NCBI GenBank assembly: GCA_964609765.1
Contig: CAZSSD010000001.1
Span: 45,282-109,281 of the forward strand
DNA length: 64,000 nucleotides
From: an uncultured Candidatus Saccharibacteria bacterium
Lineage (GTDB): Bacteria; Patescibacteriota; Doudnabacteria; UBA920; 2-02-FULL-46-11
Direction: 5' to 3'
Shown here: in pieces, positions 1 through 64,000 of the stretch
Position numbering within the stretch: the stretch's first letter is position 1
Layout: the number at the start of each line of letters is the position of its first letter
Translations under genes and position numbers: made by a program
The notes under the pieces: generated by a model
Told to the model about the DNA's origin: nothing
The model's input: the letters and a program-made list of their open reading frames with translations, nothing else
Databases searched by the model: none

Positions 1-2
1 AG

Positions 3-722
3 AGCGCCGATGAATTCGAAGATTATTATGACCATTTGGTAAATTTTTGGGTCTGTTTGAACTCGTTTATTTATGAAATAAGCGATAGTGAGACGATTGA
101 TAAAGGTATACGAAATTGGCTCGGTGATTTCCGCAAAAAAACGGAAAAGCACACTGAAAAATTAAGCTCACTTTTGACTGATTTTCTAAGAACTCAATCA
201 ACCCTTAAAGAATTGGTTCATTTTATTACTAAAGATGAAGCAGTGGCCTTACTTCATGGCAAGATGGGCGATGTAGATAGATTAGAAATAACAAATAGGG
301 GGAAAGGCTGCTTTATGTTCAATGGCACTATTTATTTGTTAGACCAACTTGATGATGTTCTTAGCGAGCACAATCTATCTTTGGAAAATTTTAGCGCTAA
401 CGCCACTGAAATAAAGGGAAGCTCCGCTTTTTCTGGAGTCGTAAAGGGAAATGTAAAAGTTGTAGAAGGGTTTAACGATTTAAATAAAATAACAGCGGGC
501 GACATTCTTGTCACACAAATGACCTCACCGAAATATTTAGGAATTATGACAAAGGTTGGCGGGATAGTTACTGACCAAGGAGGCACGCTTTGCCATGCCG
601 CTATTACCGCACGAGAATTAAAAATTCCCTGCGTTATTGGCACTAAAATCGCTACGCAAGTATTAAGAGACGGAGATTTGGTGGAAGTGGATGCGGATAG
701 GGGGATAGTGAGAAAATTATGA
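3..722 (+). CDS. PEP-utilizing enzyme mobile (phosphohistidine swivel) domain protein, 5'-partial (reading frame open to window start; listed ORF starts at TTG 36)
   Basis: C-terminal motif ILVTQMTSPKYLG...VTDQGGTLCHAAITARELKIPCVIG matches the PEP-utilizers swivel domain with the catalytic His in GGxxxHAAI. The frame has no stop between nt 3 and 36. Confidence 0.7.
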   Translation, partial: SADEFEDYYDHLVNFWVCLNSFIYEISDSETIDKGIRNWLGDFRKKTEKHTEKLSSLLTDFLRTQSTLKELVHFITKDEAVALLHGKMGDVDRLEITNRGKGCFMFNGTIYLLDQLDDVLSEHNLSLENFSANATEIKGSSAFSGVVKGNVKVVEGFNDLNKITAGDILVTQMTSPKYLGIMTKVGGIVTDQGGTLCHAAITARELKIPCVIGTKIATQVLRDGDLVEVDADRGIVRKL

Positions 723-778
723 AAAGAAGATAACGGATTAACTATTCTTAAATTCTTAAGAACATTGGAATAGGTAAG

Positions 779-1882
779 ATGATAGATGATAAATTAAAGT
801 ATCAAAGAATTTTTCACGTGCCGGGTTTACGGCTTTTTATTGATGATATCTGGATGGATCATTATAAAAAGCTTGACGCAATGGTCACTTACCTAAATAA
901 CGAATATACCAGTTATTTACCTATAAATGTGATAAAGCGAACCAATAAGACCGGTCTGAAGCTTCTGAAAAGCGAAATCCAATTTAGGGGCTTCGTTAAA
1001 AACTTCGAAAATAACATGAAGCGAGTTGATGCTGCGTATAACACTATACAGCCTAAAAATATTTTAAAGAAGGCAGAAGTAGAAAATTTTTTAAAGCCTG
1101 CAGCTCGATTATTTTATTTTTACTCCAAGACCGAATTTTTCTATACCGATCTTGCCTATAAAAGATTTACCGAGACCAAAAACCCAAAACTTCAGAAAAA
1201 TTTAAAAGCAATGGGTGTCTTAAAGGAGGATGCCCGAAAACATTTAAACAAAATTTTCTTCGGCCAAAACGCTTACCTCAATGTTTTATTAAGAAAAATT
1301 TCGAGCCAGTTTAACGTGGATTTAAACAATTTATTACAATACAAGCAAAAAGAAATATTGGGTTTATTTGAAGGAAAATTGGTAAGCAGAACAGAAATTG
1401 CAAAACGAAATAAAGCCATTCTTTTGGTAGGTAAAAAAGGGACGCTATTTATAGAAACAGGTGCAAAGGCCGAAGCGGTAATAAAGAAATTTATTAAACA
1501 TAGAGAAACTGCACGGAGTTCGAGAAAATTACATGGTGTTGGCGTTAGCAAAGGGCTCGCCAGGGGCAGAGCCCGAGTAATAGTTTCGGGGTATGATAAT
1601 TTTGATCAGTTGAGAAAAATTATTTCGAGTATGAGAAAAGGCGATGTATTGGTAGCAGAAACTACATCACCGGAGCTTGCCGGTGCTTGCAAAAAGGCGG
1701 CTGCAATAGTCACTAATCAGGGCGGTCTGCTTTCCCACGCCGCCATTATCTCAAGAGAATTAAAAATTCCCTGCGTGGTTAATACTCAAAACGCTACTAG
1801 TTTAATTAAGAATGGTGATTTAGTGGAAGTTGACGGCAGTCGGGGACTCGTTACAATTATAAAAAGAAAGGTAAAGAGATAA
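779..1882 (+). CDS. PEP-utilizing enzyme mobile-domain protein (paralog 2); N-terminal ~250 aa of unknown fold
   Basis: ATG start. C-terminal VLVAETTSPELAGACKKAAAIVTNQGGLLSHAAIISRELKIPCVV is a swivel-domain signature. Confidence 0.7.
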   Translation: MIDDKLKYQRIFHVPGLRLFIDDIWMDHYKKLDAMVTYLNNEYTSYLPINVIKRTNKTGLKLLKSEIQFRGFVKNFENNMKRVDAAYNTIQPKNILKKAEVENFLKPAARLFYFYSKTEFFYTDLAYKRFTETKNPKLQKNLKAMGVLKEDARKHLNKIFFGQNAYLNVLLRKISSQFNVDLNNLLQYKQKEILGLFEGKLVSRTEIAKRNKAILLVGKKGTLFIETGAKAEAVIKKFIKHRETARSSRKLHGVGVSKGLARGRARVIVSGYDNFDQLRKIISSMRKGDVLVAETTSPELAGACKKAAAIVTNQGGLLSHAAIISRELKIPCVVNTQNATSLIKNGDLVEVDGSRGLVTIIKRKVKR

Positions 1883-1887
1883 ATATT

Positions 1888-2778
1888 ATGCCCAAACGTG
1901 AAGGTACGCCCCGAGACCCACATGAAAACAATCAAGATGAATCCGCTAAAGAGCCGTCTGATATTAGCTTATTCAGGCATAGCCTCTCTTCTTACCGAAC
2001 ATATCGAGATATCGCTGGCTCGGAAAACCCTTTGCGAGCCCTCGATCCAGAAAATCAACTCGGTCCAGATTTAACGGAAAAAGGTGCAGAATTTGCGAGA
2101 GAAGAGGCAGAAAAGTTTTTTGACGCGCTTGATCCAAAGCAAGATATTTTATTTTTTGCCTCCAGTAACGAACTGCGCGCGATCGAAACGACCAATATAT
2201 ATCGACAAGTGGCACACCAACGCGGTTTTGAAGTTATTAAGGTTGCCAACCCAAGAAGCGGACATGCCCTGGAAATAGGTAATGGCGAAATAAGAGTTGT
2301 AAAAAACTTATCGCTATACCCGAGAAATAAAAGTAATGTTGTTATTGATAGCGTTTTAGGTCCGCCCCATCAAAGACCGCCAATTAATTGGGAGGCGATT
2401 GCTGACCCTGAACTAAAGGCAAGGTACGAGCAAGCCGCAGCGATAATTGCTGCTGATGATCGCGGCTCCTTTGGCGCTAACCTGTTGGCCCACAGCGAAA
2501 AGATCAAAAAATTATTTCCAGAATTATCCTCGGCCACTGATCTGTATAGGCAATTTAAAAATATTGTTCGGTTAGTGCGTTTTGGCATTGAGAAAGCGCG
2601 AGCATCAGGACTTAAGAAAAGAGTGAAAATATTGGCGTTTGGCCATGAAAACTATTTGCTGCCTGCGCTTGAGGAATTATTCCAAGAAGAGGAGATCAGG
2701 AATTGTGAAATTATTGATTTTTCATTGAGAGAAGATAGTATTATGGCGCGCTTCAGAGGCAAAGATAGGGAAATCTAA
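1888..2778 (+). CDS. hypothetical protein (296 aa) embedded in the PEP-utilizer paralog array
   Basis: Long ORF with ATG start, tightly spaced with its neighbours. No motif recognised by eye. Confidence 0.5.
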   Translation: MPKREGTPRDPHENNQDESAKEPSDISLFRHSLSSYRTYRDIAGSENPLRALDPENQLGPDLTEKGAEFAREEAEKFFDALDPKQDILFFASSNELRAIETTNIYRQVAHQRGFEVIKVANPRSGHALEIGNGEIRVVKNLSLYPRNKSNVVIDSVLGPPHQRPPINWEAIADPELKARYEQAAAIIAADDRGSFGANLLAHSEKIKKLFPELSSATDLYRQFKNIVRLVRFGIEKARASGLKKRVKILAFGHENYLLPALEELFQEEEIRNCEIIDFSLREDSIMARFRGKDREI

Positions 2779-2793
2779 TATGGATACGTATTT

Positions 2794-4209
2794 ATGAAAA
2801 AAACAGAGTATGTGTTTTTATGGGGAAATACGCAAAGCTGCTTTACTTTTGAAGGCAATACAAATTGCTTGGTTAGATTTCCGGACAATCCTTGGAATAA
2901 AGCGCTGGAGGCGATGATAACGGTTGTTAAAGATAACAAAGCATCTTGTTATGTTTCTCAAAAAAGCATAGATAACAATATTAAGTTAGGTAGGCAGTTT
3001 TTAGATGCGAGATACGTAAAAATATTTCTCCAAAATATTCACCGTGTTACGGTCCGACATGATCGACTATTTAAGGAGTTAGACAAACTTAATTATAGAA
3101 GCCTCGGTGACGAAGAACTGCTAAATTATTTTATAAAAATATTAAATCAATGGTCAGATACCATTGGCTATTTTCGCGGTACGCAAATGGAGGGCACCCA
3201 AGTATTAGCTAATAAAATTAATAAATTAGTCGGGCCCGAAGAAGCGGCTACGCTGATTTTGCCAACAGACCTGGATCCGGTAAACCGGGAAGAAAAAGAT
3301 TGGCGAAAGCTACTCAAAAGGCCATTTAGTAAAAAAAGTATTTTTAATCATCTGCAAAAATACCCATGGCTTGTTCCTTATCACGTTGCGCTTGATCAGG
3401 CTTACCGGACTATGCAAGACCGCTACAAGCAAGGTAGGGGAGTCTTTGAGAATCGGGATATCAGAAAGGAAAAGGCCGATCTTAAAAGAAAACAGGGCGC
3501 AATATTTAAACAGTACCCTAACGCGGAAAGGCTGGTGAAGCTTATGCAGCAATTGGCTCTGGCCAGGATAAATCTGAAATCCTATTGGGGTGGCACCGAC
3601 TTTTATTTAATGCCTTTGTACGCAGAAATGGCCAGGCGCAGCGGTGAGCCGATAGCTGATATCTTTAACTATTATTTGATTGAAGAATTGAAAGCATTGT
3701 TGAATAGAAGAAAGCTGACAAGGGAAGAAAAGCAAAATCGAAAAAGATGCTTTGTATTTTTATGGAAAAAAGGGAAAATTATTATACGCTCTGGTGATGC
3801 GGCTGAAAAATTATCTAAGAAAGAGTTGGGAAGCCTAACCGAAACGGGAAACGCAAATGAGCTTAAGGGCTTTTGCGCCAATCCGGGTAAAATTACTGGC
3901 GTTGTCAGAATTTTTGAGGCCAATAATTATAAAAAAGCAAATGCTTTGCGTAAATCATTTGGAAGCGGCGAAGTATTGGTAACTCAAATGACTCAGCCAA
4001 ATATAGTTGATATTGCCAAAAAAGCGGTGGCCATTATTACTGACGAGGGCGGTATGCTTTCCCATGCCGCTATTATCTCAAGGGAGTTTGGCATTCCATG
4101 TGTGGTGGGGACCCATATTGCTACGCAAGTCTTAAAAGACGGCGATTTGGTGGAAGTTGACGCTAATAAAGGATTGGTTAAAATTTTGAAGCGGAAAAAT
4201 GCCAATTGA
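2794..4209 (+). CDS. PEP-utilizing enzyme mobile-domain protein (paralog 3)
   Basis: C-terminal VLVTQMTQPNIVDIAKKAVAIITDEGGMLSHAAIISREFGIPCVVG. Confidence 0.7.
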   Translation: MKKTEYVFLWGNTQSCFTFEGNTNCLVRFPDNPWNKALEAMITVVKDNKASCYVSQKSIDNNIKLGRQFLDARYVKIFLQNIHRVTVRHDRLFKELDKLNYRSLGDEELLNYFIKILNQWSDTIGYFRGTQMEGTQVLANKINKLVGPEEAATLILPTDLDPVNREEKDWRKLLKRPFSKKSIFNHLQKYPWLVPYHVALDQAYRTMQDRYKQGRGVFENRDIRKEKADLKRKQGAIFKQYPNAERLVKLMQQLALARINLKSYWGGTDFYLMPLYAEMARRSGEPIADIFNYYLIEELKALLNRRKLTREEKQNRKRCFVFLWKKGKIIIRSGDAAEKLSKKELGSLTETGNANELKGFCANPGKITGVVRIFEANNYKKANALRKSFGSGEVLVTQMTQPNIVDIAKKAVAIITDEGGMLSHAAIISREFGIPCVVGTHIATQVLKDGDLVEVDANKGLVKILKRKNAN

Positions 4210-5704
4210 TTTTAAAAAATGGCAGTTTGAATTTACGCAGCGCAACAGCCACCCTATTTTAATGGCTGATTTTTGGACGCGCGCCATGTATCATTACTTC
4301 CCCGAGGAAATAAAGTTACCTTTGGGGGGCCGTGATTACATATATACTGGGAAAAACAGTGGTTATGTAAAGAAAAATCAAAAGCAGGAGCTCTTAAAGA
4401 TACTTAAAAACGCCGTTTCAAGAGAGCCATATTTGCATTATGTTTATAAAAAGACACTGGCTCGGGTGGCGCAATTCGAAAAAGTTGCCGATGATATTTC
4501 TAAACAACTAAATGGCCAAATAAGCCAGAAGGACATTTTAAATTTTTGGTTAAGATTTGATGATCATTTTTGTAAGTTAATTCCGTGGTTTTTTATACCC
4601 TATTACATTACCGAAGAAAATTTTTTAGTTGATAAAATCAAACAAAGGCTGGAAAACTACAAAAAAGAGGTTGAGGAAATAACAGATTTTAACAACGCCT
4701 TGGCCATACTCGTTCAGCCCAGAATAAAAATGTATTTTCAGCAAGAGCAATATGACTTTTATAAATTGGTATCATATGCTGAAAAGTATAAAAATTTTGA
4801 AAAAGACAGAAAATTTACTGAACTAGCCAATAAGTATTTAGTTAAATATGGCTGGACCAGTACGTATCTAGTTCTGCCCTTGGTGCCACTATCACTAAAA
4901 GTGTTAATTAAACGAGTTCACGCCGCTCTAAAAAATAAATTTACGCGCCAGTATTTACTGCAAAGACAAACCGCGGTTAAAAACAAAAGAGTGGCAGCGA
5001 AATTGTTAAAATTATTGGCGCGCGATAAAGGGCTCCTAAAAAACATCAACTGGGCGCAAAAATATGCTTGGCTACTCACAGCCAGCGTAGAACGATCCCT
5101 TATCGCCACTTTTAAGCTGCAGAATTTTTACAGATTGATCAGCCTAGCCGCCGGCATTAAATATGCCGATTGGATTCATCTAACGTCTGTCGAAATTAAA
5201 CAGGCTCTGGCCGGAAGCCTAAAGATTTCCATGCAGGAAATTGCTAAAAGAAAAAGCGGATATTTTTATATTTTTGAAAATGGCAAGCCAAGCTTGTACA
5301 CTGGCGCTAAGGCCAGAGCGCTAACTAAGCAACTTGAACGTGCTACTGCGGCATTGCCAACAAAAACAGATCAAATAGTCGGCCAACCGGCCTCCCCGGG
5401 CCAGGTTACTGGCAGGGTCAGGATTTGCCGATCAGCCGCCGAGGCGGCCAAATTGGGGCCCGGTGAGATATTGGTGGCTGTTATGACGACTCCGGACTAT
5501 GTACCGGCCATGAAACAGGCTGCGGCTATTGTAACAGACGAGGGCGGCCTTTTATCCCACGCCGCCATTGTATCTAGAGAACTAGGCAAGCCTTGTATAG
5601 TTGGGACAAAAATAGCAACTAGGTTGCTAAAATATGGCGATATGGTGGAAGTTGATGCCGGGAGCGGTATCGTAAAATTATTGGGTCATACCCTAAAACG
5701 TTAG
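4199..5704 (+). CDS. PEP-utilizing enzyme mobile-domain protein (paralog 4)
   Basis: C-terminal ILVAVMTTPDYVPAMKQAAAIVTDEGGLLSHAAIVSRELGKPCIVG. Overlaps the previous gene by 11 nt, suggesting translational coupling. Confidence 0.7.
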   Translation: MPIDFKKWQFEFTQRNSHPILMADFWTRAMYHYFPEEIKLPLGGRDYIYTGKNSGYVKKNQKQELLKILKNAVSREPYLHYVYKKTLARVAQFEKVADDISKQLNGQISQKDILNFWLRFDDHFCKLIPWFFIPYYITEENFLVDKIKQRLENYKKEVEEITDFNNALAILVQPRIKMYFQQEQYDFYKLVSYAEKYKNFEKDRKFTELANKYLVKYGWTSTYLVLPLVPLSLKVLIKRVHAALKNKFTRQYLLQRQTAVKNKRVAAKLLKLLARDKGLLKNINWAQKYAWLLTASVERSLIATFKLQNFYRLISLAAGIKYADWIHLTSVEIKQALAGSLKISMQEIAKRKSGYFYIFENGKPSLYTGAKARALTKQLERATAALPTKTDQIVGQPASPGQVTGRVRICRSAAEAAKLGPGEILVAVMTTPDYVPAMKQAAAIVTDEGGLLSHAAIVSRELGKPCIVGTKIATRLLKYGDMVEVDAGSGIVKLLGHTLKR

Positions 5705-5727
5705 AAAACGTGCTATTATAAAACCAT

Positions 5728-6798
5728 ATGCTTGTGACAATTTTAGCTTTCTTTTTAGTTTTATTAGTGCTGGTAATCGTCCATGAATGGGGGCATTTTT
5801 ATGCCGCCAAAAAGACCGGCATGGTTGTGGAAGAATTTGGCTTTGGTTTTCCGCCGCGAGCGGCTTCTATTAAGCACAAGGGCACGCGCTATTCGTTTAA
5901 CTGGCTGCCTTTGGGCGGATTTGTAAAAATTCAGGGTGAGAATGGCGATGACGATCGCACAGGATCTTTTAGCACAAAATCAATTCCAAAAAGGTTTATC
6001 GTGCTTGCTGCCGGCTGTATTATGAATTTGGTTTTGGCCTGGGTGCTATTAAGCATTTCTTTGGCCGCCGGCACGCCGCAGCCAATCGGTGAGGTTAATA
6101 AGGATGCGATAAGGGAAAACACCAGAGTAATCGTGGGTTTGGTAGGCGCCGGCTCACCAGCCGAAGCGGCCGGATTTAAATCTGGTGATGTGGTTTTGAA
6201 AATAAATAATATGCCTGTTTCTTCTTTCCAAGTTTTTCAGGAGCAGACCCGTGCCCATGCTGGTAAAAATGTAGAATATACGGTGCAGCGAGATGGCGAA
6301 ACTAAAACCTTAAATGCTGTCCCGCGTGAAAATCCACCGGCCGGGCAAGGCATGATAGGCGTGCAGCTATCCGAATGGGCAGAGGTGTCTTACCCCTGGT
6401 ATTCCTCGGCTTGGAAAGGTTTAGTTCTCACTTGGGATTTTTTGAAAATGACTTTGGACGGTTTTGGCCAACTTATTGGTCAATTATTCGGCGGACCAAA
6501 AGTGGCCGGTGAAGTGGCTGGACCAATTGGCATTGCCGTACTTACGGGGAAGTTTGCCAAGATGGGTATTGTCGCGTTGCTGCAATTTACAGCACTGCTT
6601 AGTATCAACCTCGCCATTATTAACGCTTTGCCGATCCCGGCTTTAGACGGTGGCAGAATTTTGTTCCTGTTGGTTGAGGGTATACGCGGCAAAAAGGTGC
6701 GGGCTAAGGTTGAGCAGTGGTCGCATGCCATTGGCTTTGCCCTGCTTTTGGCCTTGATGGTGGTGGTAACGATCAAAGATATACGCAATTTATTTTAA
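5728..6798 (+). CDS. rseP: RseP-like site-2 protease (M50 zinc metalloprotease with PDZ domain)
   Basis: HEWGH zinc motif in the first TM helix, a central PDZ-like segment, and a C-terminal LDGG motif. Confidence 0.85.
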   Translation: MLVTILAFFLVLLVLVIVHEWGHFYAAKKTGMVVEEFGFGFPPRAASIKHKGTRYSFNWLPLGGFVKIQGENGDDDRTGSFSTKSIPKRFIVLAAGCIMNLVLAWVLLSISLAAGTPQPIGEVNKDAIRENTRVIVGLVGAGSPAEAAGFKSGDVVLKINNMPVSSFQVFQEQTRAHAGKNVEYTVQRDGETKTLNAVPRENPPAGQGMIGVQLSEWAEVSYPWYSSAWKGLVLTWDFLKMTLDGFGQLIGQLFGGPKVAGEVAGPIGIAVLTGKFAKMGIVALLQFTALLSINLAIINALPIPALDGGRILFLLVEGIRGKKVRAKVEQWSHAIGFALLLALMVVVTIKDIRNLF

Positions 6799-6860
6799 CC
6801 TTCGAATTCGCAAATTGGGACGAATTCGCGAATATTTACGAATAAAAACTCGCTAAATCT

Positions 6861-6883
6861 AAAGCCGCCTAAGGGGCGGCTTT
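6861..6883 (+). terminator. hairpin AAAGCCGCC-TAAGG-GGCGGCTTT after rseP
   Basis: Perfect 9-bp GC-rich stem flanked by A/T runs. The trailing T-tract is short. Confidence 0.5.
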
Positions 6884-6889
6884 AAGATG

Positions 6890-7654
6890 TGTGGATGACA
6901 CGACAACTGTTTTGGGTGTAGGATTTATTTATCAGCGCGAAGTTAGCGCTAAAGGACCGGGCCCGATAACGGGCTTGGAGGTAGGCACGAGTGCCAACGC
7001 TTAGGGTGTCCTGCCGCGAGTCTTCCGGCAGGCCAAGCGGCGACCGCGTGCCGAAGGTGTGAGAGCGGGGGAGCATGGCGCTAAACCGCCAAAGAAGTTT
7101 CCCCGGCAGCCAGTCTGGCCCTCCGGGCGGATTAGACACCCGCCAGCAGTCGGGGGTACACCAGCCACACCCGCCTGGACCTTAGCCCAGCTATTCTGGT
7201 GTTTGCACCAACCAAGGGCTTGCGTCTGCCTTGGCACCAGAAGAGAACCGTGCAGGCCGCCATCCCGCCGCAGGGGCTTTGACAAATACTGCGTAGCGGC
7301 TGCGCTGGAGAAGGTCCGAAGTGCTCAAGCAGTTGTTTTATATAAATGGCGGCTGACCACCCCACGGACAGATGCACGCATCTGATCCGCGAGGTAGGTC
7401 GCCGCCACCGGCTTGCCGCCAAATTCTGGGTTAGGTATTTTCCTCCCCGGGGAGACGCCGACATTCAGGGTTCGCGCAAGGGGCACCAGGAATCCCGCCG
7501 AGCGCACTTGCTTGGTCCTGGCGCTGGCAGCAAGTCGGGTCGTATTTCGAAGCAGGGCTAAGGAGGAAGGCTCGATGTTGTGAGCGAGCGGTGTGTTCGC
7601 GTGTCCAAGGTGCCCGGCGGGCATCACAAACTACGCGGACCCGTATACTCCTTA
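6890..7654 (+). ncRNA. GC-rich structured ncRNA locus, candidate RNase P RNA (rnpB)-like, possibly two RNAs
   Basis: About 770 nt that is much more GC-rich than its flanks. It has only overlapping junk ORFs on both strands and is bounded by terminators. It contains CTAAAGGACCGGGCCCG (resembles RNase P CR-I GGAAAGUCCGGGCUCC), GAGTGCCAACGCTTAGGG (resembles the P15 GUGCCAGGUAACGCCUGGG) and GGTGTGAGAGCGGG (resembles GGUAAGAGCG). Confidence 0.35.
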
Positions 7655-7691
7655 GCCCTGCTTCTATCGGAAGCAGGGCGATTTCTTTTTT
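7655..7691 (+). terminator. rho-independent terminator (CCCTGCTTC-tatcg-GAAGCAGGG plus T-tract)
   Basis: 9-bp stem followed by CGATTTCTTTTTTT on the + strand. Confidence 0.65.
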
Positions 7692-7820
7692 TAGGGCATT
7701 TTTGTTATAATCCCAGTAGTAGAAATTCGATATTTCAACTTCCTTGCGGAATAAAAGGTAAGTTGAAATAGGAAAAAGAGATCGAATTTCACTACTGGGT
7801 GTTTGTATTTTTAAGAAAGT

Positions 7821-9299
7821 ATGACAATGAAAAAAAACCTTACAAGCCGGGCGGACGATTATGCCGAGTGGTACCAGGATGTTATCGAAGCAGCGGATTT
7901 AGCCGAACACTCTCCGGTGCGCGGTTTTATGGTTATTAAGCCGTACGGTTACGGTATCTGGGAAAATATCCAAAAAGTTTTAGACGCAAAAATTAAGGAA
8001 ACGGGCCACGTAAATGCTTACTTCCCCTTGCTTATCCCAAAGTCTTTTATCGCGCGCGAGGCCGAGCATGTGGAGGGTTTTGCCAAGGAGAGCGCGGTGG
8101 TTACTCATCACCGTTTAGTCTCGGATCCAAAAGAAGGTTTGGTGGTAGATCCGGAAGCTAAACTTGATGAAGAATTAATCATCCGCCCGACTTCGGAGAC
8201 TATAATTTATTCAATGTTTAGCCGCTGGATTCAGTCTTGGCGGGATCTGCCGATGCTCATAAACCAGTGGGCGAACATAGTGCGTTGGGAAATGCGCACA
8301 AGGCTGTTCCTGCGCACATCTGAATTTTTATGGCAGGAGGGGCATACCGCCCACACTACTGAAGAAGAGGCGGAAGAGGAGGCGCTGAAAATGCTCGGCG
8401 TATATAAAGATTTGGCCGAAAATTATTTGGCCATTCCCGTAGTGTCTGGCCGCAAGAGCGAATCGGAAAAGTTTGCCGGAGCGCTCCGAACCTACACGAT
8501 CGAGGCTATGATGCAAGATGGCAAAGCGCTGCAAGCCGGCACTTCGCACAACCTGGGCCAGAATTTCGCCAAGCCGTTTGAAGTTAAATTTTTGGATAAA
8601 GATAACGAGCAAAAATATGTTTGGCAGACAAGCTGGGGGGTATCCACGCGTTTAATCGGGGCTTTAGTCATGGCCCATGGCGACAATTTGGGTCTGGTAT
8701 TACCGCCAAAGATGGCGCCTATAAAAATTGTGATTGTGCCGATTTGGAAGGATGACAGTGAAAAAGAAAAAGTGCTGGAACATGCTCAAGAATTGCGTGG
8801 ACGCCTGCAAGTGCTTGACGGTAACGTAAAAGTAGACGATCGAGATTATCTTACCCCCGGGGCTAAGTTTAATGAATGGGAAAAGAAGGGCGTGCCGATA
8901 AGGGTAGAAATAGGGCCAAAAGATATTGCCAATCATGAGGTGGTTATGGTGCGCCGCGATAAGGGCGAAAAAAAAGTAATTTCTATGCACAATTTAGTTG
9001 AGATTTTGGAAGATGAGTTGGATATTATGCAATCGGACTTGTTGAACCGCGCGCGTGAATTTATGGCTGAACATAGTTACGAAGTGGATGATTACGAAAA
9101 GTTTAAGTCCATTATTGAAGAAAAACCCGGATTTGTTTATGCCCATTGGTGCGGATCTGATCAATGTGAAAGAGAGATTAGCGATGAGACTAAAGCCACC
9201 ATCCGCTGCATCCCGCTTAGCCAAGCATCTGAACAAGGCAAGTGTATAAAGTGCGGCGCCGCGTCGGGCCAAAGAGTGGTGTTTGCAAAGGCTTACTAG
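7821..9299 (+). CDS. proS: prolyl-tRNA synthetase, archaeal/eukaryotic-type (class II, C-terminal Zn-binding domain)
   Basis: N-terminal ...EWYQDVIEAADLAEHSPVRGFMVIKPYGYGIWENIQ... and a C-terminal CIKCG Zn motif. About 490 aa, typical of the short ProRS form. Confidence 0.9.
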   Translation: MTMKKNLTSRADDYAEWYQDVIEAADLAEHSPVRGFMVIKPYGYGIWENIQKVLDAKIKETGHVNAYFPLLIPKSFIAREAEHVEGFAKESAVVTHHRLVSDPKEGLVVDPEAKLDEELIIRPTSETIIYSMFSRWIQSWRDLPMLINQWANIVRWEMRTRLFLRTSEFLWQEGHTAHTTEEEAEEEALKMLGVYKDLAENYLAIPVVSGRKSESEKFAGALRTYTIEAMMQDGKALQAGTSHNLGQNFAKPFEVKFLDKDNEQKYVWQTSWGVSTRLIGALVMAHGDNLGLVLPPKMAPIKIVIVPIWKDDSEKEKVLEHAQELRGRLQVLDGNVKVDDRDYLTPGAKFNEWEKKGVPIRVEIGPKDIANHEVVMVRRDKGEKKVISMHNLVEILEDELDIMQSDLLNRAREFMAEHSYEVDDYEKFKSIIEEKPGFVYAHWCGSDQCEREISDETKATIRCIPLSQASEQGKCIKCGAASGQRVVFAKAY

Positions 9300-9300
9300 T

Positions 9301-10362
9301 ATGTTTCGGACATTTGATAAGTTGTACGAAAAATTCGCCTATGATATTGGTGTCGATTTGGGCACAGCCAATACCCTTGTCTACGTAAAAAACAAGGGTA
9401 TTGTTATCAATGAGCCATCGGTGGTGGCCATAAATTCGCGCACGAAGCAGATTCTGGCTATCGGCAACGAAGCCCGCCGCATGGTCGGCCGTACGCCGCC
9501 GCATATCGTGGCTACAAGGCCCTTAGTGGACGGGGTTATTTCTGACTTTGAAGTGACGGAACAAATGCTACGTTACTTTATTGGCCGGGTGCAGGCTAAG
9601 GGTTTGTCTTTTTTGCGCCGGCCGCGCGTGGTGGTAGGTATTCCTTCGGGCGTGACGGAAGTGGAAAAAAGGGCCGTGGTCGATGCCACGCTTTCCGCGG
9701 GCGCGCGGCAGGCTTTTTTAATTGAGGAACCTATGGCCGCGGCCATCGGGGCAAGATTACCGGTGGAAGATCCGGCCGGCAGTATGATTGTCGATATTGG
9801 CGGCGGTACTTCTGAAATCGCGGTCATCTCATTGGGCGGTATTGTGGTATCGCGCAGTTTGCGCATTGCCGGCGATGAGATGAATCAAAACATTGTTCAA
9901 TATGTTCGTGACGAATTTAACTTACTGCTGGGCGAGCGTACGGCCGAGGAAGTTAAAATTGCGATCGGCTCGGCTAAAAGTTTGGAGCAGCCTTTAGAAA
10001 CAATTATTCGGGGCCGGGATTTAATTTCGGGACTGCCCAAAGAGGTAAAAATAAATGATTCGCATGTGCGCACCGCCATGGCCCGTTCGGTTAGAATTGT
10101 TGTTAACAATATTAAAACAGCCATTGAAGAAACTCCGCCGGAATTGGTGGCGGACATTATGAACCGCGGCATTGTTTTGGCGGGCGGGGGAGCCTTACTT
10201 CGCAATTTGGATAAGTTGGTGGAAGAAGAAACCAAAATGCCGGTGCGCGTGGCCGAAGATCCCTTGACAGCCGTGGCCCGCGGCGCGGGCATGGTTTTGG
10301 AAGAAATAGACGGTCTGGCCTCGGTGCTGGTGGATACGGAGTTTGAAAAAGTACCTAGATAA
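9301..10362 (+). CDS. mreB: rod shape-determining protein MreB (actin homolog)
   Basis: MFRTF...FAYDIGVDLGTANTLVYV phosphate-1 motif; DIGGGTSEIAVISLGG. Start placed at ATG 9301 rather than at the ORF-track 9283. Confidence 0.9.
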   Translation: MFRTFDKLYEKFAYDIGVDLGTANTLVYVKNKGIVINEPSVVAINSRTKQILAIGNEARRMVGRTPPHIVATRPLVDGVISDFEVTEQMLRYFIGRVQAKGLSFLRRPRVVVGIPSGVTEVEKRAVVDATLSAGARQAFLIEEPMAAAIGARLPVEDPAGSMIVDIGGGTSEIAVISLGGIVVSRSLRIAGDEMNQNIVQYVRDEFNLLLGERTAEEVKIAIGSAKSLEQPLETIIRGRDLISGLPKEVKINDSHVRTAMARSVRIVVNNIKTAIEETPPELVADIMNRGIVLAGGGALLRNLDKLVEEETKMPVRVAEDPLTAVARGAGMVLEEIDGLASVLVDTEFEKVPR

Positions 10363-10375
10363 GCTTCGCTTAAAA

Positions 10376-10480
10376 TCCCAAACCCCAATGCTCAATGACC
10401 AATCAAATTTCAATTCCTAAAATCCCAATTGGCCATTAAGTCATTGAGTAATTTATTGAGCATTAGGGTTTGGTTATTGG
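10376..10480. repeat. long imperfect inverted repeat / stem-loop between mreB and mreC
   Basis: CCCAAACCCCAATGCTCAATGAC ... GTCATTGAGTAATTTATTGAGCATTAGGGTTTGG. About 25-nt arms around a ~40-nt loop; an AAAATCCCAA motif occurs twice. Confidence 0.4.
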
Positions 10481-10496
10481 GAATTCAAAATTTTTT

Positions 10497-11291
10497 ATGC
10501 TTCTTAACACCAAAACGAAATTATTCATAGTCATCGTTATCGTTATTGTTGTTTTTGGCCGTTTGGGCTGGCTTAATCCGGTAGAGAATTTTTTTATCTG
10601 GGTTACCCGTCCCGTTTTTAATGTATCGCGCAATGCCAGTCTGGGTGTCGTAAATTTTTTTTCTAATGTTTTTACGATCGGAGATTTGGAAAACGAAAAC
10701 GCGGATCTCAAACAAAAATTGGTTTTGCTGGAAACCGAAAATGCCAGATTAAAAATTGCCGCCGCCGAAGTGGAAAAATTAGGGCAAGCCCTAAATTTAA
10801 AGGCAAGAACAGGTTTTGTTTTAACGGGGGCAAGGGTGGTCAGTGTGGATCCGACCAGTTTAAATCAAACTTTAGTGGTAGACCGGGGCAGCAATAGCGG
10901 CGTGGTGCTTGCTCAGGCGGTGGTGGACGCCAGCGGGGCCTATGTCGGCCAAGTTACCCGAGTATTAACGAATACGGCCGAAATAACCCTTATTTCCGAT
11001 TTTAGCAGCCGATTGCCGGCCGAAGTGGCTGAAACGGGCGCCAGGGGCATTATCACCGGCCAGCACGGGCTTTCGGTGGCCCTAATTGAGGTCCCGCAGG
11101 GCCAATATTTAAAGGAGGGTGGACGGGTAGTCACTACTGGTTTTACGGTGGGTGTCCCGGCCGGGCTTTTTATAGGATATGTTGATAAATTAAGGACTGG
11201 CGGCAGCGACCTTTTTCAGGAGGCTAATATCGCGCCGGCAGCTGATCTTCGCCAGCTGCGCACGGTTTTTATAATCACCGGCAGCAATTGA
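10497..11291 (+). CDS. mreC: rod shape-determining protein MreC
   Basis: N-terminal TM segment, a coiled-coil (LKQKLVLLETENARLKIAAAEVEKL) and a beta-rich C-terminal domain. Conserved position after mreB. Confidence 0.75.
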   Translation: MLLNTKTKLFIVIVIVIVVFGRLGWLNPVENFFIWVTRPVFNVSRNASLGVVNFFSNVFTIGDLENENADLKQKLVLLETENARLKIAAAEVEKLGQALNLKARTGFVLTGARVVSVDPTSLNQTLVVDRGSNSGVVLAQAVVDASGAYVGQVTRVLTNTAEITLISDFSSRLPAEVAETGARGIITGQHGLSVALIEVPQGQYLKEGGRVVTTGFTVGVPAGLFIGYVDKLRTGGSDLFQEANIAPAADLRQLRTVFIITGSN

Positions 11292-11295
11292 CCGT

Positions 11296-11748
11296 ATGAA
11301 ATATTGGTTTTATATATTTAGCGTTATTGCGCTTCTTATTTTACAGACTGCCATTCTACCTGTTCTATTTAGGAGTTGGCCAACACCGAATATTTTATTG
11401 GTGGCCAGTCTGCTTATTATCCTGATGCATGATCGCGAAGAGCATTTATACACGGCTCTCCTTTGCGGACTGCTTTTAGATTTTATAACACCCGTCCCGA
11501 ACGGCACCTACGCTTTGCTTTTTGTGGGCGCGGCGGCAGTGATGAAGTTTATCTCGAGGCATTGGATCGATCCCGGTCTAAATCTTAAAAGTCTGGGCTT
11601 GATATTGTTCCTGGCGACCGTGGTCTCGCCACTCACAGTCGCCCTGGTTACCGCCGGCTCCCTCTCTTTGGTTTATATTCTTGAACTCGCTTTGCTGACC
11701 CTGCCAACGATATTCATCCTAAGCAAATTACTTTATGTTCGAGCCTGA
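11296..11748 (+). CDS. mreD: rod shape-determining protein MreD (polytopic membrane protein)
   Basis: 150-aa hydrophobic protein in the mreB-mreC-mreD-PBP2 order. Confidence 0.55.
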   Translation: MKYWFYIFSVIALLILQTAILPVLFRSWPTPNILLVASLLIILMHDREEHLYTALLCGLLLDFITPVPNGTYALLFVGAAAVMKFISRHWIDPGLNLKSLGLILFLATVVSPLTVALVTAGSLSLVYILELALLTLPTIFILSKLLYVRA

Positions 11749-13645
11749 CGGTATTGATAATTTAAGCACGCCTGACCTCAACCGGATTTCTATCGAGGAG
11801 GTTTTATTAGATACTGATGCCGACGTGGTACACAGCTCTCTCGAATCCGGCCATAGAAATACCACCAATATCAAAATTTTCGCGGCCCTGGTGTTGGTTG
11901 GATTGCTGGTTATCAGCGGACAACTTATTAATTTGCAAATAGGCCGTGGCGACGATTACAGCGCCGCCGCTGAAAATAATCGCGTGCGCACCATACGCAA
12001 ATTCGCGCCGCGCGGTTTAATTACGGATCGGTACGGCGAGCCCCTGGTTCGCAATATACCAAGTTTTGAATTAGTGGCCATACCGATTGATTTGCCCAAA
12101 GATAATGAAGCGCGCACAGCCCTTTTTAGCGCCGCCGGTCAGGTTATTGGCATAAGCGCTCAAGAAATAGCAGAAAAACTCAATAGTGCCAGCGCCAATT
12201 CTATTGAACCTTTTTTAATTAAGCAATCATTAAGCCAGGATGAGGCTCTTAAACTTGAGGGCTTGGTCCAAAACACGCCGGGCTTCCAAATACAGAGCAC
12301 GCCGATCCGGGAGTATTTAAACGGCCCCGCCTTTTCCAATATTCTCGGTTTTACCGGCAAATTAACGCAGGAGGAATGGGAACAAAAAAGAGCGCAAAAA
12401 TATTTTTTTAATGATATTCTGGGCAAAACCGGCGTGGAGTTGGTATTTGAAGATACTTTGCGCGGCCGCCATGGCGGTACCGAAGTGGAGGTGGACGCCA
12501 GCGGTAAAATTGTCAAAAAAATAAGAGAAGTTGAGCCGCAGACCGGGCATGATGTAACGCTTACCGTAGACGCCGGCTTGCAGCTTTTTATTTATAATGC
12601 TTTGCAGGAAATGCTGGCCGCCCGCCCCGCTTCTTTGGGTGCGGCGGCGGTGGCCTCCAATCCGAAAACGGGCGAGATATTGGCCTTGGTTACCCTGCCC
12701 GGTTTTGATAATAATCTATTCGCCAAAGGTATTAAAACCAGGGAGTATAACGCCCTGGTTTCGAATAAAGCCAAACCAATGTTAAACCGGCCGCTGGCCG
12801 GCTTGTACCCGCCGGGCTCTACCATCAAGCCTTTAATCGCGGCCGCGGCCTTGCAAGAAGGGGTTATTACGCGCCAAACCAAAATAAACGATGAAGGCGT
12901 GATTACGGTCGGCAGTTTTAATTTTTACGGCTGGAAGCGGGAAGGCTTAGGCGTGATGGATGTTATTTCGGCGATTGCCTGGTCATCCGATCCTTTTTTC
13001 TATGTGGTCGGCGGCGGCCATGAAGCCTATGGGATCAGCGGTTTAGGCGTAGATCGCTTAGTGGCCTACTTGCAGAAATTTAATTTTGGGCAGCCCAGCG
13101 GCATTTCATTGCCTGGCGAAGAATCGGGTTTTGTCCCAAGCCAAGCTTGGAAGAAACAAAGGTTTGCCGGCACAGACGAACAGAACTGGTACTTGGGAAA
13201 CACTTATCATCTAAGTATTGGCCAGGGTTATTTTCTGGTTACGCCCCTTCAATTGAATATGTATATTGCGGCCTTGGCCAATGACGGTAAAATGATGAAG
13301 CCGGTTATTGCCGCTACTGAATCGCCGCAACTGCTTAGAGAGGTGGGGATAGAGCAAAAAAATTTGGAGATCGCCCAAGCGGGCATGCGTGAAGTCATTT
13401 TGTCTGGCACGAGCCAGAGCTTAAAGAGCCTGCCGGTTTCGGCGGCGGGCAAAACGGGCACGGCCCAATTTGATGCGAGCGATCTTTCGCGCACTCACGC
13501 TTGGTACACGGCCTACGCACCTTACGAAGATCCGGAAATAGCCATCACCGTGATTGTCGAGGGCGGCGGTGAAGGCAGCTCGACTTCAGTGCCCATTGTG
13601 CGCGAAGCCTTGCGTTGGTATGCGGAACATAGATTGGCAGACTAG
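11735..13645 (+). CDS. mrdA: penicillin-binding protein 2 (elongasome transpeptidase)
   Basis: N-terminal TM segment, dimerisation domain, and transpeptidase motifs STIKP (SxxK), SSD and KTGTA. Follows mreD. Confidence 0.85.
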   Translation: MFEPDGIDNLSTPDLNRISIEEVLLDTDADVVHSSLESGHRNTTNIKIFAALVLVGLLVISGQLINLQIGRGDDYSAAAENNRVRTIRKFAPRGLITDRYGEPLVRNIPSFELVAIPIDLPKDNEARTALFSAAGQVIGISAQEIAEKLNSASANSIEPFLIKQSLSQDEALKLEGLVQNTPGFQIQSTPIREYLNGPAFSNILGFTGKLTQEEWEQKRAQKYFFNDILGKTGVELVFEDTLRGRHGGTEVEVDASGKIVKKIREVEPQTGHDVTLTVDAGLQLFIYNALQEMLAARPASLGAAAVASNPKTGEILALVTLPGFDNNLFAKGIKTREYNALVSNKAKPMLNRPLAGLYPPGSTIKPLIAAAALQEGVITRQTKINDEGVITVGSFNFYGWKREGLGVMDVISAIAWSSDPFFYVVGGGHEAYGISGLGVDRLVAYLQKFNFGQPSGISLPGEESGFVPSQAWKKQRFAGTDEQNWYLGNTYHLSIGQGYFLVTPLQLNMYIAALANDGKMMKPVIAATESPQLLREVGIEQKNLEIAQAGMREVILSGTSQSLKSLPVSAAGKTGTAQFDASDLSRTHAWYTAYAPYEDPEIAITVIVEGGGEGSSTSVPIVREALRWYAEHRLAD

Positions 13646-13708
13646 CTCTTGACACATGGGTTTTCTGCCCCTATCATTACTCCAGCATAATTTTTGGGAG
13701 GGCTAAAC

Positions 13709-14170
13709 ATGATGACAAAAAAATATTATTTGACCGCCGAAGGACTTTCTAAACTCAAAGAAGAGTTGGATTATCTGATCAACGAGCGGCGCCAGGAAAT
13801 TATAGAGCGCATTCAGGAGGCGGTTGCCCACGGCGACCTGTCCGAGAATGCGGACTATGCGCAGGCTAAGGAAGAGCAAGCCTTTGTGGAAGGCCGCATT
13901 CAAGAGCTCGAAGAAATGATTCGCAACGCGGAAATCATTACCCATACCGAGGGCGATCAGGTTAGCATAGGTTCAACCGTAAAAGTGAGTATTGATGGCA
14001 AGGAGTACGAATATACAATTGTCGGTTCCAATGAAGCCAATCCGCGCGAAGGCAAAATTAGTAACGAGTCTTTGGTCGGCCGGGCTATTTTGGGCCGCAA
14101 AAAAGGCGACAAGGTGGAAGTGGCCACACCGGCCGGAGTAAAGGTGTGTGAGATTATAGAAAACTCCTAG
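13709..14170 (+). CDS. greA: transcription elongation factor GreA
   Basis: MMTKKYYLTAEGLSKLKEELDYL...DLSENADY... A GGGAGGG RBS lies upstream of ATG 13709. Confidence 0.9.
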   Translation: MMTKKYYLTAEGLSKLKEELDYLINERRQEIIERIQEAVAHGDLSENADYAQAKEEQAFVEGRIQELEEMIRNAEIITHTEGDQVSIGSTVKVSIDGKEYEYTIVGSNEANPREGKISNESLVGRAILGRKKGDKVEVATPAGVKVCEIIENS

Positions 14171-14204
14171 CCAATATCCCGTGGTCTGTGGTTCGTACAA
14201 AAAC

Positions 14205-14223
14205 AGCCTTAACGGCTTTTTTG
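14205..14223 (+). terminator. greA terminator (AGCCTTAACGGCT plus TTTTTT)
   Basis: Short hairpin followed by a T-run. Confidence 0.6.
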
Positions 14224-14230
14224 TTATTGT

Positions 14231-14259
14231 TTGACATCTTAAAATTTTTCAAGTTTAAT
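14231..14259 (+). promoter_or_regulatory. sigma70-like promoter TTGACA-17 nt-TTTAAT
   Basis: Near-consensus -35 box with 17-nt spacing. Sits upstream of the high-GC ORF. Confidence 0.5.
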
Positions 14260-14417
14260 AACAAGTAAACTCAAGAAGGATTTATGTATTGTTTCAGTCG
14301 GCTGGGCCGCCGACCTGCTGTCGAAAGGCAGACTTACATCCCAACGGGTGGCGATAAGCTGCCCGAGCGAACACCAAACTCGCTCCAAGGGCGTGAGGCC
14401 CTGGAAGGGAGAACAAC

Positions 14418-14903
14418 ATGAGCAGACGAAAGAGCTGGAGAACGAACGGGATCGGCAGCGACCTCTATGCCGTGGTCGAAGCGATCGTCAACCTGAACGC
14501 CTACCTTGGCGGGATCTGGGTCGGCGTGCCGACGCATGGTCTCAGGGTTGAAGAATTCAGAAGCGGCAACCCTTCCGTACTTCGCGTTCGGTTTCCACGC
14601 TGGACCGAGCAAGAGTGGATCGAGCTCGTGCTCTCGGAAGACCAGGAGAATCCCGAACACGCCCGCTGTATCCAAAGGGGCCGGGTGCGCTGCCCTGCGT
14701 TCGGAAAGAGAGTTGGTGAGAAGCAATGGCTGGGATTCGCGTTCGATAACCTCGCCAACTGGTATGGGGGGGCCAGGTTTTTCGACTTCATCAATGCAGA
14801 CAGCGAGGCTCTCGTGCGTCAAGCTTTTGAGGGCCGGGCAAGTGTGCTCGAGCATTGCCACAACATTGCTCTGACAACTCTGGCAGAACTCGAGGGGTTC
14901 TAG
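14418..14903 (+). CDS. hypothetical protein (161 aa) in a high-GC island; probable horizontally acquired ORFan
   Basis: Strong GC3 bias (about 75% G/C at third codon positions) in this frame only. Has a GGAAGGGAG RBS, an upstream promoter and a downstream terminator. The minus-strand ORF 14334..14861 lacks these signals. Confidence 0.5.
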   Translation: MSRRKSWRTNGIGSDLYAVVEAIVNLNAYLGGIWVGVPTHGLRVEEFRSGNPSVLRVRFPRWTEQEWIELVLSEDQENPEHARCIQRGRVRCPAFGKRVGEKQWLGFAFDNLANWYGGARFFDFINADSEALVRQAFEGRASVLEHCHNIALTTLAELEGF

Positions 14904-14934
14904 CAGTAAGTGGCCCGCTGACTGAAACGTACGG

Positions 14935-14968
14935 CACCCGCAGGAAGTCCCTGCGGGTGCGCGTGTTT
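14935..14968 (+). terminator. rho-independent terminator (CACCCGCAGG-aagtc-CCTGCGGGTG plus GCGTGTTTTA)
   Basis: 10-bp GC stem followed by a T-tract. A TATAAT -10 box for lysS follows at 14973. Confidence 0.6.
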
Positions 14969-14985
14969 TATGTTATAATTATTTT

Positions 14986-16467
14986 ATGTCTACACGTCAA
15001 CAGAGCTTGCGGGAGGACAGGTTAAAAAAGATTGAGGATTTAAAAGCGCGCGGGGTTGACCCTTATCCCGTTGATGTTTCGGATGACCGCGAGCCGATTG
15101 GTGATGTATTGTCCGAATTTAAAGATGTGGCCGGTGAACCTGGGTCGACCTTGAACAAACTTGCTACCATCGCCGGCCGGGTGCGATCGATGAGATTGCA
15201 CGGGAAAGTTGCATTTGTTGATTTGGAGGACCAATCAGGCCGCATGCAGGCTATGTTTCGCGCCGATGATGTTGGCGAAGAACAATTTAATGTTTTTGTT
15301 AATGATGTCGATGAGGGTGATTTTATTGAAGCAAGCGGCAGTTTGGGTATCAGCAAAACCGGCGAAAAGTCTATTTTCGCCAACGGTTGGCGGATGCTCA
15401 CAAAATCGATTCGGCCGATCCCGTCTGAATACTACGGCTTAAAGGACGTCGAACAGAGGTTGCGTAAGCGCTATCTTGATTTAATCGCCAACCCGGAAAC
15501 GCGTGAAATGTTCAGGCAAAAATCGAAATTTTGGCAAAGCCTGCGCCAATTTTTGCTGGACAACGGCTTCATGGAAGTGGAGTTGCCGGTTTTGGAATCA
15601 ACGCCCGGCGGCGCCGAAGCCGAGCCTTTCGTTACCCATCATAACGCTCTTGATCGTGATTTTTATCTGCGTATCTCCTTAGAGCTGCCGCTTAAACGGC
15701 TTTTGGTGGGCGGTTATGAAAAAGTTTTTGAAATCGGCCGCATCTTTCGTAACGAAGGTATTGATGCCGAACATCTGCAGGATTATACACAAATGGAGTT
15801 TTATTGGGCTTACGCCGATTATCAGGATTTGATGGTCTTTTTGCGCAAGATGTACCAATATGTAATAGAAAATACTTTCGGTACCCTCAAAACCACTTAC
15901 GACGGTAAGGAAATCGATTGGTCAGGCGAATGGCCGGTGGTCGATTTTTACGATTTATTTGAAAAATATGCCGGCGCTTCACCGGATTTAAGCGAGGCGG
16001 AATTGCGCACGGTGGCCGAGAAAAATGGCATTGATGTCAGCGAAATTTACGGTAAGGGTAAGGTTATCGACGCAATCTATAAACGCAAAGTGCGGCCAAA
16101 TCTAGTCCAACCGCAATTTATGATTAGGCCGCCGGTGGAAATGGAACCGCTGGCCAAGCGCGATCCCGAATTTCCCAACCGCGTGCAGCGTTTGCAGATC
16201 ATGGCCGGCGGTACCGAGCTGGGCAAGGGTTTTTCCGAGCTTAATGACCCTCTTGACCAGCGTGCGCGTTTTGAAGAGCAAATGAAGCTGCGCGAAGTTG
16301 GCGATAAAGAAGCGCAGATGCTGGATGAGGATTACGTGGAAGCTTTGGAGTATGGCATGCCGCCAGCGGCAGGTTTTGGCATATCCGAACGACTATTTGC
16401 GGTGTTGGTTGATAAACCAATCAGAGAGATAGTTTTCTCTCCGCCAATGAAAGACCCCGGGAACTAG
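14986..16467 (+). CDS. lysS: lysyl-tRNA synthetase, class II
   Basis: N-terminal OB-fold anticodon-binding region and class II motifs (FRNEG..., GGxELGxGFSELNDP). Confidence 0.9.
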   Translation: MSTRQQSLREDRLKKIEDLKARGVDPYPVDVSDDREPIGDVLSEFKDVAGEPGSTLNKLATIAGRVRSMRLHGKVAFVDLEDQSGRMQAMFRADDVGEEQFNVFVNDVDEGDFIEASGSLGISKTGEKSIFANGWRMLTKSIRPIPSEYYGLKDVEQRLRKRYLDLIANPETREMFRQKSKFWQSLRQFLLDNGFMEVELPVLESTPGGAEAEPFVTHHNALDRDFYLRISLELPLKRLLVGGYEKVFEIGRIFRNEGIDAEHLQDYTQMEFYWAYADYQDLMVFLRKMYQYVIENTFGTLKTTYDGKEIDWSGEWPVVDFYDLFEKYAGASPDLSEAELRTVAEKNGIDVSEIYGKGKVIDAIYKRKVRPNLVQPQFMIRPPVEMEPLAKRDPEFPNRVQRLQIMAGGTELGKGFSELNDPLDQRARFEEQMKLREVGDKEAQMLDEDYVEALEYGMPPAAGFGISERLFAVLVDKPIREIVFSPPMKDPGN

Positions 16468-16641
16468 GGAACCGAAGGTTCCCTTCCAGCGATCCTGCAC
16501 CCTCCTTGCAAGGTGCCCTCGTCAGGACTCGGGCTAGCCTCGAATAAGCCGCCGCAGCAAAGCTGCTTACCGTCTTATTCTCGGCATTAAACAGCTCGCT
16601 TCGCAAATTAACTTGCTTGCTCGTTTTACTCAAGGAGAATC

Positions 16642-16920
16642 ATGGTGAATTTATCGATTGAACAAATCGCGGAGGAGTTGGGAGCGGGAACAAGATGGCA
16701 GATTCATGATGCCAAACTGTCGGGCAGCTTTATATTTAAAGATTTTAGTGAAGCTTTATCTTTTGTGAACAAGGTATCTTCCGCCGCGCGGGCGGCGAAT
16801 CATCATCCAAATATTTTTATTGAATATAATAGAGTAACGCTAACGCTATGGACGCACAGTGAGAATGGTATCACCGAAAAGGACATTGCGTTAGCTAAAG
16901 AAATTGATAAATATGCTTGA
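16642..16920 (+). CDS. pterin-4a-carbinolamine dehydratase (PCD/DCoH family)
   Basis: ...EALSFVNKVSSAARAANHHPNIFIEYNRVTLTLWTHSENGIT... matches the PCD signature. AAGGAGAA RBS. Confidence 0.8.
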   Translation: MVNLSIEQIAEELGAGTRWQIHDAKLSGSFIFKDFSEALSFVNKVSSAARAANHHPNIFIEYNRVTLTLWTHSENGITEKDIALAKEIDKYA

Positions 16921-18244
16921 TATTAAGTTTATACGCGAAAATCCGGAGGTGGTGAAAAAGGGGATTGCCAGCAAAGGCGCCAATCCCGACTTAATTGATC
17001 GTGCCATAGATGTCGATGCCAGACGGCGCAGTTTGCAAACCCAACTTGATCAAATTAAGGCCGAGAAAAATAAGCTGGGTAAAGAAATAAATAATTTGAG
17101 CGCGGAAGAACGCGACGCCCGCATTGCCGCCCTGCGCGCCCAGGATGTTAAGTCTGAAAGCCTCGAGGACGATCTTAAGAAAGCCCAGGCCGAGCTTAAC
17201 GATTTGCTTTATAATATACCCAATCTACCTGATCCTGATGTGCCGGTTGGCGAAAGCGAGGACCAAAACGTGGTTATCAAAACCGTAGGCGAACCCGCTG
17301 TATTTGATTTTGAATTTGCCGACTATATGGAATTGGCGGGAGAAATGGATCTGGTTGATACGATCACCTCCGCTAAAGTTTCTGGCAGCCGCTTCGGTTA
17401 TATTAAAGGTGCTCTGGCCCGCCTGCAGTTCGCTTTGGGGCAGTTGGTTTTAGACACTCTGACCAATCCCCAGATTGTGGCTCAAATTGCGAACTCGGTT
17501 GATCCGCAGTTGAGCAAAGCCCCGTTTGTGCCGGTGGTACCGCCGGTGATGATTCGGGAAGATGTGTATCTTAAAACAGCGCGTATGGATGCGGATGCCA
17601 AAGAAGAAAGATATTATATTCCCAAGGATGAGCTTTATCTAATTGGCAGCGCTGAACATACTTTAGTGCCGATGTACATGGATGAGGTGATTGATGAATC
17701 TCTGCTGCCTTTACGTTTTATCGGTTATTCTACGGCCTTCCGCCGCGAATCGGGCACTTATGGCAAGGACACCAAGGGCATATTGCGCGTGCATCATTTT
17801 GATAAGTGGGAGATGGAGGTCTTTGCGGATCCAGTTTCGGCGCGCAAAGAGCACGAATTTGCAATCGCTTGTGAAGAGTACTTGGTAAATTTGCTGGAAC
17901 TTCCCTATCAAGTTGTCAATAAGTGTGCGGGCGACATTGGTGGCCCTAACGCGCGCGGCGTAGATATTAACGTCTGGCTGCCCGGCGAAAATAAATACCG
18001 GGAGACGCATACCGCTGATTATATGAGTGACTATCAGGCTCGTCGGCTTAATACCAGAGTACGGCGCAAAGACGGCAGTCTCGAGTTTCTGCATACCATC
18101 GACGCTACGGCATTTGCCATTGGCCGTACCCTCATCGCCATAATCGAGAATTATCAACAGGCAGACGGCAGTATCAAGGTGCCCGACGCTCTTAAACCAT
18201 ACATGCCCACCGATGTTATAAAAGGACCGTGGGGGATGGGATAA
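16913..18244 (+). CDS. serS: seryl-tRNA synthetase
   Basis: MLDIKFIRENPEVV... N-terminal coiled-coil arm; class II core (FRRESGTYGKDTKGILRVHHF). Confidence 0.9.
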   Translation: MLDIKFIRENPEVVKKGIASKGANPDLIDRAIDVDARRRSLQTQLDQIKAEKNKLGKEINNLSAEERDARIAALRAQDVKSESLEDDLKKAQAELNDLLYNIPNLPDPDVPVGESEDQNVVIKTVGEPAVFDFEFADYMELAGEMDLVDTITSAKVSGSRFGYIKGALARLQFALGQLVLDTLTNPQIVAQIANSVDPQLSKAPFVPVVPPVMIREDVYLKTARMDADAKEERYYIPKDELYLIGSAEHTLVPMYMDEVIDESLLPLRFIGYSTAFRRESGTYGKDTKGILRVHHFDKWEMEVFADPVSARKEHEFAIACEEYLVNLLELPYQVVNKCAGDIGGPNARGVDINVWLPGENKYRETHTADYMSDYQARRLNTRVRRKDGSLEFLHTIDATAFAIGRTLIAIIENYQQADGSIKVPDALKPYMPTDVIKGPWGMG

Positions 18245-18245
18245 T

Positions 18246-19190
18246 ATGCCTGTACGTTTAACCGGAAGGAGTGCTCCCACTTACCGATCAGGGCGTACCA
18301 GCCCGTACGTCCGTTTTCGGCGTTCCGGACTGCAGGAACGCGTAGAACAGAAGAAGACGAATCACAAAAACCGCGCTTATCGCCATAGCCATTGGCTCGG
18401 TTTATTGACGCCGGTTGGCCTCACCACTAGCTTGGCTGTTCTTTTGTTACTGGTGGGCGGTCTGTGGTTTTTTGTTTTCAGCACCTCTTTTTTGATCGAT
18501 GAAGTCAAAATTGTTGGCCCGACTTCTTTAACGCGCAGCCAAATTAACAAGGTGTTTTACGCGTTGCAGGACAAGCGCGTATTGTTTTTTATTCCAGCTA
18601 ACCACGTAGTTTTTTTAAGTAAAAAAAGGATGGCCGGTGAGCTGAAAAATTCTTATCCTCATATCGCTGAAGTATCCCATTACGACCGCACCTTACCTAA
18701 CCAGATTTCCTTTGCGGTTTTGGAGAAGAAGCCGGCGTTTGTCTTGACCGCCGATAACGGATCCCGCTATCTCCTGGATGAAGACGGCTTCAGTTTGGGT
18801 GAAGCGCTTTCGGCGCTGCCTGCCCAGAGTATAGATATCAGAGGAAATTTATCCACCCAGGCGGAAGCAGGGACCCAAATTGTCGGGGTTCCGGTCTTGA
18901 GTTTTGCCAGTTCGGTGCAAAAAAAATGGCCGGCGGACTGGAGTTTTAGGCCGGTTCAGTACGAGATATTAACGGAGGTCGGTTCGGGCGAGTTTAAAAT
19001 TTTGCTTAATGAAGGCTGGTTTGTTAAAGCGGCTGGCGCCAATAGCGCGGAAAGTTTGGTCGCCAACGTACAAACTATCCTGGCTAACGAGTTTGATACT
19101 GACGAAAAACGCCGGCAGCTTTCATATATCGATTTGCGCCTTACGAGCCGAGCTTTTTATTGTCTGAAAGATAAACCCTGCGCCAAATAA
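18246..19190 (+). CDS. FtsQ/DivIB-like cell division protein (cytoplasmic tail, one TM segment, POTRA domain)
   Basis: Basic N-terminus, a TM helix (LAVLLLLVGGLWFFVF) and a POTRA-like FLIDEVKIVGPTSLTRSQINKVF. Confidence 0.5.
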   Translation: MPVRLTGRSAPTYRSGRTSPYVRFRRSGLQERVEQKKTNHKNRAYRHSHWLGLLTPVGLTTSLAVLLLLVGGLWFFVFSTSFLIDEVKIVGPTSLTRSQINKVFYALQDKRVLFFIPANHVVFLSKKRMAGELKNSYPHIAEVSHYDRTLPNQISFAVLEKKPAFVLTADNGSRYLLDEDGFSLGEALSALPAQSIDIRGNLSTQAEAGTQIVGVPVLSFASSVQKKWPADWSFRPVQYEILTEVGSGEFKILLNEGWFVKAAGANSAESLVANVQTILANEFDTDEKRRQLSYIDLRLTSRAFYCLKDKPCAK

Positions 19191-19259
19191 TCTTTATACA
19201 ACAAAATCCGTAATTACAGTTTTTATTGTTTTAGGTTCTGGGCTGCGGTTAAAAATTAA

Positions 19260-20777
19260 CTAATTAACCGAATATCTGGTTAGGTAAATATCTCCCCGGT
19301 AAAGAAATACATCGGGGATTTTTTGTTCTTCTATTTGCAGCCAATTGGCCGGCACCTCCGGCTTGCTTCCGCCAAAGCCGGTTGTCCAGAGAAGCCAGAT
19401 GGTTTCGCCGCTCTGACCATAAGTTTTGAGATCACCAATAAAGTCGCCGTCATTTAAAAGGGCAGTACCGGAAAAGTGCGGCAGTTGCTCGGTCTGGGTG
19501 ATGCCCTTAAGGTAAAGAAGGGGATATGCTGGGGGGTTGGCCGCGCCCCATTGCTGATAATAATATTTGTAGCTGAAGTAAATGAAGGTCGAAGCGACGA
19601 CTATTTTGTCGCTAGGCTGATAATTGCCAAACAAGTATTCAGAAGTGGCTCGCATACCGGGGTGATTTTTTACATCCAGTTGCTGCCATCTATCCGCAAA
19701 GAAAATGACACTGGCCAGTATAAGCAGGATGAGCAGGCCGGAGCCTAAGCGCTGCCATTTAATACTAGCCAGAGCGAGCGCGATGAAAGCTACGATAAAT
19801 ACGGCCGCAAAAATAAAATATCGATCAAGATAAAGAGCGGTCCGCAATGAAATAAGGATGGCCAGTACAAATGGGACAAAGCCCATCAGCACAAGCAGGA
19901 TTTTGTCGAGTTTGCGATAGCGCCAAAGATAAACCAAAAGCAGAAACACGAAAGCGACCGAAGCGACAATTAAAATATTATTGGCGATGCCCTGCCAACC
20001 ACTGATCAGTATTTTCCAAATTGTCGCGGGTACGCTCCAACGCTCCATTTCGGGAATCCAATAATTTTGCTCGACCTGACTGAACTGGCGCCAAAAAGTA
20101 GGCAGCCACCAGCTTGAGAGCACTCCGGCCAGAATAAATGACGCGGCCCATTTTAGATTTTGCCTGGCTAGAACGGGACGGTATTTTTTTAGCCACCAAA
20201 TTAAAATAAATAGGCCTTGGGCGGCAAGAGAAAAGAGTAAGAAATAATGTGTGAGCGCCGAGGCGCTGGTCAGTATGGCAAAGGCTAGCCACCATGGCCA
20301 CCGATTTGTGCGCAAAGCTTTAAGCATCACCCAGGTTCCCAACACTATTAAAAAAGTCCCCAGCGTGTACATGCGTGCTTCCAAAGAATATTGAATATGG
20401 AAGGCGTTAACGGCTAAAAGCGCGGCCGCGCCCCAGGCCAGTTTTTTACCTTCGTCCGCTGGATAATCTTTAAATATTTCCCTGACTAATACATAGAGCA
20501 GCCAGACGGTAGCCACGCCAAAAAAAACCGAAAAACCGCGCAAAGATTCCAAACTGTGTCCAAAGACGCTGGCCCAGACCCGTAACAACCAATAATAAAA
20601 AGGCGGATGCACATCCAAGGCAATGCGCTGCATCATTTCGCTAAAGGGCATGCGGATAAGCAAAGCCGAAAATGCCTCGTCGTGCCAAAGGGCGAGAGCG
20701 GTATAATCCCATAGCCTGACTACTAAAGCGGTCGCTAAGATAAAGGGCAGCAATAGTTTGTTAAGAAGGTTGTTCAT
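19260..20777 (-). CDS. GT39-family (PMT/ArnT-like) membrane glycosyltransferase
   Basis: Polytopic, with LWHDEAFSAL (DE motif in the first periplasmic loop), typical of family 39 / ArnT-type transferases. Confidence 0.75.
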   Translation of the reverse strand: MNNLLNKLLLPFILATALVVRLWDYTALALWHDEAFSALLIRMPFSEMMQRIALDVHPPFYYWLLRVWASVFGHSLESLRGFSVFFGVATVWLLYVLVREIFKDYPADEGKKLAWGAAALLAVNAFHIQYSLEARMYTLGTFLIVLGTWVMLKALRTNRWPWWLAFAILTSASALTHYFLLFSLAAQGLFILIWWLKKYRPVLARQNLKWAASFILAGVLSSWWLPTFWRQFSQVEQNYWIPEMERWSVPATIWKILISGWQGIANNILIVASVAFVFLLLVYLWRYRKLDKILLVLMGFVPFVLAILISLRTALYLDRYFIFAAVFIVAFIALALASIKWQRLGSGLLILLILASVIFFADRWQQLDVKNHPGMRATSEYLFGNYQPSDKIVVASTFIYFSYKYYYQQWGAANPPAYPLLYLKGITQTEQLPHFSGTALLNDGDFIGDLKTYGQSGETIWLLWTTGFGGSKPEVPANWLQIEEQKIPDVFLYRGDIYLTRYSVN

Positions 20778-22461
20778 AAATTTCCATAATTACTTCTCCA
20801 AAACGATTATATTCCCGTTTTATGAGTTTGGCGTCGGGATAATACCGTTGGAAGGCTTGGCTGTCATACAGACTCGACTGTGTAAAAACAACCTGATCGC
20901 CGGGAAGGAGCTGCAGGCCAAATCTTTCATGCTCGTAGCGTCCGATGCGTACCTGATCGGGTCCCTGCCAAAGACTGGCCGGGTCGACAACTTGATAGGG
21001 CTGTTTGGTTTGTGTGGTCAGATACTGGGGCGTTTGTTCGGAGAACCAATCGATAACCAAATAGGTTTTTTCTTTATGGGCGCGCTCATTTAAATACTGG
21101 CTGACTGCGGTCAGATCAGAACGAAAAGCGTAAGCGTAGGCCGGTGAGTTGCCGGCGACCCCGAAATAAAGGTTGATGCCATAAACTGCTTCGGCGCCTA
21201 ACAGCACGATTAGCAAAAGGGCGGCTAGTTTTTTTCTAATGGTCCAGCCCAGGCCTTGTTCGTGCGGAAAAGTGGTTAATATTTCCTCGATAAAAAGGGC
21301 GGCTATGACAAAGGTAATCGGAATCACGCCAATTAAACGCAGCCCATGGGGAATGCCTTCGGCCGTGAGTAATTCCGGGACCAGCATTAAGTAGAACCAG
21401 AGCGCCATGACGAAAAATGTCAATCTTTTTAAATTGATGGCATATGCTATTTTTTCGCGGTGTTTGCGGAAAGCTTGAACGAAAAATATAACCGCCTGCA
21501 CGGTGACGGCCAGCAGTCCGACTACAAAAAGCGGCGCGATCAGATAAGAAAGAAAGGGATACCCCGATACATTGTGCCGCCAGTTCAGATCTCCGCCGGT
21601 GATGAAGCCAAGGGCCGTCTTTTTAAAAACGACCAGAAAGGTGCCGATTAAATCGCCCTGGTTCAGTTCAGGGGAAAAAATGGAAACCTGGCCGGTGCGG
21701 CCGGCCAGCCATTCCGGTTTTCTTATAAAATAAAGGGCGAGCGGAACGAGAGCGGCGGCGAAACTGATGGTCCCGGCCAAAACCGCCGGCCAGTAGCGCC
21801 TCGCGAGCTGCCATTTTGGTTGGTTGCGCAGGTCGATAATTATAAGCATGACCAAAGCCAGCCCGACCAGGGGAATCATCATGCGGTATGAAATATAGGT
21901 ATAAAAACCCAATCCAAAAGCCAGGCCAGAAAAAACAGCGCAGGTCCAATACTCCAGACGCGATTTGGCTTGGGCAACCCGGGTCGCAAAGTAGAAAAAT
22001 AGTAAAGTAAAAAGCGGCGCCGTGTTGGCGCGAAATGCGGTGCGGCTCAAAGTGATATACCAGCCGCTTACGGCTGTCAGAAACGCGGCCACAAAGGCCA
22101 GGCGCGCGTTAAACCAACGCCGTATTAAAAGATAAGTCAAAAGTACAACCAGTACGCCCATGGTCGCAGACACTAAATGGTGGGCTAAAGGCGTCCGGCC
22201 CAAAATGGCGACGGCCGGCGTGAGCAAATAAAAAAAGAGCGCTTCACGCCCGTTGCCGCGTTCGTAGAACGGCTGCAGCTTGCCGTTTAAGATACTATTT
22301 ATATCGAGCCCATTGGCCGCTTCGTCCGGAAATAAGCCGCCGGGCAAACTGCCCAACCCGGTGTAACGCAGAATCGCCGCCACAGAAACCAGAATCAACA
22401 ATGGCCCGTAGTTTTTTAACCATTTTTTGCCTTCATGATAGGCCCCTTTTAAGTTTTCCAT
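20761..22461 (-). CDS. GT39-family (PMT/ArnT-like) membrane glycosyltransferase, tandem paralog
   Basis: Polytopic, with ...GLFPDEAANGLD... as the DE motif. Overlaps the downstream paralog by 17 nt. Confidence 0.75.
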   Translation of the reverse strand: MENLKGAYHEGKKWLKNYGPLLILVSVAAILRYTGLGSLPGGLFPDEAANGLDINSILNGKLQPFYERGNGREALFFYLLTPAVAILGRTPLAHHLVSATMGVLVVLLTYLLIRRWFNARLAFVAAFLTAVSGWYITLSRTAFRANTAPLFTLLFFYFATRVAQAKSRLEYWTCAVFSGLAFGLGFYTYISYRMMIPLVGLALVMLIIIDLRNQPKWQLARRYWPAVLAGTISFAAALVPLALYFIRKPEWLAGRTGQVSIFSPELNQGDLIGTFLVVFKKTALGFITGGDLNWRHNVSGYPFLSYLIAPLFVVGLLAVTVQAVIFFVQAFRKHREKIAYAINLKRLTFFVMALWFYLMLVPELLTAEGIPHGLRLIGVIPITFVIAALFIEEILTTFPHEQGLGWTIRKKLAALLLIVLLGAEAVYGINLYFGVAGNSPAYAYAFRSDLTAVSQYLNERAHKEKTYLVIDWFSEQTPQYLTTQTKQPYQVVDPASLWQGPDQVRIGRYEHERFGLQLLPGDQVVFTQSSLYDSQAFQRYYPDAKLIKREYNRFGEVIMEIYEQPS

Positions 22462-22496
22462 TTTTTGTTTAGAAGTGGTAGAATAGAGCTAAAGTT

Positions 22497-22898
22497 ATGC
22501 GAAATTTCAGTAATTTTAAAAGATTTTTATCTTTTGGGCACTGGGCGCGTTTAAAGCCCCGTTCGGCTTCGGTCAAAGACGGCATTATTTTTTGGGGCAC
22601 TTGTTTGAGTTTCCTCCTGATAATCATACTAATTGTTTTAATTGTCTTCAAGTTAAGGCCGTCGTCGGAATTAACATCCGTTCACTACAATATTTTAATT
22701 GGCGTAGATGAAGTGGCCAACGGTCTGCAAATATACGGTTTTGCTCTGGTGGCGGTCTTGGTGTTGATTTATAATTTAATGTTGGCTAAAAAGTTTTATC
22801 GTTTTGAACCGTTTGCCTCGTATTTATTAGTGATTGGTTCCGTGTTGGTTTCGGCTGTTTTGCTCGGGGCCGTAATATCGCTTACTCATTTGCCTTAA
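22497..22898 (+). CDS. small membrane protein (133 aa), hypothetical
   Basis: Three predicted TM helices. Divergent from the GT39 pair and upstream of the GT2 gene. Confidence 0.4.
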   Translation: MRNFSNFKRFLSFGHWARLKPRSASVKDGIIFWGTCLSFLLIIILIVLIVFKLRPSSELTSVHYNILIGVDEVANGLQIYGFALVAVLVLIYNLMLAKKFYRFEPFASYLLVIGSVLVSAVLLGAVISLTHLP

Positions 22899-22946
22899 TT
22901 TGTTTGTGAAGTATCAATAAAGCGGCCGGGCAGGGCCTTTTGTATT

Positions 22947-24638
22947 ATGTCGGCACCACTCATGCATCAAAGTCGTAATCCACACCGCCAACGCTCCGCC
23001 CGAGAGAGGGTTTTTGAGATTATACCGGCGGCATTAGTCTGGTTGAGTTTGGGTTTGGCGGTTTATTTTTCCTTTACACATCCGGCTTGGGCCGCCGTCT
23101 ATATTATTGTCTTTGACGTTTATTGGGTTTTAAAGGCCATTAATACCACCCTGCATCTTTTGTCGTCCTATAACCATTACCAACATGATCTAACGATGGA
23201 TTGGTTTGCGGGGGTAAAAATGTTGAGGCACAAAGAGGACCTGATCCGTGTTTTAACAGAGCGGAAAGCCCAAGCGCGGCGAGCCTGGCGCGGTCTGATT
23301 AGCCGCGAAATCGAAAGAGTAAACGCCGCGCAAATCAAACGGGACTATGATCAGATTTACCACGTTGTCCTGTTCCCCTTTGTTGATGAAAGCTTTGAAC
23401 TTTTACGGACAAGCGTTGAAGCCATACGTCAGAGCAATTACCGGCTTGATCGCGTGATTATCCTGCTGGCGGCAGAAGAGCGAGCGGCGGCACAGGCCCA
23501 AGCTACGGCCCAAAAATTGCATGATGCTTATCAAGATGTTTTTCGCGGCTTTTTAGTAAGCACGCATCCCGACAACTTGCCGGGCGAAATCAGGGGTAAA
23601 AGCGCCAATGCCAGTTTTGCCACAGAACATGTTTTGTTACCATGGCTCGCGCAAAACAATATCCCGCTCGAAAATGTCATAATGAGCAATTTAGATTCGG
23701 ACACGGTGGTCCACAGGCAGTATTTGGCCAGAGTGACTTATGAATGGCTTTTAGCGGCTGATCCTCATCGCCGCAGTTACCAGCCAATCACCTTGTATAA
23801 CAACAATATGTGGGACTCGCCGGCCTTGGTGCGGGTAGTGGCGGTGGCTAACTCTTTCTGGCAATTTATGGAATCTTCGCGGCCCGACCGCTTGCGCACT
23901 TTTTCGAGCCACAGCATGAGCCTGAAGACTTTGCGCGAGGTTGGTTTTTGGAAAAAAGAAATCGTCAACGAGGATGGTTTTATTTTTTGGCAATGTTACC
24001 TGCATTTTAACGGCCAGTATAGCACGGTGCCGTTATTTATTCCGGTGTCCATGGACACTTGCGTGGCGGAAGACTACAAGCAGACCTTGATTAATCAGTA
24101 CAAGCAAAAGCGGCGCTGGGCATATAATGTTGAATATTGGCCGCATCTGGTGCCAAAATTGTTGGGCAATAAAAAGATTCCTTTGCCTGACCGGCTTTAT
24201 AAATTTTGGCAGTATGTTGAAGGTAATTATAACTGGGCTACTGCCAGTATTGTCATTGCCACCATGGGCTTTTTACCGTCTTTCTTGGGCGACAATTTCA
24301 CGGGTACGGTTTTGGGCTACAATTTGCCCTATGCCACGCGCTTAATGATGAACATCGCCCTTGTTTTCTTGATTGCCTCGGTGTACGTGAATATGATTTT
24401 GCTGCCGCCCCGGCCTGCGAAATACAAATGGACGCGCACGGCGGCTATGTACGCGCAATGGGTTTTAGTGCCTTTTATCTCAATCATCTGGGGCTCAATT
24501 CCTTCTTTAGAAGCCCAGACGAGGCTGGCTTTGGGGAAATATATGGAATTTTGGGTGACACCGAAGCCGCGATCCGTGATCGAAAAATCCGAAATTCGAA
24601 TATCGAAACCCGAAACTGCCTTAAATTTAAAAAATTAA
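22947..24638 (+). CDS. processive family-2 glycosyltransferase (cellulose/chitin-synthase-like)
   Basis: N- and C-terminal TM helices; DxD (NLDSDTV), an ED-like motif (VNEDGF) and QKRRW (QxxRW). Confidence 0.65.
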   Translation: MSAPLMHQSRNPHRQRSARERVFEIIPAALVWLSLGLAVYFSFTHPAWAAVYIIVFDVYWVLKAINTTLHLLSSYNHYQHDLTMDWFAGVKMLRHKEDLIRVLTERKAQARRAWRGLISREIERVNAAQIKRDYDQIYHVVLFPFVDESFELLRTSVEAIRQSNYRLDRVIILLAAEERAAAQAQATAQKLHDAYQDVFRGFLVSTHPDNLPGEIRGKSANASFATEHVLLPWLAQNNIPLENVIMSNLDSDTVVHRQYLARVTYEWLLAADPHRRSYQPITLYNNNMWDSPALVRVVAVANSFWQFMESSRPDRLRTFSSHSMSLKTLREVGFWKKEIVNEDGFIFWQCYLHFNGQYSTVPLFIPVSMDTCVAEDYKQTLINQYKQKRRWAYNVEYWPHLVPKLLGNKKIPLPDRLYKFWQYVEGNYNWATASIVIATMGFLPSFLGDNFTGTVLGYNLPYATRLMMNIALVFLIASVYVNMILLPPRPAKYKWTRTAAMYAQWVLVPFISIIWGSIPSLEAQTRLALGKYMEFWVTPKPRSVIEKSEIRISKPETALNLKN

Positions 24639-24667
24639 GTTTCTTGAACTTGTTTTATGCTTCGCCT

Positions 24668-24687
24668 GCCTGCCGGCAGGCAGGGAT
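24668..24687. promoter_or_regulatory. perfect 20-bp palindrome CCTGCCTGCCGGCAGGCAGG (terminator or operator)
   Basis: 10-bp perfect inverted repeat with no loop, lying between the GT2 gene and the GT4 gene. Confidence 0.4.
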
Positions 24688-24707
24688 TTAGAATTACGAA
24701 TTTAAAT

Positions 24708-25772
24708 ATGATAATTTTCTTTTGGATATTTCTGCTGGCGTTAGCGGTTTCCGTTTTGGCCACCGCCATCGTTCGAAAAATTTCTATCAAAAAAGGAGTT
24801 TTCGATTTGCCTAATGTGGAGCCCGCCCGGCGGGCGCACGATAAACCCAAACCGCTGCTGGGCGGCCTGGGTTTAATTCTCACTTTTGACGTTCTAACCG
24901 CACTGCTTTATTTTTTATTGCCCCTCTTGAAAGATAATATTCCTTTGGTAAGTATGCTTGCCATTTGGGCCGGCAGCCTCATTCTTGGTTTGGGCGGCGC
25001 CATCGATGACATTAAGAACCTAAAGCCGGGCCAACAGTTGTTTTTTACAATTCTGGCCGTACTGGCCGTGGTTGTTTCGGGCATGGGCGTGCCTCATATC
25101 ACTAATCCCTTAGGCGGCAAAATACCCCTTACCGGTCCGGCCATTGGCGGTATTGGGCTGGTTAGCGCCGCCTTTGTCTTTTTCTGGATTTTGGGCATGA
25201 TTTATACGACTAAATTTTTAGATGGCTTAGACGGGCTCGCTTCAAGCATTAGTTTGGTAGCCACTCTTTCTTTGTTTGCCCTATCGTTTACGCCGCAGGT
25301 TATGCAACCTTATACGGCCGTGCTGGCCGCGGTGTTGGCCGGCAGCCTGCTCGGGTTTTTGATATTTAACTGGTACCCATCGAAAATATTTTTGGGCGAG
25401 GCCGGCAGTACGTTCCTCGGTTTTATTTTGGGAATTCTGGCCATTATTGCCGGCGGAAAAGTGGCCACAGCCTTCTTGGTTATGGGTGTGCCCATTTTGG
25501 ATGTGGCTTGGGTAATTTTGCGCCGAATTTATACCGGCCAATCTCCGTTTAAGGCCGATCGCCTGCATTTGCATTTCCGTCTTTTAGATCTCGGCTTAAG
25601 CCACCGGCAAACCGTGGCCGTCTTTGTATTGTTTTCGGCTGCATTTGGCGGCACGGCCGTACTTTTGCAATCCTTTGGCAAGTTTATATCCCTTTTGATA
25701 TTACTACTTGTCATGCTGGCTTTCGGTCTGTTCGTGGTTTACTTAACCCGCCGCCGACGCTTGACCCCGTAA
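24708..25772 (+). CDS. GT4-family polyprenyl-phosphate HexNAc-1-phosphate transferase (WecA/TagO-like), not MraY
   Basis: DDIKN... and ...FNWYPSKIFLGEAGSTFLGF... are MraY/WecA superfamily motifs. It lacks the MraY HHH motif (has LHLHFR). Start placed at ATG 24708, downstream of the palindrome. Confidence 0.7.
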   Translation: MIIFFWIFLLALAVSVLATAIVRKISIKKGVFDLPNVEPARRAHDKPKPLLGGLGLILTFDVLTALLYFLLPLLKDNIPLVSMLAIWAGSLILGLGGAIDDIKNLKPGQQLFFTILAVLAVVVSGMGVPHITNPLGGKIPLTGPAIGGIGLVSAAFVFFWILGMIYTTKFLDGLDGLASSISLVATLSLFALSFTPQVMQPYTAVLAAVLAGSLLGFLIFNWYPSKIFLGEAGSTFLGFILGILAIIAGGKVATAFLVMGVPILDVAWVILRRIYTGQSPFKADRLHLHFRLLDLGLSHRQTVAVFVLFSAAFGGTAVLLQSFGKFISLLILLLVMLAFGLFVVYLTRRRRLTP

Positions 25773-25979
25773 TACAACCTCGATAATTCTCCTACGTTTT
25801 GATGAACAGCATTATATAAAACTGTTAGATATCTGATTACAAAAGCAGTATTAATACCGAGTCGAATTGATGGAATTCAAAACGATCGAGGTTGATATCC
25901 GGGGTTGACTAAGGAAGCGCAATCCACTACTATTACGTAGTCTTTAATACCTTAATTTATAATTGAATTTTTAGAGAAT

Positions 25980-26291
25980 ATGTTCGCGATTATCCAAACC
26001 GGTGGCAAGCAATACACTGTTTCACCTGAACAGACCGTCAAAATAGAAAAGCTCAAGGCTGAAAAAGGGGAAACCGTTACGTTCGATAAGGTTCTTTTGG
26101 TGGCTGATGACGATAGTGTTAAAGTGGGGAAGCCGTTTGTAGCCGGGGCGAGTGTTTCCGGGCAGGTTTTGACCCAAGCCAAGGATAAAAAAATCAGGGT
26201 TTTTAAGTATAAGGCCAAATCTAAGTATCGCCGTACCGCTGGGCACAGGCAGGCTTATACGGCCGTAAAAATCGGCGAGATTAAGGTCTAG
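25980..26291 (+). CDS. rplU: 50S ribosomal protein L21
   Basis: [14 protein letters not shown]... Confidence 0.9.
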
Positions 26292-26315
26292 TTCCGAAAA
26301 AAAGCACTTAATTTC

Positions 26316-26344
26316 AACCACCAAGAGCCGGTGGTTGTTTTAGT
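26316..26344 (+). terminator. rplU terminator (CAACCACC-aagagcc-GGTGGTTG plus TTTTAG)
   Basis: 8-bp stem followed by a T-run. Confidence 0.6.
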
Positions 26345-26345
26345 A

Positions 26346-26373
26346 TTGACTATTTCTTTTAATGTTGTAAAAT
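26346..26373 (+). promoter_or_regulatory. sigma70-like promoter TTGACT-16 nt-TAAAAT driving the downstream ncRNA/tRNA region
   Basis: Near-consensus boxes immediately after the rplU terminator. Confidence 0.5.
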
Positions 26374-26382
26374 ATGATACAC

Positions 26383-26905
26383 GGACATTAAGTTCTGGTT
26401 TGGGTAGCCTTAACGTCTAAGTCCAACTAGCGGACTCGCACGGAGGATCGGCCGATCTACCATGGCCTCCGTATGGAAAGCTTGAGGACCCTTAGGTGTT
26501 AACCCACTCCCAACTAACGTCAGCCAGGCCTGCTCACCTCGTTCCGATCGCAAGGTGCGTGGTAAGCGGGTTCTGCAGTTAGGGCGGAGCGCGGAGTACG
26601 AGGCGCGAAACCGGGGAAGAACCAAATCTTGGGCGGGAAACAAACCAAACTCGTCGCTGTGGGAGGTTTGCGATCAAACAAGAAATGGTTCAACGTTGGC
26701 GTAGCCCACAGCCGGTAACCAGTCTTTTGGGGGGACTGGGGATGGCGGCAGGCGTTGGTAAAGCGAGCAGTGCTGGAACGGAGAGATGCTGAATGGGTTC
26801 GGGAGTTGTTCGCCACTAGTGTGCGGCAACTTACCTTGAGCGGCTCGGTCGATCCGGTAGGGCATTGTAAGGTTTGCGAATTGCTTGCGTGGAGCCCAAA
26901 CCAGA
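26383..26905 (+). ncRNA. unclassified GC-rich structured ncRNA candidate (~520 nt)
   Basis: Promoter-proximal, GC-rich, and carries only overlapping junk ORFs on both strands. Many local helices. Weak CR-IV/CR-V-like strings (GGTGCGTGGTAAGCGGG; CACAGCCGGTAACC). Confidence 0.3.
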
Positions 26906-26909
26906 TATT

Positions 26910-27015
26910 GGGGCTGGACCTCGGGTGTGAGGCACGGGGGAATTCATCCTCCCCCCGTGGCGCTGTTCGCGGTCTTTGCTCGCGACAGGGTCGGGTTCGA
27001 TTCCCGTCAGCTCCA
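26910..27015 (+). ncRNA. atypical 106-nt tRNA-like element with a tmRNA/tRNA-Ala-type acceptor stem
   Basis: 5' GGGGCTG and 3' CAGCTCC-A acceptor strands with a G3:U70 pair. T-arm CGGG-TTCGATT-CCCG. 4-nt D-loop (CCTCG-GGTG-TGAGG). An 8-bp hairpin CACGGGGG/CCCCCGTG with an 11-nt loop containing UUCAU. A long extra arm (CTGTTCGCG...CGCGACAG). Confidence 0.4.
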
Positions 27016-27017
27016 TT

Positions 27018-27110
27018 GGAGAGGTAGCCAAGCGGCCAAAGGCGCCGGGGTGTTACTCCGGTGATCGGGTCAATACCTGGTCTGCGTGGGTTCGAATCCC
27101 ACCCTCTCCA
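27018..27110 (+). tRNA. class II (long variable arm) tRNA, Tyr/Ser-like D-arm; the anticodon loop reads gUGUUAc (apparent GUU)
   Basis: Acceptor GGAGAGG/CCTCTCC plus discriminator A. D-arm GCC-AAGCGGCCAAA-GGC. Anticodon stem CCGGG/TCCGG. 24-nt variable arm. T-arm GTGGG-TTCGAAT-CCCAC. No encoded CCA. Confidence 0.75.
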
Positions 27111-27285
27111 TGAAGTACTGGGCAGTGGTCTCCCTTCCGTTGCCTAGAGTTGGAGGAGTAATTCCTTTTCGGAGCGCAGTGCCTCGCGTGGTGACGGGTG
27201 AAACCCGGGACTCCCAAGCCTAGAGCTTGGGAATAATACCGGGGAGTAAGTCCCGATCCAGCGAGCCTGCCCCTCCGGGCACAAA

Positions 27286-27330
27286 AAGCCGTAGCGTTGC
27301 ATGAAACACGCTACGGCTTTACCTTTTATT
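27286..27330. terminator. bidirectional terminator hairpin (AAGCCGTAGCGT...ACGCTACGGCTT) between the tRNA region and recR
   Basis: 12-bp stem with an A-run on one side and a T-run on the other. Confidence 0.55.
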
Positions 27331-27341
27331 GGTGGGTTTTA

Positions 27342-27947
27342 CTATTTTCCGTACTCCCGACGGCCCTCGAGGGCGGAGGTGAGCGTGACTTCGTCCGCGT
27401 ACTCAAGTTCGCCGCCAATGGGCAAGCCCCTCGCGATGCGCGTTACGCGCACACCTATCTCTTTAAGCTGCTTGGCGATGTACATGGCCGTGGTCTCGCC
27501 CTCAAGATCGGCGTTGGTGGCGAGAATGACTTCTTTAACGGTTCCGTTTTGGACCTTGGCCAGGAGTTCATTTATTTTTAAATCTTCAGGGCCCACGCCG
27601 TCAATGGGGGCAATGCTGCCGCCCAAGACATGGTAAACTCCCTGATAATCGCCGGTTGATTCCAAGGCCACTACATCGAGGGGTTTTTCCACCACGGCAA
27701 TTATGCTCTTATCGCGCCGGCTGTCGCGGCATATTTCGCAAACACTGCCTTCAGACATCGTGTAGCACTCACGGCAATAGTCTATGCCGCCTTTGAGCTC
27801 TGATATGGCAGCACCAAACTCTTTCAAATCCGACTCGGCCCAGTTAAGCATGGCAAAAGAAAGACGGCCGGCGGTTTTAGGGCCGAGGCCGGGTAGTTTA
27901 GTGAACTGATCAATGAGTTTTTGTAGGGCTTTAGGCAGCTTAGACAT
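27342..27947 (-). CDS. recR: recombination protein RecR
   Basis: HhH motif (LPGLGPKTAGRL), a C4 zinc finger (CRECYTMSEGSVCEIC) and a Toprim domain. Confidence 0.9.
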   Translation of the reverse strand: MSKLPKALQKLIDQFTKLPGLGPKTAGRLSFAMLNWAESDLKEFGAAISELKGGIDYCRECYTMSEGSVCEICRDSRRDKSIIAVVEKPLDVVALESTGDYQGVYHVLGGSIAPIDGVGPEDLKINELLAKVQNGTVKEVILATNADLEGETTAMYIAKQLKEIGVRVTRIARGLPIGGELEYADEVTLTSALEGRREYGK

Positions 27948-29354
27948 TTAGAACGGACTGATTGTTTCCATCGCGGGCGGCGGCCCCGATGGCGTATCTT
28001 TGCCCAGGTTATGGAAAGTGACTTTTTCGGGGTCGAAGAATAATTCAACATCGCCGGTCGGGCCATTGCGGTGTTTTTTGATGAGTATCTGGGCCACGTT
28101 GGGTTTTCTGGATTCCGCGCCTTTGTAATAGTCTTCGCGGTAAATAAACATAACTACGTCAGCGTCTTGTTCAAGTGAGCCTGATTCGCGCAGATCAGAA
28201 AGCATGGGAATGGCCGGGTTGCGCTGTTCGGGGGCGCGGCTAAGCTGCGAGAGAGCCAAGACCGGGACATTAAGCTCGCGGGCGAGGGCTTTAAGCGATC
28301 TGGAAATTTCAGACACTTCCTGGACGCGATTGTCGGTGCCGGACATGCCGCGCATGAGCTGCAGATAATCGATAATAATTAAACCTAATTCGTGGTCGGC
28401 CTGCAGGCGGCGGGCTTTGGTGCGCAGCTCCATAACATTGGCCGAAGCGGTATCGTCAATAAAGATGGGCGCTTCCGCCAACCGGCCCATCGCGTGTTGA
28501 ATTTTAGCAAAGTCGTTATCGGGGCCCTCTTCGGAAAGTCTGCCGGTGCGCATCTTCCACATGTCTATGGCAGCCTCCGAAGCCAGCAATCTATCTACCA
28601 ACTGGTCGCGGCTCATTTCTAAAGAAAATATGGCTACGCCCACGCCGGCATGCGCGGCGTGTCTGGCCATATCCAGGGCCAGGCTTGTTTTACCCATCGA
28701 AGGCCTGGCCGCCAAAATAATCAGGTCCGATTTTTGCAGGCCGCCCAGCGTCCGGTCTAGATCGATGAAGCCGGTGGTAATACCGCGCAGTTTGCCTTTT
28801 TCGCGATGCAGTTCGTCAATGCGTTCAAAGGTTTCGTTCAGGGCCTCGGAGAGGTGAATAAAATTTTGCTTGAGATGCTTTTGCGAAACCGAGAAAATTT
28901 TCGTTTCGGCTTGGTCTAAAATTGTGCTGACGTCGCGTTCCTCATCATAGGCGATATTGGTGATATCGCTGGAAACTTTTATTAATTTGCGCAGCGTGCC
29001 TTTGCGTTTGACAATTTGCGCATAGTGAACCACGTGCGCGGCCGTGGGCACGGAATTAACGAGTTGGGTAAGGTAGGTGGTGCCACCCACGCCTTCCAGT
29101 TTGCCAAGATCGGTCAGGCGGTTGCCCACCGTGAGCACATCGATGCTGGATTTGGCTTGATATAAATCAAGCATGGCCCGATAGATAATGATGTGCTTGT
29201 CATAGTAAAAATCGTCCGCATCGATCAGATCGGCAACTTTAATAATGGCGTCTTTGTCTAACATTAAAGAGCCCAAAACCGACTGTTCGGCTTCAACATT
29301 TTGAGGAGGAATGCGCGGCGAGGCTACGCTGTAGTTTTGATTTTCTTGGGCCAT
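27948..29354 (-). CDS. dnaB: replicative DNA helicase DnaB (no intein)
   Basis: Walker A ARPSMGKTSLAL, an H4 motif, and a RecA-like C-terminal domain. Confidence 0.9.
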   Translation of the reverse strand: MAQENQNYSVASPRIPPQNVEAEQSVLGSLMLDKDAIIKVADLIDADDFYYDKHIIIYRAMLDLYQAKSSIDVLTVGNRLTDLGKLEGVGGTTYLTQLVNSVPTAAHVVHYAQIVKRKGTLRKLIKVSSDITNIAYDEERDVSTILDQAETKIFSVSQKHLKQNFIHLSEALNETFERIDELHREKGKLRGITTGFIDLDRTLGGLQKSDLIILAARPSMGKTSLALDMARHAAHAGVGVAIFSLEMSRDQLVDRLLASEAAIDMWKMRTGRLSEEGPDNDFAKIQHAMGRLAEAPIFIDDTASANVMELRTKARRLQADHELGLIIIDYLQLMRGMSGTDNRVQEVSEISRSLKALARELNVPVLALSQLSRAPEQRNPAIPMLSDLRESGSLEQDADVVMFIYREDYYKGAESRKPNVAQILIKKHRNGPTGDVELFFDPEKVTFHNLGKDTPSGPPPAMETISPF

Positions 29355-29410
29355 ATATAGCTTCAGTTTAGATCAGCGCCAGAATAGCTCAAAATGGGGA
29401 TATGTGGATA

Positions 29411-30793
29411 TCATTTAGGCCTGATTTTAGTGCCTTCTGGGGTGTCCTCGACGTTAAAACCGAGGTTTTCGATTTGGCCGCGGAGCGTATCTGATTCTTC
29501 CCAATTCTTGGCAACGCGGGCCTGATCCCGCTTTTTTGCAAGTGCATGCACTTCAGGCGGTATGGGCCGGGGTTTGAGGTTCGCCAAATCCAGGCCCAGC
29601 ACTTTTTCCATTTCATTAATGGTTGCTCTCTTGACGCTGTTGGGCAGTTGTGATTCGCGTATCAGTTCCCAAAGCAGAGCAATGGCGCCCGGCGTATCGA
29701 GGTTGTTTTCCAAAATCGCTCGAAAGCGTGCCAAAACGCCTTCGTCTGGCTCTGAAGGATCGTCGTATTCGGCAATGGCGGCGCGCAGGGCAGATCGGGC
29801 TTGTGATGCGGCGCGCAATCCTTCCCACGTGAAGTTTAATTTGTTTTGGTAGTGAGAGGTAAGGACTAAATACCTAAAATCAAAAGCACTAAAGCCCTTG
29901 GCTTTGAGATCGCTTAAGGTAAATAAATTACCGCGCGATTTGCTCATCTTTTGTCCCTCCACCAAAAGATGTTCGCCGTGCAGCCAGTAATTTGCAAGCG
30001 GTACCCCAAAGGCCGCCTCCGACTGGGCAATTTCGTTGGGGTGATGAGGGAACAAATGGTCGACGCCCCCGGTGTGAATATCAAAAGGTTGGCCCAAGAA
30101 TTTGCGGCTGATGGCCGAGCACTCAATGTGCCAGCCGGGAAAACCCTCTCCCCAAGGCGACTGCCAGCGCATAGCGTGATGCTCAAACCGCCCTACTGTT
30201 TTAAACCAGAGGGCAAAATCAGCGGGGTGTTTTTTGGAAGTTTCGGTGACAACTTCCTCGCGCGCGCCCTTAAGCATATTTTCAAATTTTTGGCCGATGA
30301 GCAATTCGTATTTTGGGAATTTAGCGATGTCAAAATAGATTGCTTCCGGCGTTTCGTAGGCCGAATTATTGTCCAGAAGTTTTTGCACAAGCTCGATTAT
30401 TTCCGGAATATGGCCGGTGGCTGGCGTAAGAATTTCCGGCCTGATCATATTCAGATCCGCCGTATCTTTGAGAAACACGTCAGTATAATGTTGGGCCACT
30501 TGCCAAACCGTTTTGTTTTGGATCCTGGCCCCTTTTTCGAGTTTGTCTTCGCCCTCATCCGCATCGGAAGTAAGGTGGCCAACGTCGGTAATATTCATAA
30601 CGCGCTTAACTCGGTAGCCCAGGTGTGCGAGTACCCGGTGAAGAATGTCGTAGAACAAAAAAGTGCGCATGTTGCCGATATGCGGATCAAGATAGACCGT
30701 CGGCCCGCACGTGTAAAGACGAACTTCATTGGCGGCAATCGGTATAAATTCGACAATCTCTTTTTTGTACGTATCGTATAATTTCAAGGCCAT
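29411..30793 (-). CDS. cysS: cysteinyl-tRNA synthetase
   Basis: HIGN (HIGH) and KMSKS motifs. Confidence 0.9.
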
Positions 30794-30914
30794 GCGCTAA
30801 TTGTATCTGTATTTTTTATTTTTTGCCATCCACTTGGCGTACGCGGTATCTTTTATGGTATAATAAAATCAGATTTTAAATATCCGAAACTAAGGAAAAT
30901 TATCACAAACCAAA

Positions 30915-33584
30915 ATGAGAAAGTTTAGGCCGGGAGCCGGAGACGGAAAAGACGAACAAGACGAAGGAGTTCGCTTTTGGGATCCGGAAGGCAAGCTGAA
31001 AAAAGTAACACCGGGCCGAATACGGGAAAAAGAGGGCAAAGAACCAAGCAGGCCTATTTTTATTAGAGGGTCCATGGAGAAGCCGGAATTTTTTCCCTAT
31101 GGCTACGACCAGCCATGGTTATCAGAACGCACCGCCGGCCTAGACAAGCTAACAGTACCCGAGCTTGAAGTCGAATTGAGCAAACTTGAACTCCTTTTGG
31201 AAGGCCTTAACCGCGGTGAAGCCCAAAGAAAGGGCAGTTTCCGAGAGCAATTATTGCTGGCTGAACGGATAAGCGCGATTAAGGCATTATTGGCAACCGC
31301 TGATAGAATCAAGCCCATGGCCGCGGAAAGTAAGGTTGCAGATACGTCATCTGTTGTTGAGCAGGTTTTCGAGCATCCAGAAGTTATTGAACAAGAGCCC
31401 ATACTCGTCGAGCTTATTAGAAAACATGTAATTCAAGACCTTAAGGAATTAAGCCAAAAGGAGCTCGATATGGAGGCCACGGCGATGGTTCAGGAGATAA
31501 GGGCCTTGGGTCTGCGTAAAAAAATTGAACCGCGGTTAGAGCAGGCCTACGAGTGGGTCTTGGCTGAAAAGGAGAACCGCCTCAAGGCCAACAGGCTTGA
31601 GGGTGATGATTTTACGCCTCCGGTTGATGCCACAGAGCGTTTTGTGATCCCGGCCGCATATTTGAGCAATCCTGATTTGGCGTTGTATCCCGCCGCCTTG
31701 GTTCGCGAATCAGACCAAGCCGAATTGGAGGGCTTGCGGGACCATGTTGCCAGTCAGATTAAAGATGCGGAAGAATGGCCGGACTCTAAGAAAAAAAGGG
31801 CAATGTTTGCCATACTCAAGAGGCGCCTAGAACAACTGGAATCTGAAATACAAAGTCGCCTGCAGCGACTGGAATCTCAAAAACAAAGGCGTGATGCCAA
31901 AATAAGAGCTGAAGAAGAAAAGTATTGGCACGGGCCAAAAATCCTATATGATGGCCGTGAAAAAGAACTGACTCTGGAAGAGCAAGTTGCCTGGTTGGCC
32001 AGCGAGATTAGGCATGCGAGCACCCGGATGCTGAAAACCAAAGCACAAGTGGAGCCGCGCGAGCGATACATTTCCCAACTTAAAAAAGCACTTATCAGAA
32101 AACAAGAAGAGTTGGTTGTAACCAAACGATATGTGGGCGAACCAAATGGCGAGCCTGCGGCCGAGCCCGCGGGGGAAGCGGGCGAGGTGGCTAGACCCGC
32201 GGCCATAGATTGGCGCGCTGACTTAAGCGACGAAATCGAGCGGGGTACCATCAATCTCCCTTCTGCGCAGGAGTTGGAGGGCTCCACGCCCGATCAGCTC
32301 AACGGCATTGTCACTAAAGTATTGCCCTCTATTCGAAGGCGGCTGACCCGCGATCATCAGGAGGACCCGGCCGAACTGCGTAGAAAATTAGATGCGGTTA
32401 CGGCCTATGAGGAGCAGGTTTTAGCGCCTGTTTTGCAAGTGGTTCAGGACCGAGCCAACCAAGCTAAAAGCAAGCCGGCGACCGAAGCGCGGGCTGAAAA
32501 TGACGCTACTCCCGTTACTGAAAAACCTACTCCTGCCAGCCGAGGGCGCGGCCGGCCTCGAAAGGAAGTCCAAGCAGAAGATCAAAGCACCGTTAGACTT
32601 CGCCAAAAACTCGCTGATCTGAATACAGAAATCGAAACCAGAGAGCGCCAGAAGGCAGAACTGGTAGAGCGGCAGAAGCGGCTGACCGCAGCTTTTGATA
32701 ATTTAAAGGAGTTGAGAGACTTTATAGATACAATCGAACTCGGCCAGGGCGAACCTACCGAGAAAGAAACGCAAGCGGTTGACCAACTTGTTCGCAAAGC
32801 CTTTGCCGCGCTTAACAGCCTGGTTCTGGTAGAATATACATCACTTGACTACCGCAAAAAAATAGAAAAAGGCAAAAAGGAAATTCTAAAGTTAAGGTTG
32901 GAACCGGGCAAGTTAATAGATGTTGATTTTGTCAAAATGGAAGCTCGCGCCGAAAACGGCGATTTATTGGATACACTATTCGTTTCCGCGGACGGACAAC
33001 TGGGGCTCAACAGACCAAAGCAAAAGCCTATCCGGGAGGTGGAAGCCATGCGTATTATTTTGGGCGATCTTAGGGCGATCGCATTGAATTTTAGAGATTT
33101 GGTTGGCAGTGAAAGGGTTCAAGTTCGTAGGGAACTTGGTTATTTGGGGGATAAGGTGCTTGCACCACTTTATGCGGCGCGCGATAAATTTATCGGCATG
33201 CTCGCTACCCGAAGACCCGAGCAGGCAGCGGCAGGAGAAAAAGGTAAAAGTGGGCGACCGGGTAAGCGCGAGGGCAGAAAAGAAGTTCCGCCTCGTTCCG
33301 CGCAAGCTGTTCCGGCCGAGACTCCTCCAGCACCCGAAGCTCGAGCCAGCGGCAATGAAACCGATGCCGAGAAAATCCGCAAAAGCTTCGCTTCGTTATT
33401 TGCGGTAGCGGCGCGGCGAGCCGGTGGGGTGGGCAAAACTTTTAGCATCCAAGGGCCGCAAGGTGTTATTAGTGGTGAAATGTTGGACATGCATAGTATT
33501 TCGGTGGCGCGTAAAACTCCCGAAGGCCAAGAGGTCGAAAAAGGCATCATTACCAACGACGGGCACTTTATTCCCAGCAAGTAA
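30915..33584 (+). CDS. giant hypothetical protein (889 aa), highly charged coiled-coil with an AT-hook-like GRGRPRK
   Basis: Extended-TGn -10 box TGGTATAAT at 30855. K/E/R-rich heptad-like segments and an RGRGRPRK motif. First gene of a co-directional cluster. Confidence 0.6.
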   Translation: MRKFRPGAGDGKDEQDEGVRFWDPEGKLKKVTPGRIREKEGKEPSRPIFIRGSMEKPEFFPYGYDQPWLSERTAGLDKLTVPELEVELSKLELLLEGLNRGEAQRKGSFREQLLLAERISAIKALLATADRIKPMAAESKVADTSSVVEQVFEHPEVIEQEPILVELIRKHVIQDLKELSQKELDMEATAMVQEIRALGLRKKIEPRLEQAYEWVLAEKENRLKANRLEGDDFTPPVDATERFVIPAAYLSNPDLALYPAALVRESDQAELEGLRDHVASQIKDAEEWPDSKKKRAMFAILKRRLEQLESEIQSRLQRLESQKQRRDAKIRAEEEKYWHGPKILYDGREKELTLEEQVAWLASEIRHASTRMLKTKAQVEPRERYISQLKKALIRKQEELVVTKRYVGEPNGEPAAEPAGEAGEVARPAAIDWRADLSDEIERGTINLPSAQELEGSTPDQLNGIVTKVLPSIRRRLTRDHQEDPAELRRKLDAVTAYEEQVLAPVLQVVQDRANQAKSKPATEARAENDATPVTEKPTPASRGRGRPRKEVQAEDQSTVRLRQKLADLNTEIETRERQKAELVERQKRLTAAFDNLKELRDFIDTIELGQGEPTEKETQAVDQLVRKAFAALNSLVLVEYTSLDYRKKIEKGKKEILKLRLEPGKLIDVDFVKMEARAENGDLLDTLFVSADGQLGLNRPKQKPIREVEAMRIILGDLRAIALNFRDLVGSERVQVRRELGYLGDKVLAPLYAARDKFIGMLATRRPEQAAAGEKGKSGRPGKREGRKEVPPRSAQAVPAETPPAPEARASGNETDAEKIRKSFASLFAVAARRAGGVGKTFSIQGPQGVISGEMLDMHSISVARKTPEGQEVEKGIITNDGHFIPSK

Positions 33585-33598
33585 TTTACCTACTCAAA

Positions 33599-36199
33599 AT
33601 GTCAGATCCTATTCAACCGGGTTCGCCAATTGATCCTACTTCAGCCGAGACAGGCAGTGAGCTTTCTGACGCAGCTCATCTAGTCTCTAGTTTGCGTCAA
33701 AACATTGAAGAGGTTTCGGCTATGGTTGCCGGCGTTTCCGCAAAGAAAGCGCCTTTGGCTGATTTTTTCCCCATTTGGCAGCGTGTTAAGCAGATACGTG
33801 AACAATTTAAACAGTTACCTGATGTCCCGCTTTGGCAGGACGAACAAACGCAATTATACGAGGCCTATGAAGCCATTCGTTATGGCCGCTATCAAGAATT
33901 TTTACGCGGTGCACTTGCTGACGCCCTTCAAGAGCTAAATCCCGATTGGCCTGAATCAGAAGTAAATCGCTACCGCAACACAATGTCTTTGCCAGAAATG
34001 CAGGATAAAGTTCTCAATGCTGCAAGACTGGTACGTAGATTGAACGAGAATTTAGATTTTCTCCGGGGCGTACTATCTCACGCACCCGAGCTTAAAATTT
34101 TGGAAAATATGGAGACTTTGCTCGCGGCCCAAAGCGAAATTGAAGACATTATAGATCAGTTGCAAAGCACTCTTGAAAGCGGCACCACGCCAATCAATAC
34201 GGGCTTAGTGGCGGAGTTGCGCGAGCGCGTTAATAATGTAAAAAAAGACCTCGCAGATTTAAACCGAAAAGCATCAGAGGAGGGTCAAGTTCAGCCTGCT
34301 GCAGAGTCGGCGCCAGTGGAAACAGAACAGCCAGTTCCGGCTGTAGTTACTGTCGAGCCGTCTGCGGCAACGCCGTCGGCGGAGCGGGAAGCCATTGAAA
34401 TAACCGGTTCGCTGGCTAAAAAAATGGAAAATATTTACGCCAACTTGCAGGACAAGGGTGTTAATGTTCCATATGGGTTATACCATTTTGAATTTAACGG
34501 GACCGATGTAGCTTTCTATGTAACTGCTGATTTTGAGGGTCAGGGCCGGTATGTGGGAATAACATCTACCGAAAAAGGACGCTCGGTACAGGTTGATTTC
34601 CGGCTCTATCTTGATTTGGGCAAAGTTGAATTACGTAAAGGAAGCGACAAACAAATTGTAACCGGCGAGCCGGCCATGGCTACGCTCGAGGACCTATTGG
34701 TTAAGCTGGAAAGCGGTACGGGTAAAAAATTTATAAGCGAACCGGCCCGGACTGTGGCGGAAACCCAAGAGCCTTCGCCCACGGATTTGGACGCAGCTTT
34801 GCTACACGAGCAGGAGGAACCGGCTATGCCCGAGGCCGCGGTAACAGAGGCAAGAGAAATTGGGCGGCCGCAGCCTGCTGAAATTGCCGCATCGGGATGG
34901 GAGAATCTTGTTATGCCGTCAACTTCGCTGCGGGCGCCGCTCAATGTTATAGAGCGATCGGACGGCACCCATGCTATCTACATCAGAGCAGGCGCGGAAA
35001 TAGACCACATAGCTGTCGGCGGCATCAGACATAATTTATTTCCTGAAGCCGAGGCTTATGAAAGATTAGAAACAATTGAACCGGCCATAGTGCGCATTCA
35101 GCCCACCACAACCGCCGGCGAAGTCACCTATAGCGTGGTCAAGCAAGGCGTGGTCAAGCAAGCTGGAGAAGCTGAACTAAGACCGGCCTCTCCCTCTGGC
35201 CTGGCCGCGCAACCCGCTTTGGGCGCAGAAATAATTGCGGAAGCGCCGACAACCGAGATGGAACCGGCGCCGGTTGAGGCGACTCCGACCCCGCAAGCCC
35301 CACCTGCTCCCGAGGAACGCGAAGAAGATGTAGCGGCAGTTCCTGATGCTGCCCAACCCGAACCAGAACCCCAACCAGAACCAGAACCTATTAGACCGGA
35401 ACGGCAGCAAACTTTTGATATGGCGGAATTTGCCGCGCTGGCGGCTGAATTCGCGCGGGAGGCGGATAAAGAAGATTATTACACCTGGGAAATGGGTCTT
35501 GCCCGCTTACCCCAAGAGCTTATCGACAGTTCAGAAGAGAGATTAAAACGAATCAGAGTGATTATTGATGAGTTTGGGCATTTAATTGGGCTAGAGGCAA
35601 AAGTTAAAGATGATTTAGGTTACGAGCTTCGTATTTCTGTTCAAAAAAGCGCTTTCAGTAGTTCGGCAAAAGACGGCGTGCGGGTAGTTTTAAACTTTGC
35701 CGACAAGGATATGAAAAGCATAACCTGGAATTTTGTCGACGATGGCTATATTTCTTTTAGCGGATGGTTGGGTAAAGACCCTTTACCTGATTTTGCCAGC
35801 AAACACAATCTGACTAGTGTCCAAAAGGATGCTCTGGCTGTTTCTGAATTTGAAAGATTGATTATGCCCCTAAAGGGGCGGCTTGAGGAAGTTGATAAAC
35901 AAAAACAGATAGCCGCCGCCGAAGCAGAACTAGAAAAAGAAAGAGAAAAAGAAAGAGACGACTATGAGCCGATAACTAGGGAGCAGAGATTAGTAAATCA
36001 AACGAAGTATAATAGGTTAGCGCCGCTTGCGGCTAAAGCTAAAAACGGCAGACTTGAACTTCCTAATGGACAAGTTTTGGAATTCTTGCCCGAGGCGGGC
36101 GAGAGCAGGCACAGAAATATTTTAGTAATTAACGAGGCAGATGGGACCTATGTAGTTATTGACGAAGAAGGCCATCGTCTGGCTATTGATTTAGAATGA
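33599..36199 (+). CDS. giant hypothetical protein (866 aa) with a PEPEPQPEPEP low-complexity linker
   Basis: 15-nt gap after the previous gene. Acidic, with a Pro/Glu repeat encoded by a CCAGAA tandem repeat at about 35346-35400. Confidence 0.6.
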   Translation: MSDPIQPGSPIDPTSAETGSELSDAAHLVSSLRQNIEEVSAMVAGVSAKKAPLADFFPIWQRVKQIREQFKQLPDVPLWQDEQTQLYEAYEAIRYGRYQEFLRGALADALQELNPDWPESEVNRYRNTMSLPEMQDKVLNAARLVRRLNENLDFLRGVLSHAPELKILENMETLLAAQSEIEDIIDQLQSTLESGTTPINTGLVAELRERVNNVKKDLADLNRKASEEGQVQPAAESAPVETEQPVPAVVTVEPSAATPSAEREAIEITGSLAKKMENIYANLQDKGVNVPYGLYHFEFNGTDVAFYVTADFEGQGRYVGITSTEKGRSVQVDFRLYLDLGKVELRKGSDKQIVTGEPAMATLEDLLVKLESGTGKKFISEPARTVAETQEPSPTDLDAALLHEQEEPAMPEAAVTEAREIGRPQPAEIAASGWENLVMPSTSLRAPLNVIERSDGTHAIYIRAGAEIDHIAVGGIRHNLFPEAEAYERLETIEPAIVRIQPTTTAGEVTYSVVKQGVVKQAGEAELRPASPSGLAAQPALGAEIIAEAPTTEMEPAPVEATPTPQAPPAPEEREEDVAAVPDAAQPEPEPQPEPEPIRPERQQTFDMAEFAALAAEFAREADKEDYYTWEMGLARLPQELIDSSEERLKRIRVIIDEFGHLIGLEAKVKDDLGYELRISVQKSAFSSSAKDGVRVVLNFADKDMKSITWNFVDDGYISFSGWLGKDPLPDFASKHNLTSVQKDALAVSEFERLIMPLKGRLEEVDKQKQIAAAEAELEKEREKERDDYEPITREQRLVNQTKYNRLAPLAAKAKNGRLELPNGQVLEFLPEAGESRHRNILVINEADGTYVVIDEEGHRLAIDLE

Positions 36200-39100
36200 G
36201 CAGTCACAACCAAGATTCCGAATTGGATGAATTAGAAAGAATGGCGCGCGAAGCGTTGCGAGCTCAAGGCGTGGACCCGGATGCTGCGTCGTCTGACGCT
36301 GAAGTTCCTTTATCGCCAAGCGAGCCGGCAAAGCCGCGCCGAAGGCGCGCAAGTGGCGCTGCGGCGGACGCCTTAGTGGCGCGGGCAGGGACCAGTTCGG
36401 GTTTATCCGAACCAGCGGTTCCGCCTGTACCCGAGGCAGCCCCGATGCCGCAAGCAGCGCCAAAGCGTAGGAGGGCTAGTGGTCAGGAAGCGGACGATCT
36501 GGTCAGCAGGGCTGGCGCTCCTACCGCCCAGCCGCCGAGAGTGAGAGTAGCAGAAACCAAGTCGGAGCCAACAATACCCGAGCCCGTGCCGGTCGCTCCC
36601 ATACCGCGTATAGAAAGTCCGTGGCTTGAGCCCGCGGCCGCCAAACCGCCGGAGCAAAAGACGGCCGGGGATGAAGAAATTATTGATCGCGAAACAATGG
36701 AGGAGATGCGCGGGCGCATTGAATCGGACCTCTCAACCCTGTCTCAAATGTCCGAGCCCGAGCTTGATCGGGTAAAGATTTCTATCGAGTCTTTTCAGAG
36801 ATTTACGGCTGATAAGGATTTACAGACAATTGAGCTGCATTGTTTTATAGCGGACGCGCTTTCACGGGTGGAAAGCGCGCGCCTGAAATTGAGAAATGGC
36901 GGAGATAAGAGATTGCCAGCGGAACAGGAGCCAACCAGGCCAGAAACGGAACTGGAAAGAGAATTGCGAGGCGTCATGGCTGAAGTTTTGTCTGAAGTCG
37001 GTTTAAGGCCAGATGAGGTCAAGGCCATAGATTTTGGAAAAATCTGGGCCTACCTTAAGAAAGTTGGGGGAACAAAAATAGATCTTAAAGATATGCTGAT
37101 TGCCGGCGGTCCGGCCATCGTTGTTGCGGGTATTTTGCGCTGGACATTACGGACTAAACTGGGCTGGGCACCGGAAACAGCCGGCGCCGTGGTGGGCGGC
37201 CTGTTCGGCTTGGCCAGGGGTATAAGCGCCGAAGATAGGCGCCAGCAGACGCGCCGGACAAAATATCAGGAAATTCTGCACGAGTTTACGGCCACGGGCG
37301 GATTTGACGGCTTGTGGGCAATGGCTGATAAGGATATTTTAAAGGCCATGACTACGGTTTTGGCCATGCGCAAGACAGTGGAAAAGGCCGAGGGCGAGCT
37401 TGACCCGGCACGTTATCAGGAATTGACGGATTTAATCACCAAGCAGGAGATTTTACTATTGCGCCGGAAAGAGTTGCGGGAGAGCCAAGGCGTGGAACGC
37501 TTGGTTAAATTTATGGCGGTGACGCGCGGTGTAAACCTTGATGGCTTGCAAAGCCAGCGTAAATTACTGCTGCACCGTTTTATTCTAGACCGGACTGTCG
37601 GCGCTGAAGTAAAAATAGCGGCCGGACAGCGGCGGGATTATAAAGCCGTGGCCGGCAAGGCCGTGGCCGGTGCGGCCATTGGCTGGAGCATGGCGGCTTT
37701 GACTGATTTGCTCTTTGATTGGGCAAGAGTCCGATTTTTTAGCGGTGCCCCGGCCGAAGCGGCGCCGGAGGGTGCCGGACCGAGTGAAGCACCAACCGGA
37801 GCGGAAGGAGCGCCTGCCGAGCCAACCACACCTCCGGCTGAAACAACTGACACGTCAACTGCGCCCACTCCCACAGAGCAGCCGCCAGCGCCGAAACCAG
37901 ACATAAAAGCAGCACCGGCGCCCGCCGCGGCTGAACCGGCTGAACCTACTACGCCCGCTGCCGGCGACTTAGAGCGTGCTTTAACGGCCGCGTCGGACCG
38001 AGCCCAAGACATAGTCAAAGAAGCGCGCGAAGCGGCCGCCGCCGCGCGCGCGGCCATGGCCAATGCGCCGAGCGAACAAGCTCGTACCGCTGCTGAACTC
38101 GCGGCCCAAAAAGCGGAGGCCGCCGCCCAAGCCGCCGAGCGAGCCGCGGCTGAAGTAGGCAGGGCCACTACGCGCGAAGCGGCGCAAAAGGCGCTTCGGG
38201 AAGTGGCCGGCAAAGTGGCGGAAGCGCAAATGGAGCAGCAAGCGGCCGAGGCGGCCACGGCCGCAGGCAAGGCCATTGAAATTGCGGGCGAAAAGATTGT
38301 GATACCCGGGACGCTCATGGATGTCACGAGCGAGGCCGGCAAAAACGGCATCTCCTATCTGGTGCGGGATCAGCTTGAATATATTGCCGACCAAGTTAAG
38401 GGTAATGCGGAAGTGTTGCAAAAGATATTCGGTCCGAGCATTGATGCCGCGGATGTGGCCGAGCGATCGGCGGACTTTAGGCAGGCTTTGCGGGAAAAAA
38501 TGTTTGCGGTTTTGGAAAACAATGAGGTGGACGGTAAAACCATTCTTAAGTTAGATGAGGCAGGGAAGGTAATTTCTGAAGTACGTTTAGGCGCCGCTGA
38601 TGTTAATACCGTGTCCATAGAATACGACCCCTCTAATCCGAGTGGCTTTGCGGTGAAGGTCGAACCGCCGACCTATGTTGAACCTGTTGCGCCGGCCCAA
38701 CCTCTCGCGCCGCCAGCAGAAGCGGCGGCGTCACCGGCCGCCTGGCCGAGGAAATTTTCGCTTGAAGACTTACTGAAGTTCAGAGAGGCCGTTAATTCGC
38801 CCAATTTCCCGGAGTCGGTAGATAAATTGGGCGGGCATTTTAATCTTCAAGAGCCGTCCTTGCCGCCGGACGGAGTTCCGCAGCCGCCTGATTATTTGCG
38901 CGAGGATTTCTGGCAGGGCCACGCGCCAACTAAAATGGGTCTTTTATTCGAGGCGCCCACGACAGCCATGGCCGCGGCGCGCCTGTGGTTTTTAGGAAGT
39001 ATGGTCAGCGCCGGACTTTACGGCGCGCATGAGGCCACTCAAGCCGTCGTCTCCCGAGTCTCGTCAAAGACTGAAAAAACTCCCGGGGCCGGCCTTGCCC

Positions 39101-39501
39101 CGGAGGCGAAAAAGTTTGTCAGATTGCGCGAGCGCCTCAAAGCCAAAGATAAATCACGCATGAGCAGCCGCGAAAAAGTGGTCACGGCCTTAATTTATCT
39201 CAATCCCAAAGATTTTGTTAACCCCGGCGAGCGCACCCTGACGCCTTTGGAATTTTACGGCGATAAAGAAACGCCGGGCGTTTATCGCTTAATTAAAAAT
39301 CACAACTGGCCGGCGGTATTTAATAGGCTATTGGCTTTGAAACTTGAGAAAGGCCCGGAAAAACGTGAGCTTATTGATGAGGCCGCGGCCTTGCTGGGCG
39401 ATTTGGAAGGCGCCCGCGTGGCCTATATCAATTATAAAAACGGTCGCCAGTCTAAAGAGACGGCCGCCATTGATCGCGGCGCGTCGCGGCTCGCGGCCTA
39501 A
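36196..39501 (+). CDS. giant hypothetical membrane protein (1101 aa) with Ala/Pro/Thr-rich linkers
   Basis: 4-nt overlap with the upstream gene. Internal TM helices (GGPAIVVAGILRW; AVAGAAIGWSMAALTDLLF) and a long APAEPTTPPAETTDTSTAPTPTEQPPAPKP region. Confidence 0.6.
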   Translation: MSSHNQDSELDELERMAREALRAQGVDPDAASSDAEVPLSPSEPAKPRRRRASGAAADALVARAGTSSGLSEPAVPPVPEAAPMPQAAPKRRRASGQEADDLVSRAGAPTAQPPRVRVAETKSEPTIPEPVPVAPIPRIESPWLEPAAAKPPEQKTAGDEEIIDRETMEEMRGRIESDLSTLSQMSEPELDRVKISIESFQRFTADKDLQTIELHCFIADALSRVESARLKLRNGGDKRLPAEQEPTRPETELERELRGVMAEVLSEVGLRPDEVKAIDFGKIWAYLKKVGGTKIDLKDMLIAGGPAIVVAGILRWTLRTKLGWAPETAGAVVGGLFGLARGISAEDRRQQTRRTKYQEILHEFTATGGFDGLWAMADKDILKAMTTVLAMRKTVEKAEGELDPARYQELTDLITKQEILLLRRKELRESQGVERLVKFMAVTRGVNLDGLQSQRKLLLHRFILDRTVGAEVKIAAGQRRDYKAVAGKAVAGAAIGWSMAALTDLLFDWARVRFFSGAPAEAAPEGAGPSEAPTGAEGAPAEPTTPPAETTDTSTAPTPTEQPPAPKPDIKAAPAPAAAEPAEPTTPAAGDLERALTAASDRAQDIVKEAREAAAAARAAMANAPSEQARTAAELAAQKAEAAAQAAERAAAEVGRATTREAAQKALREVAGKVAEAQMEQQAAEAATAAGKAIEIAGEKIVIPGTLMDVTSEAGKNGISYLVRDQLEYIADQVKGNAEVLQKIFGPSIDAADVAERSADFRQALREKMFAVLENNEVDGKTILKLDEAGKVISEVRLGAADVNTVSIEYDPSNPSGFAVKVEPPTYVEPVAPAQPLAPPAEAAASPAAWPRKFSLEDLLKFREAVNSPNFPESVDKLGGHFNLQEPSLPPDGVPQPPDYLREDFWQGHAPTKMGLLFEAPTTAMAAARLWFLGSMVSAGLYGAHEATQAVVSRVSSKTEKTPGAGLAPEAKKFVRLRERLKAKDKSRMSSREKVVTALIYLNPKDFVNPGERTLTPLEFYGDKETPGVYRLIKNHNWPAVFNRLLALKLEKGPEKRELIDEAAALLGDLEGARVAYINYKNGRQSKETAAIDRGASRLAA

Positions 39502-39503
39502 AA

Positions 39504-39818
39504 TTGGACAAAAAAATGGACACACCCAAACAAATTGCGGACAAATTATTCAAGGAACTCAATTTGCAGAACCAGCCGCCCAAACGCCAACAGGAAGTGC
39601 TGGAAGAGCTGGTTGAACATTTTTCGCAGGTCATCATTACAACCATGCTGCGCCAAGTTAATGACGAGCAGTTTGCCGATTTGGAAAAGGCGCTCAACTC
39701 GACCGATTGGCAAAATGAGGTTTTGCGCATTGCCGGGGAGGTTCCCGGCCTGGCCGAAGCCATAGAAAACAACATTCAGAGCGAATATGATATGATGAAG
39801 ACGGTTATGAACTCTTAA
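39504..39818 (+). CDS. small acidic helical hypothetical protein (104 aa)
   Basis: Tightly packed between giant gene 3 and the next ORF. TTG at 39504 or ATG at 39516. Confidence 0.45.
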   Translation: MDKKMDTPKQIADKLFKELNLQNQPPKRQQEVLEELVEHFSQVIITTMLRQVNDEQFADLEKALNSTDWQNEVLRIAGEVPGLAEAIENNIQSEYDMMKTVMNS

Positions 39819-39824
39819 AACAAA

Positions 39825-40487
39825 ATGTCGTCAATATTTAATCGCAGCGAGCAAAAAGATTATAAGGTTGAACCGATTGCGCCGCCCCCGCGTCCGCACT
39901 TGGAACAGGACCCGGACAAGCTTAAGGCACCCGGCCGGGCAGAGCTTGAAAATTTCGCGGCCCAAGGCTGGCTGGATAAAGCCAACATCTTTGCCTACGA
40001 GCGCGGCGGCGAAAGTGGCTGGGTCTTTTATACAACCGATGTTTTGAAAGATAAAATGGCCGCCGAGCTGCGCGCGGCCGGTTACAATGATATTCATATT
40101 GTCGCTATCAGTGAAAACGAATATGCCATTTATATCGCTAATCCGGCGGTGCGGGCCAGGCGTGAAGGCGAGAATTGGTTTCGCATGCGCGAGCGGCGCG
40201 TATCCACCGAGGCCGTCGCGGCGAGTAGTCTTGATCATCCAGCCGCTAACGCCGGCCCGGAAAGGTTGGCCGGCCCGGGCAGCCAAGATTTAAGTGACGT
40301 TGAACCTCCGCCTGCGCGGCCGGCAAGCGAGACGCAAAAGACGGTAATTGAAAAAATCGGCCCCGAAAATTTTTTACGCTTAACCATAAACCGGTTTAAT
40401 TCAAGCCGCGATCCCGGCTTTGACGAAGTTGACCTGGAGCAAGCTTTTTTTACGGCCCGGGCATATATTGAACAGAAACAAAATTAA
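39825..40487 (+). CDS. hypothetical protein (220 aa)
   Basis: ATG start; 2-nt gap before the downstream ATPase gene. Confidence 0.5.
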   Translation: MSSIFNRSEQKDYKVEPIAPPPRPHLEQDPDKLKAPGRAELENFAAQGWLDKANIFAYERGGESGWVFYTTDVLKDKMAAELRAAGYNDIHIVAISENEYAIYIANPAVRARREGENWFRMRERRVSTEAVAASSLDHPAANAGPERLAGPGSQDLSDVEPPPARPASETQKTVIEKIGPENFLRLTINRFNSSRDPGFDEVDLEQAFFTARAYIEQKQN

Positions 40488-40489
40488 AT

Positions 40490-43048
40490 ATGTTTGAAGA
40501 TTCGCCCACAAATTATTACGCAGCAAACGGCGGCGGCGCCGACTGGCTTTGGTATTTGGTTTTAGTTATAGGTTTGGTGTTCTTGGCTATGGTTTTTTGG
40601 AAACGCCGGGCAATCTTAAGCCGGGCCAAACTATTCCGTTCGCTTGATCTTGTTTTTTTTGAAGTTCTCATGCCCCGCGAAACCGCGGAAGATAAATTCG
40701 GCCAAGAATCCACCAAACAAAACGAAAAAGAAATAATCGGTATCGCCGAACAACTTTATACCACGGTTTATTATCCGTCGCCGCCCTGGTACAAGCGGTT
40801 TTGGACCGGGACGGATTCAATATCATTTGAGATTTCCGCTTTCCAAAAAAAGATCCATTTTTATGTAACCTGCCCCCGGGCGCTGGTGGGCGCGGTGGAG
40901 AGGCAGATACACGCGCAGTATCCCAAAGCGGCGGTTGAAGAAATAACCGGCTATCAGATATTTCGCAAGGGCAATTTTGTGGCGGCCACCGAGCTTAAAC
41001 TGCAAAAAAATTACGTCTATCCGATTAAGACTTACGCCGAACAAAATTCTGATCCGCTTGACGCCATTACTAATGCCATGAGCAAATTGACGGGCGAGGA
41101 GTCCATGTCGTTGCAGCTCACGCTCATACCCGCGCACGCTAAGTGGGGCAGGCGGCCGCGCCAATATGCGTCCGAAATTCAGCAAGGCAAACGGCCGGGC
41201 CATGTTATTATCCACCCCGCCCATAAAGTGGCCAGGGAGCTTGGCAAAACGGTGGGACAAGGCGTGGGGCAGCTTTTTGGCGCGACCGATAAAGCCGGCA
41301 ATTTGCCGGATCAAGACAACAAGCCCATCAATCTTACGCCCATGCAGCAAGAGATTGTAAAAAAACTTGAGGAAAAGGCGAGCAAAATATCCTGGCATGC
41401 CAATATCAGGCTAATTGCCGCATCGGAAACAAAGGTTATGGCCGAGAGCCACCTCAATACTTTGTTGGCGACTTTTACCCAGTACAGTATGCCGCCTTTT
41501 AACGGTTTTAAAATTCGCCACAAGAATGTAAAAAGAATTACCAAAGACTTTATTTTGCGCAATTATAACAGGAGCAAGATGATTCTGAATACGGCGGAAC
41601 TGTCTTCAATCTGGCATCCGGCCACCAAGTTTATGGAGACGCCCAATATTCAGTGGTTGACGAGCCGCAAAGCGCCGCCGCCGCCCAACTTGCCGGACAG
41701 CGGCACCCTTTTGGGCATTAACGTTTACCGTGATGTGGAGACTCCGGCTTACATCCTCGATGAAGATCGAATGAGGCACGTTTATATTATCGGCCGCACC
41801 GGCGTTGGTAAAACCGAGATTATGCAGAATATGGCCATTCAGGATATCCGCGCCGGCAAGGGTGTTTGCGTGGTTGATCCGCACGGCGAGTTTATCGAAA
41901 ACGTTCTGTACGCCATACCCAAGGAAAGGGCCGAAGATGTTGTCCTTTTTGAGCCAGCCGATATGGCCCGCCCGTTTGGTTTAAATATGCTTGATGTCAA
42001 GAATGAGGCGCAAAAGGACTTTGTGGTGCAGGAGATGATCGCCATTTTCGAGAAACTATTCCCGCCGGAGGTGATCGGCCCGATGTTTGAACATAATATG
42101 CGCAATGTTATGCTGACCCTCATTGCCGATCACAATGATCCGGGCACGCTTGTTGAGATACCGCGCATGTTTACTGATCCGGCTTTTCAGCGTATCTATA
42201 TCAATCGGGTTAAGGATCCGACCGTACTTTCTTTTTGGGAACAGGAAATGGCCAAGACCAGCGATTTTCATAAGTCTGAAATGCTGGGTTATCTTATTAG
42301 CAAGGTGGGCCGTTTTGTGGAGAATACGATGATGCGAAATATTATCGGCCAAAAGCGCAACTCCTTCGATTTCAGGGAAATAATGGATAACGGCAAGATT
42401 TTATTGGTCAATCTTTCAAAAGGCAAGATTGGCGAGCTTAATGCCAAGCTTTTGGGTTTAATTATCGTCAGCAAACTGCAAATGGCGGCGCTCTCACGGG
42501 CCGATCAGCCCGAGGCCGAGCGTCGCGAATTTTACCTTTATGTGGATGAGTTCCAGAATTTTGTGACCGACTCATTCGCCACCATACTTTCCGAGGCCAG
42601 AAAATACAAACTGGGGTTAAATATTGCCCACCAATACCTTTCGCAGCTAACCGCCGAAAAACCCGGCTCGTCCGCGCAGGATACCAAGGTGCGCGACGCC
42701 GTTTTTGGCAATGTCGGCACGATGGTGGCCTTCAGAATAGGCGTGGAAGATGCCGAGGTCATGGCCAAGGAATTTGCGCCGACGTTTTCCGAATTTGACG
42801 TTGTTAACATTGAACGTTTTAACGCCTACATTAAATTAATGGTTCATAATACGGTCACGCGTCCGTTTAGCATCAAAACGCTGAAGAGCGAAAAGTTTAA
42901 TGATCGGGAAACCGTGGAAGCTATCAGACGATTGTCGCGCTTGAAGTACGGACGCCCGCGCGAGCAGGTAGAAGCGGATATTCTTGAGCGCAGCCAGCTG
43001 CAAAAAATATCTCTGGAACCCAAAGACGTAAGAGGCCAATTTGCCTAA
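40490..43048 (+). CDS. membrane-anchored FtsK/HerA-superfamily P-loop ATPase (DUF87/VirB4-VirD4-like conjugation/secretion ATPase)
   Basis: N-terminal TM helix (WLWYLVLVIGLVFLAMVFW). Walker A IIGRTGVGKTE followed by VVDPHGEF (HerA/TraG-type motif). Walker B FYLYVDEFQNF. A C-terminal ...RKYKLGLNIAHQYLSQL as in TraD/TraG/VirB4 C-termini. Confidence 0.65.
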   Translation: MFEDSPTNYYAANGGGADWLWYLVLVIGLVFLAMVFWKRRAILSRAKLFRSLDLVFFEVLMPRETAEDKFGQESTKQNEKEIIGIAEQLYTTVYYPSPPWYKRFWTGTDSISFEISAFQKKIHFYVTCPRALVGAVERQIHAQYPKAAVEEITGYQIFRKGNFVAATELKLQKNYVYPIKTYAEQNSDPLDAITNAMSKLTGEESMSLQLTLIPAHAKWGRRPRQYASEIQQGKRPGHVIIHPAHKVARELGKTVGQGVGQLFGATDKAGNLPDQDNKPINLTPMQQEIVKKLEEKASKISWHANIRLIAASETKVMAESHLNTLLATFTQYSMPPFNGFKIRHKNVKRITKDFILRNYNRSKMILNTAELSSIWHPATKFMETPNIQWLTSRKAPPPPNLPDSGTLLGINVYRDVETPAYILDEDRMRHVYIIGRTGVGKTEIMQNMAIQDIRAGKGVCVVDPHGEFIENVLYAIPKERAEDVVLFEPADMARPFGLNMLDVKNEAQKDFVVQEMIAIFEKLFPPEVIGPMFEHNMRNVMLTLIADHNDPGTLVEIPRMFTDPAFQRIYINRVKDPTVLSFWEQEMAKTSDFHKSEMLGYLISKVGRFVENTMMRNIIGQKRNSFDFREIMDNGKILLVNLSKGKIGELNAKLLGLIIVSKLQMAALSRADQPEAERREFYLYVDEFQNFVTDSFATILSEARKYKLGLNIAHQYLSQLTAEKPGSSAQDTKVRDAVFGNVGTMVAFRIGVEDAEVMAKEFAPTFSEFDVVNIERFNAYIKLMVHNTVTRPFSIKTLKSEKFNDRETVEAIRRLSRLKYGRPREQVEADILERSQLQKISLEPKDVRGQFA

Positions 43049-43109
43049 ATCCGGGGCTAAGACTATAATATATGATGAATTGGGACTAGGACTTGGCTAA
43101 TCTTAGTAC

Positions 43110-43138
43110 TTGACAATACCTCTAAAAGAAACTAAAAT
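43110..43138 (+). promoter_or_regulatory. sigma70-like promoter TTGACA-17 nt-TAAAAT, followed by a ~170-nt GC-rich structured leader
   Basis: Consensus -35 box with 17-nt spacing. The leader contains the hairpins CTGTGGC-tttg-CCACGG and GGGAAAAC...GTTTTCCC. Confidence 0.45.
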
Positions 43139-43315
43139 AAATCAGCTTATATTTGGTTTTGAAAAAATATTACTAAATAATAAAAAGATCCGTTTTGCGA
43201 GCCTGTGGCTTTGCCACGGCGAGCAATCCTTACCGAAAGGGAGGGAACGTAGCGAAGCGGAGTTGGGAAGGGAAAACGCAGGCTCGTAGAGCCGCAAGGT
43301 TTTCCCTCACAAAAA

Positions 43316-43993
43316 ATGTCTGATATTTCAAATTTGGCGCGCATTCAGCAGCTGCTGGAAAGCGCCGAGCAAGAGCTGCAGTCGGCCAAACAACTTTTAC
43401 AGCAAGTGATGGGCGAAATTCCAGAAGCTGGTAGTTCGTCCGATCCAGACGTGCTGATATCTAAAGCTAGGACGCTTTCTGTTTCGGAGGGCGGTAAGAT
43501 TATTGAAGGTATTTTCGACGGTCAGAATATGGTTGGCCCGGATGGCCGCATGTATCCTGTGCCCGCTAATTACGCTTCTAAAAGCAAACTGGTGGAAGGT
43601 GATGTCTTAAAACTGACCATTGCCCCGGACGGCAGCTTTATTTACAAGCAAATCGGACCGGTTGAGCGCAAGCGGGTGGTGGGCATATTGGTGCAGGACG
43701 AAAAGGGTGATTATCGGGTGGTGGCCGAGGGCAAGTCTTATCGGGTTTTATTGGCTTCCTTGACTTACTACAAATCAGAACCGGGGGACCAGGTGACTTT
43801 ATTGGTACCAACAGAGCATGAGTCAGCTTGGGCGGCGGTTGAAAACGTTATTAAAAAGGGCGCCGAAGAATTTCCTCAAACCACCGGTCCGCAGTATCAA
43901 ACCGAAGCTTCTCCAGACGAAGCCCGGCCCCAAGACGAAGGTTCGCGACAGGTTAGGATTTTAACTGACGACGATGATCTGTTGGGGGAATAG
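43316..43993 (+). CDS. hypothetical protein (225 aa), N-terminal coiled coil
   Basis: ATG start downstream of the structured leader. Confidence 0.5.
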   Translation: MSDISNLARIQQLLESAEQELQSAKQLLQQVMGEIPEAGSSSDPDVLISKARTLSVSEGGKIIEGIFDGQNMVGPDGRMYPVPANYASKSKLVEGDVLKLTIAPDGSFIYKQIGPVERKRVVGILVQDEKGDYRVVAEGKSYRVLLASLTYYKSEPGDQVTLLVPTEHESAWAAVENVIKKGAEEFPQTTGPQYQTEASPDEARPQDEGSRQVRILTDDDDLLGE

Positions 43994-44002
43994 CCATTCG
44001 GA

Positions 44003-44482
44003 ATGCTCAATATAAATCTATTTAAACAGTTTTTGAAATTTGGCGCGGTCGGGGTGCTCAACACTTTGGTTGATCTAGGCGTGCTTACTATTTTGATTTA
44101 TTTTGAGCCTACGGGCAAGGCGGGTTTGCTTTATGCGCTTTTTAAGGCCATCGCATTTATTGTGGCTAATATTAACAGCTACGTCTTTAATAAATTTTGG
44201 ACGTTTCGTGAGGATGGCGGGCAAAAGCGCACAACGGTTGAGTTTTCGGAATATTTTTTGGTTAGTCTGATTGGCATGTTGATTAATGTAAGCGTGGCTT
44301 CGCTTGTGGTTAATTATTTCCTGATCTATGAATACCATCCGGTTCTGGCGGTATTGCAAAAGCCCTGGCCGCAGATATCGGCGCTCTTTGGCACTGCCTT
44401 TGGCCTGGTCTGGAATTTTCTGGGCTATAAATTCCTTGTATTTACCCGCAAAAATAAGCCCGCGCCAGCGCCTAAATACTAA
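44003..44482 (+). CDS. GtrA-family small membrane protein (polyprenyl-sugar flippase-like)
   Basis: FLKFGAVGVLNTLVDLGVL...NKFWTFRE is a GtrA-family signature. Four TM helices. Confidence 0.7.
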   Translation: MLNINLFKQFLKFGAVGVLNTLVDLGVLTILIYFEPTGKAGLLYALFKAIAFIVANINSYVFNKFWTFREDGGQKRTTVEFSEYFLVSLIGMLINVSVASLVVNYFLIYEYHPVLAVLQKPWPQISALFGTAFGLVWNFLGYKFLVFTRKNKPAPAPKY

Positions 44483-44561
44483 AAATAGAACATCAATTTA
44501 TGTTTGGTTCGGACCAATCCAAGTTCGGGCTTTTTTATTTTTAGTCTGCTATAATATGGGT

Positions 44562-46031
44562 ATGTCTAAAGCGCTTTATCGGCTATACCGCCCCCAAAAA
44601 TTTTCAGATGTGGTTGGCCAGGAACATGTTATTACTACCCTCGCCAATCAGGTTAAAAGCGGTCAAATTGGCCATGCTTATTTATTTACCGGCTCGCGCG
44701 GTGTCGGCAAAACCTCGGTGGCGCGCATTTTAGCGCGGGCGGCCAATTGTCAATCTCCCGCTATTTTTGAACCAGATAACGCCTGCGACGCCTGCCAGGA
44801 CATACTTCAAGGCAAAAGCTTGGATTTGATGGAAATAGACGCCGCTTCGCATACCGGCGTGGACAATATACGGGAAATTATCGATCACCTAGCTATCCCG
44901 CCAAGCCGTGCCAAATATCGTACTTATATTATTGACGAGGTGCATATGCTCTCACGCGGCGCTTTTAATGCGCTCTTAAAAACTCTTGAAGAGCCGCCCG
45001 CGCACGCTTTGTTCATATTGGCTACGACCGAGGCGCATAAGGTGCCGGCGACCATTATTTCGCGCACGCAAAGATTTGACTTTAAAAAACTGACCGACGC
45101 CGAAATTGCCAAACAGCTGAATTTAATTGTCCAAAAAGAGGGCTTGGCAATTAAAGCCGAGGTTTTAGAGGCCATTGCCCAGTCTGTTGACGGAAGCTTG
45201 CGCGACGCTCTGGTCCTGCTGGAAAAGGCCATTCATTTGGCCCGGTCAGAGCACACCACCGCCGACGATATTCAAAAACTGCTCGGGATTACGCCCATTC
45301 GTTTCCGCCAAGAATTTTTGACACTCGTTAAAGAGAAAGACTTGGCCAAAACTGCCAAATTCTTGAGAGATTTGTCCGAGCAGGGTTATAATTTAGAGCA
45401 GTTCACGCGCGATTTTTTGGAATATGTGCGCAATGCCTTAACCGCAAACATGGATCGCGAATTGGCAAAGCTCGCCGATTATTTCTTGGAAAGTTATGCG
45501 CAATTAAGAATCAGTCCGGTGCCGGAGCTGCCCTTGCTCGTGGCGGCCGTAAAGTTTGCTGAAAGTTCAGGAGAGGCGGCAAAGATTGAGGCCGAGCCGA
45601 ACGAGTCAAGCAGCGGGTCCGTCCCAAAAGCCGCCGCCAATAATAAGGAAGAAACGAAGGTGGTTTTAAATCAGGCCAAAGTTTCCGAGCACTGGCTTGA
45701 AATACTGGAAAGAGTGCGGGCCTATAATCAATCGCTTTTAACGGCGCTTAAGTTGGCTAAACCGGTCGGCCATGTTAATGGTACGATTACTATCGCTTTT
45801 CCTTATAAATTTCATGCGGACACAGTGAACGCCGCTAAAAACCGTTTGATAATCGAACGCGTTTTGGAAGAGCTTTTTGGCCACAAGATGCAGGTAAGAT
45901 GCGTGACGGAAAAAGAGGCGGGTATGGCTGGCCATGAGCATAGGCAGGCAGAAACGGAAAACAAGAGCCGGATGAACAATGATTTGCTCAACAGCGCCTT
46001 AGATATTTTGGGCGGGGAAGTCGTTAATTAG
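44562..46031 (+). CDS. dnaX: DNA polymerase III subunit gamma/tau
   Basis: LYRLYRPQKFSDVVGQEHV...GSRGVGKTS (Walker A), a C4 Zn module (CQSPA...CDACQ) and an SRC motif. A TATAAT box at 44549 supports the ATG 44562 start rather than the 44328 ORF start. Confidence 0.85.
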   Translation: MSKALYRLYRPQKFSDVVGQEHVITTLANQVKSGQIGHAYLFTGSRGVGKTSVARILARAANCQSPAIFEPDNACDACQDILQGKSLDLMEIDAASHTGVDNIREIIDHLAIPPSRAKYRTYIIDEVHMLSRGAFNALLKTLEEPPAHALFILATTEAHKVPATIISRTQRFDFKKLTDAEIAKQLNLIVQKEGLAIKAEVLEAIAQSVDGSLRDALVLLEKAIHLARSEHTTADDIQKLLGITPIRFRQEFLTLVKEKDLAKTAKFLRDLSEQGYNLEQFTRDFLEYVRNALTANMDRELAKLADYFLESYAQLRISPVPELPLLVAAVKFAESSGEAAKIEAEPNESSSGSVPKAAANNKEETKVVLNQAKVSEHWLEILERVRAYNQSLLTALKLAKPVGHVNGTITIAFPYKFHADTVNAAKNRLIIERVLEELFGHKMQVRCVTEKEAGMAGHEHRQAETENKSRMNNDLLNSALDILGGEVVN

Positions 46032-46091
46032 GACTTTTCAAAAGCGAAATTTTCTGTTAAAATATAAAGGCTTTTACGGCCTTTTAATTAT

Positions 46092-46165
46092 TCCGGGATC
46101 GTCTAACGGCAGGACACCACCCTTTGGAGGTGGGTATCTTGGTTCGAATCCAAGTCCCGGAACCA
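46092..46165 (+). tRNA. tRNA-Gln (anticodon UUG), CCA encoded
   Basis: Acceptor TCCGGGA/TCCCGGA. D-arm GTCT-AACGGCA-GGAC. Anticodon stem CCACC/GGTGG with loop CTTTGGA. T-arm CTTGG-TTCGAAT-CCAAG. Discriminator A plus CCA. Confidence 0.8.
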
Positions 46166-46168
46166 TAA

Positions 46169-46198
46169 AAAAACACCATCTAGAGATGGTGTTTTTTA
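46169..46198. terminator. bidirectional terminator (ACACCATCT-aga-GATGGTGT plus TTTTTT)
   Basis: Hairpin followed by a T-run on the + strand and an A-run on the other side. Abuts the end of the minus-strand gene at 46196. Confidence 0.6.
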
Positions 46199-46801
46199 GT
46201 GCTCGGTTAGTTTCCCGGCTTCGATTTCGATAGGATCAGCCGGGCGCAAATTGCGAATTTGCTTTGGCGTCAAAATGGGATAATGAGGACAGGCGTCAAG
46301 ATCATCGGAAATATGCCAGAGATGCTCTTTGGCCATGATCCAGCCTACGCCATATTTGCGTAAGTCAAAAGGGCGCGAGAAGGAGCGCATCGTTTTATGG
46401 CCGGTATTTAAAAAATATTCATGAAAATAAGACATGGCTAGCTCGCGCATAGTCTTGTAAACCGGTTCCCGATAGCGCAACACGGCATGATTGGTTTTGC
46501 TGATAGCGCCCCAGCCATTATCTTCCTTAAAAAGGGCCACCACATGCTCTAAATCATTGTTGCTGGTTTTTAAATCCAAAAGCAGCGGTTTTCGGCCATG
46601 GTACCAGAGCGCGGCCGCTGCCAAGAGGGCGCCTTCCAGACATTGAGCCTTGTTTTTTTGAAAGACCAGCAGGGGAGAGTAAACGGTGTGTCCGTGCCTT
46701 TCAAAGTTGATGGGGAGTTTGTTCAAAAAGTCTTGGATTTTGCGCGGCGTGTTCAGGCTTTTAAGATTTTTAGCCAACCCTTCGTCAAGTTTTTGTTTCA
46801 T
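46196..46801 (-). CDS. hypothetical protein with a possible papain/transglutaminase-like Cys-His fold
   Basis: QCLEGALLAAAAL (candidate catalytic Cys) and a downstream DLEHVVALF (candidate His). The assignment is tentative. Confidence 0.45.
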   Translation of the reverse strand: MKQKLDEGLAKNLKSLNTPRKIQDFLNKLPINFERHGHTVYSPLLVFQKNKAQCLEGALLAAAALWYHGRKPLLLDLKTSNNDLEHVVALFKEDNGWGAISKTNHAVLRYREPVYKTMRELAMSYFHEYFLNTGHKTMRSFSRPFDLRKYGVGWIMAKEHLWHISDDLDACPHYPILTPKQIRNLRPADPIEIEAGKLTEH

Positions 46802-46922
46802 ATTTAAGCCTCTTTCTAATTATAGCCCATCTTTTGTGTAAAAGTCTTTAACAGCCCCTAAATGTGGTGTAGACGCAGGGTGTGGGCTTTGCTAGTATAA
46901 GCAGGTAATAAAGCTTCAACAT

Positions 46923-47336
46923 ATGAACATCAAGGATCAAAAATTTTGGGGAAGCATTATAGCGCTCGCCATTATCCTGGGCGGCATTGTTTACTTTGCC
47001 GACCAGAACCGCAATTACGACGCTGCTGATAACGGTGACAAGAATGACTCTCAATCCCTTAGTGGCGATGAAGCCTCGTCAGCGGAAATTCAGTATAAAG
47101 TTGACCAAGAGGATGCCGGCAAAACAGCCCTGGAACTTTTGAAAGCCAAGTATACTGTTGAGACCAAGGAGTTTGCCGGGTTGGGCGAGTTTGTTACTGC
47201 CATCAACGGCGTGGCGGCCGACGACAAGCATTTCTGGGCTTTTTACATCAATCAAGAAATGGCCCAGGTTGGCGCCAGCCAATATGCGGCTAAATACGGC
47301 GATCAGATTGTCTGGAAACTGGAGGAAATTAGATAA
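46923..47336 (+). CDS. hypothetical exported/anchored protein (137 aa)
   Basis: N-terminal TM/signal segment, then an acidic region. Confidence 0.45.
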   Translation: MNIKDQKFWGSIIALAIILGGIVYFADQNRNYDAADNGDKNDSQSLSGDEASSAEIQYKVDQEDAGKTALELLKAKYTVETKEFAGLGEFVTAINGVAADDKHFWAFYINQEMAQVGASQYAAKYGDQIVWKLEEIR

Positions 47337-47338
47337 AC

Positions 47339-47866
47339 ATGAATTCATTGGCCTACTTTCTAATTCTGTTGGGCGCGATTTTGCGTATTTTGCCGCACCC
47401 CGGGAATTTTGCGCCGATTGCCGCCATCGCTTTGTTCGGCGGCGTTTATTTGTCTAAGAAGCACGCGCTTTGGCTGCCTCTCTTGGCCATGTTTTTGTCC
47501 GACATTTTTATTGGTTTTGATTCACTGGGTTCGCGTTTGATTGTTTATGGCTCTTTTTTACTGGTCGGGCTGATCGGGCTCTGGATCCGCGAAAATAAAA
47601 GCGTCGGCCGAGTGGCGGGGGGCACCCTTCTCGGCTCTTTGGTGTTTTATTTAATTACTAATTTTGCCTATCTGTATCCGCCAACCATGTATAGCCATGA
47701 CTTGAACGGGGTGGTCGCTTCCTACATCAATGCGCTGCCTTTTTTCCGTAATTCTCTATTCGGCGATCTGTTTTACGTCGGTGTGTTATTTGGCGCTTAT
47801 GAACTGGTTGTTTTTTATAAAACCAAAAGAGCGAGCCGGGGAGTTGAGATGGAGATCCATGGCTAA
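47339..47866 (+). CDS. polytopic membrane protein, possibly an ECF-transporter S-component-like protein
   Basis: About 5 TM helices in 175 aa, with an HPGNFAPIAAIALFGG motif. Functional call is weak. Confidence 0.4.
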   Translation: MNSLAYFLILLGAILRILPHPGNFAPIAAIALFGGVYLSKKHALWLPLLAMFLSDIFIGFDSLGSRLIVYGSFLLVGLIGLWIRENKSVGRVAGGTLLGSLVFYLITNFAYLYPPTMYSHDLNGVVASYINALPFFRNSLFGDLFYVGVLFGAYELVVFYKTKRASRGVEMEIHG

Positions 47867-48488
47867 ATCAAAATACACTAAGATTGCCGTTTTTGGCGAC
47901 AGTATTGCCTGGGGCAAAGGTGACACGGAATTGGGCGGTTGGGTTAACCGCCTAAAAATTGAACTCAACCGCCGAAACAGCTATTGCGAAGTGCTGGATG
48001 TTTGTGTACCGGGCGACACTACCCGCAATCTTTTAGCCCGTTTTGAGAGCGAAACAGCGGCCAGGTCGCCCGACATAGTTATCTTCGCGATCGGTATCAA
48101 CGACAGCCAATATATAAAAACACCCGACCGTTTTAAGGTGCCGCCGGACGAGTTTGCCGGAAACATCAAGACGCTTATCGGTCTGGCTCGAAAGTCCACA
48201 AATACTATTGGCATAGTCGGTTTGAGCCGGGTTGACGAATCAAAAACGTGTCCCATTTATTCGACCAGCTGCTACTACACTAATGAGAATGTCAAAAAAT
48301 ACGATCAGATTTTGGCCGAGGCCGCTTCGGCGCAAGGCATCCTTTTTATACCCCTATTCGACATTATCGGGCCGGCAGACCTCCCTGACGGTCTGCACAT
48401 TGCCGCCGCCGGCCATCAGAAAATTAGCGACCAGGTAAAAATGGCGCTGCTGGCGCAATTTCCAAATCTTTTGTATACTAGTGACTAG
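47859..48488 (+). CDS. SGNH/GDSL-family hydrolase
   Basis: IAVFGDSIAWG (GDS block I) and a C-terminal DGLHIAAAGHQKI (DxxH block V). GGAGAT RBS before ATG 47859. Confidence 0.7.
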   Translation: MAKSKYTKIAVFGDSIAWGKGDTELGGWVNRLKIELNRRNSYCEVLDVCVPGDTTRNLLARFESETAARSPDIVIFAIGINDSQYIKTPDRFKVPPDEFAGNIKTLIGLARKSTNTIGIVGLSRVDESKTCPIYSTSCYYTNENVKKYDQILAEAASAQGILFIPLFDIIGPADLPDGLHIAAAGHQKISDQVKMALLAQFPNLLYTSD

Positions 48489-48491
48489 TTT

Positions 48492-50150
48492 ATGGCCGTA
48501 CGCAAAGTAAAGAAAAGCAAAGACAAACCAAAGTATATTTTCGTTGTCGGCGGAGTGATGTCCAGTGTCGGCAAGGGCGTGGCCGCCGCCGCTATCGGCA
48601 AAATACTCCAAGCCAGAGGCTTTCGGGTGGCCAACCTGAAAGCCGATATGTATTTAAATGTGGATGCGGGCACTATTCGCCCGGCCGAGCACGGCGAAGT
48701 TTTTGTGGGCGAAGACGGCATTGAGGCTGACCAGGATTTGGGCAACTACGAGAGGTTCACTGGCCAGGCTTCCACTAAAGACGACTACATTACCAACGGC
48801 CAAATATATCATGAGCTGATCCGGCGCGAGCGCAATCTTGAATTCGCCGGCGAAGATGTTGAGATTGTGCCGCATGTGCCGCTTGAGATTATCCGGCGCA
48901 TCGAGCAGTGCCAAAAAAAGAACAAGGCGGAAATTACAATTGTCGAGCTCGGGGGCACCGTGGGCGAATACCAAGTCCTGCTTTTTTTGGAAGCGGCCCG
49001 CATCATGAAGGCCAGGCAGCCGGCCGACGTCGCTTTTGTTTTGGTAAGCTACTTGCCAACACCCAGTCTTTTGGGCGAGCAAAAATCGAAGCCAACCCAA
49101 TACGCCATACGCACGTTGAACTCGGCTGGTATTAACCCCGACTTTATTATTTGTCGAGCGGAAAAGCCGGTGGCCGAAAACATTAAGCGTACCATTAGCA
49201 CGGTTTGTAGCCTGCCGGCCGAACGCATTATTTCGGCGCCCGACGTCTACTCAATCTATGACGTGCCCCTGATTTTTGACGATCAGAAACTCGATCAAAA
49301 CATTCTTGAACTATTGGGACTAAAGCCTCGCCGGAAAGATTTGGCGGATTGGCGAAAGTTGTCGCGCAAGGTTAGAAATTTGCCAAAGGAAGTGGCCATC
49401 GGCATTGTTGGTAAGTACTTTAATTTTAAATCGGCCAAGGATACTTATATTTCCGTGATCGAAGCTATTCAACACGCGGCTTGGTCGGTTAACCGCAAGC
49501 CCAAAATTGTTTGGCTTGACTCGGAAAAGTACGAGCGCGAGCCCGCGCTTTTAAAGGAATTGAATGATTTCGGCGGTATTATTGTGCCGGGAGGTTTTGG
49601 GGTTCGAGGCGTTGAGGGAAAAATTAAGGCCATCAACTATTGCCGAAAAAATAAAATTCCATATTTCGGATTATGTTACGGCATGCAGTTGGCCGTAATT
49701 GAATACGCGCGCGCTGTTTTGAAGCTGAAGGATGCCCACACCAGTGAGGTTGACGCGCACGCGCGCCATCCGGTCATAGACGTCATGCCCGAGCAAATTG
49801 AGAAGCTGGCTAAAAAAACGTACGGCGCAACCATGCGTTTAGGCGCCTACCCGGCCAACTTGCAGCCGGGCTCAACCGCGGCCAAGGCCTATCAGGCTCT
49901 CAAAATATCCGAGCGCCATCGGCATCGCTACGAAGTTAACCCAAAATATATTGAACGGCTGGAGAAGGCCGGGTTGGTGTTTTCCGGCAAATCGCCGGAC
50001 CGGATCCTCATGGAAATAGCTGAACTTCCCGCCAAAGCGCATCCTTTTTTCCTGGGCACTCAATTTCACCCGGAATTCAAGTCTCGGCCTCTGGCGCCCC
50101 ACCCCTTATTTTTGGCATTTGTTAAGGCCGCTATAAGAAAAAATGTCTAA
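48492..50150 (+). CDS. pyrG: CTP synthase
   Basis: N-terminal YIFVVGGVMSSVGKGV and a C-terminal glutamine-amidotransferase region (GLCYGMQLAVIE). Confidence 0.92.
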   Translation: MAVRKVKKSKDKPKYIFVVGGVMSSVGKGVAAAAIGKILQARGFRVANLKADMYLNVDAGTIRPAEHGEVFVGEDGIEADQDLGNYERFTGQASTKDDYITNGQIYHELIRRERNLEFAGEDVEIVPHVPLEIIRRIEQCQKKNKAEITIVELGGTVGEYQVLLFLEAARIMKARQPADVAFVLVSYLPTPSLLGEQKSKPTQYAIRTLNSAGINPDFIICRAEKPVAENIKRTISTVCSLPAERIISAPDVYSIYDVPLIFDDQKLDQNILELLGLKPRRKDLADWRKLSRKVRNLPKEVAIGIVGKYFNFKSAKDTYISVIEAIQHAAWSVNRKPKIVWLDSEKYEREPALLKELNDFGGIIVPGGFGVRGVEGKIKAINYCRKNKIPYFGLCYGMQLAVIEYARAVLKLKDAHTSEVDAHARHPVIDVMPEQIEKLAKKTYGATMRLGAYPANLQPGSTAAKAYQALKISERHRHRYEVNPKYIERLEKAGLVFSGKSPDRILMEIAELPAKAHPFFLGTQFHPEFKSRPLAPHPLFLAFVKAAIRKNV

Positions 50151-50274
50151 ATAGCCGTTGAGGCGCGCTTTTACAACAAAACCCCCTTTGGGGGCTTTTT
50201 TGTTGTGATAAGAGTCCAAGTATGAATGTTTGAATTTTTTAGACAATTATGGTGCGCTGGACACGCAAAACTAA

Positions 50275-51750
50275 ATGAGCAACGCATATTTGAACGATTT
50301 GACCGGCTTTTTTGAATATACATTAACTCCCATGTCTTTTTCACTCGTAACTTTTATTTTAGCCGTTGGTTTTGGCGCCGCGGCCCTTTTATTATTAGTT
50401 AATTTATACCGCAACGGATTTTTGCGGGGAAATATTCTTGGCGTAGCGGTCTCGGTGGTATTTCTGGCGACGGCGATCACATTTTTTTCACACATTTTTT
50501 TGACGCAAAGCAGCGGTTTTTCTTATTGGCTTTATGTTTCGGTAAATATTTTGCTAGCCATGGCCATCTATGGATTTATTCTTTTAAGCCTGAAAAGCCG
50601 CTTTGTGATCGGCGGTTACCACGCCCTGGCGGCGGCCCGCAAAGCTCTGGCCCAGCACGAAAGATGGATGCAAATTATGCAGGAGAGCATGACAGACGGC
50701 CTGGCCGTTTTTTCCACTAACGGCAATTTACTTTATATCAATCCGGCCGCTCTGAACCTTTTGGCCGTATCGGAAACCACGATGACGAGAAGGGCGAATA
50801 TGATGTTCGGGATTGGCTACAAAACCGATCTGGAGATCGCGGATTTCAAATTGCGGGTCTTAAAAAAACATGAGGTTAAAAGCCAAATAGTTATGAATGC
50901 CGGTACCGAACACGAAAAGGTGGTGGAAGTTAAACTTTCGCCGGTCATCAGTAAGTTGCGCAGAGTGATTGCGATCACGGCAACTTATCGCGACGTCACG
51001 GAATTGTATGAGCTCGAGCGCGCTAAGCAAGAATTCATTCAGATTGCCAGCCACGAATTAAGGACGCCCTTGACCGCCGTGCGCGGCTACCTCTCGCTTT
51101 TGCAGATGGATCGCTATGGTAAACTATCGGCCAAACAGCGCGAACTAATCGACAAGGCTTTTTTCGCCTCGGCCAGACTCTCGAAACTCGTCGATAATCT
51201 GCTGGTCGTCGCCCGCATCGAAGAGAACCGGGTTGTTTTTATGCCGGAGCTGGTCGACTTGGACAAAATCGTAGATACGGTCGTGCAGGAGTTAGCCGGG
51301 GAGGCTGATCGCTGTTCTATTAATTTGCGCCGGCTGACAAATGTGAAAAAACTACCGGAAATTTTAGCCGATAAAGAAAAATTGGAACAAATTATCACTA
51401 ATTTGGTCGGGAATGCCATTAAATATACGCCAGCCGGCGGACATATTTTCGTGGAAACACGGCTTAAAAATGGTAATATAGAGTTAAGTGTCAGTGACAC
51501 GGGCGTGGGGATTGCCAAGAGTGACCTGGTAAAATTATTCCGCAAATTTGAGCGTATCAAAAATCAGCGTTCCGTACAGGTTGGCGGTTCCGGCCTGGGC
51601 CTGGTCATTGTTAAGTCTTTTACGGAAATGCATGGCGGCAAGGTTACGGTCAGTTCAAGCGAAGGGCACGGCAGTATTTTTACGATTATTTTGCCGGTTA
51701 AAACCTCGGTCCGGCAGGACCAGCCCATACATCTAAGCGATTATGCCTAA
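50275..51750 (+). CDS. membrane sensor histidine kinase with a PAS-like region
   Basis: N-terminal TM helices. H-box SHELRTPLTAVRGY. N/G boxes (LVGNAIKYT; GGSGLGLVIV). Confidence 0.8.
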   Translation: MSNAYLNDLTGFFEYTLTPMSFSLVTFILAVGFGAAALLLLVNLYRNGFLRGNILGVAVSVVFLATAITFFSHIFLTQSSGFSYWLYVSVNILLAMAIYGFILLSLKSRFVIGGYHALAAARKALAQHERWMQIMQESMTDGLAVFSTNGNLLYINPAALNLLAVSETTMTRRANMMFGIGYKTDLEIADFKLRVLKKHEVKSQIVMNAGTEHEKVVEVKLSPVISKLRRVIAITATYRDVTELYELERAKQEFIQIASHELRTPLTAVRGYLSLLQMDRYGKLSAKQRELIDKAFFASARLSKLVDNLLVVARIEENRVVFMPELVDLDKIVDTVVQELAGEADRCSINLRRLTNVKKLPEILADKEKLEQIITNLVGNAIKYTPAGGHIFVETRLKNGNIELSVSDTGVGIAKSDLVKLFRKFERIKNQRSVQVGGSGLGLVIVKSFTEMHGGKVTVSSSEGHGSIFTIILPVKTSVRQDQPIHLSDYA

Positions 51751-52108
51751 GAATATTCAAAAAAATATTTTATTGATTGAAGACGACGTCTTGCTTTCGG
51801 AAATGTATGCCATGGTTTTGCAAGATGAGGGTTTTAAGGTCAGCCAGGTTAGAGACGGCAGGGCCGCCATTGCCAAAGATACGCATGACGTGGATTTGGT
51901 TTTGCTTGATATTCGCATACCCGAAGTGGATGGTTTGGAAGTTTTGCGTTTTTACCGGCAGAAAGGATTTAAGAAACCCATTCTGGTTTTGACTAACAGT
52001 CCGCAGGTTAACCTGACGCAAGCCCTTGAGCTCGGCGCCGACGGCTTTATGATTAAAAGCCATACCGATATCGATGAAGTGTTGCGAGTGATATACAAGC
52101 ACATCTAA
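51743..52108 (+). CDS. stand-alone response regulator receiver domain (CheY-like)
   Basis: ILLIEDD...LVLLDIRIPEVDG...LTNS; 121 aa with no output domain. Confidence 0.8.
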   Translation: MPKNIQKNILLIEDDVLLSEMYAMVLQDEGFKVSQVRDGRAAIAKDTHDVDLVLLDIRIPEVDGLEVLRFYRQKGFKKPILVLTNSPQVNLTQALELGADGFMIKSHTDIDEVLRVIYKHI

Positions 52109-52207
52109 CCAAACATAAAAGCTAAAGTTCAAATTGCAGAACTGACGGATCTACTGGACTCTGGTTAGGCCGGGGTTAAATTTGTTATAATAAACATAAG
52201 CATTTAC

Positions 52208-52624
52208 ATGAAACCCAAAACAAAAACAAAAGGCTTTGCCATTATTGATACTATCGTCGCTATTGCTTTAGTCGGTCTGGCGACGATTGTGGTGGGTTTG
52301 ATTTATCCGGGCATGCGCATTTCCGAGCAGAGCCTGGCTCGGGTGCGCGCTTTAAGCATAGCCGAAAAGAAAATGGAAGAATTAAAAGCCGCGCAGTTCG
52401 AGGCTTTAGCCCTCGCCGCCAATACCGCTTTTTCGGATGCTGATTTAAACAAGTTAAAAAACGGATCAGCCCTTTACTCGGTGACGGCCCATGACGGCGA
52501 TAATGACGGCAATGTTGAGAATGATCTTAAAAAAATAACCGTGACGGTGAACTGGACTTATCAAAGTGAGAGTAAGGCTGTGACTCTAAATAGTTTGGTC
52601 AGTAAATATGGTTTGGCAAAGTAA
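52208..52624 (+). CDS. type IV pilin / pseudopilin (prepilin N-terminal methylation motif)
   Basis: KGFAIIDTIVAIALVGL: class III signal peptide plus a hydrophobic helix. Confidence 0.65.
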   Translation: MKPKTKTKGFAIIDTIVAIALVGLATIVVGLIYPGMRISEQSLARVRALSIAEKKMEELKAAQFEALALAANTAFSDADLNKLKNGSALYSVTAHDGDNDGNVENDLKKITVTVNWTYQSESKAVTLNSLVSKYGLAK

Positions 52625-53189
52625 GATAGAGAATACTAAAAATGGTTTTACTTTGGTCGAGGTGTTGGTTGTGATTGTCTTGCTTGGCATTATTGTCATT
52701 GGCGTGAGCGGCCTTTACCTTGGGCAGATTAGATTGACTGGCAATGAGTTTAAAGAGAGCGAAGTTGAAATCAAAACGGCCGCTGTTTTAAACGATATTT
52801 TCCGTATTGCCAACCAGGCCACCACCATACTTGCGTCCGCGACCATTAATAGCAATAACTACCTAACTGGCCCCAACACGGTGGTGCTTTCCCTGCCCAG
52901 TCTTGACGGGGCCAACAACGCCATTGAAGGTTCTGATGACATTTTAGTATACCGAAAAAATGCCGGTAGCGACCTGGAGCTGATTATTGATCCCGCGGCC
53001 GGGAGCAGCCGGACGGCGGGCGCTAAGATTATGCTTAGCGACATCGCCGATCTTGAGTTTGGCTATGAAAACGAATTAGATCCGGTTCAAAGCGGGTGGC
53101 TAAACGTTAAGATCAGCCAAAATGTGGAACTTTCAACAGGCAGCAAAAGTCTTGACCTGACTTACACTATTGTCTTGAAAAATAAATAA
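52608..53189 (+). CDS. type IV pilin / pseudopilin
   Basis: NGFTLVEVLVVIVLLGIIV prepilin motif. Confidence 0.65.
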   Translation: MVWQSKIENTKNGFTLVEVLVVIVLLGIIVIGVSGLYLGQIRLTGNEFKESEVEIKTAAVLNDIFRIANQATTILASATINSNNYLTGPNTVVLSLPSLDGANNAIEGSDDILVYRKNAGSDLELIIDPAAGSSRTAGAKIMLSDIADLEFGYENELDPVQSGWLNVKISQNVELSTGSKSLDLTYTIVLKNK

Positions 53190-54479
53190 ATGGATTTACG
53201 ATATAGGCCAGCACAGAGAGGATATGCCACTTTGATCGCCGTGGTTTTTGTGAGCATTATGCTGATAATCGCCCTGGGCTTTTTAAATTATGTTTTTTCA
53301 GCGCGCAAATCGGCAGTTAATATCACGAGTGGTGTTCAGGCGCGCTATCTCGCCGAAACGGGATTAGAGAAGGCAGTTTGGCAGTTAAACCAGGATGATG
53401 GCTTTGCCGGAGAAAGCGCTGTTGACTTTGGCGGCGGCCAGTATACAACCGTCATTACGGCCGTCGATAGCAACACTAAAAAAGTTGCGGCCACGGGCGC
53501 GGTGCCCAGTTTTAATTCAAATCGTTCCATTCAGCAAAGTTTATCGGCCCTGGTCAGCATTGATAAAAATTTAATTGCTTTTAATTACGCCGTTCAAGTG
53601 GGTGAGGGCGGTTTTCATCTCGAAAACAATGCCACCATTGAGGGCAACATTTATGCCAACGGCGCCATTATCGGAACGGGCGGAAACATTATCACGGGCG
53701 ACGCTATCTCTGCCGGCAATAATGGTAAAATAGAGGGCGGCAACGGTGCCAACAAAATTCAAGTTACGGGCCATGCGCGCGCCAAAGAGTTAAAAAATTG
53801 CCAGGTGGGGGGTAATGGCTATTATCAAATCATTAGCAGCTGTACAATTGGCGGGACCGCCAGTCCGGGCTCGCCCAATCCGGAAACGCGTGATTTGCCG
53901 GTAACCACAGAGCAAATCAATCAATGGAAGGCCGACGCAGAAGCGGGCGGCATCAATAACGGCGATCTGACCATTAACAATAATGCGACTTTGGGCCCGA
54001 AAAAAGTAGCCGGTAATTTAGTGGTTGGCAGTAATGTGACCCTCACCTTAACGGGACGGGTCTGGGTGACAGGGCAGATAACCATGAATAACGGCGCCAT
54101 TTTGGAGTTAACTGAATCTTACGAGGATGATTCCGAAGTTATTTTGGCTGACGGCAGAATTGTCATCAATAACAATGTCGTCATTCGCGGTACATCAGAT
54201 CCCGAGAGTTATATAATTGTGCTGTCGGAATCAAGTTCATTGGATCAAAATTCGCCGGCCGTAGACGTCAATAATAATACTTCGTCGGCGCTTTTTTATG
54301 CGCGGTTTGGCGTGGTAAGATTGCGTAATAATGTTGAGATTGCCGCGGTCACGGCAAATAAGGTCTGGATGGATCAAAATGTGAACTTGGTTTATAGCGC
54401 GGGCTTGGCCGACGCGTCGTTTAGCTCGGGGCCGGGCGCCGCTTGGGCTTTTGCGCCCGGCACTTATGTTAGTGAATGA
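53190..54479 (+). CDS. PilX-like minor pilin / large pilus-associated protein with beta-helix-like repeats
   Basis: N-terminal hydrophobic helix (YATLIAVVFVSIMLIIALGF) followed by G/N-rich repetitive segments. Confidence 0.5.
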   Translation: MDLRYRPAQRGYATLIAVVFVSIMLIIALGFLNYVFSARKSAVNITSGVQARYLAETGLEKAVWQLNQDDGFAGESAVDFGGGQYTTVITAVDSNTKKVAATGAVPSFNSNRSIQQSLSALVSIDKNLIAFNYAVQVGEGGFHLENNATIEGNIYANGAIIGTGGNIITGDAISAGNNGKIEGGNGANKIQVTGHARAKELKNCQVGGNGYYQIISSCTIGGTASPGSPNPETRDLPVTTEQINQWKADAEAGGINNGDLTINNNATLGPKKVAGNLVVGSNVTLTLTGRVWVTGQITMNNGAILELTESYEDDSEVILADGRIVINNNVVIRGTSDPESYIIVLSESSSLDQNSPAVDVNNNTSSALFYARFGVVRLRNNVEIAAVTANKVWMDQNVNLVYSAGLADASFSSGPGAAWAFAPGTYVSE

Positions 54480-54577
54480 TTACATAGACAAGAAGTCCGA
54501 ATGCCCTATGATATAATAACCAATTCAGTTTCTAGCACTCTATTGACTGGAGTGCCAGAAGGCCATAAAATAGTCAT

Positions 54578-56962
54578 ATGCCGACATCCGCCCAAAACGA
54601 ATCAACACAATCTCTCCCCTTGATCCCTTTGCGGGATACTGTTTTGTTTCCGGAAATGTCTCTCCCCGTCGTGGTTGGCCGCAGTAAATCATTGGCGGCT
54701 TTAAAGGCGGGTCTTAACGAGGGCCGCCAGGTCATTTTGACGAGTCAAAAAAATCCGGATGTGGAAGACCCTGTTTTAAAAGATCTCTACCAGGTTGGTG
54801 TTCTCGCCAAAGTCTTGGATGTTTCACCTTTGGATCAGGAACCGGTGCAGGCTTATGTTGAAGTGACTGAACGCGTCAAGATAGGCGAGGTGGTTTTAGA
54901 CGATCCATATCTCGAAGCAACCTTCCAAATTTTAAAAAGCCTGCCGCATGAAGCAAGCCCCGAAGTCGAAGCCTTAGCCCGAAGTGTTAAGGAGCGTTTT
55001 CAGGAAGTGGTTTTTATCGGCAAAACCGTACCGCTGGAACTGACTTTTGGCGTCTTAAAAGAAGGCGTTGAACCGGAAAAACTGTCTTATATTTTGCCGC
55101 AGGTCTTAAACCTCTCGGTTGAAGATAAGCAGGAAATATTGGAAACATTGGATGTGGCGAAGCGGTTGCGCTTAATCATGCAGCTTTTGAGCAAAGAATT
55201 GGAAGTTATCAACGTACAGGAGAAAGTTAAAAAAGAAACCACCGAGCAGCTTTCCAAAATGCAAAGGGAGGTGATTCTGCGCGAGCAGCTTAAGGCTATT
55301 GAAAAAGAACTGGGTATTCAGGACGAGCGTGAAGACTATCTGGAATTGGCCAAAAAGATCAGTGAAGCCGGTATGCCCAAGGAGGTCGAGCAAAAAGCCA
55401 AAAACGAATTGGCCCGGCTGCGCAAAATGACTTCATTATCACCGGAGGCCTCGTATATCCGCACTTATTTGGAATGGCTGGTCGATTTGCCTTGGAGTAA
55501 ACAGACTTCAACCGCGATCGATATCGAGAAGGCCAAGGATATTTTGGAAAGGGATCATTATGGTCTGGAAAAAGTCAAAGAGCGTATTTTGGAATACCTG
55601 GCCGTTCAAAAGCTCTCGAATAAGCTGAAGGGTCCAATTTTATGTTTCTTTGGTCCGCCCGGTGTGGGTAAGACTTCAATCGGTCAGTCAATCGCTAAAT
55701 CACTGAACCGCAAATTTGTGCGAGTTTCTTTGGGCGGTGTGCGCGATGAAGCCGAAATCCGCGGCCATCGGCGTACTTATGTGGGCGCGTTGCCCGGCCG
55801 CATCATTCAGGGCATCAAAAACGCGGGTACCAATAATCCGGTGTTTATGCTCGATGAAATTGATAAGGTCGGCGCCGATTTTCGCGGTGATCCGTCTTCG
55901 GCCTTGTTGGAAACCCTGGACCCGGAACAGAACAACACTTTTTCCGATCATTATCTGGAAGTACCTTTTGATCTTTCTAACGTTTTGTTCATTACGACCG
56001 CCAACACTCTGGACACCATCCCTCCGGCCCTGCGTGATCGTTTGGAAGTTATAGAATTTACGGGTTATACCATCAATGAAAAAGAGGCGATTGCCAAGCA
56101 GTATTTATGGCCCAAGGTTGTGGAAAGCCATGGTCTTGACGCTGGCCTTAAGCTTGCCGATGAAGCTTTGCAGCTGGTGGTGGTCAAATACACCAAGGAA
56201 GCCGGTGTTAGAAATTTAGAGAGACTGTTAGCGACCGTGGCCAGAAAACTGGCTCGCCAGAAAGTAGAGGGTAAAGAACTGCCCGAAGAAATTACGCCGG
56301 ATATTGTGCGCGAAAGTTTGGGAGCGGAAAAATTTCCAGAAACGCTTTCCCAAGCGACCGATGAGGTGGGTGTTTCTACCGGCCTCGCTTGGACGCAGGC
56401 AGGCGGTGAAATCCTATTTATTGAGGCCAATTTGATGCCAGGCAAGGGTAACCTGCTTTTGACGGGCCAACTGGGCGACGTGATGAAGGAATCGGCCCAG
56501 GCGGCGCTTTCCTATATACGCTCAAGGGCTACGGATTTAGGGCTTGAAGAGCATTTTTTGGAAAAAAAGGACGTTCATGTCCACGTGCCCGCCGGCGCCA
56601 TACCTAAGGATGGCCCTTCGGCAGGCATTGCTATCGCCACGGCCATCGCTTCGGCGGTTACTAAAATGCCAGTCAGAAAAGAAGTCGGTTTAACCGGCGA
56701 AGTGACTATTCGCGGCCGCGCTTTGGAGATCGGCGGTATTAAGGAAAAGTTGATTGCCGCTTCCCGCGCGGGCGTGAAAGAAGTAATCATACCGGCCGAA
56801 AATAAGAAAAATCTTGAAGATGTGCCGGCAGACGTGCTGAACAAACTCAAAATTCATTGTGTTGAAAATATGGATGAAGTTCTGCCGCTGGCGTTCTTGA
56901 AAAAAACCAGCAGATCGCGAAGCGAGAGCTCGTCATCCACCAAGACGCAGCCAATGGTTTAG
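54578..56962 (+). CDS. lon: ATP-dependent Lon protease
   Basis: Walker [10 protein letters not shown] and catalytic [10 protein letters not shown] (Ser-Lys dyad). Confidence 0.92.
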
Positions 56963-57149
56963 GGCTTTGGGTAAAGCCTGCCGGACATGCTAAAATAAAA
57001 AGGCAATGATCGGATATATCATAAGCGGTGTGCTTATAGCTTTATACGTTTTTCTGACCCTGGCTTTTCAGATCCAGTCTGGTTTTGTGGCTTTGCTTTT
57101 GCCTTTGGGTTTTTTAGTTCTCGGTGTCACCATGTTTTTCCCTCGGTAG

Positions 57150-57420
57150 GGCGCGCCCAGTATTACTGGGTGTGGATGACTTACTTGCGTCATTGTGGTA
57201 CCATAGATTTGCAAACAAAAGGTTTGCAAAAAAGAGGGACAAGCCCCCATACCACTTTTTACGCAGTCGATTGAAAGTTGGTATGGGGGCTGTCTTTAAC
57301 TCGGGAGGAGACACCTGCGGTTTCTCCTCCAGCGGTCCTCCACTTCCCTTAGTGGTTTCACTCGAACTGGCAAAGCCAGATTCTCGCGACCAATTATTAG
57401 TTGAGAGTCCCAATGAACAG
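57150..57420. ncRNA. hairpin-dense non-coding stretch (candidate small structured RNA); strand unknown
   Basis: Six consecutive stem-loops (CCCAGTA/TACTGGG; GCAAAC/GTTTGC; AGCCCCCATACCA/TGGTATGGGGGCT; GGAGGAGA/TCTCCTCC; CTGGC/GCCAG). Only junk ORFs on both strands. Confidence 0.25.
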
Positions 57421-57741
57421 TAAGATCAAACCTTATTTTACTTACATAATAATCTTTGCGGTAACTTACTTAATTGCGGGTCTGCTGACGCCGGTTTTTG
57501 CGGATATGACTTTTGCCTCTTTTATCGACAATGTGGGTAGAGGCATCAGCGCCGCTTCAGCCGGAGTACGTTAAAAGATTATTTAGGGAATAGGCTAGTC
57601 CCTCGAGAAAAACGTCGCGCAGGGCGAGCTGCTAGGCTTCGATGAAGTCGAAAGCGAGCCCGAGCGAGAAGAAAAACTTGCCGCAGAGCAAGTTTATTCT
57701 GTTTTTTCGAGAGGAGCTAGACTATTCTTTTTAAGGGTAAT

Positions 57742-57769
57742 TTGAGAATAAATATTTTTACACTATAAT
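57742..57769 (+). promoter_or_regulatory. sigma70-like promoter TTGAGA-16 nt-TATAAT upstream of trxB
   Basis: Consensus -10 box 15 nt before ATG 57785. Confidence 0.45.
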
Positions 57770-57784
57770 GATCTAGTAATATAT

Positions 57785-58705
57785 ATGATAGAACGAAATT
57801 TGATTATTATTGGTTCGGGACCGGCCGGGCTAACCGCCGCCATCTATGCGGCGCGAGCCAATTTATCGCCGCTGGTTATCTCTGGATTGCAACCCGGTGG
57901 GCAGTTAACCCAAACCACGGAAGTGGAAAACTACCCGGGTTTCCCCGAAGGCATTCTAGGGCCGGAATTAATGGACAAGTTTAAAAAGCAGGCCGGCCGT
58001 TTTGGCGCTGAATTTGTCGATAGCGCCGTAGAAAGCGTAGATTTCGCAAGGCAGCCTTTTAAGGTAAAGGTGGCTGCTACGGAGTATAGCGCCAAGGCAG
58101 TTATTATTGCCACTGGCGCTTCCTCAATCTGGTTAGGTTTGCCTAAAGAGCAAGAATTAATAGGGCACGGCGTTTCATCCTGCGCCACCTGTGATGGCTT
58201 CTTTTTCCGGAATAAGGACATAATTGTGGTGGGTGGGGGCGACAGCGCCATGGAAGAGGCCACTTATTTAAGCAAATTTGTCAAAAGTATTAAAGTTGTG
58301 CATCGCCGCGGCGAACTAAAAGCCAGCAAAATTATGCAGGAGCGGGCCATGAATGACCCTAAAATTTCTTTTATCTGGAATACGGTGGTAGAAGAGTTGG
58401 TGGGCGATACTAAACTAGCGGGCGTCAAGCTGCGCAACGTGGAAACCAATAAAATTACGGAAATGCCGATCGATGGAATGTTTGTGGCTATCGGACATAA
58501 GCCCAACACCGGGGTGTTCAAGGGCCAGATAGATTTAGATGAGGTAAAAGGTTATATTAAAGTCCATGATCATACCAGGACCAACATTGAGGGCGTTTTT
58601 GTGGCGGGGGATGTGCATGACCATCATTACCGCCAGGCCGTGACCGCGGCCGGCTTTGGCTGCATGGCGGCGATGGACGCGGAGAAGTATCTGGGCTCGC
58701 GTTAG
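57785..58705 (+). CDS. trxB: thioredoxin reductase
   Basis: GSGPAGLTAAIYAAR (FAD), CATCDGFF (redox CxxC) and GGGDSAME (NADPH). Confidence 0.9.
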   Translation: MIERNLIIIGSGPAGLTAAIYAARANLSPLVISGLQPGGQLTQTTEVENYPGFPEGILGPELMDKFKKQAGRFGAEFVDSAVESVDFARQPFKVKVAATEYSAKAVIIATGASSIWLGLPKEQELIGHGVSSCATCDGFFFRNKDIIVVGGGDSAMEEATYLSKFVKSIKVVHRRGELKASKIMQERAMNDPKISFIWNTVVEELVGDTKLAGVKLRNVETNKITEMPIDGMFVAIGHKPNTGVFKGQIDLDEVKGYIKVHDHTRTNIEGVFVAGDVHDHHYRQAVTAAGFGCMAAMDAEKYLGSR

Positions 58706-58979
58706 CCTGTCGGTCTCCCGCCTAGCACCCTTCGAAAAACCGTCCTCAACTTTCTCCGGCGGAAAGTTGGGACTTAGCACTCGGACTCGCTCTTGCTTCG
58801 CAAGACCAAGCAGCTCGTCCTCCGTGAAATTTTTCTCAGGCCCTAGGCAGAGGCCTTAGCGTCCTATCCTCGCTCACCCCTAAGGAAAACTGAAAAAGTT
58901 GACGAATAGCGCCAAAAGCGCTACTTTTTAATGTTACACCGCGCCCGGCGATCCGGGTACCAGTGCTAGAGGAGGCATC

Positions 58980-59468
58980 ATGTCAGAGCCACTGTTCAGC
59001 CAAAACGGCCGGCGCATTACGTTCTACTGCGGTCTGGGCAGTACGAACTGCTACGCCAGGCAGGGTAGCAATGAGGAGCTGATCATCACGGACGGCGATG
59101 TGTTGACCGCACTTGGGCTGGTCTTCGCAGCCCGCGCGGATCTCGCCGATGTCTTCGAGCAGGCGCATTGGACCCGGAGCTACGCGCAGGAGACCGCCGA
59201 CATACTCGGCGCGGTCAGGTTCCAGGGCACCTCGTCCTCTCAGCCCAGGGTTAAGATAGATGTCGACGTGTCGGAATGCCGTTTGGAGTTCTATGGCGAG
59301 TTTCTGAAGGTAACCCTGCCGACTCACTGGTTCCTCAACAGGCTGCTTGACTTCCTTGCAAGGCACCCGCAACTTCCCGAGATCAGTGCGGCCCGGTTGA
59401 ACGCAAGCGCTTTGCGCGAGGGCTGGGCGGAGTTTGCCCGCACCCGATCGTCGCCTAGCGGCCGCTGA
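58980..59468 (+). CDS. hypothetical protein (162 aa) in a second high-GC island; probable horizontally acquired ORFan
   Basis: GGAGG RBS 5 nt before the ATG. High GC3 in this frame only. Strong terminator downstream. Both flanks are AT-rich. Confidence 0.5.
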   Translation: MSEPLFSQNGRRITFYCGLGSTNCYARQGSNEELIITDGDVLTALGLVFAARADLADVFEQAHWTRSYAQETADILGAVRFQGTSSSQPRVKIDVDVSECRLEFYGEFLKVTLPTHWFLNRLLDFLARHPQLPEISAARLNASALREGWAEFARTRSSPSGR

Positions 59469-59491
59469 ACAGCCGAGTTATGCCTCTTAAG

Positions 59492-59530
59492 GCCACCGGA
59501 GCCACGCGCCCGGTGGCTTCGGATTTTTTG
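59492..59530 (+). terminator. rho-independent terminator (GCCACCGG...CCGGTGGC plus TTCGGATTTTTT); an adjacent opposite-strand hairpin at 59536-59560 terminates trxA
   Basis: 8-bp GC stem followed by a T-tract. The second hairpin, AAACCACCC-gac-GGGTGGTTT, has its A-run on the + strand. Confidence 0.6.
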
Positions 59531-59565
59531 GGGACTAAAAAACCACCCGACGGTGGTTTGTTTGC

Positions 59566-59886
59566 TTAGAAATGGGCTTTGAGTTTTGCTTCAATAATAC
59601 TTTTGGGAACGACACCGATCACTTCGTCTACAACCTCGCCGTTTTTGAAAATTTTTAAATTTGGAATAGACATAATATTATAACGGCCTGCTACCTCGGG
59701 GTTCTCGTCCACATTTAGCTTGGCAATTTTAACTTTTTCGGCGTGTTCCGCGGCAATCTCGTCAAGCACCGGCGCGATTACCCGGCAAGGCGCGCACCAT
59801 TCGGCCCAAAAGTCTACCAACACTAATTTGTCAGAGCCGGTCACTTCACTGTCAAAACTTTGATCGGTCACAGTCACAGCATTCAT
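59566..59886 (-). CDS. trxA: thioredoxin
   Basis: FWAEWCAPCR active site; 106 aa. Confidence 0.9.
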   Translation of the reverse strand: MNAVTVTDQSFDSEVTGSDKLVLVDFWAEWCAPCRVIAPVLDEIAAEHAEKVKIAKLNVDENPEVAGRYNIMSIPNLKIFKNGEVVDEVIGVVPKSIIEAKLKAHF

Positions 59887-60001
59887 GTTTTTTTAGCTTT
59901 GTTAATAATAGCTTTAACAACATAACAAAAGTAAAACGGCTTGGCAACTGTTTCCCAACTTACAAAAAATTCATTATAATAAACAAAGTAGGTAAAGCAA
60001 A

Positions 60002-60985
60002 ATGGATACAAATCTGACGCCGGACCACCCAAAATTGGCAATACTCAAAAGAGCCCTGCAAGGCAAGAATCTTGCTATTTTAGTATTCATTCTTATTTTG
60101 TTGCTTTTCTTCTATGGTCGCGGCGAAGAGGGTATTGTCGAGAGTGCCGCTTCCGCTCAAACTATGAGCAGTCACCCGCCCTTACCTGTTCAAAATTCCA
60201 TTTTAGAATCGCGGCCGGCGCTCAAAAATGGCATTGAGCCAAATTCAATAACCTTAACGGCCAGAGCTGGAATTGTCTACGAACTGGATTCCCAAAAAGT
60301 GCTCTACAGCAAGAATATTGAGCAACCTTTGCCCGTCGCGAGTTTGACCAAACTGACCACGGCTTTGCTGGTTTCCAGGCATTTATCGCCCGAGCAGGTT
60401 GTTACGGTAGACAACCAAAAATTGTCGGATATTGCTGACCCAAAACTTGATCTCGTTTACGGCGAAAAGATCCGAGTCGGCGATTTGGTAGAGGGGATGC
60501 TCGTGGCTTCGGCTAATGACGCGGCCGAGGTCTTGGCCGAGGCTGTGGGTAAAGGGGATAGGCAGAAGGCCGTTGTCATGATGAACTCATTGGCTTCCAA
60601 TCTAGGCCTTAAGAGCACTCATTACGCCAATCCGACTGGCTTTGACCACCCAAGTGGGTATTCCACAATCCTGGACGTCCTGACCGTAGTTTTTGAAGTT
60701 GAGCGTACGCCTTGGTTGATGTCTTTATTGTCCGAAAGCAGGGGAGAAGTGCGGTCCGTTGATGGAAAGCTTACACATCGCTTTAATACGACCAACCGAT
60801 TATTGAGCACTGATTATGTCACGGGCGGTAAAACCGGGTTTACCGACGGCGCCCTGGGCAATTTAGTTGTTTTTGCCAAAAGCCCCAACCAGTCGCCGCT
60901 CGTGGCTATTATTATCGGCAGTGAAGACCGCGAGGGTGAAATGCAAAGGCTGCTGGAATGGACCTTTGCCTCCTATAATTGGTGA
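60002..60985 (+). CDS. D-alanyl-D-alanine carboxypeptidase (S11, PBP5-like), membrane-anchored
   Basis: N-terminal TM segment; ASLTKLTT (SxxK), SANDAA (SxN) and KTGFT (KTG). Confidence 0.8.
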   Translation: MDTNLTPDHPKLAILKRALQGKNLAILVFILILLLFFYGRGEEGIVESAASAQTMSSHPPLPVQNSILESRPALKNGIEPNSITLTARAGIVYELDSQKVLYSKNIEQPLPVASLTKLTTALLVSRHLSPEQVVTVDNQKLSDIADPKLDLVYGEKIRVGDLVEGMLVASANDAAEVLAEAVGKGDRQKAVVMMNSLASNLGLKSTHYANPTGFDHPSGYSTILDVLTVVFEVERTPWLMSLLSESRGEVRSVDGKLTHRFNTTNRLLSTDYVTGGKTGFTDGALGNLVVFAKSPNQSPLVAIIIGSEDREGEMQRLLEWTFASYNW

Positions 60986-61008
60986 GTTATAATTTAGTGG
61001 CTTAAAAT

Positions 61009-62073
61009 ATGACCGAACAATTTTTTCCAATCGTCAGAATACTTTTTTTTACATTCGTTGCTTTTAGCTTAAGTTTTTGGGCGACTCCGCTTTTGACCCA
61101 CTTTTTGTACAAATACAAATTTTGGAAACCCAAGGTGCGCACGCTGGGGCTTGACGGCCAACCGACGCCGATTTTTTCAAAACTGCACGCCGATCGGGAA
61201 ATAAATACTCCCCGCATGGGCGGAGTTTTAATTTGGGTGATATCGGGGCTAGTGGTTTTGGCCGGATTTATTATTTCTCGCTTTTCTTCAAATGCTGAAT
61301 TTTGGAATGTTTTAGACAGAGGCCAAACTTGGCTTCCCCTCTTCACGCTCCTTACGGCTGGCGTGATCGGCGCCCTTGACGACGTACTGGTCATCAAGTC
61401 CCGGGGCGCTTATGTGGGCGGCGGGCTGGCTATGAAATGGCGTCTGCTTTTGGTGGCCATTATTGGCTTAATCGGAGCCTGGTGGTTTACCTCAAAACTC
61501 GGTTTTAGCGAGATCTTTGTGCCCTTCGTAGGCAATCTTGATATTGGCTGGCTTTACGGACCCCTTTTTGTGATTGTGCTCTTCGCCACGTTTTCATCCG
61601 GCGTCGTGGACGGATTAGACGGCCTTTCCGGCGGGGTCTTTGCCACTATATTTTTGGCCTACGCCGCCATCGCTTACTCGCGCGGTCAATTTGAGCTCGC
61701 CACCTTTTGCGCGATTTTACTCGGCACCATGTTGGCCTATTTATGGTTTAATATACCGCCGGCGCGCTTTTATATGGGCGAAACCGGCATCCTCGCTTTA
61801 ACTACCACGTTAACCGTGGTCGCTTTTCTGACTAATGCGGTGCTGCTCCTGCCAATTGCGGGCATCATTTTGGTGGCCGAAACCGGGTCAGTAATTATAC
61901 AATTGCTCTCGAAAAAGTTTCGTCACGGCAAGAAAGTATTTTTGTCCGCGCCGCTGCACCATCATTTTGAAGCCCAAGGCTGGCCCCATTACAAGGTGAC
62001 TATGCGGTTTTGGGTAATTTCGGCTGTTTTTTGCCTGTTGGCGCTGCTTATTTATTTGGTCGGCCCTCGATAG
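61009..62073 (+). CDS. mraY: phospho-N-acetylmuramoyl-pentapeptide transferase
   Basis: NTPRMGGVLIW (the MraY KxGTPTMGG-type motif), DDxxD-like motifs, and PLHHHFE. Confidence 0.85.
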   Translation: MTEQFFPIVRILFFTFVAFSLSFWATPLLTHFLYKYKFWKPKVRTLGLDGQPTPIFSKLHADREINTPRMGGVLIWVISGLVVLAGFIISRFSSNAEFWNVLDRGQTWLPLFTLLTAGVIGALDDVLVIKSRGAYVGGGLAMKWRLLLVAIIGLIGAWWFTSKLGFSEIFVPFVGNLDIGWLYGPLFVIVLFATFSSGVVDGLDGLSGGVFATIFLAYAAIAYSRGQFELATFCAILLGTMLAYLWFNIPPARFYMGETGILALTTTLTVVAFLTNAVLLLPIAGIILVAETGSVIIQLLSKKFRHGKKVFLSAPLHHHFEAQGWPHYKVTMRFWVISAVFCLLALLIYLVGPR

Positions 62074-62129
62074 CTTGTGGTAAAATAGAAGAGCGCGCAA
62101 TCGTTTAGAAATCAAAATTAAATGCTGCC

Positions 62130-63734
62130 ATGCTGGACGTTCTGATAAAAAACGGTATTGTCTTTGACGGCACTGGCCAGGGCCATGGCGTGCGCCGCGA
62201 CATCGGCGTCCAAAATGGCGCAATTGTTTCGCTGGGCGATACGCCGCGGGCTAACGCCCATGAGGTAATCGATGCCGAGGGTCTTTATGTGGCCCCGGGC
62301 TTTATTGATATTCAGAACCATTCTGATAGCCATGGTTTGATCTTAAATAAGCCGGGGCTTGAGAGTATGGTCGCCCAGGGCGTGACCACGATTTGTGTTG
62401 GCCAGTGCGGCGCGTCTTTGGCTCCTTTGCCCGTTCTTTCTTCAATCAAATCTCTTCAAAAATGGGGCGGGTTCGAGGGTATTAATGCCGATTGGCGGTC
62501 CTTCGCGGAGTTTAGAGACCGCTTGGGTCCTAATTTATTTGGCGCCAATATTGCCAGTTTTGTCGGACACGGCACTTTGCGCAGGGCTTTTACCGGCGAC
62601 TCGGCGCGCGAGTTAACTCCCGACGAAATTAACCAGCTGGCCCTGATCCTGCGCCAAGCCTTAAACGAAGGCGCATTTGGCGTGTCTTTCGGTTTTCAAT
62701 ACGGCCACGAGATTAAAACAAGCGTGGCCGAGGTTTTAGCTCTGCTATCGGTGGCTAAGGAATTTGAGAGTATTTTTAGTCTGCATTTGCGCTCACAAGA
62801 TGAATCTTTACTGCAGTCAATTTCCGATGTTTTAGAAATCGCCCGGGCCGTGGGTGTTAAAACCAAGATCTCGCATCTCAAAGTGGAAGGCCTCAAGAAT
62901 AAGCACCAACTCGATCAGGGTTTGCGGCTCATTGAAAACGAATATCAGGCCGGTACGCCGATCCGGTTCGATGTTTATCCCTACACCACCACCTGGCGGT
63001 CACTTTACACTTACTTGCCCAGCTGGGCCTACGAGGGGGGCTTTCAGCCGATGCTCGAAAGGATGAAGCAGAAATCAGGAAAAATGCGCATATTAACACA
63101 GCTTGGCGAGAACCGCAGGCATTTGGCTGATTTGCTGGTCACAACCAGTCCCAAAGTTTACGGGTTTGTCGGCAAAACCGTGGCTCAAATCTCACACGGC
63201 CAGGGCTTAACACCCGAACAGGCCGTGTTGAACATTCTTTCGGCTAATCATGGCCAGACTGTTGTTTTTGATCATAATGTTGACCCCGGCCAGGTGACGT
63301 CTTTGCTTAAACACCCCTTGTCTTTTGTCGCTAGCGATGGCGTTGGTTATCCTTTTAACGAGCCTCTCGAATCAGAACTGCCCCATCCCCGTTGTTTTGG
63401 CACTTTTCCGCGTTTCCTGCGCATGCTCCGCAACGATAATGATGAGACTAATACCCTGCCGCTCTTGTCCTGGGCCGAGGGCTTGGCCAAAATCACGGGT
63501 TGGCCCGCTCAATTTTTAGGCTTAAGCAACCGCGGCTTTATTAGGAAAAATTATCGGGCCGACATCGTTGTTTTTGATCCCGACAATATTTCTGATTTGG
63601 CCACGTATACCAACCCCTTTAAGGCGCCGCAGGGCGTGCGTTATGTGCTTAACAACGGCAAGATCAGTCTTTTTGAAGGTCAGCTCACGGGTGTTTACGG
63701 TGGCCGCCTACTTAAGACTGCGAGCGCGGCTTAA
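62130..63734 (+). CDS. D-aminoacylase-family amidohydrolase (N-acyl-D-amino-acid deacylase-like)
   Basis: LDVLIKNGIVFDGTG...VIDAEGLYVAPGFIDIQNHSDSHG is the classic N-terminus of the D-aminoacylase/Amidohydro_3 family. Confidence 0.75.
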   Translation: MLDVLIKNGIVFDGTGQGHGVRRDIGVQNGAIVSLGDTPRANAHEVIDAEGLYVAPGFIDIQNHSDSHGLILNKPGLESMVAQGVTTICVGQCGASLAPLPVLSSIKSLQKWGGFEGINADWRSFAEFRDRLGPNLFGANIASFVGHGTLRRAFTGDSARELTPDEINQLALILRQALNEGAFGVSFGFQYGHEIKTSVAEVLALLSVAKEFESIFSLHLRSQDESLLQSISDVLEIARAVGVKTKISHLKVEGLKNKHQLDQGLRLIENEYQAGTPIRFDVYPYTTTWRSLYTYLPSWAYEGGFQPMLERMKQKSGKMRILTQLGENRRHLADLLVTTSPKVYGFVGKTVAQISHGQGLTPEQAVLNILSANHGQTVVFDHNVDPGQVTSLLKHPLSFVASDGVGYPFNEPLESELPHPRCFGTFPRFLRMLRNDNDETNTLPLLSWAEGLAKITGWPAQFLGLSNRGFIRKNYRADIVVFDPDNISDLATYTNPFKAPQGVRYVLNNGKISLFEGQLTGVYGGRLLKTASAA

Positions 63735-63741
63735 ATCTAGC

Positions 63742-64000
63742 CATGACCAAGCCAAATTTAAGCAATCCCAATTATGCCCTGCTAAGCTTGATTGTAGTTT
63801 TTCTGTTTTTGGGCATCACCGCCATCGCCTCGGCCTCATCGGTTATCTCTTGGAATAACCACGCCAATACCTATTACTATCTCGTGCACCAAATTCTTTT
63901 TGGCATAGTGCCCGGGATTATTTTGATGTTTATCGCGAGTCGTATCAATTATCGTTTTTGGCGGGCGATTTCGCCCTTTTTGCTTTTGCTGGCGCTTTTT
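63742..64000 (+). CDS. SEDS-family protein (FtsW/RodA), 3'-partial at the window end
   Basis: N-terminal TM helices (ALLSLIVVFLFLGITAIASASSV...). The position after mraY favours FtsW. Confidence 0.6.

Follow-up and report, generated by a model that had tools for sequence, protein, structure and literature searches.

A conserved, unannotated tRNA-like gene with an alanine acceptor identity in the recR-rplU spacer of a probable Patescibacteria genome

Genes and features of the spacer

The window, by which we mean the whole stretch of 64,000 nucleotides that was analysed, contains a gene-free spacer of 1050 nt (26292-27341) with a GC content of 55%, compared to approximately 48% for the genome. 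The spacer is flanked by rplU (+) on one side and by the convergent genes recR-dnaB-cysS on the other. The host genome is a probable member of the Patescibacteria (CPR) with a gene content typical of the group; the best named relatives of its RecR and L21 proteins belong to Berkelbacteria, Doudnabacteria, and Wolfebacteria (55-61% identity). A tRNA-like element, to which a first-pass annotation of the letters had drawn attention, lies within the spacer together with the other features listed in Table 1.

Table 1. Positions of the features in and around the non-coding unit, including the parts of the tRNA-like element
Feature	Position in window	Strand	Details
rplU terminator hairpin	26315-26337		
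Sigma-70-type promoter	26346..26373	+	TTGACT-16 nt-TAAAAT; 10/12 matches in scan; 3' of rplU terminator hairpin
Structured leader RNA	26380..26909	+	~510-530 nt; 55% GC
tRNA-like element	26910..27015	+	106 nt; no encoded CCA
Element: acceptor 5' strand	26910-26917	+	GGGGCUG(G), GGGGCUGG
Element: A9	26918	+	Sole linker nt from acceptor to D-arm
Element: D-arm	26919-26932	+	4-5-bp D-stem, 4-nt tetraloop GGUG; zero linker to anticodon-like arm
Element: anticodon-like arm	26933-26959	+	9-10-bp stem; 7-nt loop UUCAUCC at 26943-26949
Element: variable arm	26960-26991	+	About 30 nt (32 nt in MFE fold), 10-12 bp, bulged U
Element: T-arm	26992-27006	+	CGGG-UUCGAUU-CCCG; 4-bp T-stem, canonical loop UUCGAUU
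Element: acceptor 3' strand	27007-27014	+	(U)CAGCUCC, UCAGCUCC
Element: discriminator A73	A27015	+	
UU dinucleotide between element and adjacent tRNA			2 nt
Irregular type-II tRNA	27018..27110	+	93 nt; 7/5, long variable arm, A73, no encoded CCA
Structured trailer RNA	27111..27283	+	
Terminator hairpin and U-rich tail	27285..27330	+	Hairpin 27285-27320, AAAGCCGUAGCGU...ACGCUACGGCUUU

The unit spans approximately 950 nt in the order promoter, closed structured RNA, element, type-II tRNA(GUU), structured trailer, and terminator. It looks like an independently transcribed non-coding operon, the first product of which would be a stable, end-paired RNA of about 510 nt. The convergent recR stop is 12 nt away from the terminator, which may act in both directions.

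An 11-bp helix between 26394-26404 (UCUGGUUUGGG) and 26895-26905 (CCCAAACCAGA) closes the leader, and 4 nt separate its end from G1 of the element. When the window copy (W) was compared with the orthologous locus of a relative (L127) by RNAalifold, two compensatory changes were found in this helix, and each leader folded singly gave the identical closure. An internal block of the leader (26650-26717) is also conserved and consists of the stem GCUGUGG/CCACAGC around a variable hairpin. The L127 unit has identical promoter hexamers and spacing upstream.

Neither the leader nor the trailer matched an Rfam family at E<=5, and tblastx of W against L127 detected no frame-specific or coding conservation in the leader and spacer. 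RNase P RNA, 6S, SRP, ROOL, and GOLLD were each rejected as the identity of the leader on the basis of that Rfam result, and P4-like motifs were not conserved in L127. Divergent group I introns are known to split tRNA genes in Patescibacteria (PMC13011429). Such an intron was also rejected, as only the AT-rich promoter and no 5' half of a tRNA was found upstream, and there was no RF00028 hit at E<=5. A protein-coding spacer was rejected as well; there was no tblastx frame signal, and W has no equivalent of a 172-aa ORF that was called in L127.

The tRNA that follows the element was called tRNA-Asn(gtt) by ARAGORN and scored 54.2 bits with the Rfam tRNA model. Its anticodon loop is GUGUUAC (GUU), and G32 is able to pair with C38 in the MFE fold. 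This type-II tRNA(GUU) is absent from the L127 unit. The fold of the region 27111-27330 had a z score of -4.97, and 0 of 200 shuffles were equally stable. No partner protein for the element was evident among the 40 window ORFs scanned, and no neighbouring protein co-varied with the presence of the element. A pairing partner in cis for the loop UUCAUCC was sought in the leader and trailer, and none was found.

Fold and acceptor identity of the element

The acceptor strands, G3:U70, A27015, the T-arm, the 4-nt D-loop, the hairpin with UUCAU, and the long variable arm that the first-pass annotation had listed were all present at 26910-27015 (+). Two of its descriptions needed adjustment. The hairpin with UUCAU had been drawn as an 8-bp stem with an 11-nt loop; the hairpin stands, but comparison with L127 shows it to be better described as a 9- to 10-bp stem with a conserved 7-nt loop. 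The geometry had been called 8/5-like; the acceptor has 8 bp and the T-stem has 4 bp, hence the geometry is 8/4 and not 8/5. The acceptor stem (GGGGCUGG/UCAGCUCC) includes G3:U70 and has G8.U as its eighth pair. This eighth pair is G.U in W and A-U in L127, and a U.U flanks the 4-bp T-stem in both; the change from G.U to A-U together with the conserved flanking U.U therefore also supports 8/4.

The cloverleaf was both the MFE and the centroid fold of the element (-55 kcal/mol, z = -2.97), and its energy was matched by 1 of 200 shuffles. The minus strand folded 9 kcal/mol worse than the plus strand, and this was the same in both organisms (W and L127); the reverse complement is expected to fold worse because the element has four G.U pairs. 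The pattern made up of the acceptor strands and T-loop had a single match in the window and none in 100 shuffles.

The alanine acceptor identity set is complete in the element (G1:C72, G2:C71, G3:U70, G4:C69, and A73). The first six acceptor pairs and A73 match those of E. coli tRNA-Ala. In contrast to canonical tRNA-Ala, the element is 106 nt long, is type-II-like with 8/4 geometry, has no NGC anticodon, carries G or A in place of U8, and falls below the Rfam tRNA threshold. U8 is near-universal in tRNAs; position 8 is G or A in the element and its orthologue. The register of the loop UUCAUCC gives U33, CAU at 34-36, C37, and C38, and a purine is the norm at position 37 of tRNAs.

Three readings had been offered by the first-pass annotation: an alanylatable tRNA-like RNA, a degenerate or novel ssrA, and an unusual tRNA-Sec or suppressor. 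We find the first to be the best of the three because the full alanine acceptor identity set is present, and we regard the element as a genuine atypical tRNA-like RNA.

Standard detectors did not recognise the element. ARAGORN, which detected E. coli ssrA as a positive control, did not call it, also at -ps85 or relaxed thresholds or with introns allowed; its only calls in the window were the neighbouring tRNA and tRNA-Gln. Rfam reported nothing at the element at gathering thresholds. At E<=10, the matches were partial and confined to the minihelix, and included RF01852 (tRNA-Sec) at 16.2 bits (gathering score 47), mascRNA at 19.7 bits, and permuted tmRNA at 12.5 bits, whereas RF00005 (canonical tRNA) did not match even at this level. 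The ordinary tRNA-Gln gene of the window (46092-46165), the sole such gene checked, encodes CCA, and the element encodes none. The first-pass annotation had also considered an ordinary tRNA with an intron, and this was rejected: the arms of the element are continuous, and ARAGORN made no such call. To our knowledge, the introns of bacterial tRNAs are group I introns of 200 nt or more.

Comparison with the fetched ssrA gene of E. coli confirmed that the acceptor strands of the element are identical to those of ssrA. The element also shares G3:U70, A73, and a T-arm with UUCGAUU with the tRNA-like domain of tmRNA, so that its T-arm and 3' end are tmRNA-like, and both would be matured from a precursor. 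Reduction of tmRNA to its tRNA-like domain has been proposed for some jakobid mitochondrial tmRNAs, and a similarly reduced tmRNA could serve in ribosome rescue with SmpB. A conserved UAG is indeed found in the leader after ...LA or ...VA, yet it is not placed as a tmRNA tag; it is part of a conserved hairpin 5' of the tRNA-like domain, without tmRNA architecture. As the first-pass annotation had stated, there is no mRNA domain. Between the 5' acceptor strand and the T-arm lie 77 nt, all taken up by the D, anticodon, and variable hairpins, which tmRNA does not have, and there are no pseudoknots, no P2 helix, and no tag frame. The cloverleaf, with its long anticodon arm, fills the place of SmpB and the P2 helix. 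In tmRNA the T-stem has 5 bp, in the element 4 bp. ARAGORN called no tmRNA, at relaxed thresholds too, and the Rfam tmRNA models scored only 9-12 bits, on the T-arm. Furthermore, the 40 window ORFs scanned include no smpB, and close relatives lack the element. A minimal or degenerate ssrA is, in our judgement, very improbable. A permuted tmRNA gene was excluded because the sequence downstream of the element is a complete tRNA.

The element and bacterial tRNA-Sec (RF01852) are alike in their 8-bp acceptor, 4-nt D-loop, long variable arm, and extended anticodon stem, and the loop of the element includes UUCA. However, the branch is 8/4 (12 bp) in the element and 8/5 (13 bp) in tRNA-Sec, the discriminator is A73 and not G73, and positions 34-36 are CAU and not UCA, which would occupy them only if the loop register were shifted. 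The score with RF01852 was 16.2 bits against a gathering score of 47, and no selA, selB, or selD was found among the 40 ORFs scanned in the window. An unusual tRNA-Sec or opal suppressor is thus largely refuted, and we give it almost no credence.

Conservation in related genomes

Relatives were located by synteny through RecR and L21 homologues, of which the RecR homologues were 71-76% identical. Their loci have the same arrangement as the window (cysS-dnaB-recR / rplU-GT4-GT2). One orthologue of the element was found, at L127:1555-1655(-), in the same recR-rplU spacer of an organism (L127, L128, L129) with RecR 74% and L21 79% identical. A covariance model (R1) built from W alone scored 132.6 bits on W and 77.7 bits on L127 (E about 1e-14), and nothing else scored above 33 bits in approximately 1.4 Mb of fetched loci. 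The L127 orthologue folded singly into the same cloverleaf. The first-pass annotation had allowed for a pseudo-tRNA without conservation; conservation was found, in this one relative, as an orthologue 79% identical in which the helices are kept.

In the model-guided alignment of W and L127, 98.6% of cells were paired over 36 pairs, compared to 46-53% in slid controls. Every helix of the element was kept despite 6 substitutions and several indels. Two of the helix changes were compensatory, both in the anticodon stem, and four were one-sided. In the covariation shuffle control, 118 of 500 shuffles reached the observed level, which was not significant; the covariation is statistically weak because only two lineages carry the element. 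The case therefore rests on helix maintenance and on relative conservation.

The element was 79% identical between W and L127, compared to 46% overall for the leader, and was the best conserved segment of the spacer. Within it, the acceptor/T branch was the best conserved part. The loop UUCAUCC (7/7), A9, both acceptor strands (except for the eighth pair), the D-loop GG, and G3:U70 were invariant. The anticodon-like arm has 9 bp in L127 and 10 bp in W, where an A-U pair comes after one A.C mismatch. In its outer half, the variable arm differs in sequence between the two, with pairing and bulge kept.

These results bear on whether the element is a decaying tRNA pseudogene or a functionless chance fold. 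Its invisibility to tRNA finders, its absence from most relatives, and the fast evolution of the spacer would fit such an origin. However, the element is the best conserved part of that spacer, its helices have been kept through the 6 substitutions and the indels, the promoter is conserved, and the fold is strand-specific. We consider decay or chance quite improbable. From the structure, conservation, strand, genomic context, and negative membership tests, we conclude with high confidence that the element is a real, conserved, unannotated, non-standard tRNA-like gene and is neither ssrA nor selC.

The element was absent from the same spacer in L123, L125, L130, L226, L227, and L228-230, and the flanking genes of L123, L125, L130, and L226 are identical. 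Since close relatives do without it, the element is dispensable or replaceable. The spacers of L123, L125, L130, L226, and L227 contain different GC-rich RNAs, and their leaders are not detectably homologous. L123 has a normal tRNA-Thr, L226 a 99-nt acceptor/T minihelix that carries a single long hairpin, and L227 an odd tRNA whose loop is ACUCAGG (anticodon UCA, C33).

The presence of other tRNA-shaped modules in the spacers of L123, L226, and L227 suggests that any RNase P substrate may do at this position. The element could then be a pure processing handle, similar to mascRNA, at which RNase P and RNase Z would define the 3' end of the 510-nt RNA and the excised piece would have no function. 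The closing helix of the leader, which ends just before G1, and the high conservation of the acceptor/T branch agree with such a handle. However, the same RNA with a different handle is not supported because the leaders of the relatives are not detectably homologous, and the element is more conserved (79%) than the RNA it would serve (46%). In addition, conservation extends to the anticodon-like loop (7/7), A9, the alanine identity pair, and the D-loop GG, none of which RNase P needs. The invariance of this loop and of the identity pair speaks for a role of the excised RNA beyond marking a cleavage site. We view a pure processing handle as unlikely.

Wider searches did not add to the two copies. 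A genome-contig scan with the pattern GGGGC..GGTTCRAWTCC.....GCTCCA gave no homologue among the matches listed, which were dominated by tRNA-Ala genes with a chance upstream GGGGC. The metagenome-contig scan, with TTCAT added to the pattern, gave 90 matches, all in tRNA-Ala context or unrelated, with no homologue. The viral-contig scan had 0 matches, and phage and plasmid BLAST returned nothing relevant. Other oddities with an alanine acceptor (L080, L116, L122, L151, and L160) scored no more than 33 bits with R1 and were rejected; the ones checked were a site inside 23S rRNA, a normal tmRNA, and a normal tRNA-Leu.

Resemblance to allo-tRNAs and a possible role off the ribosome

Two points go beyond the first-pass annotation: the element is part of a non-coding transcription unit, and its closest published kind is the allo-tRNAs. 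The allo-tRNAs of Mukai et al. (2017, NAR, PMC5389517) have a 12-bp acceptor branch (8/4 or 9/3), a long variable arm, a tetraloop D-arm resembling that of tRNA-Sec, lengthened anticodon stems, and anticodons unrelated to identity, and they often occur in polycistrons of irregular tRNAs. A subset with G3:U70 inserted alanine in E. coli. In further work by Mukai (PMC7590224), SerRS was blocked by a bulge in the stem of the variable arm, and such scaffolds became acceptable for alanine with G3:U70 and A73.

Set against the allo-tRNAs of PMC5389517, the element has the same 8/4 12-bp branch, tetraloop D-arm, long variable arm, and non-cognate anticodon, and the same G3:U70 as the alanine-charged subset. 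It likewise neighbours an irregular tRNA in a polycistron and is missed by standard tRNA finders. Several differences were also found. The anticodon stem, lengthened in both, has 9-10 bp in the element, compared to about 6 bp, and its length is not conserved, although a 7-nt loop with U33 is present; position 37 is C; the discriminator is A73, whereas most allo-tRNAs have G73 or U73; and the variable arm, of 10-12 bp and bulged, far exceeds theirs in length, with one linker nucleotide. The host is Patescibacteria-like and not from Acidobacteria, Clostridia, or Proteobacteria, and the element lies 3' of a 510-nt structured RNA with no toxin-antitoxin genes nearby. On its sequence features, the element most resembles the 8/4 allo-tRNAs, of the allo-tRNA or irregular-tRNA kind, with an alanine identity.

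Our best explanation of the whole, to which we give about an even chance, is that the element is a functional 8/4 allo-tRNA-type RNA that would be excised by RNase P, completed by CCA addition, charged with alanine, and used in a non-decoding role off the ribosome. Because only two lineages carry the element, its function is something that we infer. Confidence in the processing, charging, and non-decoding scheme is moderate. The conserved sigma-70 promoter would give rise to a non-coding precursor of approximately 950 nt. Cleavage by RNase P at G26910 would release an upstream RNA whose ends are paired and which has a 3' overhang of 4 nt, and 3' trimming and the CCA-adding enzyme would complete the tRNA-like RNA. 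AlaRS would then charge it with alanine through G3:U70 and A73, and charging by SerRS would be disfavoured by the bulge in the variable-arm stem and by A73.

Alanine charging is expected because AlaRS reads only the acceptor helix; minihelices carrying G3:U70 are charged by AlaRS. Excision and alanylation together are likely, since the 12-bp acceptor/T stack and the elbow suffice for RNase P, for 3' trimming, and for CCA addition, and the acceptor helix suffices for AlaRS. Stack and elbow are both intact in the element (T-loop UUCGAUU and conserved D-loop GG). The absence of an encoded CCA, in comparison to the tRNA-Gln of the window, counts against this explanation.

The element may instead be an allo-tRNA that decodes. 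It would carry alanine, or methionine by way of CAU and A73, and read AUG as a missense, regulatory, or special-purpose tRNA. EF-Tu is compatible with a 12-bp 8/4 branch, and translation in E. coli has been seen with 8/4 allo-tRNAs (PMC5389517). The 7-nt loop with U33 and CAU is conserved, and the T-loop UUCGAUU and D-loop GG would permit a normal elbow. However, the anticodon stem of all known decoding tRNAs is 5-6 bp (review PMC7609411), compared to 9-10 bp in the element. Mukai also found many irregular allo-tRNAs to be translationally inactive. Within the element itself, the anticodon arm exceeds a decoding length by 3-4 bp and is not equally long in the two orthologues, so ribosomal decoding is unlikely. 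C37 and C38 also speak against decoding, as position 37 is normally a purine. A decoding allo-tRNA is therefore improbable.

The long stem, its variable length between orthologues, and the pyrimidine at 37 would thus leave the element as a non-decoding, alanine-charged RNA of the allo-tRNA type. Its most likely role would be off the ribosome, as a non-translational alanyl carrier or donor, as a regulator or regulatory decoy, or as a processing handle for the upstream RNA. A pure off-ribosome alanine-carrier model does not account for the strictly conserved anticodon-like loop.

The position of the element directly 3' of a long structured non-coding RNA, where an RNase P cut would make the 3' end of that RNA, is shared with mascRNA and menRNA (MALAT1/NEAT1, PMC8457004). 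Those RNAs are eukaryotic, and mascRNA has neither an aminoacylation identity nor a full anticodon arm; cleavage at the element is only predicted. The weak Rfam match of mascRNA to the element (19.7 bits) reflects the shared minihelix only. A more specific and rather unlikely version of our explanation is that the element is a dedicated non-decoding, alanine-accepting RNA of a Patescibacteria clade, which RNase P would free from the 3' end of a hitherto undescribed ~510-nt structured RNA, and which would act as an alanyl donor, a regulator, or a new rescue factor. If true, bacteria would have their own counterpart of the MALAT1-mascRNA pair.

So far, only a few phyla have yielded allo-tRNAs and other irregular tRNAs. 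The element would extend them to Patescibacteria, whose genomes are reduced and whose retained genes tend to matter. As a variant, it would combine an unambiguous alanine identity with an anticodon arm whose length precludes decoding, and it would be physically coupled to a large structured RNA that is itself new. It thereby offers a concrete and easily tested system in which the charging of such RNAs and their activity away from the ribosome can be studied. In CPR genomes, tRNA-shaped genes and non-coding units of approximately 1 kb escape standard annotation, and the 950-nt unit around the element is noteworthy in its own right.

Leader and trailer RNAs

The leader, the structured RNA upstream of the 106-nt Ala-type element, was closed by a terminal helix of 11 bp with compensatory changes, and its sigma-70 promoter was conserved. 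The leader showed no sign of coding, matched no Rfam family and is a candidate for a new large non-coding RNA. The trailer RNA belonged to no known family, and its conservation in L127, the relative's contig with the only orthologue of the element found, was not obvious.

Features are from the window unless a contig (L number) is given.
Feature	Position	Strand	Remarks
Leader RNA, ~510 nt	26380-26909	+	GC-rich, structured; orthologue L127:1656-2175 (-)
Type-II tRNA, GUU (Asn) anticodon	27018-27110	+	Long variable arm, A73
Trailer RNA	27111-27283	+	After second tRNA; strong structure, z = -4.97
tRNA-Gln(UUG), ordinary	46092-46165	+	CCA end encoded
Gene-free stretch, ~1 kb	about 6890-7690		55% GC; between M50 peptidase and proS genes
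Four genes in a row	36-5704	+	Each gene ends in PF00391 (PEP-utilising-enzyme mobile domain)
tRNA, 72 nt	L227 about 1166-1238	-	recR-rplU spacer of relative (RecR 73% identical)
tRNA-like unit, 99 nt	L226:3068-3166	-	Equivalent position, another relative
tRNA-like fold, Ala acceptor, 92 nt	L080:7204-7295	-	Within 23S rRNA gene, Minisyncoccia MAG
'Mini tmRNA', 113 nt	L019:2161-2273	+	Bacteroidetes MAG

The gene-free stretch next to proS is possibly a further large structured RNA. Rfam at E<=5 matched nothing meaningful in it, and it showed no resemblance to the leader RNA; terminator-like hairpins were present on both of its borders. Elsewhere in the window, the N-terminal parts of the four genes of the PF00391 run were without annotation.

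The tRNA beside the element

Type-II tRNA bodies usually belong to Leu, Ser or Tyr tRNAs; the second tRNA is therefore irregular in carrying an Asn anticodon, and it is possibly mis-decoding or inactive. The L127 unit had no counterpart of this tRNA. Neither of the two irregular tRNA-like genes (26910-27110) encoded CCA, unlike the tRNA-Gln(UUG) gene. The anticodon loop of the second tRNA was GUGUUAC, in which G32 is able to pair with C38, and its D-loop resembled those of Tyr and Ser tRNAs.

tRNA-shaped units in other contigs

The L227 tRNA was labelled tRNA-SeC by ARAGORN, and its body shared 73% identity with tRNA-Thr(UGU) from L123, a further relative lacking the element. It had a Gly-like acceptor (GCGGGCG...U73) and an anticodon loop of ACUCAGG (UCA with C33). 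The L226 unit combined a 7-bp acceptor (G1-C, G2.U, A3-U) and a 5-bp T-arm with a single long irregular hairpin replacing the D, anticodon and variable arms.

An element of ~130 nt recurred in five metagenome contigs (L140, L161, L163, L187 and L189), and is possibly a further type of tRNA-Ala that is irregular or interrupted. After its Ala-type 5' acceptor strand (GGGGCUC), a conserved GC-rich segment of ~60 nt took the place of the D-arm and led into a tRNA-Ala(GGC) 3' half. In the L019 'mini tmRNA', a tmRNA 5' start was fused straight to a 3' end.

Follow-up and report, generated by a model that had tools for sequence, protein, structure and literature searches.

The locus comprises six open reading frames of 889, 866, 1101, 104, 220 and 852 aa, all on the + strand between positions 30915 and 43048 of the window (the whole 64-kb stretch of DNA analyzed), which encode three giant proteins (g889, g866 and g1101), two small proteins (s104 and s220) and an ATPase. 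Checking of the ORF coordinates recovered the co-directional 12-kb cluster recognized in a preliminary description of this DNA, as well as its tight packing: intergenic spacings are, in order, 14, -4 (an ATGA overlap), 2, 6 and 2 nt, that is, 2-14 nt or a 4-nt overlap. Judging from spacing alone, the six genes are probably co-transcribed. Chance origin of ORFs of 2.6-3.3 kb is excluded at ~50% GC, and codon adaptation is 0.62-0.64 in frame versus 0.50-0.58 off frame and 0.69-0.75 in housekeeping genes. Positions 35525-38854 were matched by an independent Logan assembly (SRR12113383) at 99.97% identity. The raised GC content of the cluster is confined to GC1 and GC2, with GC3 not unusual, and is due to Ala/Pro/Gly codons. 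Tandem DNA repeats were rejected as the cause of the low complexity of the proteins, given that just three tiny arrays occur in the cluster, all of them within g866. No Rfam family match was obtained in the cluster.

The extended -10 element reported upstream of the first gene was read directly as TGGTATAAT at positions 30856-30864 (+ strand), ~50 nt 5' of the g889 ATG. This promoter-like element is a perfect extended -10, which the consensus promoter scanner did not call because it has no good -35. Just 3' of the ATPase stop, a second promoter-like site (TTGACA-17-TAAAAT, 43110-43138, + strand) has 11 of 12 consensus matches, suggesting that the next conserved gene may form a separate transcription unit and that the operon ends at this point.

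Accessory proteins of the cluster

The first gene product, g889 (30915-33584, + strand), is a highly charged, Cys-free ORFan with 35% D/E/K/R residues and a composition rich in E/A/L/R/K, similar to that of the so-called GB proteins of related loci L004, L010, L012 and L056. The second, g866 (33599-36199, + strand), is an acidic modular ORFan (net charge -62) in which short beta-rich segments are separated by Pro/Glu/Ala linkers. The third, g1101 (36196-39501, + strand), whose start overlaps the g866 stop, is Ala/Pro/Glu-rich and has two RRRASG...LV.RAG repeats in its N-terminal region. The sequence features noted earlier for these proteins could all be placed: GRGRPRK in g889 (aa 544-550), the PEPEPQ motif in g866 (PEPEPQPEPEP, aa 587-597) and Ala/Pro/Thr-rich linkers in g1101. 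The internal TM helices attributed to the giants were traced to g1101 only, as weak, Gly/Ala-rich hydrophobic segments at aa 302-318, 329-343, 489-507 and 930-944 (Kyte-Doolittle values of 1.5-1.7 for the TM-like ones, with two weak segments above the threshold of the hydropathy scan), whereas the same scan found no TM-like segment in g889 and g866, both of which are entirely hydrophilic. A signal peptide was sought in all three giants and none was found.

As judged from sequence comparisons, the three giants are ORFans, with no detectable relative in any of the collections searched. With g889, Pfam, NCBIfam, PHROGs and PADLOC gave no family match, and PDB sequences gave none with any of the three. 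Iterated profiles over 85 related loci reached no relative of the giants, nor did HMMs of the giant families of other loci match any protein of the window. No homologue of g1101 was recovered from a word-indexed collection of 5.8e9 proteins; a low-complexity-masked concatenation of the three giants also gave no match there, and this negative is weaker than it appears because the genes themselves are absent from that collection, as is the self-hit. Full HMMER searches of 1.84e9 cluster representatives with g866 returned a 213-aa fragment of the protein itself and, apart from three spurious repeat matches, nothing else. JGI metagenome contigs contained no relative of g866 or g889, and viral contigs none of g889 or g1101.

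Two resemblances of g1101 were noted. Its C-terminal ~100 aa (aa 979-1081) are weakly similar to a 145-aa protein encoded in the same slot of the closest relative (30% identity by BLASTP, E 7e-5 against a database of 7 proteins). Also, its slot, directly 5' of the DUF5663 gene, and its composition are the same as those of the 'GA' and 'GC' giants of other Doudnabacteria, with which it has in common Gly/Ala-rich hydrophobic hairpins followed by basic residues. The best profile matches between g1101 and these families fall at the hairpins and are non-significant, with hhalign probabilities of just 8% (GA) and 1.5% (GC). The GA and GC profiles had no match among PDB sequences.

The small acidic helical protein s104 (39504-39818, + strand; TTG start, with an ATG 4 codons later) is probably a divergent member of the DUF5663 family and is the sole sequence-conserved accessory gene product of the cluster. 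Its own Pfam comparison was below significance, with no direct DUF5663 match; the assignment comes from an iterated profile seeded with s104, which reached 22 further loci, in every case on the strand of the ATPase gene, and recovered the positional orthologue at locus L004 (E 8e-26), itself a DUF5663 member (PF18908, 34.2 bits versus a gathering score of 23.7). The acidic s220 (39825-40487, + strand) lies directly 5' of the ATPase, and in 78 related loci an acidic low-complexity ORF of 110-230 aa takes this position and represents its positional equivalent; sequence homologues of s220 were found only in the closest relatives (L001-L003 and L007). No TM-like segment was found in s104 or s220 by the hydropathy scan. 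Searches of Pfam, NCBIfam and PDB sequences gave no match to a hydrolase, VirB8, TcpC or pilin for any of the five accessory proteins, and nothing functional was found in the literature on DUF8128, a domain of the ATPase, or on DUF5663.

The ATPase and its genomic context

In the 852-aa ATPase (40490-43048, + strand), a single strong TM helix near the N-terminus (aa 19-37, 40544-40600; Kyte-Doolittle 2.38) is followed by a cytoplasmic VirB4-N-domain-like alpha/beta domain (Pfam DUF8128; aa 54-375, 40649-41614) and by a VirB4/VirD4/HerA-type nucleotide-binding domain with a putative helical insert (aa 406-835, 41705-42994). The Walker A (GRTGVGKT, 41792-41815) and Walker B (LYVDEF, 42536-42553) motifs of this P-loop domain, on the + strand like the other features, are invariant in 34 sequences. 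Scores exceed the Pfam cut-offs for TrwB_AAD_bind and DUF87, which together with the TM helix bears out the membrane-anchored FtsK/HerA-superfamily ATPase of type IV secretion system (T4SS) kind proposed beforehand. The 'VirB4-like' label given to it agrees with the predicted structure, in which an N-terminal domain and a C-terminal ATPase domain make up a VirB4 fold. The order PF26449 (DUF8128) then PF10412/PF01935 is found in a 100%-identical database entry (P0001) and in all 120 listed homologues, the PF26449 assignment being precomputed annotation of the entries and not a result of the Pfam scan done here. The family, with DUF8128, TrwB_AAD_bind and DUF87, is already catalogued, its Patescibacteria members under the name 'T4SS DNA-binding domain-containing protein', and the precomputed domains of homologues include T4SS-DNA_transf next to DUF8128.

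At the level of sequence families, no Pfam match to the VirB4 families CagE_TrbE_VirB and AAA_10 was found at E <= 0.1, and NCBIfam VirB4_plasma scored 16.2 bits against a cut-off of 590 bits; for comparison, a true AAA_10 VirB4 of a Bacillus plasmid scored 388.8 bits with the same tool. The best NCBIfam TraD/VirD4 equivalogs were likewise below their cut-offs (SXT_TraD, 53.4/366 bits; CD1115 VirD4-like, 43.1/250 bits), and the protein has no membership in the FtsK_SpoIIIE motor-domain family. It looks T4CP-like in sequence and VirB4-like in predicted architecture, so that 'coupling protein' denotes an analogy based on gene order in plasmids. Homologues at 55-60% identity number more than 1,800, with at least 581 matches among GTDB species representatives. 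The ATPase is very probably among the 5,713 'T4CP homologues' reported for 2,918 Patescibacteria genomes, 148 of which are near virB4 (PMC12102498).

The organism is a CPR bacterium, as had been surmised, and Doudnabacteria are its nearest relatives. Outside the cluster the 64-kb window contains housekeeping genes only; Pfam searches with 39 ORFs across it found no relaxase, VirB4, VirB6, VirB8, TcpC/E or VirB3, and no integrase, repeat boundaries or phage structural genes are present in it. Searches of the cluster proteins against Pfam, NCBIfam, PHROGs and PADLOC detected no VirB6/8/9/10 or relaxase family, in agreement with the earlier remark that canonical T4SS structural genes are lacking. 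In relatives, the ATPase gene is preceded by RecR-DnaB-CysS or rpl-SecY and followed by GtrA-DnaX, and this housekeeping synteny is kept across dozens of species. In Patescibacteria the ATPase family is present as a single gene, strongly conserved and surrounded by housekeeping genes, with no relaxase or channel genes nearby. Its most strongly conserved neighbor is d225 (43316-43993, + strand), followed by GtrA and DnaX. In 65 loci this ~200-aa protein, with an N-terminal coiled coil and two small beta-rich modules, is encoded 3' of the ATPase (65-76% identity, E about 1e-95 to 1e-104). It has no match in Pfam or NCBIfam, and its gene belongs neither to the reported cluster nor, probably, to the operon.

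In the closest relative, whose ATPase is 70% identical and whose flanking synteny is identical, genes of 147 and 145 aa stand in place of the giants, which are therefore dispensable for the role of the ATPase. Half of the ATPase family occurs in the SecY context, with no giant nearby, and at the majority of related loci a giant is missing from the 10 kb around the ATPase. More distant Doudnabacteria have giants that are alike in composition and unalignable, located beside a DUF5663 gene near the ATPase. At 23 loci DUF5663 is encoded on the same strand as the ATPase, and three arrangements occur: one gene 5' of the ATPase, immediately 3' of it, or 6-9 kb away on the 3' side. Its usual neighbor is a protein of 800-1,500 aa that has no Cys and is rich in Ala/Glu. 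DUF5663 is, however, within 10 kb of the ATPase in only 11 of the 43 loci with long flanks, and much of the linkage between the two could be inherited synteny rather than selection. Pairing of ATPase and giant recurs in some relatives, in three different arrangements, without the giants being conserved as components of the locus. Of the two grounds for rejection named in the preliminary description, grouping of the ATPase with FtsK was not observed, whereas the giants indeed lack any linkage to the ATPase that is conserved in sequence.

Possible roles of the cluster

The reading that we favor, with a probability of roughly 0.55, is that the locus encodes an orphan coupling-type motor accompanied by lineage-specific adaptors, substrates or scaffolds, and not a self-contained apparatus. 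The cluster would be a chromosomal operon of a Doudnabacteria-like Patescibacterium, in which a membrane-anchored member of the T4SS ATPase clade, presumably hexameric by analogy with its relatives, is the sole recognizable engine. This 'orphan' coupling-type motor or substrate receptor may feed the virB4-centered T4SS found elsewhere in the genomes of most Patescibacteria, or may work alone at the membrane. The five upstream genes would supply translationally coupled, fast-evolving accessory proteins: the DUF5663-like small helical protein, the acidic low-complexity protein and the three giants devoid of signal peptides, namely the charged, coiled-coil-like g889, the acidic modular g866 and the Ala/Pro-rich g1101, whose hydrophobic hairpins are Gly/Ala-rich. 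Most probably these proteins serve the ATPase as lineage-specific adaptors, as substrates or as a scaffold close to the membrane, rather than being conserved channel subunits. The narrower proposal that giants, DUF5663 protein and small acidic protein make up the cargo/adaptor set of an orphan coupling-type ATPase is doubtful.

Tentatively, the linkage could instead be coincidental, the giants being unrelated scaffold, cytoskeletal or disordered cytoplasmic proteins that occupy a hypervariable slot between cysS and DUF5663/ATPase, with the ATPase acting in an independent housekeeping process such as DNA uptake, DNA segregation or membrane-protein extraction. The ORFan nature of the giants, their codon adaptation below that of housekeeping genes and their lack in the closest relative fit this possibility, as do the DnaB, RecR, DnaX or ribosomal/SecY operon genes that flank the ATPase in all relatives and the SecY context free of giants in half of the family.

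The preliminary description put forward a novel secretion or transfer apparatus as the candidate function of the cluster. A self-contained machine of this kind made up of all six genes, in which the giants would replace the VirB6-, VirB8- and VirB10-type structural subunits and the ATPase would supply the power, is in our view quite unlikely. The operon-like packing, the VirB4-like two-domain architecture of the ATPase, the similar hairpins of g1101, GA and GC where the best (non-significant) profile matches sit, and the recurrence of giant and DUF5663 pairs near the ATPase in three arrangements would all be consistent with such a machine. However, no protein of the cluster has five or more TM helices (or is otherwise polytopic), a signal peptide, or a TcpC/VirB8-like or wall-hydrolase domain, and two of the three giants are entirely hydrophilic. 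Subunits built around an ATPase conserved at 55-70% are not expected to be ORFans or to be exchanged for 145-aa genes, nor to be missing within 10 kb in most related loci. Furthermore, the only recognizable part is homologous to the coupling-slot gene of monoderm conjugative plasmids, the product of which as a rule docks on a channel whose genes lie elsewhere.

A remnant of a mobile element or prophage, or a defence system (e.g. a HerA/DndH/MADS-type ATPase with effectors), is highly improbable: the ATPase resembles mad8/HerA only weakly and has no partner genes, 55-60% identity over a class-level clade is atypical of defence genes, housekeeping synteny is kept across dozens of species, neither an integrase or relaxase nor repeat boundaries or phage structural genes occur in the window, viral contigs yielded no relatives of g889 or g1101, and amino-acid composition accounts for the raised GC while GC3 is ordinary, so that both a defence system and a prophage or island were rejected.

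These results describe a common Patescibacteria 'T4CP' family as having a VirB4-like N-domain and as a full-length homologue of a relaxase-adjacent Bacillus plasmid ATPase and of phage proteins. The neighborhoods of T4CP homologues in Patescibacteria, mostly away from virB4, were so far undescribed. New in this respect are the hyper-divergent acidic protein that always precedes the Patescibacteria ATPase (directly 5' of it in 78 related loci) and, in one clade, the repeated linkage of the ATPase to DUF5663 and to giants that are Cys-free, rich in Ala/Glu and evolving too fast to be aligned. If the accessory proteins were cargo or adaptors, they would be the first candidate substrates, as host-delivered effectors, and recruitment factors of a Patescibacteria T4SS, providing named candidates for pull-downs and secretome work, and an arms race with host bacteria would then explain why these proteins diverge so extremely next to a motor conserved at 55-70%. 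If they were neither, the locus would be an ordinary conserved ATPase adjoining a hypervariable gene slot.

Comparison with known systems

Canonical T4CPs such as TrwB of R388, VirD4/Cag-beta and DotL share with the ATPase a FtsK/HerA-type P-loop domain, with both Walker motifs intact here. They usually have two TM helices instead of one (aa 19-37) and have no counterpart of the ~320-aa VirB4-N-like alpha/beta domain that separates the TM helix from the nucleotide-binding domain. They are also encoded together with a relaxase or effector system, and neither a relaxase nor VirB4, VirB6 or TcpC/E is found in the 64-kb window. In comparison with VirB4 proteins (TrwK of R388; the C-domain of Thermoanaerobacter VirB4, 4ag5), the ATPase does not fall into the VirB4 sequence families, and the usual neighbors of VirB4 genes (VirB3/TcpE, VirB6 and VirB8/TcpC) are absent from both cluster and window. 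Patescibacteria have, besides, genuine VirB4 proteins that make up a clade of their own (PMC12102498).

The T4SS of Southlakia epibionticum (SEML1_0006-0019; Wang et al. 2023; Quinonero-Coronel et al. 2025), from the same phylum, shares with this locus its origin in monoderm MPF-FATA conjugation and the lack of a relaxase; in that system VirB4 is accompanied by TrsD, PrgI/VirB3, VirB6, VirB2-like pilins and hydrolases, none of which occurs in this window. In Saccharibacteria the T4SS is essential for epibiotic growth, its function and substrates being unknown (PMC11665869, PMC12857230). T4CP-like genes of Patescibacteria have been described as 'possibly exapted', and in Southlakia the T4SS was reported to be essential and the T4CP homologue not (PMC12102498, Quinonero-Coronel et al. 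2025). If this homologue belongs to the DUF8128 family, these data argue against obligatory coupling.

Homology extends in addition to phage proteins of phrog_5156 (SPO1-like phages, phage G gp156, TP-84 gp48, D6E ORF23), which align across both domains (hmmscan E 6.6e-90 over aa 106-836; ~22% identity and 80-86% coverage by tblastn). In Bacillus and Geobacillus phages these are accessory genes, located after the lysis cassette or among early genes, and, unlike in the window, no giant or DUF5663 partners are annotated alongside. Nothing functional was found in the literature on phage VirD4-like genes.

Coupling-slot ATPases of Tcp/ICEBs1-type conjugative plasmids from Bacillus and related genera (e.g. 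WP_121549396 from B. subtilis MH-1 plasmid NZ_CP032854, and Shouchella clausii NZ_CP012476) are homologous over their full length, comprising both the N-domain and the P-loop domain. The 886-aa Bacillus protein aligns with aa 91-796 of the 852-aa ATPase at 24% identity (BLASTP E 1e-47), and the DUF87 Pfam signature is common to both. Its coupling role would follow from gene order, no experiment on it having been found in the literature on Replic_Relax/DUF87. On the plasmids, Replic_Relax, TcpC, TcpE and an AAA_10 VirB4 come after the ATPase gene, and all of them are missing from the 64 kb analyzed here; the gene of the window is, in contrast, chromosomal, placed among housekeeping neighbors and preceded by ORFan giants.

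Organization of the cluster

The cluster is composed of six plus-strand ORFs, establishing the gene order put forward in the preliminary description. These encode three giant proteins of 889 (g889, 30915-33584), 866 (g866, 33599-36199) and 1101 aa (g1101, 36196-39501), a DUF5663-like protein of 104 aa (39504-39818), an acidic protein of 220 aa (39825-40487) and an 852-aa ATPase (40490-43048), with successive junctions of 14 nt, a 4-nt ATGA overlap, 2, 6 and 2 nt. The extended -10 promoter proposed for the cluster was located on the same strand as TGGTATAAT (30856-30864), a textbook match read from the sequence. Two further reported motifs, GRGRPRK (g889, aa 544-550) and PEPEPQPEPEP (g866, aa 587-597), were also recovered. 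Of the internal transmembrane helices attributed to the giants, however, only g1101 shows TM-like hydrophobic stretches, weak and Gly/Ala-rich, and g889 and g866 have none; all three proteins lack a signal peptide. The long ORFs are real genes: their in-frame codon adaptation (0.62-0.64; housekeeping genes, 0.69-0.75) exceeds that of the off-frames (0.50-0.58), and positions 35525-38854 recur at 99.97% identity in a separate Logan assembly, made from run SRR12113383.

Four of the six starts are preceded by an A-rich AAAATG/AAATATG context (30908-30917, 33592-33601, 39818-39827 and 40483-40492) with no Shine-Dalgarno-like sequence near them, a possible sign that translation in this lineage starts without SD sequences; the sole AAGGA at the cluster starts lies 18 nt upstream of g889. 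Elsewhere in the window, a plus-strand tRNA-Asn(GTT) (27017-27111) measures 95 nt, some 20 nt over the usual length, and still matches the Rfam tRNA model in full, suggesting an insertion, an intron or an atypical arm. Also, three tandem paralogues of 367, 471 and 501 aa (779-5704, plus strand) each carry a C-terminal PEP-utilizers mobile domain only, with unrecognised N-terminal regions, in a stretch with a GC content of 0.37-0.41 (about 0.49 elsewhere).

The ATPase family and its conserved neighbourhood

The ATPase adds a member to a family that is already known and catalogued. It matches TrwB_AAD_bind (33.5 bits, cut-off 20.5) and DUF87 (31.8 bits, cut-off 23.2), with FtsK_SpoIIIE far under the Pfam threshold and only sub-threshold TraD/VirD4-like matches in NCBIfam. 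Homologues recovered from 5.8 billion proteins number more than 1,800. The top 120 are full length and 54-72% identical, and belong for the most part to Candidatus Doudnabacteria and other Patescibacteria. All of these 120 contain PF26449 (DUF8128) and PF10412, most contain PF01935/PF02534, and where NCBI gives a name it is 'type IV secretion system DNA-binding domain-containing protein'. The Walker A (GRTGVGKT) and Walker B (LYVDEF) motifs are invariant across 34 sequences. A total of 5,713 VirD4-like T4CP homologues, 148 of them near virB4, has been reported in 2,918 Patescibacteria genomes, with the remarks that the Southlakia homologue was non-essential and that exaptation 'cannot be ruled out' (Quinonero-Coronel et al. 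2025, PMC12102498); the window ATPase is very probably part of this set, which is catalogued but has received no study. The family assignment of the ATPase and its predicted fold are established. The predicted VirB4-like N-domain of the family, its tie to the coupling-slot proteins of plasmids, and the accessory set of acidic protein, DUF5663 and hypervariable giants appear not to have been described before; a literature search found no paper naming DUF8128 or DUF5663.

Neighbourhoods of the closest homologues and of 80 GTDB species representatives, analysed locally, share two invariants. The first, present in 78 loci, is an acidic low-complexity ORF of 110-230 aa that immediately precedes the ATPase and is so divergent that BLAST joins close relatives only. 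The second is a downstream protein of about 200 aa, found in 65 loci (E about 1e-100; 65-76% identity, above the conservation of the ATPase) and followed by GtrA and DnaX. Its window copy (d225, 43316-43993, plus strand), in which a coiled coil at the N-terminus accompanies two small beta-rich modules, matches nothing in Pfam or NCBIfam and looks like an unnamed core Patescibacteria protein. Upstream of d225 lies a strong consensus promoter-like site, TTGACA-17-TAAAAT (43110-43138, plus strand). The d225 leader (43188-43310, plus strand) is predicted to fold with unusual stability (-60.6 kcal/mol, z = -4.5; 0 of 200 shuffles as stable), with no Rfam match and no evident conservation in the related loci L007 or L004 by simple alignment. 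In 29 related loci (L004, 12638-13051, and 28 others) a conserved helical protein of about 140 aa separates the ATPase from the 200-aa protein; the window and its closest relatives lack it, and their gap holds only a 58-59-aa ORF or the structured leader. Further downstream, the longest DnaX ORF (44328-46031, plus strand) overlaps the GtrA-family gene (44003-44482, plus strand) by 155 nt and its Pfam match starts at about residue 97, so the genuine dnaX start codon probably lies further 3'.

The ATPase family falls into two clades, one behind the ribosomal-protein/SecY operon and the other, including the window, opposite RecR-DnaB-CysS(-CorA). In the latter, a DUF5663 gene is usually found one gene ahead of the ATPase, often behind genes for one to three large proteins with neither Cys nor a Pfam domain (424/670/1019 aa in locus L004, 812/827 in L010, 624/984 in L012, 798/879 in L056, 1029 in L019, 1396 in L015). 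Within the SecY clade, a giant-DUF5663 pair occurs either right after the ATPase (L044, L068) or 6-9 kb downstream of it (L006, L075, L086). Among 43 non-redundant loci whose flanks each reach 8 kb or more, 11 have a detectable DUF5663 gene, and a giant adjoins it in 12 of 19 DUF5663 loci; the linkage to the ATPase is patchy but recurrent.

The giant proteins and readings of the cluster

The window giants are ORFans. No relative was detected among 85 related loci, in JGI metagenomes (g866, g889) or viral contigs (g889, g1101), among PDB sequences, or in a collection of 5.8e9 proteins which evidently holds no copies of these giants themselves; for g866, an exhaustive scan of 1.84e9 representatives was equally negative. 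Profile-profile comparison with the giant families of other loci was not significant, and the common ground is position, composition and architecture. The g889 protein resembles the GB proteins of other loci (35% charged, E/A/K/R/L-rich, no TM segment), and g1101 resembles families GA and GC, whose members are Ala-rich and Cys-free, sit directly upstream of DUF5663 and have basic residues after weak hydrophobic segments, one to three in number and rich in Gly/Ala. In the closest relatives (L001-L003, L007), which keep the RecR-DnaB-CysS flank, the ATPase (70% identity) and the downstream protein (76%), the 8.6 kb of giants is replaced by 147- and 145-aa genes only, indicating that the giants are a dispensable, quickly expanding and contracting part of the locus; the 145-aa protein weakly matches the g1101 C-terminus (E 7e-5, tiny database).

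We favour, at a probability of roughly 55%, an orphan coupling-type motor with lineage-specific partners. The ATPase would be a membrane-docked, presumably hexameric motor or receptor, and its upstream neighbours, as probably co-translated products, would work alongside it in the role of adaptors, cargo or scaffold. The link between giants and motor is circumstantial, and a coincidental linkage, in which the giants fill a hypervariable slot, is a tentative second choice. The self-contained novel secretion or transfer apparatus originally proposed is unlikely, because machine-defining parts are missing (the cluster encodes neither a polytopic membrane protein nor an exported subunit or a hydrolase) and the proteins that would have to form its structure lack conservation. 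As had been noted for VirB6 and relaxase, Pfam scans of 39 ORFs over the 64-kb window detected no such homologue, nor VirB4, TcpC/E or integrase, and identified housekeeping genes only (among them aminoacyl-tRNA synthetases, MreB/MreC/PBP2, RecR, DnaB, CysS, GtrA, DnaX, PyrG and Lon); a mobile-element or defence remnant is very improbable.

Phage and plasmid homologues of the ATPase

Homology of the ATPase to plasmid coupling-slot proteins and to phage proteins is established. PHROGs family 5156 matches aa 106-836 (E 6.6e-90), and tblastn found full-length relatives in 41 phage records, including Geobacillus TP-84 gp48 (L088, 6851-9115), D6E ORF23 (L089, 6968-9226), Bacillus phage SP8 (L090, 5779-8499), phage G gp156 and SPO1-like Bacillus phages. 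Like the ATPase, these full-length proteins combine a VirB4-like N-domain with a P-loop domain. The gene of the temperate siphoviruses has the lysis cassette on one side and integrase or recombination genes on the other.

Relatives also occur in 504 plasmid records (tblastn) from monoderm lineages, Bacillus (259), Streptomyces (62), haloarchaea and Sulfolobus included, and the favoured coupling-type motor may derive from monoderm conjugation systems and have been kept as a core gene. An 886-aa homologue (BLASTP E 1e-47 over aa 91-796) is carried by the 24.7-kb B. subtilis MH-1 plasmid NZ_CP032854 (L091, 7782-16105) and a Shouchella clausii plasmid (L092). Its position, beside a separate genuine VirB4, is the usual slot of the coupling protein. 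This homology is the strongest functional lead for the ATPase, the role of the plasmid gene itself being suggested by gene order. The cluster as a whole offers a useful lead on what Patescibacteria T4SS-related ATPases do and move. MOB-suite labels both plasmids 'non-mobilizable' despite the apparent transfer operon of L091 and L092, and 376 of the 504 carry this label, so that many may be unrecognised conjugative elements. In these Tcp/ICEBs1-type plasmids the homologue, a DUF87 ATPase, starts an apparently complete conjugation operon, followed by Replic_Relax, TcpC, TcpE and an AAA_10 VirB4.

Follow-up and report, generated by a model that had tools for sequence, protein, structure and literature searches.

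The locus described here raises two connected questions: what is the GC-rich open reading frame of 162 amino acids that stands between a thioredoxin reductase gene (trxB) and a thioredoxin gene (trxA), and how did it reach this place in the genome of a CPR bacterium? It lies in a stretch of 64,000 nucleotides, which was analysed at its full length and is referred to as the window. A previous sequence-only reading of this DNA had regarded the ORF as a foreign orphan gene with its own ribosome-binding site and terminator, and as one of two such islands. We propose that the segment 58898-59533 is probably a self-contained, moron-like single-gene unit, which was acquired horizontally and occupies a hot spot of cassette turnover.

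The host of the window is a CPR/Patescibacteria bacterium of Doudnabacteria-like affiliation. Its TrxB shares 77% identity with the TrxB of Candidatus Doudnabacteria RIFCSPHIGHO2_02_FULL_46_11, and the best named relatives of LysS are likewise Doudnabacteria. The placement of the ORF between trxB and trxA, as given in the earlier reading, agreed with the source names and with the Pfam search on orthologous loci, where Pyr_redox domains were recognized in the trxB orthologues and the Thioredoxin domain in the trxA orthologues. The description of the flanks as AT-rich was overstated, since the window as a whole has 48.5% GC; the 500 nt on the left contain 53%, the 500 nt on the right 41% and the trxB-proximal spacer 55% GC.

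It was clearly seen from the comparison with related genomes which part of the locus is additional. The spacer between trxB and trxA measures 178 bp and holds no insert in the nearest relatives (L003 from GTDB, L083 and L084 from ENA), compared with 860 bp in the window, and the gene order is the same in all three (Lon ... trxB> <trxA, dacC-like, mraY, amidohydrolase), which identifies the inserted segment as extra DNA (Table 1). The alignment with the relatives is lost at 58898 and is regained at about 59534. Orthologues at the same position in related genomes, which the sequence-only reading had set down as evidence against a foreign origin, were looked for, and the site was found either empty or with different ORFs instead. 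No TrxB relatives closer than those with 77%, 76% and 74% identity were found, and the window, L003 and the L085 lineage described below are about equidistant (TrxB 77/76/72%); the direction of the change, gain or loss, was therefore inferred from composition and repeats, without a resolved tree.

Table 1. Features of the trxB/trxA locus, in window coordinates.
Feature	Position	Strand	Description
trxB (thioredoxin reductase)	57785..58705	+	306-aa ORF, left housekeeping neighbour
trxB-proximal spacer	58706..58897	+	host DNA outside the insert; two hairpins, with a T-run behind the second
Left target-sequence copy	58887..58897	.	AAACTGAAAAA; 10/11 match to the L003 empty site AAACTAAAAAA
Inserted cassette, whole	58898..59533	+	636 bp, 60.5% GC
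Promoter-like element	58899..58927	+	TTGACG-17 nt-TACTTT; conserved before all three cassette ORFs
5' leader	58931..58979	+	hairpin GCCCGG-cgat-CCGGGT (58943-58958) and Shine-Dalgarno GAGGAGG (58969-58975)
Orphan ORF	58980..59468	+	162 aa, ATG start, 18.1 kDa, pI 5.9, no transmembrane segment
Cassette terminator (intrinsic)	59489..59529	+	GCCACCGG...CCGGTGGC stem and T6
Right target-sequence copy	59534..59542	.	ACTAAAAAA; 9/9 to the L003 empty site, 8/9 to the left copy
trxA terminator hairpin	59537..59562	-	inverted repeat I8
trxA (thioredoxin)	59566..59886	-	106-aa ORF, right housekeeping neighbour, convergent with the cassette

The first ~190 nt 3' of trxB are alignable in all lineages, and in the trxB-proximal spacer the identity to L003, L083 and L085 is about 60%. 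A conserved pair of hairpins was noticed just 3' of trxB (window 58743-58835, L003 10935-11010, L085 1045-1140). In the first stem the two sides have changed together, in a compensatory manner, in each lineage (CAACTTTC/GAAAGTTG, CAGTTTTC/GAAAACTG and TAATTTTG/CAAAATTA), and the second hairpin is probably the terminator of trxB, as suggested by the T-run behind it. On the other side of the insert, the right target copy doubles as the minus-strand T-tail of the trxA terminator. The 8/9 repeat that flanks the insert in the window is marginal, its score being equalled in 875 of 20,000 trials of a control with real sequence (p about 0.05); around the array of the L085 lineage there is an exact direct repeat of 10 nt on both sides, a result attained by 18 of 20,000 shuffles. 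Transposons and MITE-like elements have terminal inverted repeats together with a target-site duplication. Terminal inverted repeats were not found at 58898/59533, while flanking direct repeats are present and short.

Concerning the ORF itself, the 162-aa frame was present in the ORF table, and the strong GC3 bias ascribed to it proved to be real: its GC content is 0.613 and its GC3 of 0.767 is the highest among the 51 tabulated ORFs (mean 0.527, sd 0.073). Expressed against the surrounding genes, this means 0.61 and 0.77 versus 0.49 and 0.53 for GC and GC3, and the excess appears at all three codon positions and is largest at the third. Open frames with 150 codons or more occur in 17% of random 630-nt sequences of the same composition, thus the length of the ORF alone is weak evidence. 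None of 3,366 random long frames attained a GC3 of 0.767 or a GC3-GC2 difference of 0.276, and the codon-position periodicity was significant in a chi-square test (p = 1.3e-6). The amino acid composition is also shaped by GC, with 1.2% Lys and 9.3% Arg as opposed to 6.9% and 6.0% in the host proteins. Taken together, GC3, periodicity and Lys/Arg usage indicate that the ORF was shaped as a coding sequence against a GC-rich background; the periodicity is genuine, and in its composition the gene is foreign to the host. The earlier claim of a foreign gene is thus sustained by the odd composition, by the failure to find a homologue and by the spacer of the nearest relative, which lacks the gene.

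The signals around the ORF form a complete set, as far as they can be predicted. The unit appears to carry its own promoter-like element, which the sequence-only reading had overlooked. This element remained under the threshold of the consensus scan because its weak -10 hexamer fits at only 3/6 positions, and its spacer contains the palindrome TAGCGCCAAAAGCGCTA (58907-58923). The GGAGG ribosome-binding site was recovered within the sequence aGAGGAGGcatcATG at 58969-58982, where GAGGAGG precedes the ORF, and the clean rho-independent terminator was likewise found, with a stem at 59496-59522, T6 behind it and a folding energy of -24.9 kcal/mol.

The same control sequences were met again in another lineage, in front of and behind unrelated genes. 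This third lineage (L085-L087, L098 and L099; TrxB 76%) has the same synteny with 1.5 kb between trxB and trxA, and its extra DNA contains two GC-rich ORFs, one of 185 aa (cassette 1), which has a transmembrane helix and matches STAS below the threshold, and one of 97 aa (cassette 2). The 162-aa, 185-aa and 97-aa ORFs have no mutual similarity. The module of 84 nt comprising promoter, leader and ATG (58899-58982) aligns without gaps to the module before the 97-aa ORF of L085 (70/84, 83%; E 2e-21), and the similarity ends at the ATG. Within it, the leader (hairpin GCCCGG-N4-CCGGGT and GGAGGAGG) is identical at 45/52 positions to that of the 97-aa cassette. The promoter core TTGACG-17-TAYTTT matches cassette 1 at 29/33 positions, the shared left junction included, and cassette 2 at 25/32; the terminator core matches the terminator of cassette 1 at 30/36 (83%). 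For comparison, the nucleotide identity is 72% in trxB and 60% in the adjacent spacer; the control modules are more conserved than trxB itself, and the difference between 83% in the modules and 60% in the neutral spacer argues for selection on the expression signals. The trxB/trxA site thus holds 0, 1 or 2 cassettes depending on the lineage, with mosaic control modules and unrelated ORFs, and it is this sharing of modules, likewise overlooked in the sequence-only reading, that suggests a cassette in a turnover site instead of a random foreign gene. The pattern of modules with a variable ORF is based on three cassettes from two lineages.

The modules were sought by nhmmer profiles, with three patterns in the case of IMG/VR, and they were detected nowhere else: neither in the rest of the window nor in 1.5 Mb of retrieved loci, IMG/VR or the metagenomes of JGI. 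Five matches which the leader pattern gave in the JGI set were regarded as chance, being located within coding regions of contigs of 66-71% GC with unrelated flanks. Two further observations concern the variability of this region. Between the two cassettes of L085 there is an ORF of 75 codons on the minus strand (1816-2040), with a segment that resembles a helix-turn-helix by eye (...GYAESTIARRYEKNEL...) and without a Pfam match, which may be the remnant of a mobile-element gene. The trxB/trxA neighbourhood is rearranged within the clade, as seen in the more distant L089 (3685-4927; TrxB 70%), where trxA is upstream of trxB, co-directional and overlapping with it, and Lon stands on the other side.

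The search for relatives of the product was extensive, and the ORFan claim was upheld by it. No match to the 162-aa protein was obtained in Pfam, PADLOC, PHROGs and NCBIfam at E up to 10, a word-indexed search of 5.8 billion clusters returned the protein alone, and altogether no homologue was found among about 15 billion proteins. Exhaustive phmmer against 1.84 billion representatives returned the protein itself and P0005, a protein of 1143 aa (E 1.4e-8). The latter was rejected as an artefact of repeat summation: P0005 consists of 12 identical tandem repeats of 57 aa and gives a BLASTP E of 42, and its score does not mean homology, because one weak match was summed over the 12 copies. The PDB contained no match by sequence (best E 0.11), no match was obtained by tblastn in GenBank phages or PLSDB plasmids, nor was there one in IMG/VR; Rfam revealed nothing credible in the island. 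The single-sequence AlphaFold2 prediction, made without an alignment, reached a pLDDT of 44.5, thus it gives no positive support for the folding of the protein, and Foldseek with this low-confidence model found no match of TM >0.3.

Toxin-antitoxin and toxin-immunity pairs are made up of two small genes that lie side by side and are co-transcribed, one or both of them with a recognisable toxin or immunity domain. Here only one ORF stands between the putative promoter and the terminator, without a partner, and neither Pfam, PADLOC and NCBIfam nor PHROGs and the PDB produced a match, so the toxin or immunity role suggested by the earlier reading was not borne out. The product is predicted to be a soluble protein of ~18 kDa, which would have evolved in a high-GC gene pool. 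Our best guess, offered with considerable doubt and by analogy with phage morons, is that it might be an accessory or conflict-type protein.

The second island of the sequence-only reading is situated between greA (13694-14170) and lysS (14986-16467), at 14291-14928 of the window. Its compositional borders fall at the 15-nt inverted-repeat arms GTTTCAGTCGGCTGG / CCCGCTGACTGAAAC, and an upstream ORF of 45 codons overlaps by ATGA with the 161-aa ORF (14418-14903). The protein of this island is a singleton without a match in Pfam, PADLOC or PHROGs, and its AlphaFold2 model is poor (pLDDT 42.6). The greA-lysS gap of related genomes contains a different GC-rich ORF (L100) or a gene of the metallo-beta-lactamase fold (L102). 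As had been stated, the 162-aa and 161-aa ORFs have no sequence similarity, and modules of the trxB/trxA type were absent from the 14418 island. The composition of the cargo ORFs (the 162-aa and 161-aa ORFs, the two of L085 and the partial ORF upstream of lysS in L100) is similar, with GC3 values of 0.66-0.77 (0.69-0.77 in the ORFs of the trxB/trxA cassettes) as against 0.53-0.61 in the corresponding host genes. A synonymous-codon likelihood comparison favoured the pooled-cargo model for every cargo ORF, by +9 to +20 nats, and the host model for 42/42 host ORFs. The proposed check for a common signature was thereby carried out, and the two islands do have one in common; it corresponds essentially to GC-rich third positions, thus a single donor is not proven by it. 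A host or phage as donor, mentioned as an example in the earlier reading, was not found in IMG/VR, GenBank phages or PLSDB plasmids, and the cargo ORFs of L085, L100 and the 14418 island had no PADLOC, PHROG or viral match. As to the claim of two islands in 64 kb, both are indeed GC-rich, and the window contains further patches of this kind, which the earlier reading had missed.

A third such stretch of 0.8 kb, with about 59-61% GC, was recognized at 6885-7690, with the gene of an M50 peptidase on one side and proS on the other. Terminator-like hairpins stand at its borders; the stretch has no ORF >110 aa and no Rfam match, and may be a decayed cassette or an RNA of a new type. Another patch, of 61% GC, contains a tRNA of 93-95 nt on the plus strand (27018-27110), which has a long variable arm and looks class-II-like (Tyr, Ser or Leu) but has a GUU (Asn) anticodon; ARAGORN drew an 8-bp acceptor stem, the canonical reading being one of 7 bp with A73. 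This tRNA might serve in recoding or be allo-tRNA-like (for comparison see PMC5389517), or it might be a Tyr-type tRNA with an altered anticodon. The region 30915-43048 contains three very large ORFs (889, 866 and 1101 aa, the last with 57% GC) without a Pfam domain, followed by a TrwB/VirD4-like ATPase, an arrangement reminiscent of a module for secretion or for the transfer of DNA. A gene for a pseudopilin with an N-methylation motif is situated farther to the right (52608-53189). At its left end a block of low GC content (37-41%) extends over 36-5704 with five tandem genes, 4/5 of which end in a PEP-utilizers mobile domain, their N-terminal parts being otherwise unannotated.

The course of events that we consider probable at the trxB/trxA locus is the following. 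The 636-bp unit, consisting of the promoter-like element, the structured leader, the 162-aa ORF and the terminator, would have been inserted between the convergent trxB and trxA, and the original integration would have duplicated the A-rich target in the tail of the trxA terminator. The gap between the two genes would then serve as a hot spot of cassette turnover, where one ORF may be replaced by another while the conserved promoter/leader and terminator modules on its two sides are retained; in the simplest case this would take place by homologous recombination on these modules, following the uptake of DNA, or else by means of a recombinase. The gene would be transcribed on its own, and the cassette terminator might shield trxA from antisense read-through. 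Integrase or transposase Pfam domains were not detected among 40 ORFs of the 64-kb window.

This proposal has to be weighed against several other explanations. MAG contigs can be chimeric and the switch in composition is abrupt, as would be expected if reads of a high-GC organism had been joined into a CPR contig during assembly or binning; such a chimera is nevertheless extremely improbable, because both insert junctions recur with 100% identity in two independent run-level assemblies, L001 and L002 (SRR12113384 and SRR12113419), which span window 57827-59572 and 58735-59693 and reproduce the trxB-insert and the insert-trxA transitions, and because the same modules occupy the same site in a second lineage, in several ENA assemblies. 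A synthetic construct, which came to mind on account of a NotI string at the stop codon and of KpnI, BamHI, NcoI and NdeI strings in the leaders, was rejected, as the unit is found in syntenic CPR chromosomes from several independent environmental assemblies. It is very unlikely that the segment is a non-functional relic, that is, a GC-rich foreign fragment brought in by illegitimate recombination, the frame of which is no longer or was never expressed. The frequency of long frames in random sequences of the same composition (17%), the missing homologue and the low-confidence AlphaFold2 model would be compatible with a relic, but the frame is intact and has strong codon periodicity, a well-placed Shine-Dalgarno sequence is conserved in the second lineage, and the promoter and terminator modules are 83% identical versus 60% in the neutral spacer.

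Vertical inheritance was judged unlikely as well. According to this explanation the gene would be ancestral and deleted from the L003-type lineage, and its high GC content would result from the protein itself or from local mutation bias. The GC excess, being largest at third positions, is not explained by protein constraints, the shared leader is followed by ORFs that have no relationship and differ in length (162 vs 97 aa), and there is no orthologue in about 15 billion proteins. Nonetheless, the left junction and the promoter of the window align with cassette 1 of L085, thus a cassette may predate the split of these two lineages, and, as the three lineages are about equidistant, L003 may have lost it by a clean deletion between the repeats on either side. 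Exchange by a dedicated enzyme has also to be considered. Integron gene cassettes end in an attC site with R''/R' cores (RYYYAAC ... GTTRRRY) and are served by an adjacent platform of intI and attI. An integron-like or other site-specific system, in which the hairpins and the A-rich target would be recombination sites and the recombinase would be encoded elsewhere, could account for a fixed site at which conserved boundary modules enclose unrelated ORFs, for 0, 1 or 2 cassettes per lineage and for the short direct repeats that flank the arrays. We hold it to be rather unlikely: the borders have no attC core sites (the single match to a core, GTTGAAC at 59396, is inside the ORF), no integrase-type Pfam domain is present among 40 ORFs of the window, and each cassette has a putative promoter of its own, unlike integron cassettes. 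There is a similarly small chance that the locus belongs to a hitherto undescribed exchange system of Doudnabacteria-like CPR bacteria, unrelated to integrons, with a fixed trxB/trxA landing site, where orphan ORFs from an unsampled high-GC pool would be slotted between an expression platform and a terminator-like hairpin by a recombinase or through transformation.

The acquired single-gene unit, which we consider the most appropriate description, has its closest parallel in the morons of HK97/HK022-type phages, which were defined as extra transcription units (Cumby et al. 2012, PMC3594210). Like a moron, the cassette is additional DNA between genes that are adjacent in relatives (178 vs 860 bp), it contains a single small gene of obscure or accessory function, and its GC content differs from that of the surrounding genes (0.61, GC3 0.77 vs 0.49, 0.53). 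Morons have a promoter and a terminator of their own; in the cassette the terminator is clear, and the promoter-like element is conserved in three cassettes but stays below the threshold of the consensus scan. It differs from morons in being outside of any phage or prophage, flanked by Lon, trxB, trxA, dacC and mraY, with neither a PHROG match nor one in IMG/VR or GenBank phages, and in the control modules that are common to several cassettes, a feature absent from the moron concept. Putative mobile promoters are sequences of at least 50 nt and at least 80% identity upstream of non-homologous CDSs, where the upstream CDSs must not align either (Matus-Garcia, Nijveen & van Passel 2012, PMC3488235). 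The 84-nt module, at 83% between the window and cassette 2 of L085, corresponds to this definition: the downstream ORFs of 162 and 97 aa do not align, and the upstream CDSs are trxB and the 185-aa ORF, respectively. Unlike mobile promoters, it recurs in different genomes at a single orthologous site and comes together with a shared terminator and with foreign ORFs, and the variable element is the whole unit, beyond the promoter.

The resemblance to integron cassettes consists in small, often orphan and compositionally odd ORFs which are swapped at one fixed site, in the hairpin-forming 3' element and in the variable number of cassettes; the absence of attC cores from the borders and of intI from the window, together with the (putative) promoter of every trxB/trxA cassette, separates the two. 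Horizontal acquisition is documented in ultra-small Patescibacteria, with competence, conjugation and phages as proposed routes (PMC12455944), and the pseudopilin and the TrwB/VirD4-like ATPase of the window are in keeping with that description; the work cited covers islands and donor-recipient pairs, without a single-gene unit in conserved modules. CPR bacteria have tiny genomes with many genes of obscure origin, and the locus offers a testable case of an orphan gene arriving ready for expression, with its control sequences serving unrelated genes at the corresponding site of another lineage. Should this prove to be a general pattern, the modules could serve as search handles for the accessory gene pool of these uncultured organisms and for the mechanism that moves it; otherwise the case is one more small horizontally acquired gene. 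The cassette is a variation on morons, mobile promoters and gene cassettes and is nothing categorically new; what it adds to these known systems is a cassette architecture that is common to different lineages.

Follow-up and report, generated by a model that had tools for sequence, protein, structure and literature searches.

The amidohydrolase gene that lies between mraY and ftsW at this locus is a conserved extra gene at the mraY/murD junction of the CPR peptidoglycan-precursor operon. Probably its product does not stand in for MurD but carries out a hitherto undescribed accessory step in the making of cell-wall precursors. Across 80 species-representative CPR genomes or loci that carry an orthologous amidohydrolase, MraY is encoded immediately upstream of it in 65 and MurD immediately downstream in 59, and this adjacency, together with the MurI, MurL-MurD2 and PgeF contexts described below, is what defines the gene as a regular member of the operon. 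In the literature searched, we found no link of a D-aminoacylase-type enzyme to wall-precursor synthesis.

Organization of the locus

The window, that is, the whole 64-kb stretch of DNA analyzed, ends in a cluster of four genes (60002-64000) that all lie on the + strand, with gaps of 8-56 nt between them. The features of this region are:

59566..59886, - strand: thioredoxin gene (Pfam Thioredoxin, E 3e-32), the divergent left-hand neighbor of the cluster
59952..59980, + strand: promoter-like site TTCCCA-17-TATAAT, 22 nt 5' of the S11 start, a consensus match only
60002-60985, + strand: S11 DD-peptidase, 327 aa (Peptidase_S11, E 2e-39)
61009-62073, + strand: mraY, 354 aa (Glycos_transf_4, E 4.9e-21)
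62130-63734, + strand: D-aminoacylase-type amidohydrolase, 534 aa (Amidohydro_3, E 8.5e-20)
63743..64000, + strand: 5' part of ftsW (SEDS polymerase), from its ATG at 63743 and continuing past the window end

The promoter-like site is a possible promoter for the operon, and the intergenic gaps between the four cluster genes hold no convincing terminator. The original prediction of a non-canonical gene order is borne out: whereas the canonical dcw order is mraY-murD-ftsW-murG, the window has S11-mraY-amidohydrolase-ftsW, with the amidohydrolase where MurD is expected. We correct the start of ftsW to the position given above; it falls 8 nt past the amidohydrolase stop, so that there is no space for murD or a murD remnant between the two. 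The truncated FtsW shares 53% identity across 81 aa with its counterpart at a related locus, L004 (tblastn, E 1e-24), and since it follows the amidohydrolase directly, an ordinary murD just beyond the window, the first part of the refutation that had been named, does not apply. Searches of the 64-kb window with two Doudnabacteria MurD queries gave no murD (tblastn, best E 0.3), no Mur ligase was found among its 400-500-aa ORFs, and MurL is absent from it as well.

Upstream of mraY, the first gene encodes a membrane-anchored S11 serine DD-peptidase, either a carboxypeptidase or an endopeptidase. All three motifs are present (S114-L-T-K for SxxK, S170-A-N for SxN and K277-T-G for KTG), and an N-terminal hydrophobic anchor at about residues 17-46 is followed by the catalytic domain alone (residues 84-307). 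It had been described as a PBP5-like DD-carboxypeptidase, of which the DD-peptidase assignment stands and the PBP5 label does not: the 327-aa protein has neither the PBP5 C-terminal beta-sandwich domain nor the C-terminal amphipathic anchor, its scores against the DacA, DacC and DacD models are far under the cut-offs, and its best NCBIfam matches, PbpG (an endopeptidase) and DacD, are themselves far below theirs. The product of the second gene reads as a divergent CPR form of MraY (phospho-MurNAc-pentapeptide translocase), with TIGR00445 mraY as its best NCBIfam match at 162 bits, under the cut-off of 192, versus 37 bits for WecA. The MraY motifs D124-D125, D201-G-L-D-G and H317-H-H were found, and it is 71% identical to the L006/L086 ortholog. 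The window holds a second Glycos_transf_4 gene (24657-25772), which is WecA-like and not MraY. Among relatives, an S11 gene precedes MraY in most, and in most related Doudnabacteria loci the thioredoxin gene on the - strand precedes S11-MraY.

A D-aminoacylase-subset enzyme restricted to CPR bacteria

The 534-aa protein belongs to the D-aminoacylase subset (subtype V) of the amidohydrolase superfamily, within a clade restricted to CPR/Patescibacteria. Its family had been recognized correctly from the sequence: among solved structures it comes closest to D-aminoacylase 1M7J (E 2.5e-56) and N-acyl-D-Glu deacylase 3GIP (1.9e-52), and a profile of the family matches D-aminoacylases at about 1e-90, stronger than the single sequence does. 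The AF2 model (pLDDT 90.5, pTM 0.91) has the TIM-barrel catalytic domain, beta-sandwich and inserted alpha/beta lid domain of the subset. Its top Foldseek matches are 3GIP, OngB, KleDacyl and AfaDacyl (TM 0.89-0.92); the nine top PDB matches all fall in the D-aminoacylase subset, and the next fold class reaches only 1e-20. Identity as an isoaspartyl dipeptidase, dihydroorotase or hydantoinase was rejected, as only the N-terminal 90 or so residues match those models and the fold TM is 0.5-0.6. Equally in line with the original prediction, both Mur_ligase_M, which carries the ATP-binding P-loop, and Mur_ligase_C are absent. The curated model PRK09061 (NCBIfam) scores 156.8 bits (E 5.8e-46) against a cut-off of 340, the better of its two matched stretches spanning residues 2-292 only, which places the protein in a distinct clade beneath that threshold. 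No characterized group is much closer to this CPR clade than any other. Where homologs are longer, the amidohydrolase has been duplicated in tandem.

The beta-site metal ligands C93, H219 and H249 and the catalytic D403 align with Cys96, His220, His250 and Asp366 of 1M7J. The alpha-carboxylate site is complete, consisting of K251, the Tyr of the Y283-P-Y285 hinge and R421 (HPR), and is accompanied by the amide-oxygen residue Y191; roles of these and the catalytic residues were assigned from published work (PMC12149444 and PMC12017989). C93, H219, H249, Y191, K251, Y283, Y285 and R421 are invariant across 119 homologs, and the catalytic Asp D403 is kept in 116. The H-x-H motif that follows strand 1 at the alpha site is missing: Q62-N-H64 takes its place, and the Gln is invariant in the 119 close homologs, the equivalent position being His, Asn or Asp in more distant CPR members. 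A family-specific lid insertion of about 35 conserved residues is unalignable to solved structures. With no hydrophobic segment in its 534 aa, the protein is predicted to be a soluble, cytoplasmic metallo-enzyme with one metal at the beta site.

The best structural match is Bb3285, the N-acyl-D-glutamate deacylase of Bordetella bronchiseptica (3GIP/3GIQ, EC 3.5.1.82; Foldseek E 8e-48, TM 0.91, 28% identity), which shares the three-part architecture, the Cys/His/His metal site, the catalytic Asp and the Lys/Tyr/Arg carboxylate site. Bb3285 reportedly hydrolyses N-acyl-D-Glu and L-Xaa-D-Glu dipeptides, the same chemistry as we propose below, although to our knowledge it has no link to a dcw cluster. 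The amidohydrolase differs from it in having Gln for the first HxH His, in carrying the extra lid residues where Arg295, which pairs with the side-chain carboxylate of D-Glu in Bb3285, is located, leaving that Arg with no aligned counterpart, and, in the window protein, in lacking basic residues at 253, 298 and 305. The D-aminoacylases of Alcaligenes faecalis DA1 (1M7J) and Klebsiella (KleDacyl, 9G5M) are 29-33% identical over two long blocks, score 312-331 bits against the family profile and share the YPY hinge and the equivalents of Tyr191, Asp403 and Arg421; however, both have the intact HxH motif and a side-chain pocket of hydrophobic or polar character, and they are known as biocatalysts and not from cell-wall operons. 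OngB (9KB1), a GlcNAc1A deacetylase of oxidative chitin catabolism, has the same fold (TM 0.92) and is a beta-mononuclear Zn enzyme that binds its carboxylate with the same Lys/Tyr/Arg set (PMC12017989); its activity indicates that the D-aminoacylase fold can act on 2-acylamino carboxylates other than amino acids. Its sugar-binding pattern of Ser290, Ser292 and Gln298 is not evident in our protein, where T-T-T-W-R-S-L-Y-T-Y-L follows YPY and the lid alignment to OngB is without confidence, and identity with OngB was rejected since the gene sits among mraY, ftsW and murD, in a context of wall synthesis and not chitin catabolism.

Gene order in relatives and the displacement of murD

The usual order among relatives is mraY-amidohydrolase-murD-ftsW, commonly with gaps of a few nucleotides or overlaps between the amidohydrolase and its partners. 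The adjoining MurD is bona fide (TIGR01087, 327-395 bits against a cut-off of 212), and MraY or MurD is within reach of the amidohydrolase in 78 of the 80 loci. The same pattern recurs in 38 metagenome contigs. In all, over 100 related lineages of ultra-small CPR bacteria have the gene beside those for making or adding D-glutamate. Seven species have murI-amidohydrolase-murD, with the glutamate racemase upstream; two (L051 and L058) have directly downstream a MurL-MurD2 fusion (NF041275, E 4.6e-104) that retains the Glu/Arg determinants of MurD2; and in two more (L022 and L050) PgeF lies between the amidohydrolase and MurD. Soil-metagenome homologs of 28-32% identity, which served as a control, have none of these wall-gene neighbors. 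The amidohydrolase is thus conserved in relatives and not a sporadic insertion.

The suggestion that murD had been replaced does not survive this comparison, as coexistence with MurD in most species indicates that the two are not alternatives. The window groups with L004, L005 and L006 in a small deep clade in which murD is gone from the position next to the amidohydrolase: in the window and in L004, L005 and L006/L086 alike, the stretch from the amidohydrolase to ftsW contains no murD. Elsewhere in the tree of the amidohydrolase, adjacent murD was lost at three or more further points. For the window's clade, we infer that murD likely moved out of the cluster, leaving mraY-amidohydrolase-ftsW.

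Side-chain pocket and catalytic variation

The window's clade also departs from its relatives in the presumed pocket. Of the two candidate basic positions for the role of Arg295 in Bb3285, 298 is K/R in 114 of 119 relatives and Ser in the window protein, and 305 is K/R in 113 and Phe in the window protein; across the clade the changes are R253E, K/R298 to S/P/V/N and R/K305F. E223Q is confined to the window and L006, Glu being retained in L004 and L005. Given that these residues are otherwise conserved, the side-chain preference of the clade has probably shifted away from an acidic residue. Elsewhere in the family, the catalytic Asp is Asn in L007, L009, L078 and L080, and Cys93 is also Ser in one six-species clade, so what the family has conserved may be something other than hydrolysis.

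Possible roles at the MurD step

The role we propose is hydrolysis of an N-acyl-D-amino-acid bond of the kind found in L-Ala-D-Glu, either to recover D-amino acid for the MurD step or to police that step, a reading to which we assign about an even chance. On this view the gene was inserted between mraY and murD, and it has stayed beside genes of the D-glutamate step. The protein would bind an N-acylated D-amino acid with a free alpha-carboxylate, held by Lys251, Tyr283 and Arg421, with the amide carbonyl resting on the Cys93/His219/His249 metal and Tyr191, and Asp403 would act as general base in hydrolysis of the amide bond. The likeliest substrates would be peptidoglycan-derived L-Ala-D-Glu-type peptides or other N-acyl-D-Glu compounds, and cleavage may free a D-amino acid for the MurD step or clear unwanted products of that step, the direction of flux being presumed. 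Since CPR organisms live by scavenging, such cleavage would be a salvage route, and the D-amino-acid and stem-peptide salvage anticipated in the original prediction fits the conserved neighbors. However, several observations count against this reading. An adjoining racemase gene means that salvage is not the sole source of D-Glu. The MurL-MurD2 route uses L-Glu (PMC8788868), and salvage of free D-Glu makes little sense beside that fusion. By analogy, the Gln in place of the first HxH His would speak against hydrolysis, as the equivalent His-to-Ala change killed OngB (H68A and H70A are both inactive), and the loss of basic residues at 253, 298 and 305 would speak against a D-Glu-type substrate in the window protein. 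MurD2/MurL in Xanthomonas is likewise a case of an unusual gene beside murD serving the D-Glu step (PMC8788868), but MurL has no kinship with amidohydrolases and works as an ATP-dependent epimerase.

A related role, which we consider unlikely though the strongest of the alternatives, is that of a proofreader at stem position 2, hydrolysing UDP-MurNAc-L-Ala-D-Xaa formed by mis-ligation, or other faulty precursors in the cytoplasm, and so letting only those with D-Glu proceed to MurE and MraY. PgeF (YfiH) provides a functional analogy, as a proven cytoplasmic proofreading amidase among wall-synthesis genes that trims unwanted residues from UDP-MurNAc-peptides (PMC12280929), although its fold and family are unrelated and it acts at position 1; as noted, it twice lies within the cluster itself. 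The operon partners make and consume UDP-MurNAc-peptides, what MurD makes is an N-acyl-D-glutamate whose alpha-carboxylate is free, and an editor would be useful whether D-Glu came from MurI or MurL-MurD2, which fits the persistence of the gene in both contexts. Yet an editor would have to spare the correct D-Glu product, whereas the basic residues in the presumed pocket of most members suggest that an acidic side chain is bound, and MurD is not known to be error-prone.

It is quite unlikely that the protein is a D-aminoacylase of general use, for scavenging nutrients or detoxifying D-amino acids, with no specific part in wall synthesis, its position an accident kept by operon inertia. What D-aminoacylases do for the cell is mostly unknown (PMC12149444), and the gene does not always follow murD out of the cluster; against this, adjacency to wall genes survives rearrangement (mraY-X-murD, murI-X-murD and mraY-X-ftsW), nearly all loci keep MraY or MurD within reach, and non-CPR homologs have no such linkage. 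We consider it very unlikely that the protein works mainly by binding or scaffolding, as a pseudoenzyme in some lineages, and holds the MurD product by its N-acyl-D-Glu end or regulates MraY or MurD with no need for hydrolysis. Asp403 became Asn in at least three places, the mraY-X-murD placement and the residues that bind the carboxylate persist in these and in the Ser93 lineages, the tiny gaps and overlaps suggest coupled expression, and the fold has known non-catalytic members, with CRMPs among the distant matches; but the full catalytic set in the window protein and nearly all relatives argues for an active enzyme, and no homolog fused to MraY or MurD turned up. Replacement of MurD itself, as a reverse ligase or through different stem-peptide chemistry, we regard as barely credible: the gene does stand exactly where murD would, both in the window and L004-L006 and in clusters of the order mraY-X-ftsW-murG, L079 among them, and a D-aminoacylase can run in reverse in vitro at high substrate concentration (PMC12149444), but the protein has no ATP-binding or Mur ligase domain and most orthologs share an operon with MurD. 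Such replacement would also require amide synthesis without ATP, which is thermodynamically unfavorable in cells.

We think it nearly an even prospect that the amidohydrolase represents an unrecognized peptidoglycan-precursor step at stem position 2 that is widespread in CPR/Patescibacteria. Such a step would free D-Glu or another D-amino acid from wall peptides scavenged from a host, for MurD to use again directly, or else it would proofread what MurD makes, with the window's clade a derived form in which the side-chain pocket has changed and murD has been displaced.

Results

A cell-wall gene cluster without murD

The end of the window carries four plus-strand genes, separated by short spacers.

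Genes of the cluster at window 60002-64000
60002-60985, +, S11 serine DD-peptidase, 327 aa (Pfam E 2e-39; S114xxK, S170xN, K277TG; N-terminal membrane anchor)
61009-62073, +, MraY, 354 aa (TIGR00445, 162 bits; DD, DGLDG and HHH motifs)
62130-63734, +, amidohydrolase, 534 aa (D-aminoacylase-subset matches; Mur ligase domain absent)
63743 (ATG) onward, +, FtsW, 5' part, ORF continuing past the window end (tblastn to the closest relative's FtsW)

Over 81 residues, the FtsW fragment shares 53% identity with its counterpart in the closest relative (E 1e-24). A promoter-like site (a consensus match) lies 5' of the S11 gene, a divergent thioredoxin gene lies upstream of the cluster, and no convincing terminators were found between the four genes. 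The original prediction placed the amidohydrolase between mraY and ftsW with no murD, and this is confirmed: ftsW follows directly 3', and MurD queries found no match across the whole 64-kb window. A domain search of the 534-aa protein likewise bears out that it has no Mur ligase P-loop or domain. The ftsW start follows the amidohydrolase stop after just 8 nt, which leaves no murD remnant between them. Searches of the 64 kb for MurL, PgeF and MurI also found none. The window additionally encodes mreB, mreC and a class B PBP, and the organism is therefore plainly wall-building.

The mraY product scores below the TIGR00445 cut-off of 192 bits, and judged by its motifs it is a divergent yet clear MraY. 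A reading as WecA was rejected, as the WecA model gives 37 bits versus 162 for TIGR00445, and the WecA-like paralog is the window's other Glycos_transf_4 gene (24657-25772). That gene belongs to a separate glycan-related cluster (19260-25772), which also contains two PMT_2 (dolichyl-phosphate-mannose-type) transferases on the minus strand and a family 2 glycosyltransferase.

Between trxB (57785-58705, +) and trx (59566-59886, -), the segment 58700-59560 is GC-rich (58%, against about 47-49% in its surroundings). Within it, an orphan ORF of 162 aa (58980-59468) that matches nothing in Pfam or NCBIfam is followed by a strong terminator-like hairpin (59496-59522). Because trxB and trx are adjacent and co-oriented in L004, the locus of a relative, this arrangement may represent an insertion plus an inversion. 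Elsewhere in the window, a 93-95-nt tRNA (27018-27110, +) has the long variable arm of a class II shape, a D-loop like that of tRNA-Tyr, and discriminator A. In bacteria, the class II shape is normally confined to tRNAs for Leu, Ser and Tyr. ARAGORN labels this one tRNA-Asn(GUU) because its anticodon loop reads G-U-[G-U-U]-A-C, the anticodon being one base off the Tyr anticodon GUA.

A distinct branch of the D-aminoacylase fold group

The closest solved relatives of the amidohydrolase are the D-aminoacylase of Alcaligenes faecalis (AfaDacyl, 1M7J, E 2.5e-56), the Klebsiella D-acylase (KleDacyl, 9G5M), the Bordetella N-acyl-D-glutamate deacylase (Bb3285, 3GIP) and the sugar-acid deacetylase OngB (9KB1), all belonging to the D-aminoacylase subset of the amidohydrolase superfamily. 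A confident AlphaFold model (pLDDT 90.5, pTM 0.91) has as its nine top PDB matches D-aminoacylase, D-Glu deacylase and OngB-type enzymes (TM 0.89-0.92), with hydantoinases, allantoinases and dihydroorotases trailing at E about 1e-20; an identity as isoaspartyl dipeptidase or dihydroorotase was rejected on NCBIfam profile and structure searches. The family profile gives near-equal scores of 302-331 bits against the four solved relatives, and the clade from CPR bacteria is thus about equally distant from characterized D-acylases, D-Glu deacylases and OngB.

Key residues of the window protein were located by alignment to 1M7J and then followed through 119 homologs. Invariant among these are the beta-site metal ligands C93, H219 and H249, Tyr191, which serves the amide oxygen, and K251, Y283-P-Y285 and R421, which form the alpha-carboxylate site; the catalytic Asp403 is retained in 116. 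Roles were assigned from published work (PMC12149444; PMC12017989). The protein departs from the fold group in two respects: its H-x-H motif has Gln for the first His (Q62-N-H64), invariantly so in the 119 homologs, and its curated PRK09061 score is 156.8 bits, below the cut-off of 340. The clade is also marked by about 35 conserved inserted residues after the YPY hinge (consensus SWSVLYTYLPKWAYEGG), which lie within the lid domain forming the side-chain pocket and align to no solved structure. With the lid unalignable by single sequence or by profile, no counterpart was found of Arg295 (Bb3285), Leu298 (AfaDacyl) or Gln298 (OngB), and counting from the YPY hinge places this pocket residue ambiguously at Leu296 or residue 298. 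The amidohydrolase belongs to the D-aminoacylase fold group as a distinct branch with its own active-site signature. Having neither a signal peptide nor a hydrophobic segment, it is cytoplasmic.

Conserved neighborhoods in relatives

The closest database proteins come from Candidatus Doudnabacteria and other CPR/Patescibacteria. A scan with one genome per species yielded 339 relatives, the closest match among species representatives standing at 65%.

Neighbors of the amidohydrolase gene, as loci among the best 80 of 339
MraY directly upstream, 65/80
Glutamate racemase directly upstream, 7/80
MurD directly downstream, 59/80
FtsW directly downstream, 10/80
MurL-MurD fusion directly downstream, 2/80
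PgeF, then MurD, downstream, 2/80
PEP-utilizer-domain protein, then MurD, downstream, 2/80

MraY or MurD is within reach of the gene in 78 of these 80 loci, and the spacers to its neighbors are frequently a few bases, or overlaps. The adjoining MurD is genuine (TIGR01087, 327-395 bits versus a cut-off of 212). A scan of JGI metagenomes gave the same pattern on 38 further contigs and brought up no closer relative, only L086, apparently the same organism as L006. As a control, soil metagenome homologs of only 28-32% identity are without any of these neighbors. The association with wall genes is thus conserved and not sporadic.

Three Doudnabacteria loci read trx(-), S11, mraY, amidohydrolase, murD, ftsW, DUF4012, murJ, lepA. 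The DUF4012 protein (600-700 aa; 13980-16073 in the Doudnabacteria locus L001) occupies the same place between ftsW and murJ in most Doudnabacteria loci, has no NCBIfam assignment, and looks like a further uncharacterized wall-operon member. The PEP-utilizer-domain homolog is a 536-aa protein of two Portnoybacteria-like genomes (L047 5156-6766; L054 8137-9747). The window has four nearby paralogs of its own, three of them contiguous, at 36-722, 779-1882, 2794-4209 and 4199-5704, the second and third split by an unassigned 296-aa ORF (1888-2778). Their products end in a PEP-utilizer mobile (phosphohistidine) domain at the C terminus, and their N-terminal parts are unassigned. On a groundwater contig (L147 7450-15603), about 8 kb separates the amidohydrolase from murD.

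Repeated loss of the adjacent murD

In a neighbor-joining tree, the window amidohydrolase groups with those of L004, L005 and L006 (62-65% identity) in a clade that branches off deeply and separately. Each of the four loci reads mraY, amidohydrolase, ftsW, with murD absent there. Adjacent murD is also missing from the relatives' loci L017 and L044 and from a Paceibacteria-like clade; this distribution on the tree indicates at least four losses. The Paceibacteria-like group, to which the complete chromosome OZ246412.1 belongs, reads S11, mraY, amidohydrolase, ftsW, murG, so that the amidohydrolase fills the exact classical murD slot, and sister lineages read mraY, amidohydrolase, murD, ftsW, murG. 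MurD is generally required to build the stem peptide. As mraY, ftsW, the S11 gene, the PBP gene and mreBC are intact in the window, we infer that murD has moved elsewhere in this genome.

The window clade also differs at several positions that are strongly conserved elsewhere. Position 223, equivalent to OngB Glu226 and KleDacyl Glu220, which both touch the ligand side chain, is Glu in 115 of 119 homologs and Gln in the window and L006. Position 253 is Arg in 104 and Glu in the window, position 298 is Lys or Arg in 114 and Ser in the window, and position 305 is Arg or Lys in 113 and Phe in the window. By homology, all four would lie in or near the side-chain pocket.

Association with the D-glutamate step

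In seven Moraniibacteriota-type species, the amidohydrolase lies remote from mraY, between murD and a glutamate racemase (TIGR00067, 215 bits, cut-off 147). Two of their relatives lack the racemase and carry downstream a MurL-MurD fusion of 814-817 aa, and two Doudnabacteria genomes have pgeF inserted before murD.

Genes of D-Glu metabolism or proofreading beside the amidohydrolase
L051 11605-14058 and L058 11583-14027, MurL-like epimerase + MurD fusion (NF041275, E 4.6e-104; two Moraniibacteriota genomes)
L022 11620-12357 and L050 8136-8876, pgeF between amidohydrolase and murD (TIGR00726, 155.8 bits, above cut-off; two Doudnabacteria genomes)

The L-Glu specificity of Xanthomonas MurD2 involves Glu/Arg where canonical MurD has Asp182 and Lys348. 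The MurD half of the fusion has Glu and Arg at both positions; among the other MurD proteins adjoining the amidohydrolase, 47 have Asp/Lys and 19 Glu/Lys. The MurD2/MurL pathway has been listed only for some Proteobacteria and rare actinomycetes (review PMC8788868). Being found beside murI-murD and MurL-MurD2 alike, the amidohydrolase stays with the D-Glu step whatever the source of D-Glu.

Catalytic-residue variants and domain fusions

Asp403 has changed to Asn in at least three separate lineages (L065, L069, L072, L075, L077 and L081; also L007, L009, L078 and L080), and in one six-species clade the metal-binding Cys93 is Ser besides. Such genes are still located between mraY and murD, and their products may be pseudoenzymes or have altered chemistry. 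Among 1.84 billion representatives, the longest homologs (P0121, P0123, P0208, P0163 and P0210) have neither a Mur or MraY domain nor any other second domain; P0121 (1077 aa) and P0123 (955 aa) are tandem pairs of D-aminoacylase-like copies.

Discussion

Since the catalytic and carboxylate-binding residues are retained, the amidohydrolase would hydrolyze an amide bond to the amino group of a D-alpha-amino acid whose alpha-carboxylate is free. In the cytoplasm of a cell that builds a wall, bonds of this type are found in L-Ala-D-Glu and in longer stem peptides from recycling, in D-Ala-D-Ala and at C-terminal D-Ala, and in the product of MurD. Because the gene is repeatedly linked to murD, murI, MurL-MurD2 and PgeF, a D-Glu-centered substrate is favored; the Bordetella enzyme, in work by Cummings et al. 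from 2009, reportedly hydrolyzes N-acyl-D-Glu and L-Xaa-D-Glu dipeptides. The best explanation would be that the enzyme salvages the D-amino acid for the MurD step, or controls its pool, drawing on scavenged or recycled peptides, a role apt for host-dependent CPR bacteria. However, no specificity residue is mappable in the lid, the basic pocket residues are lost from the window protein, free D-Glu has no obvious use for a MurD2-type ligase, and the catalytic Asp is replaced by Asn in several lineages, with the metal-binding Cys replaced by Ser as well in one clade of six species.

Because of these weaknesses, two alternatives stay alive. By analogy with PgeF (PMC12280929), the enzyme may be a proofreading amidase that acts at stem position 2, or it may chiefly bind its substrate. 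That the amidohydrolase truly replaces MurD, one of the two fates the original prediction offered for murD, is very unlikely and not borne out by the genuine MurD directly downstream of it in 59 of the best 80 of 339 loci.

The locus places a familiar enzyme chemistry in a pathway setting that is new and strongly conserved; our full-text literature searches found no paper linking the D-aminoacylase-type family to CPR bacteria. This family, in industrial use for D-amino-acid production, gains a distinct branch with Gln-x-His, a lid insertion and Asn-for-Asp lineages. The CPR/Patescibacteria are a large, mostly uncultured share of bacterial diversity whose building blocks are host-derived, and in them the "universal" mraY-murD adjacency is systematically broken. 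The conserved extra enzyme at this junction is a concrete candidate for D-Glu salvage or precursor proofreading, and bears on the D-amino-acid supply for CPR walls.
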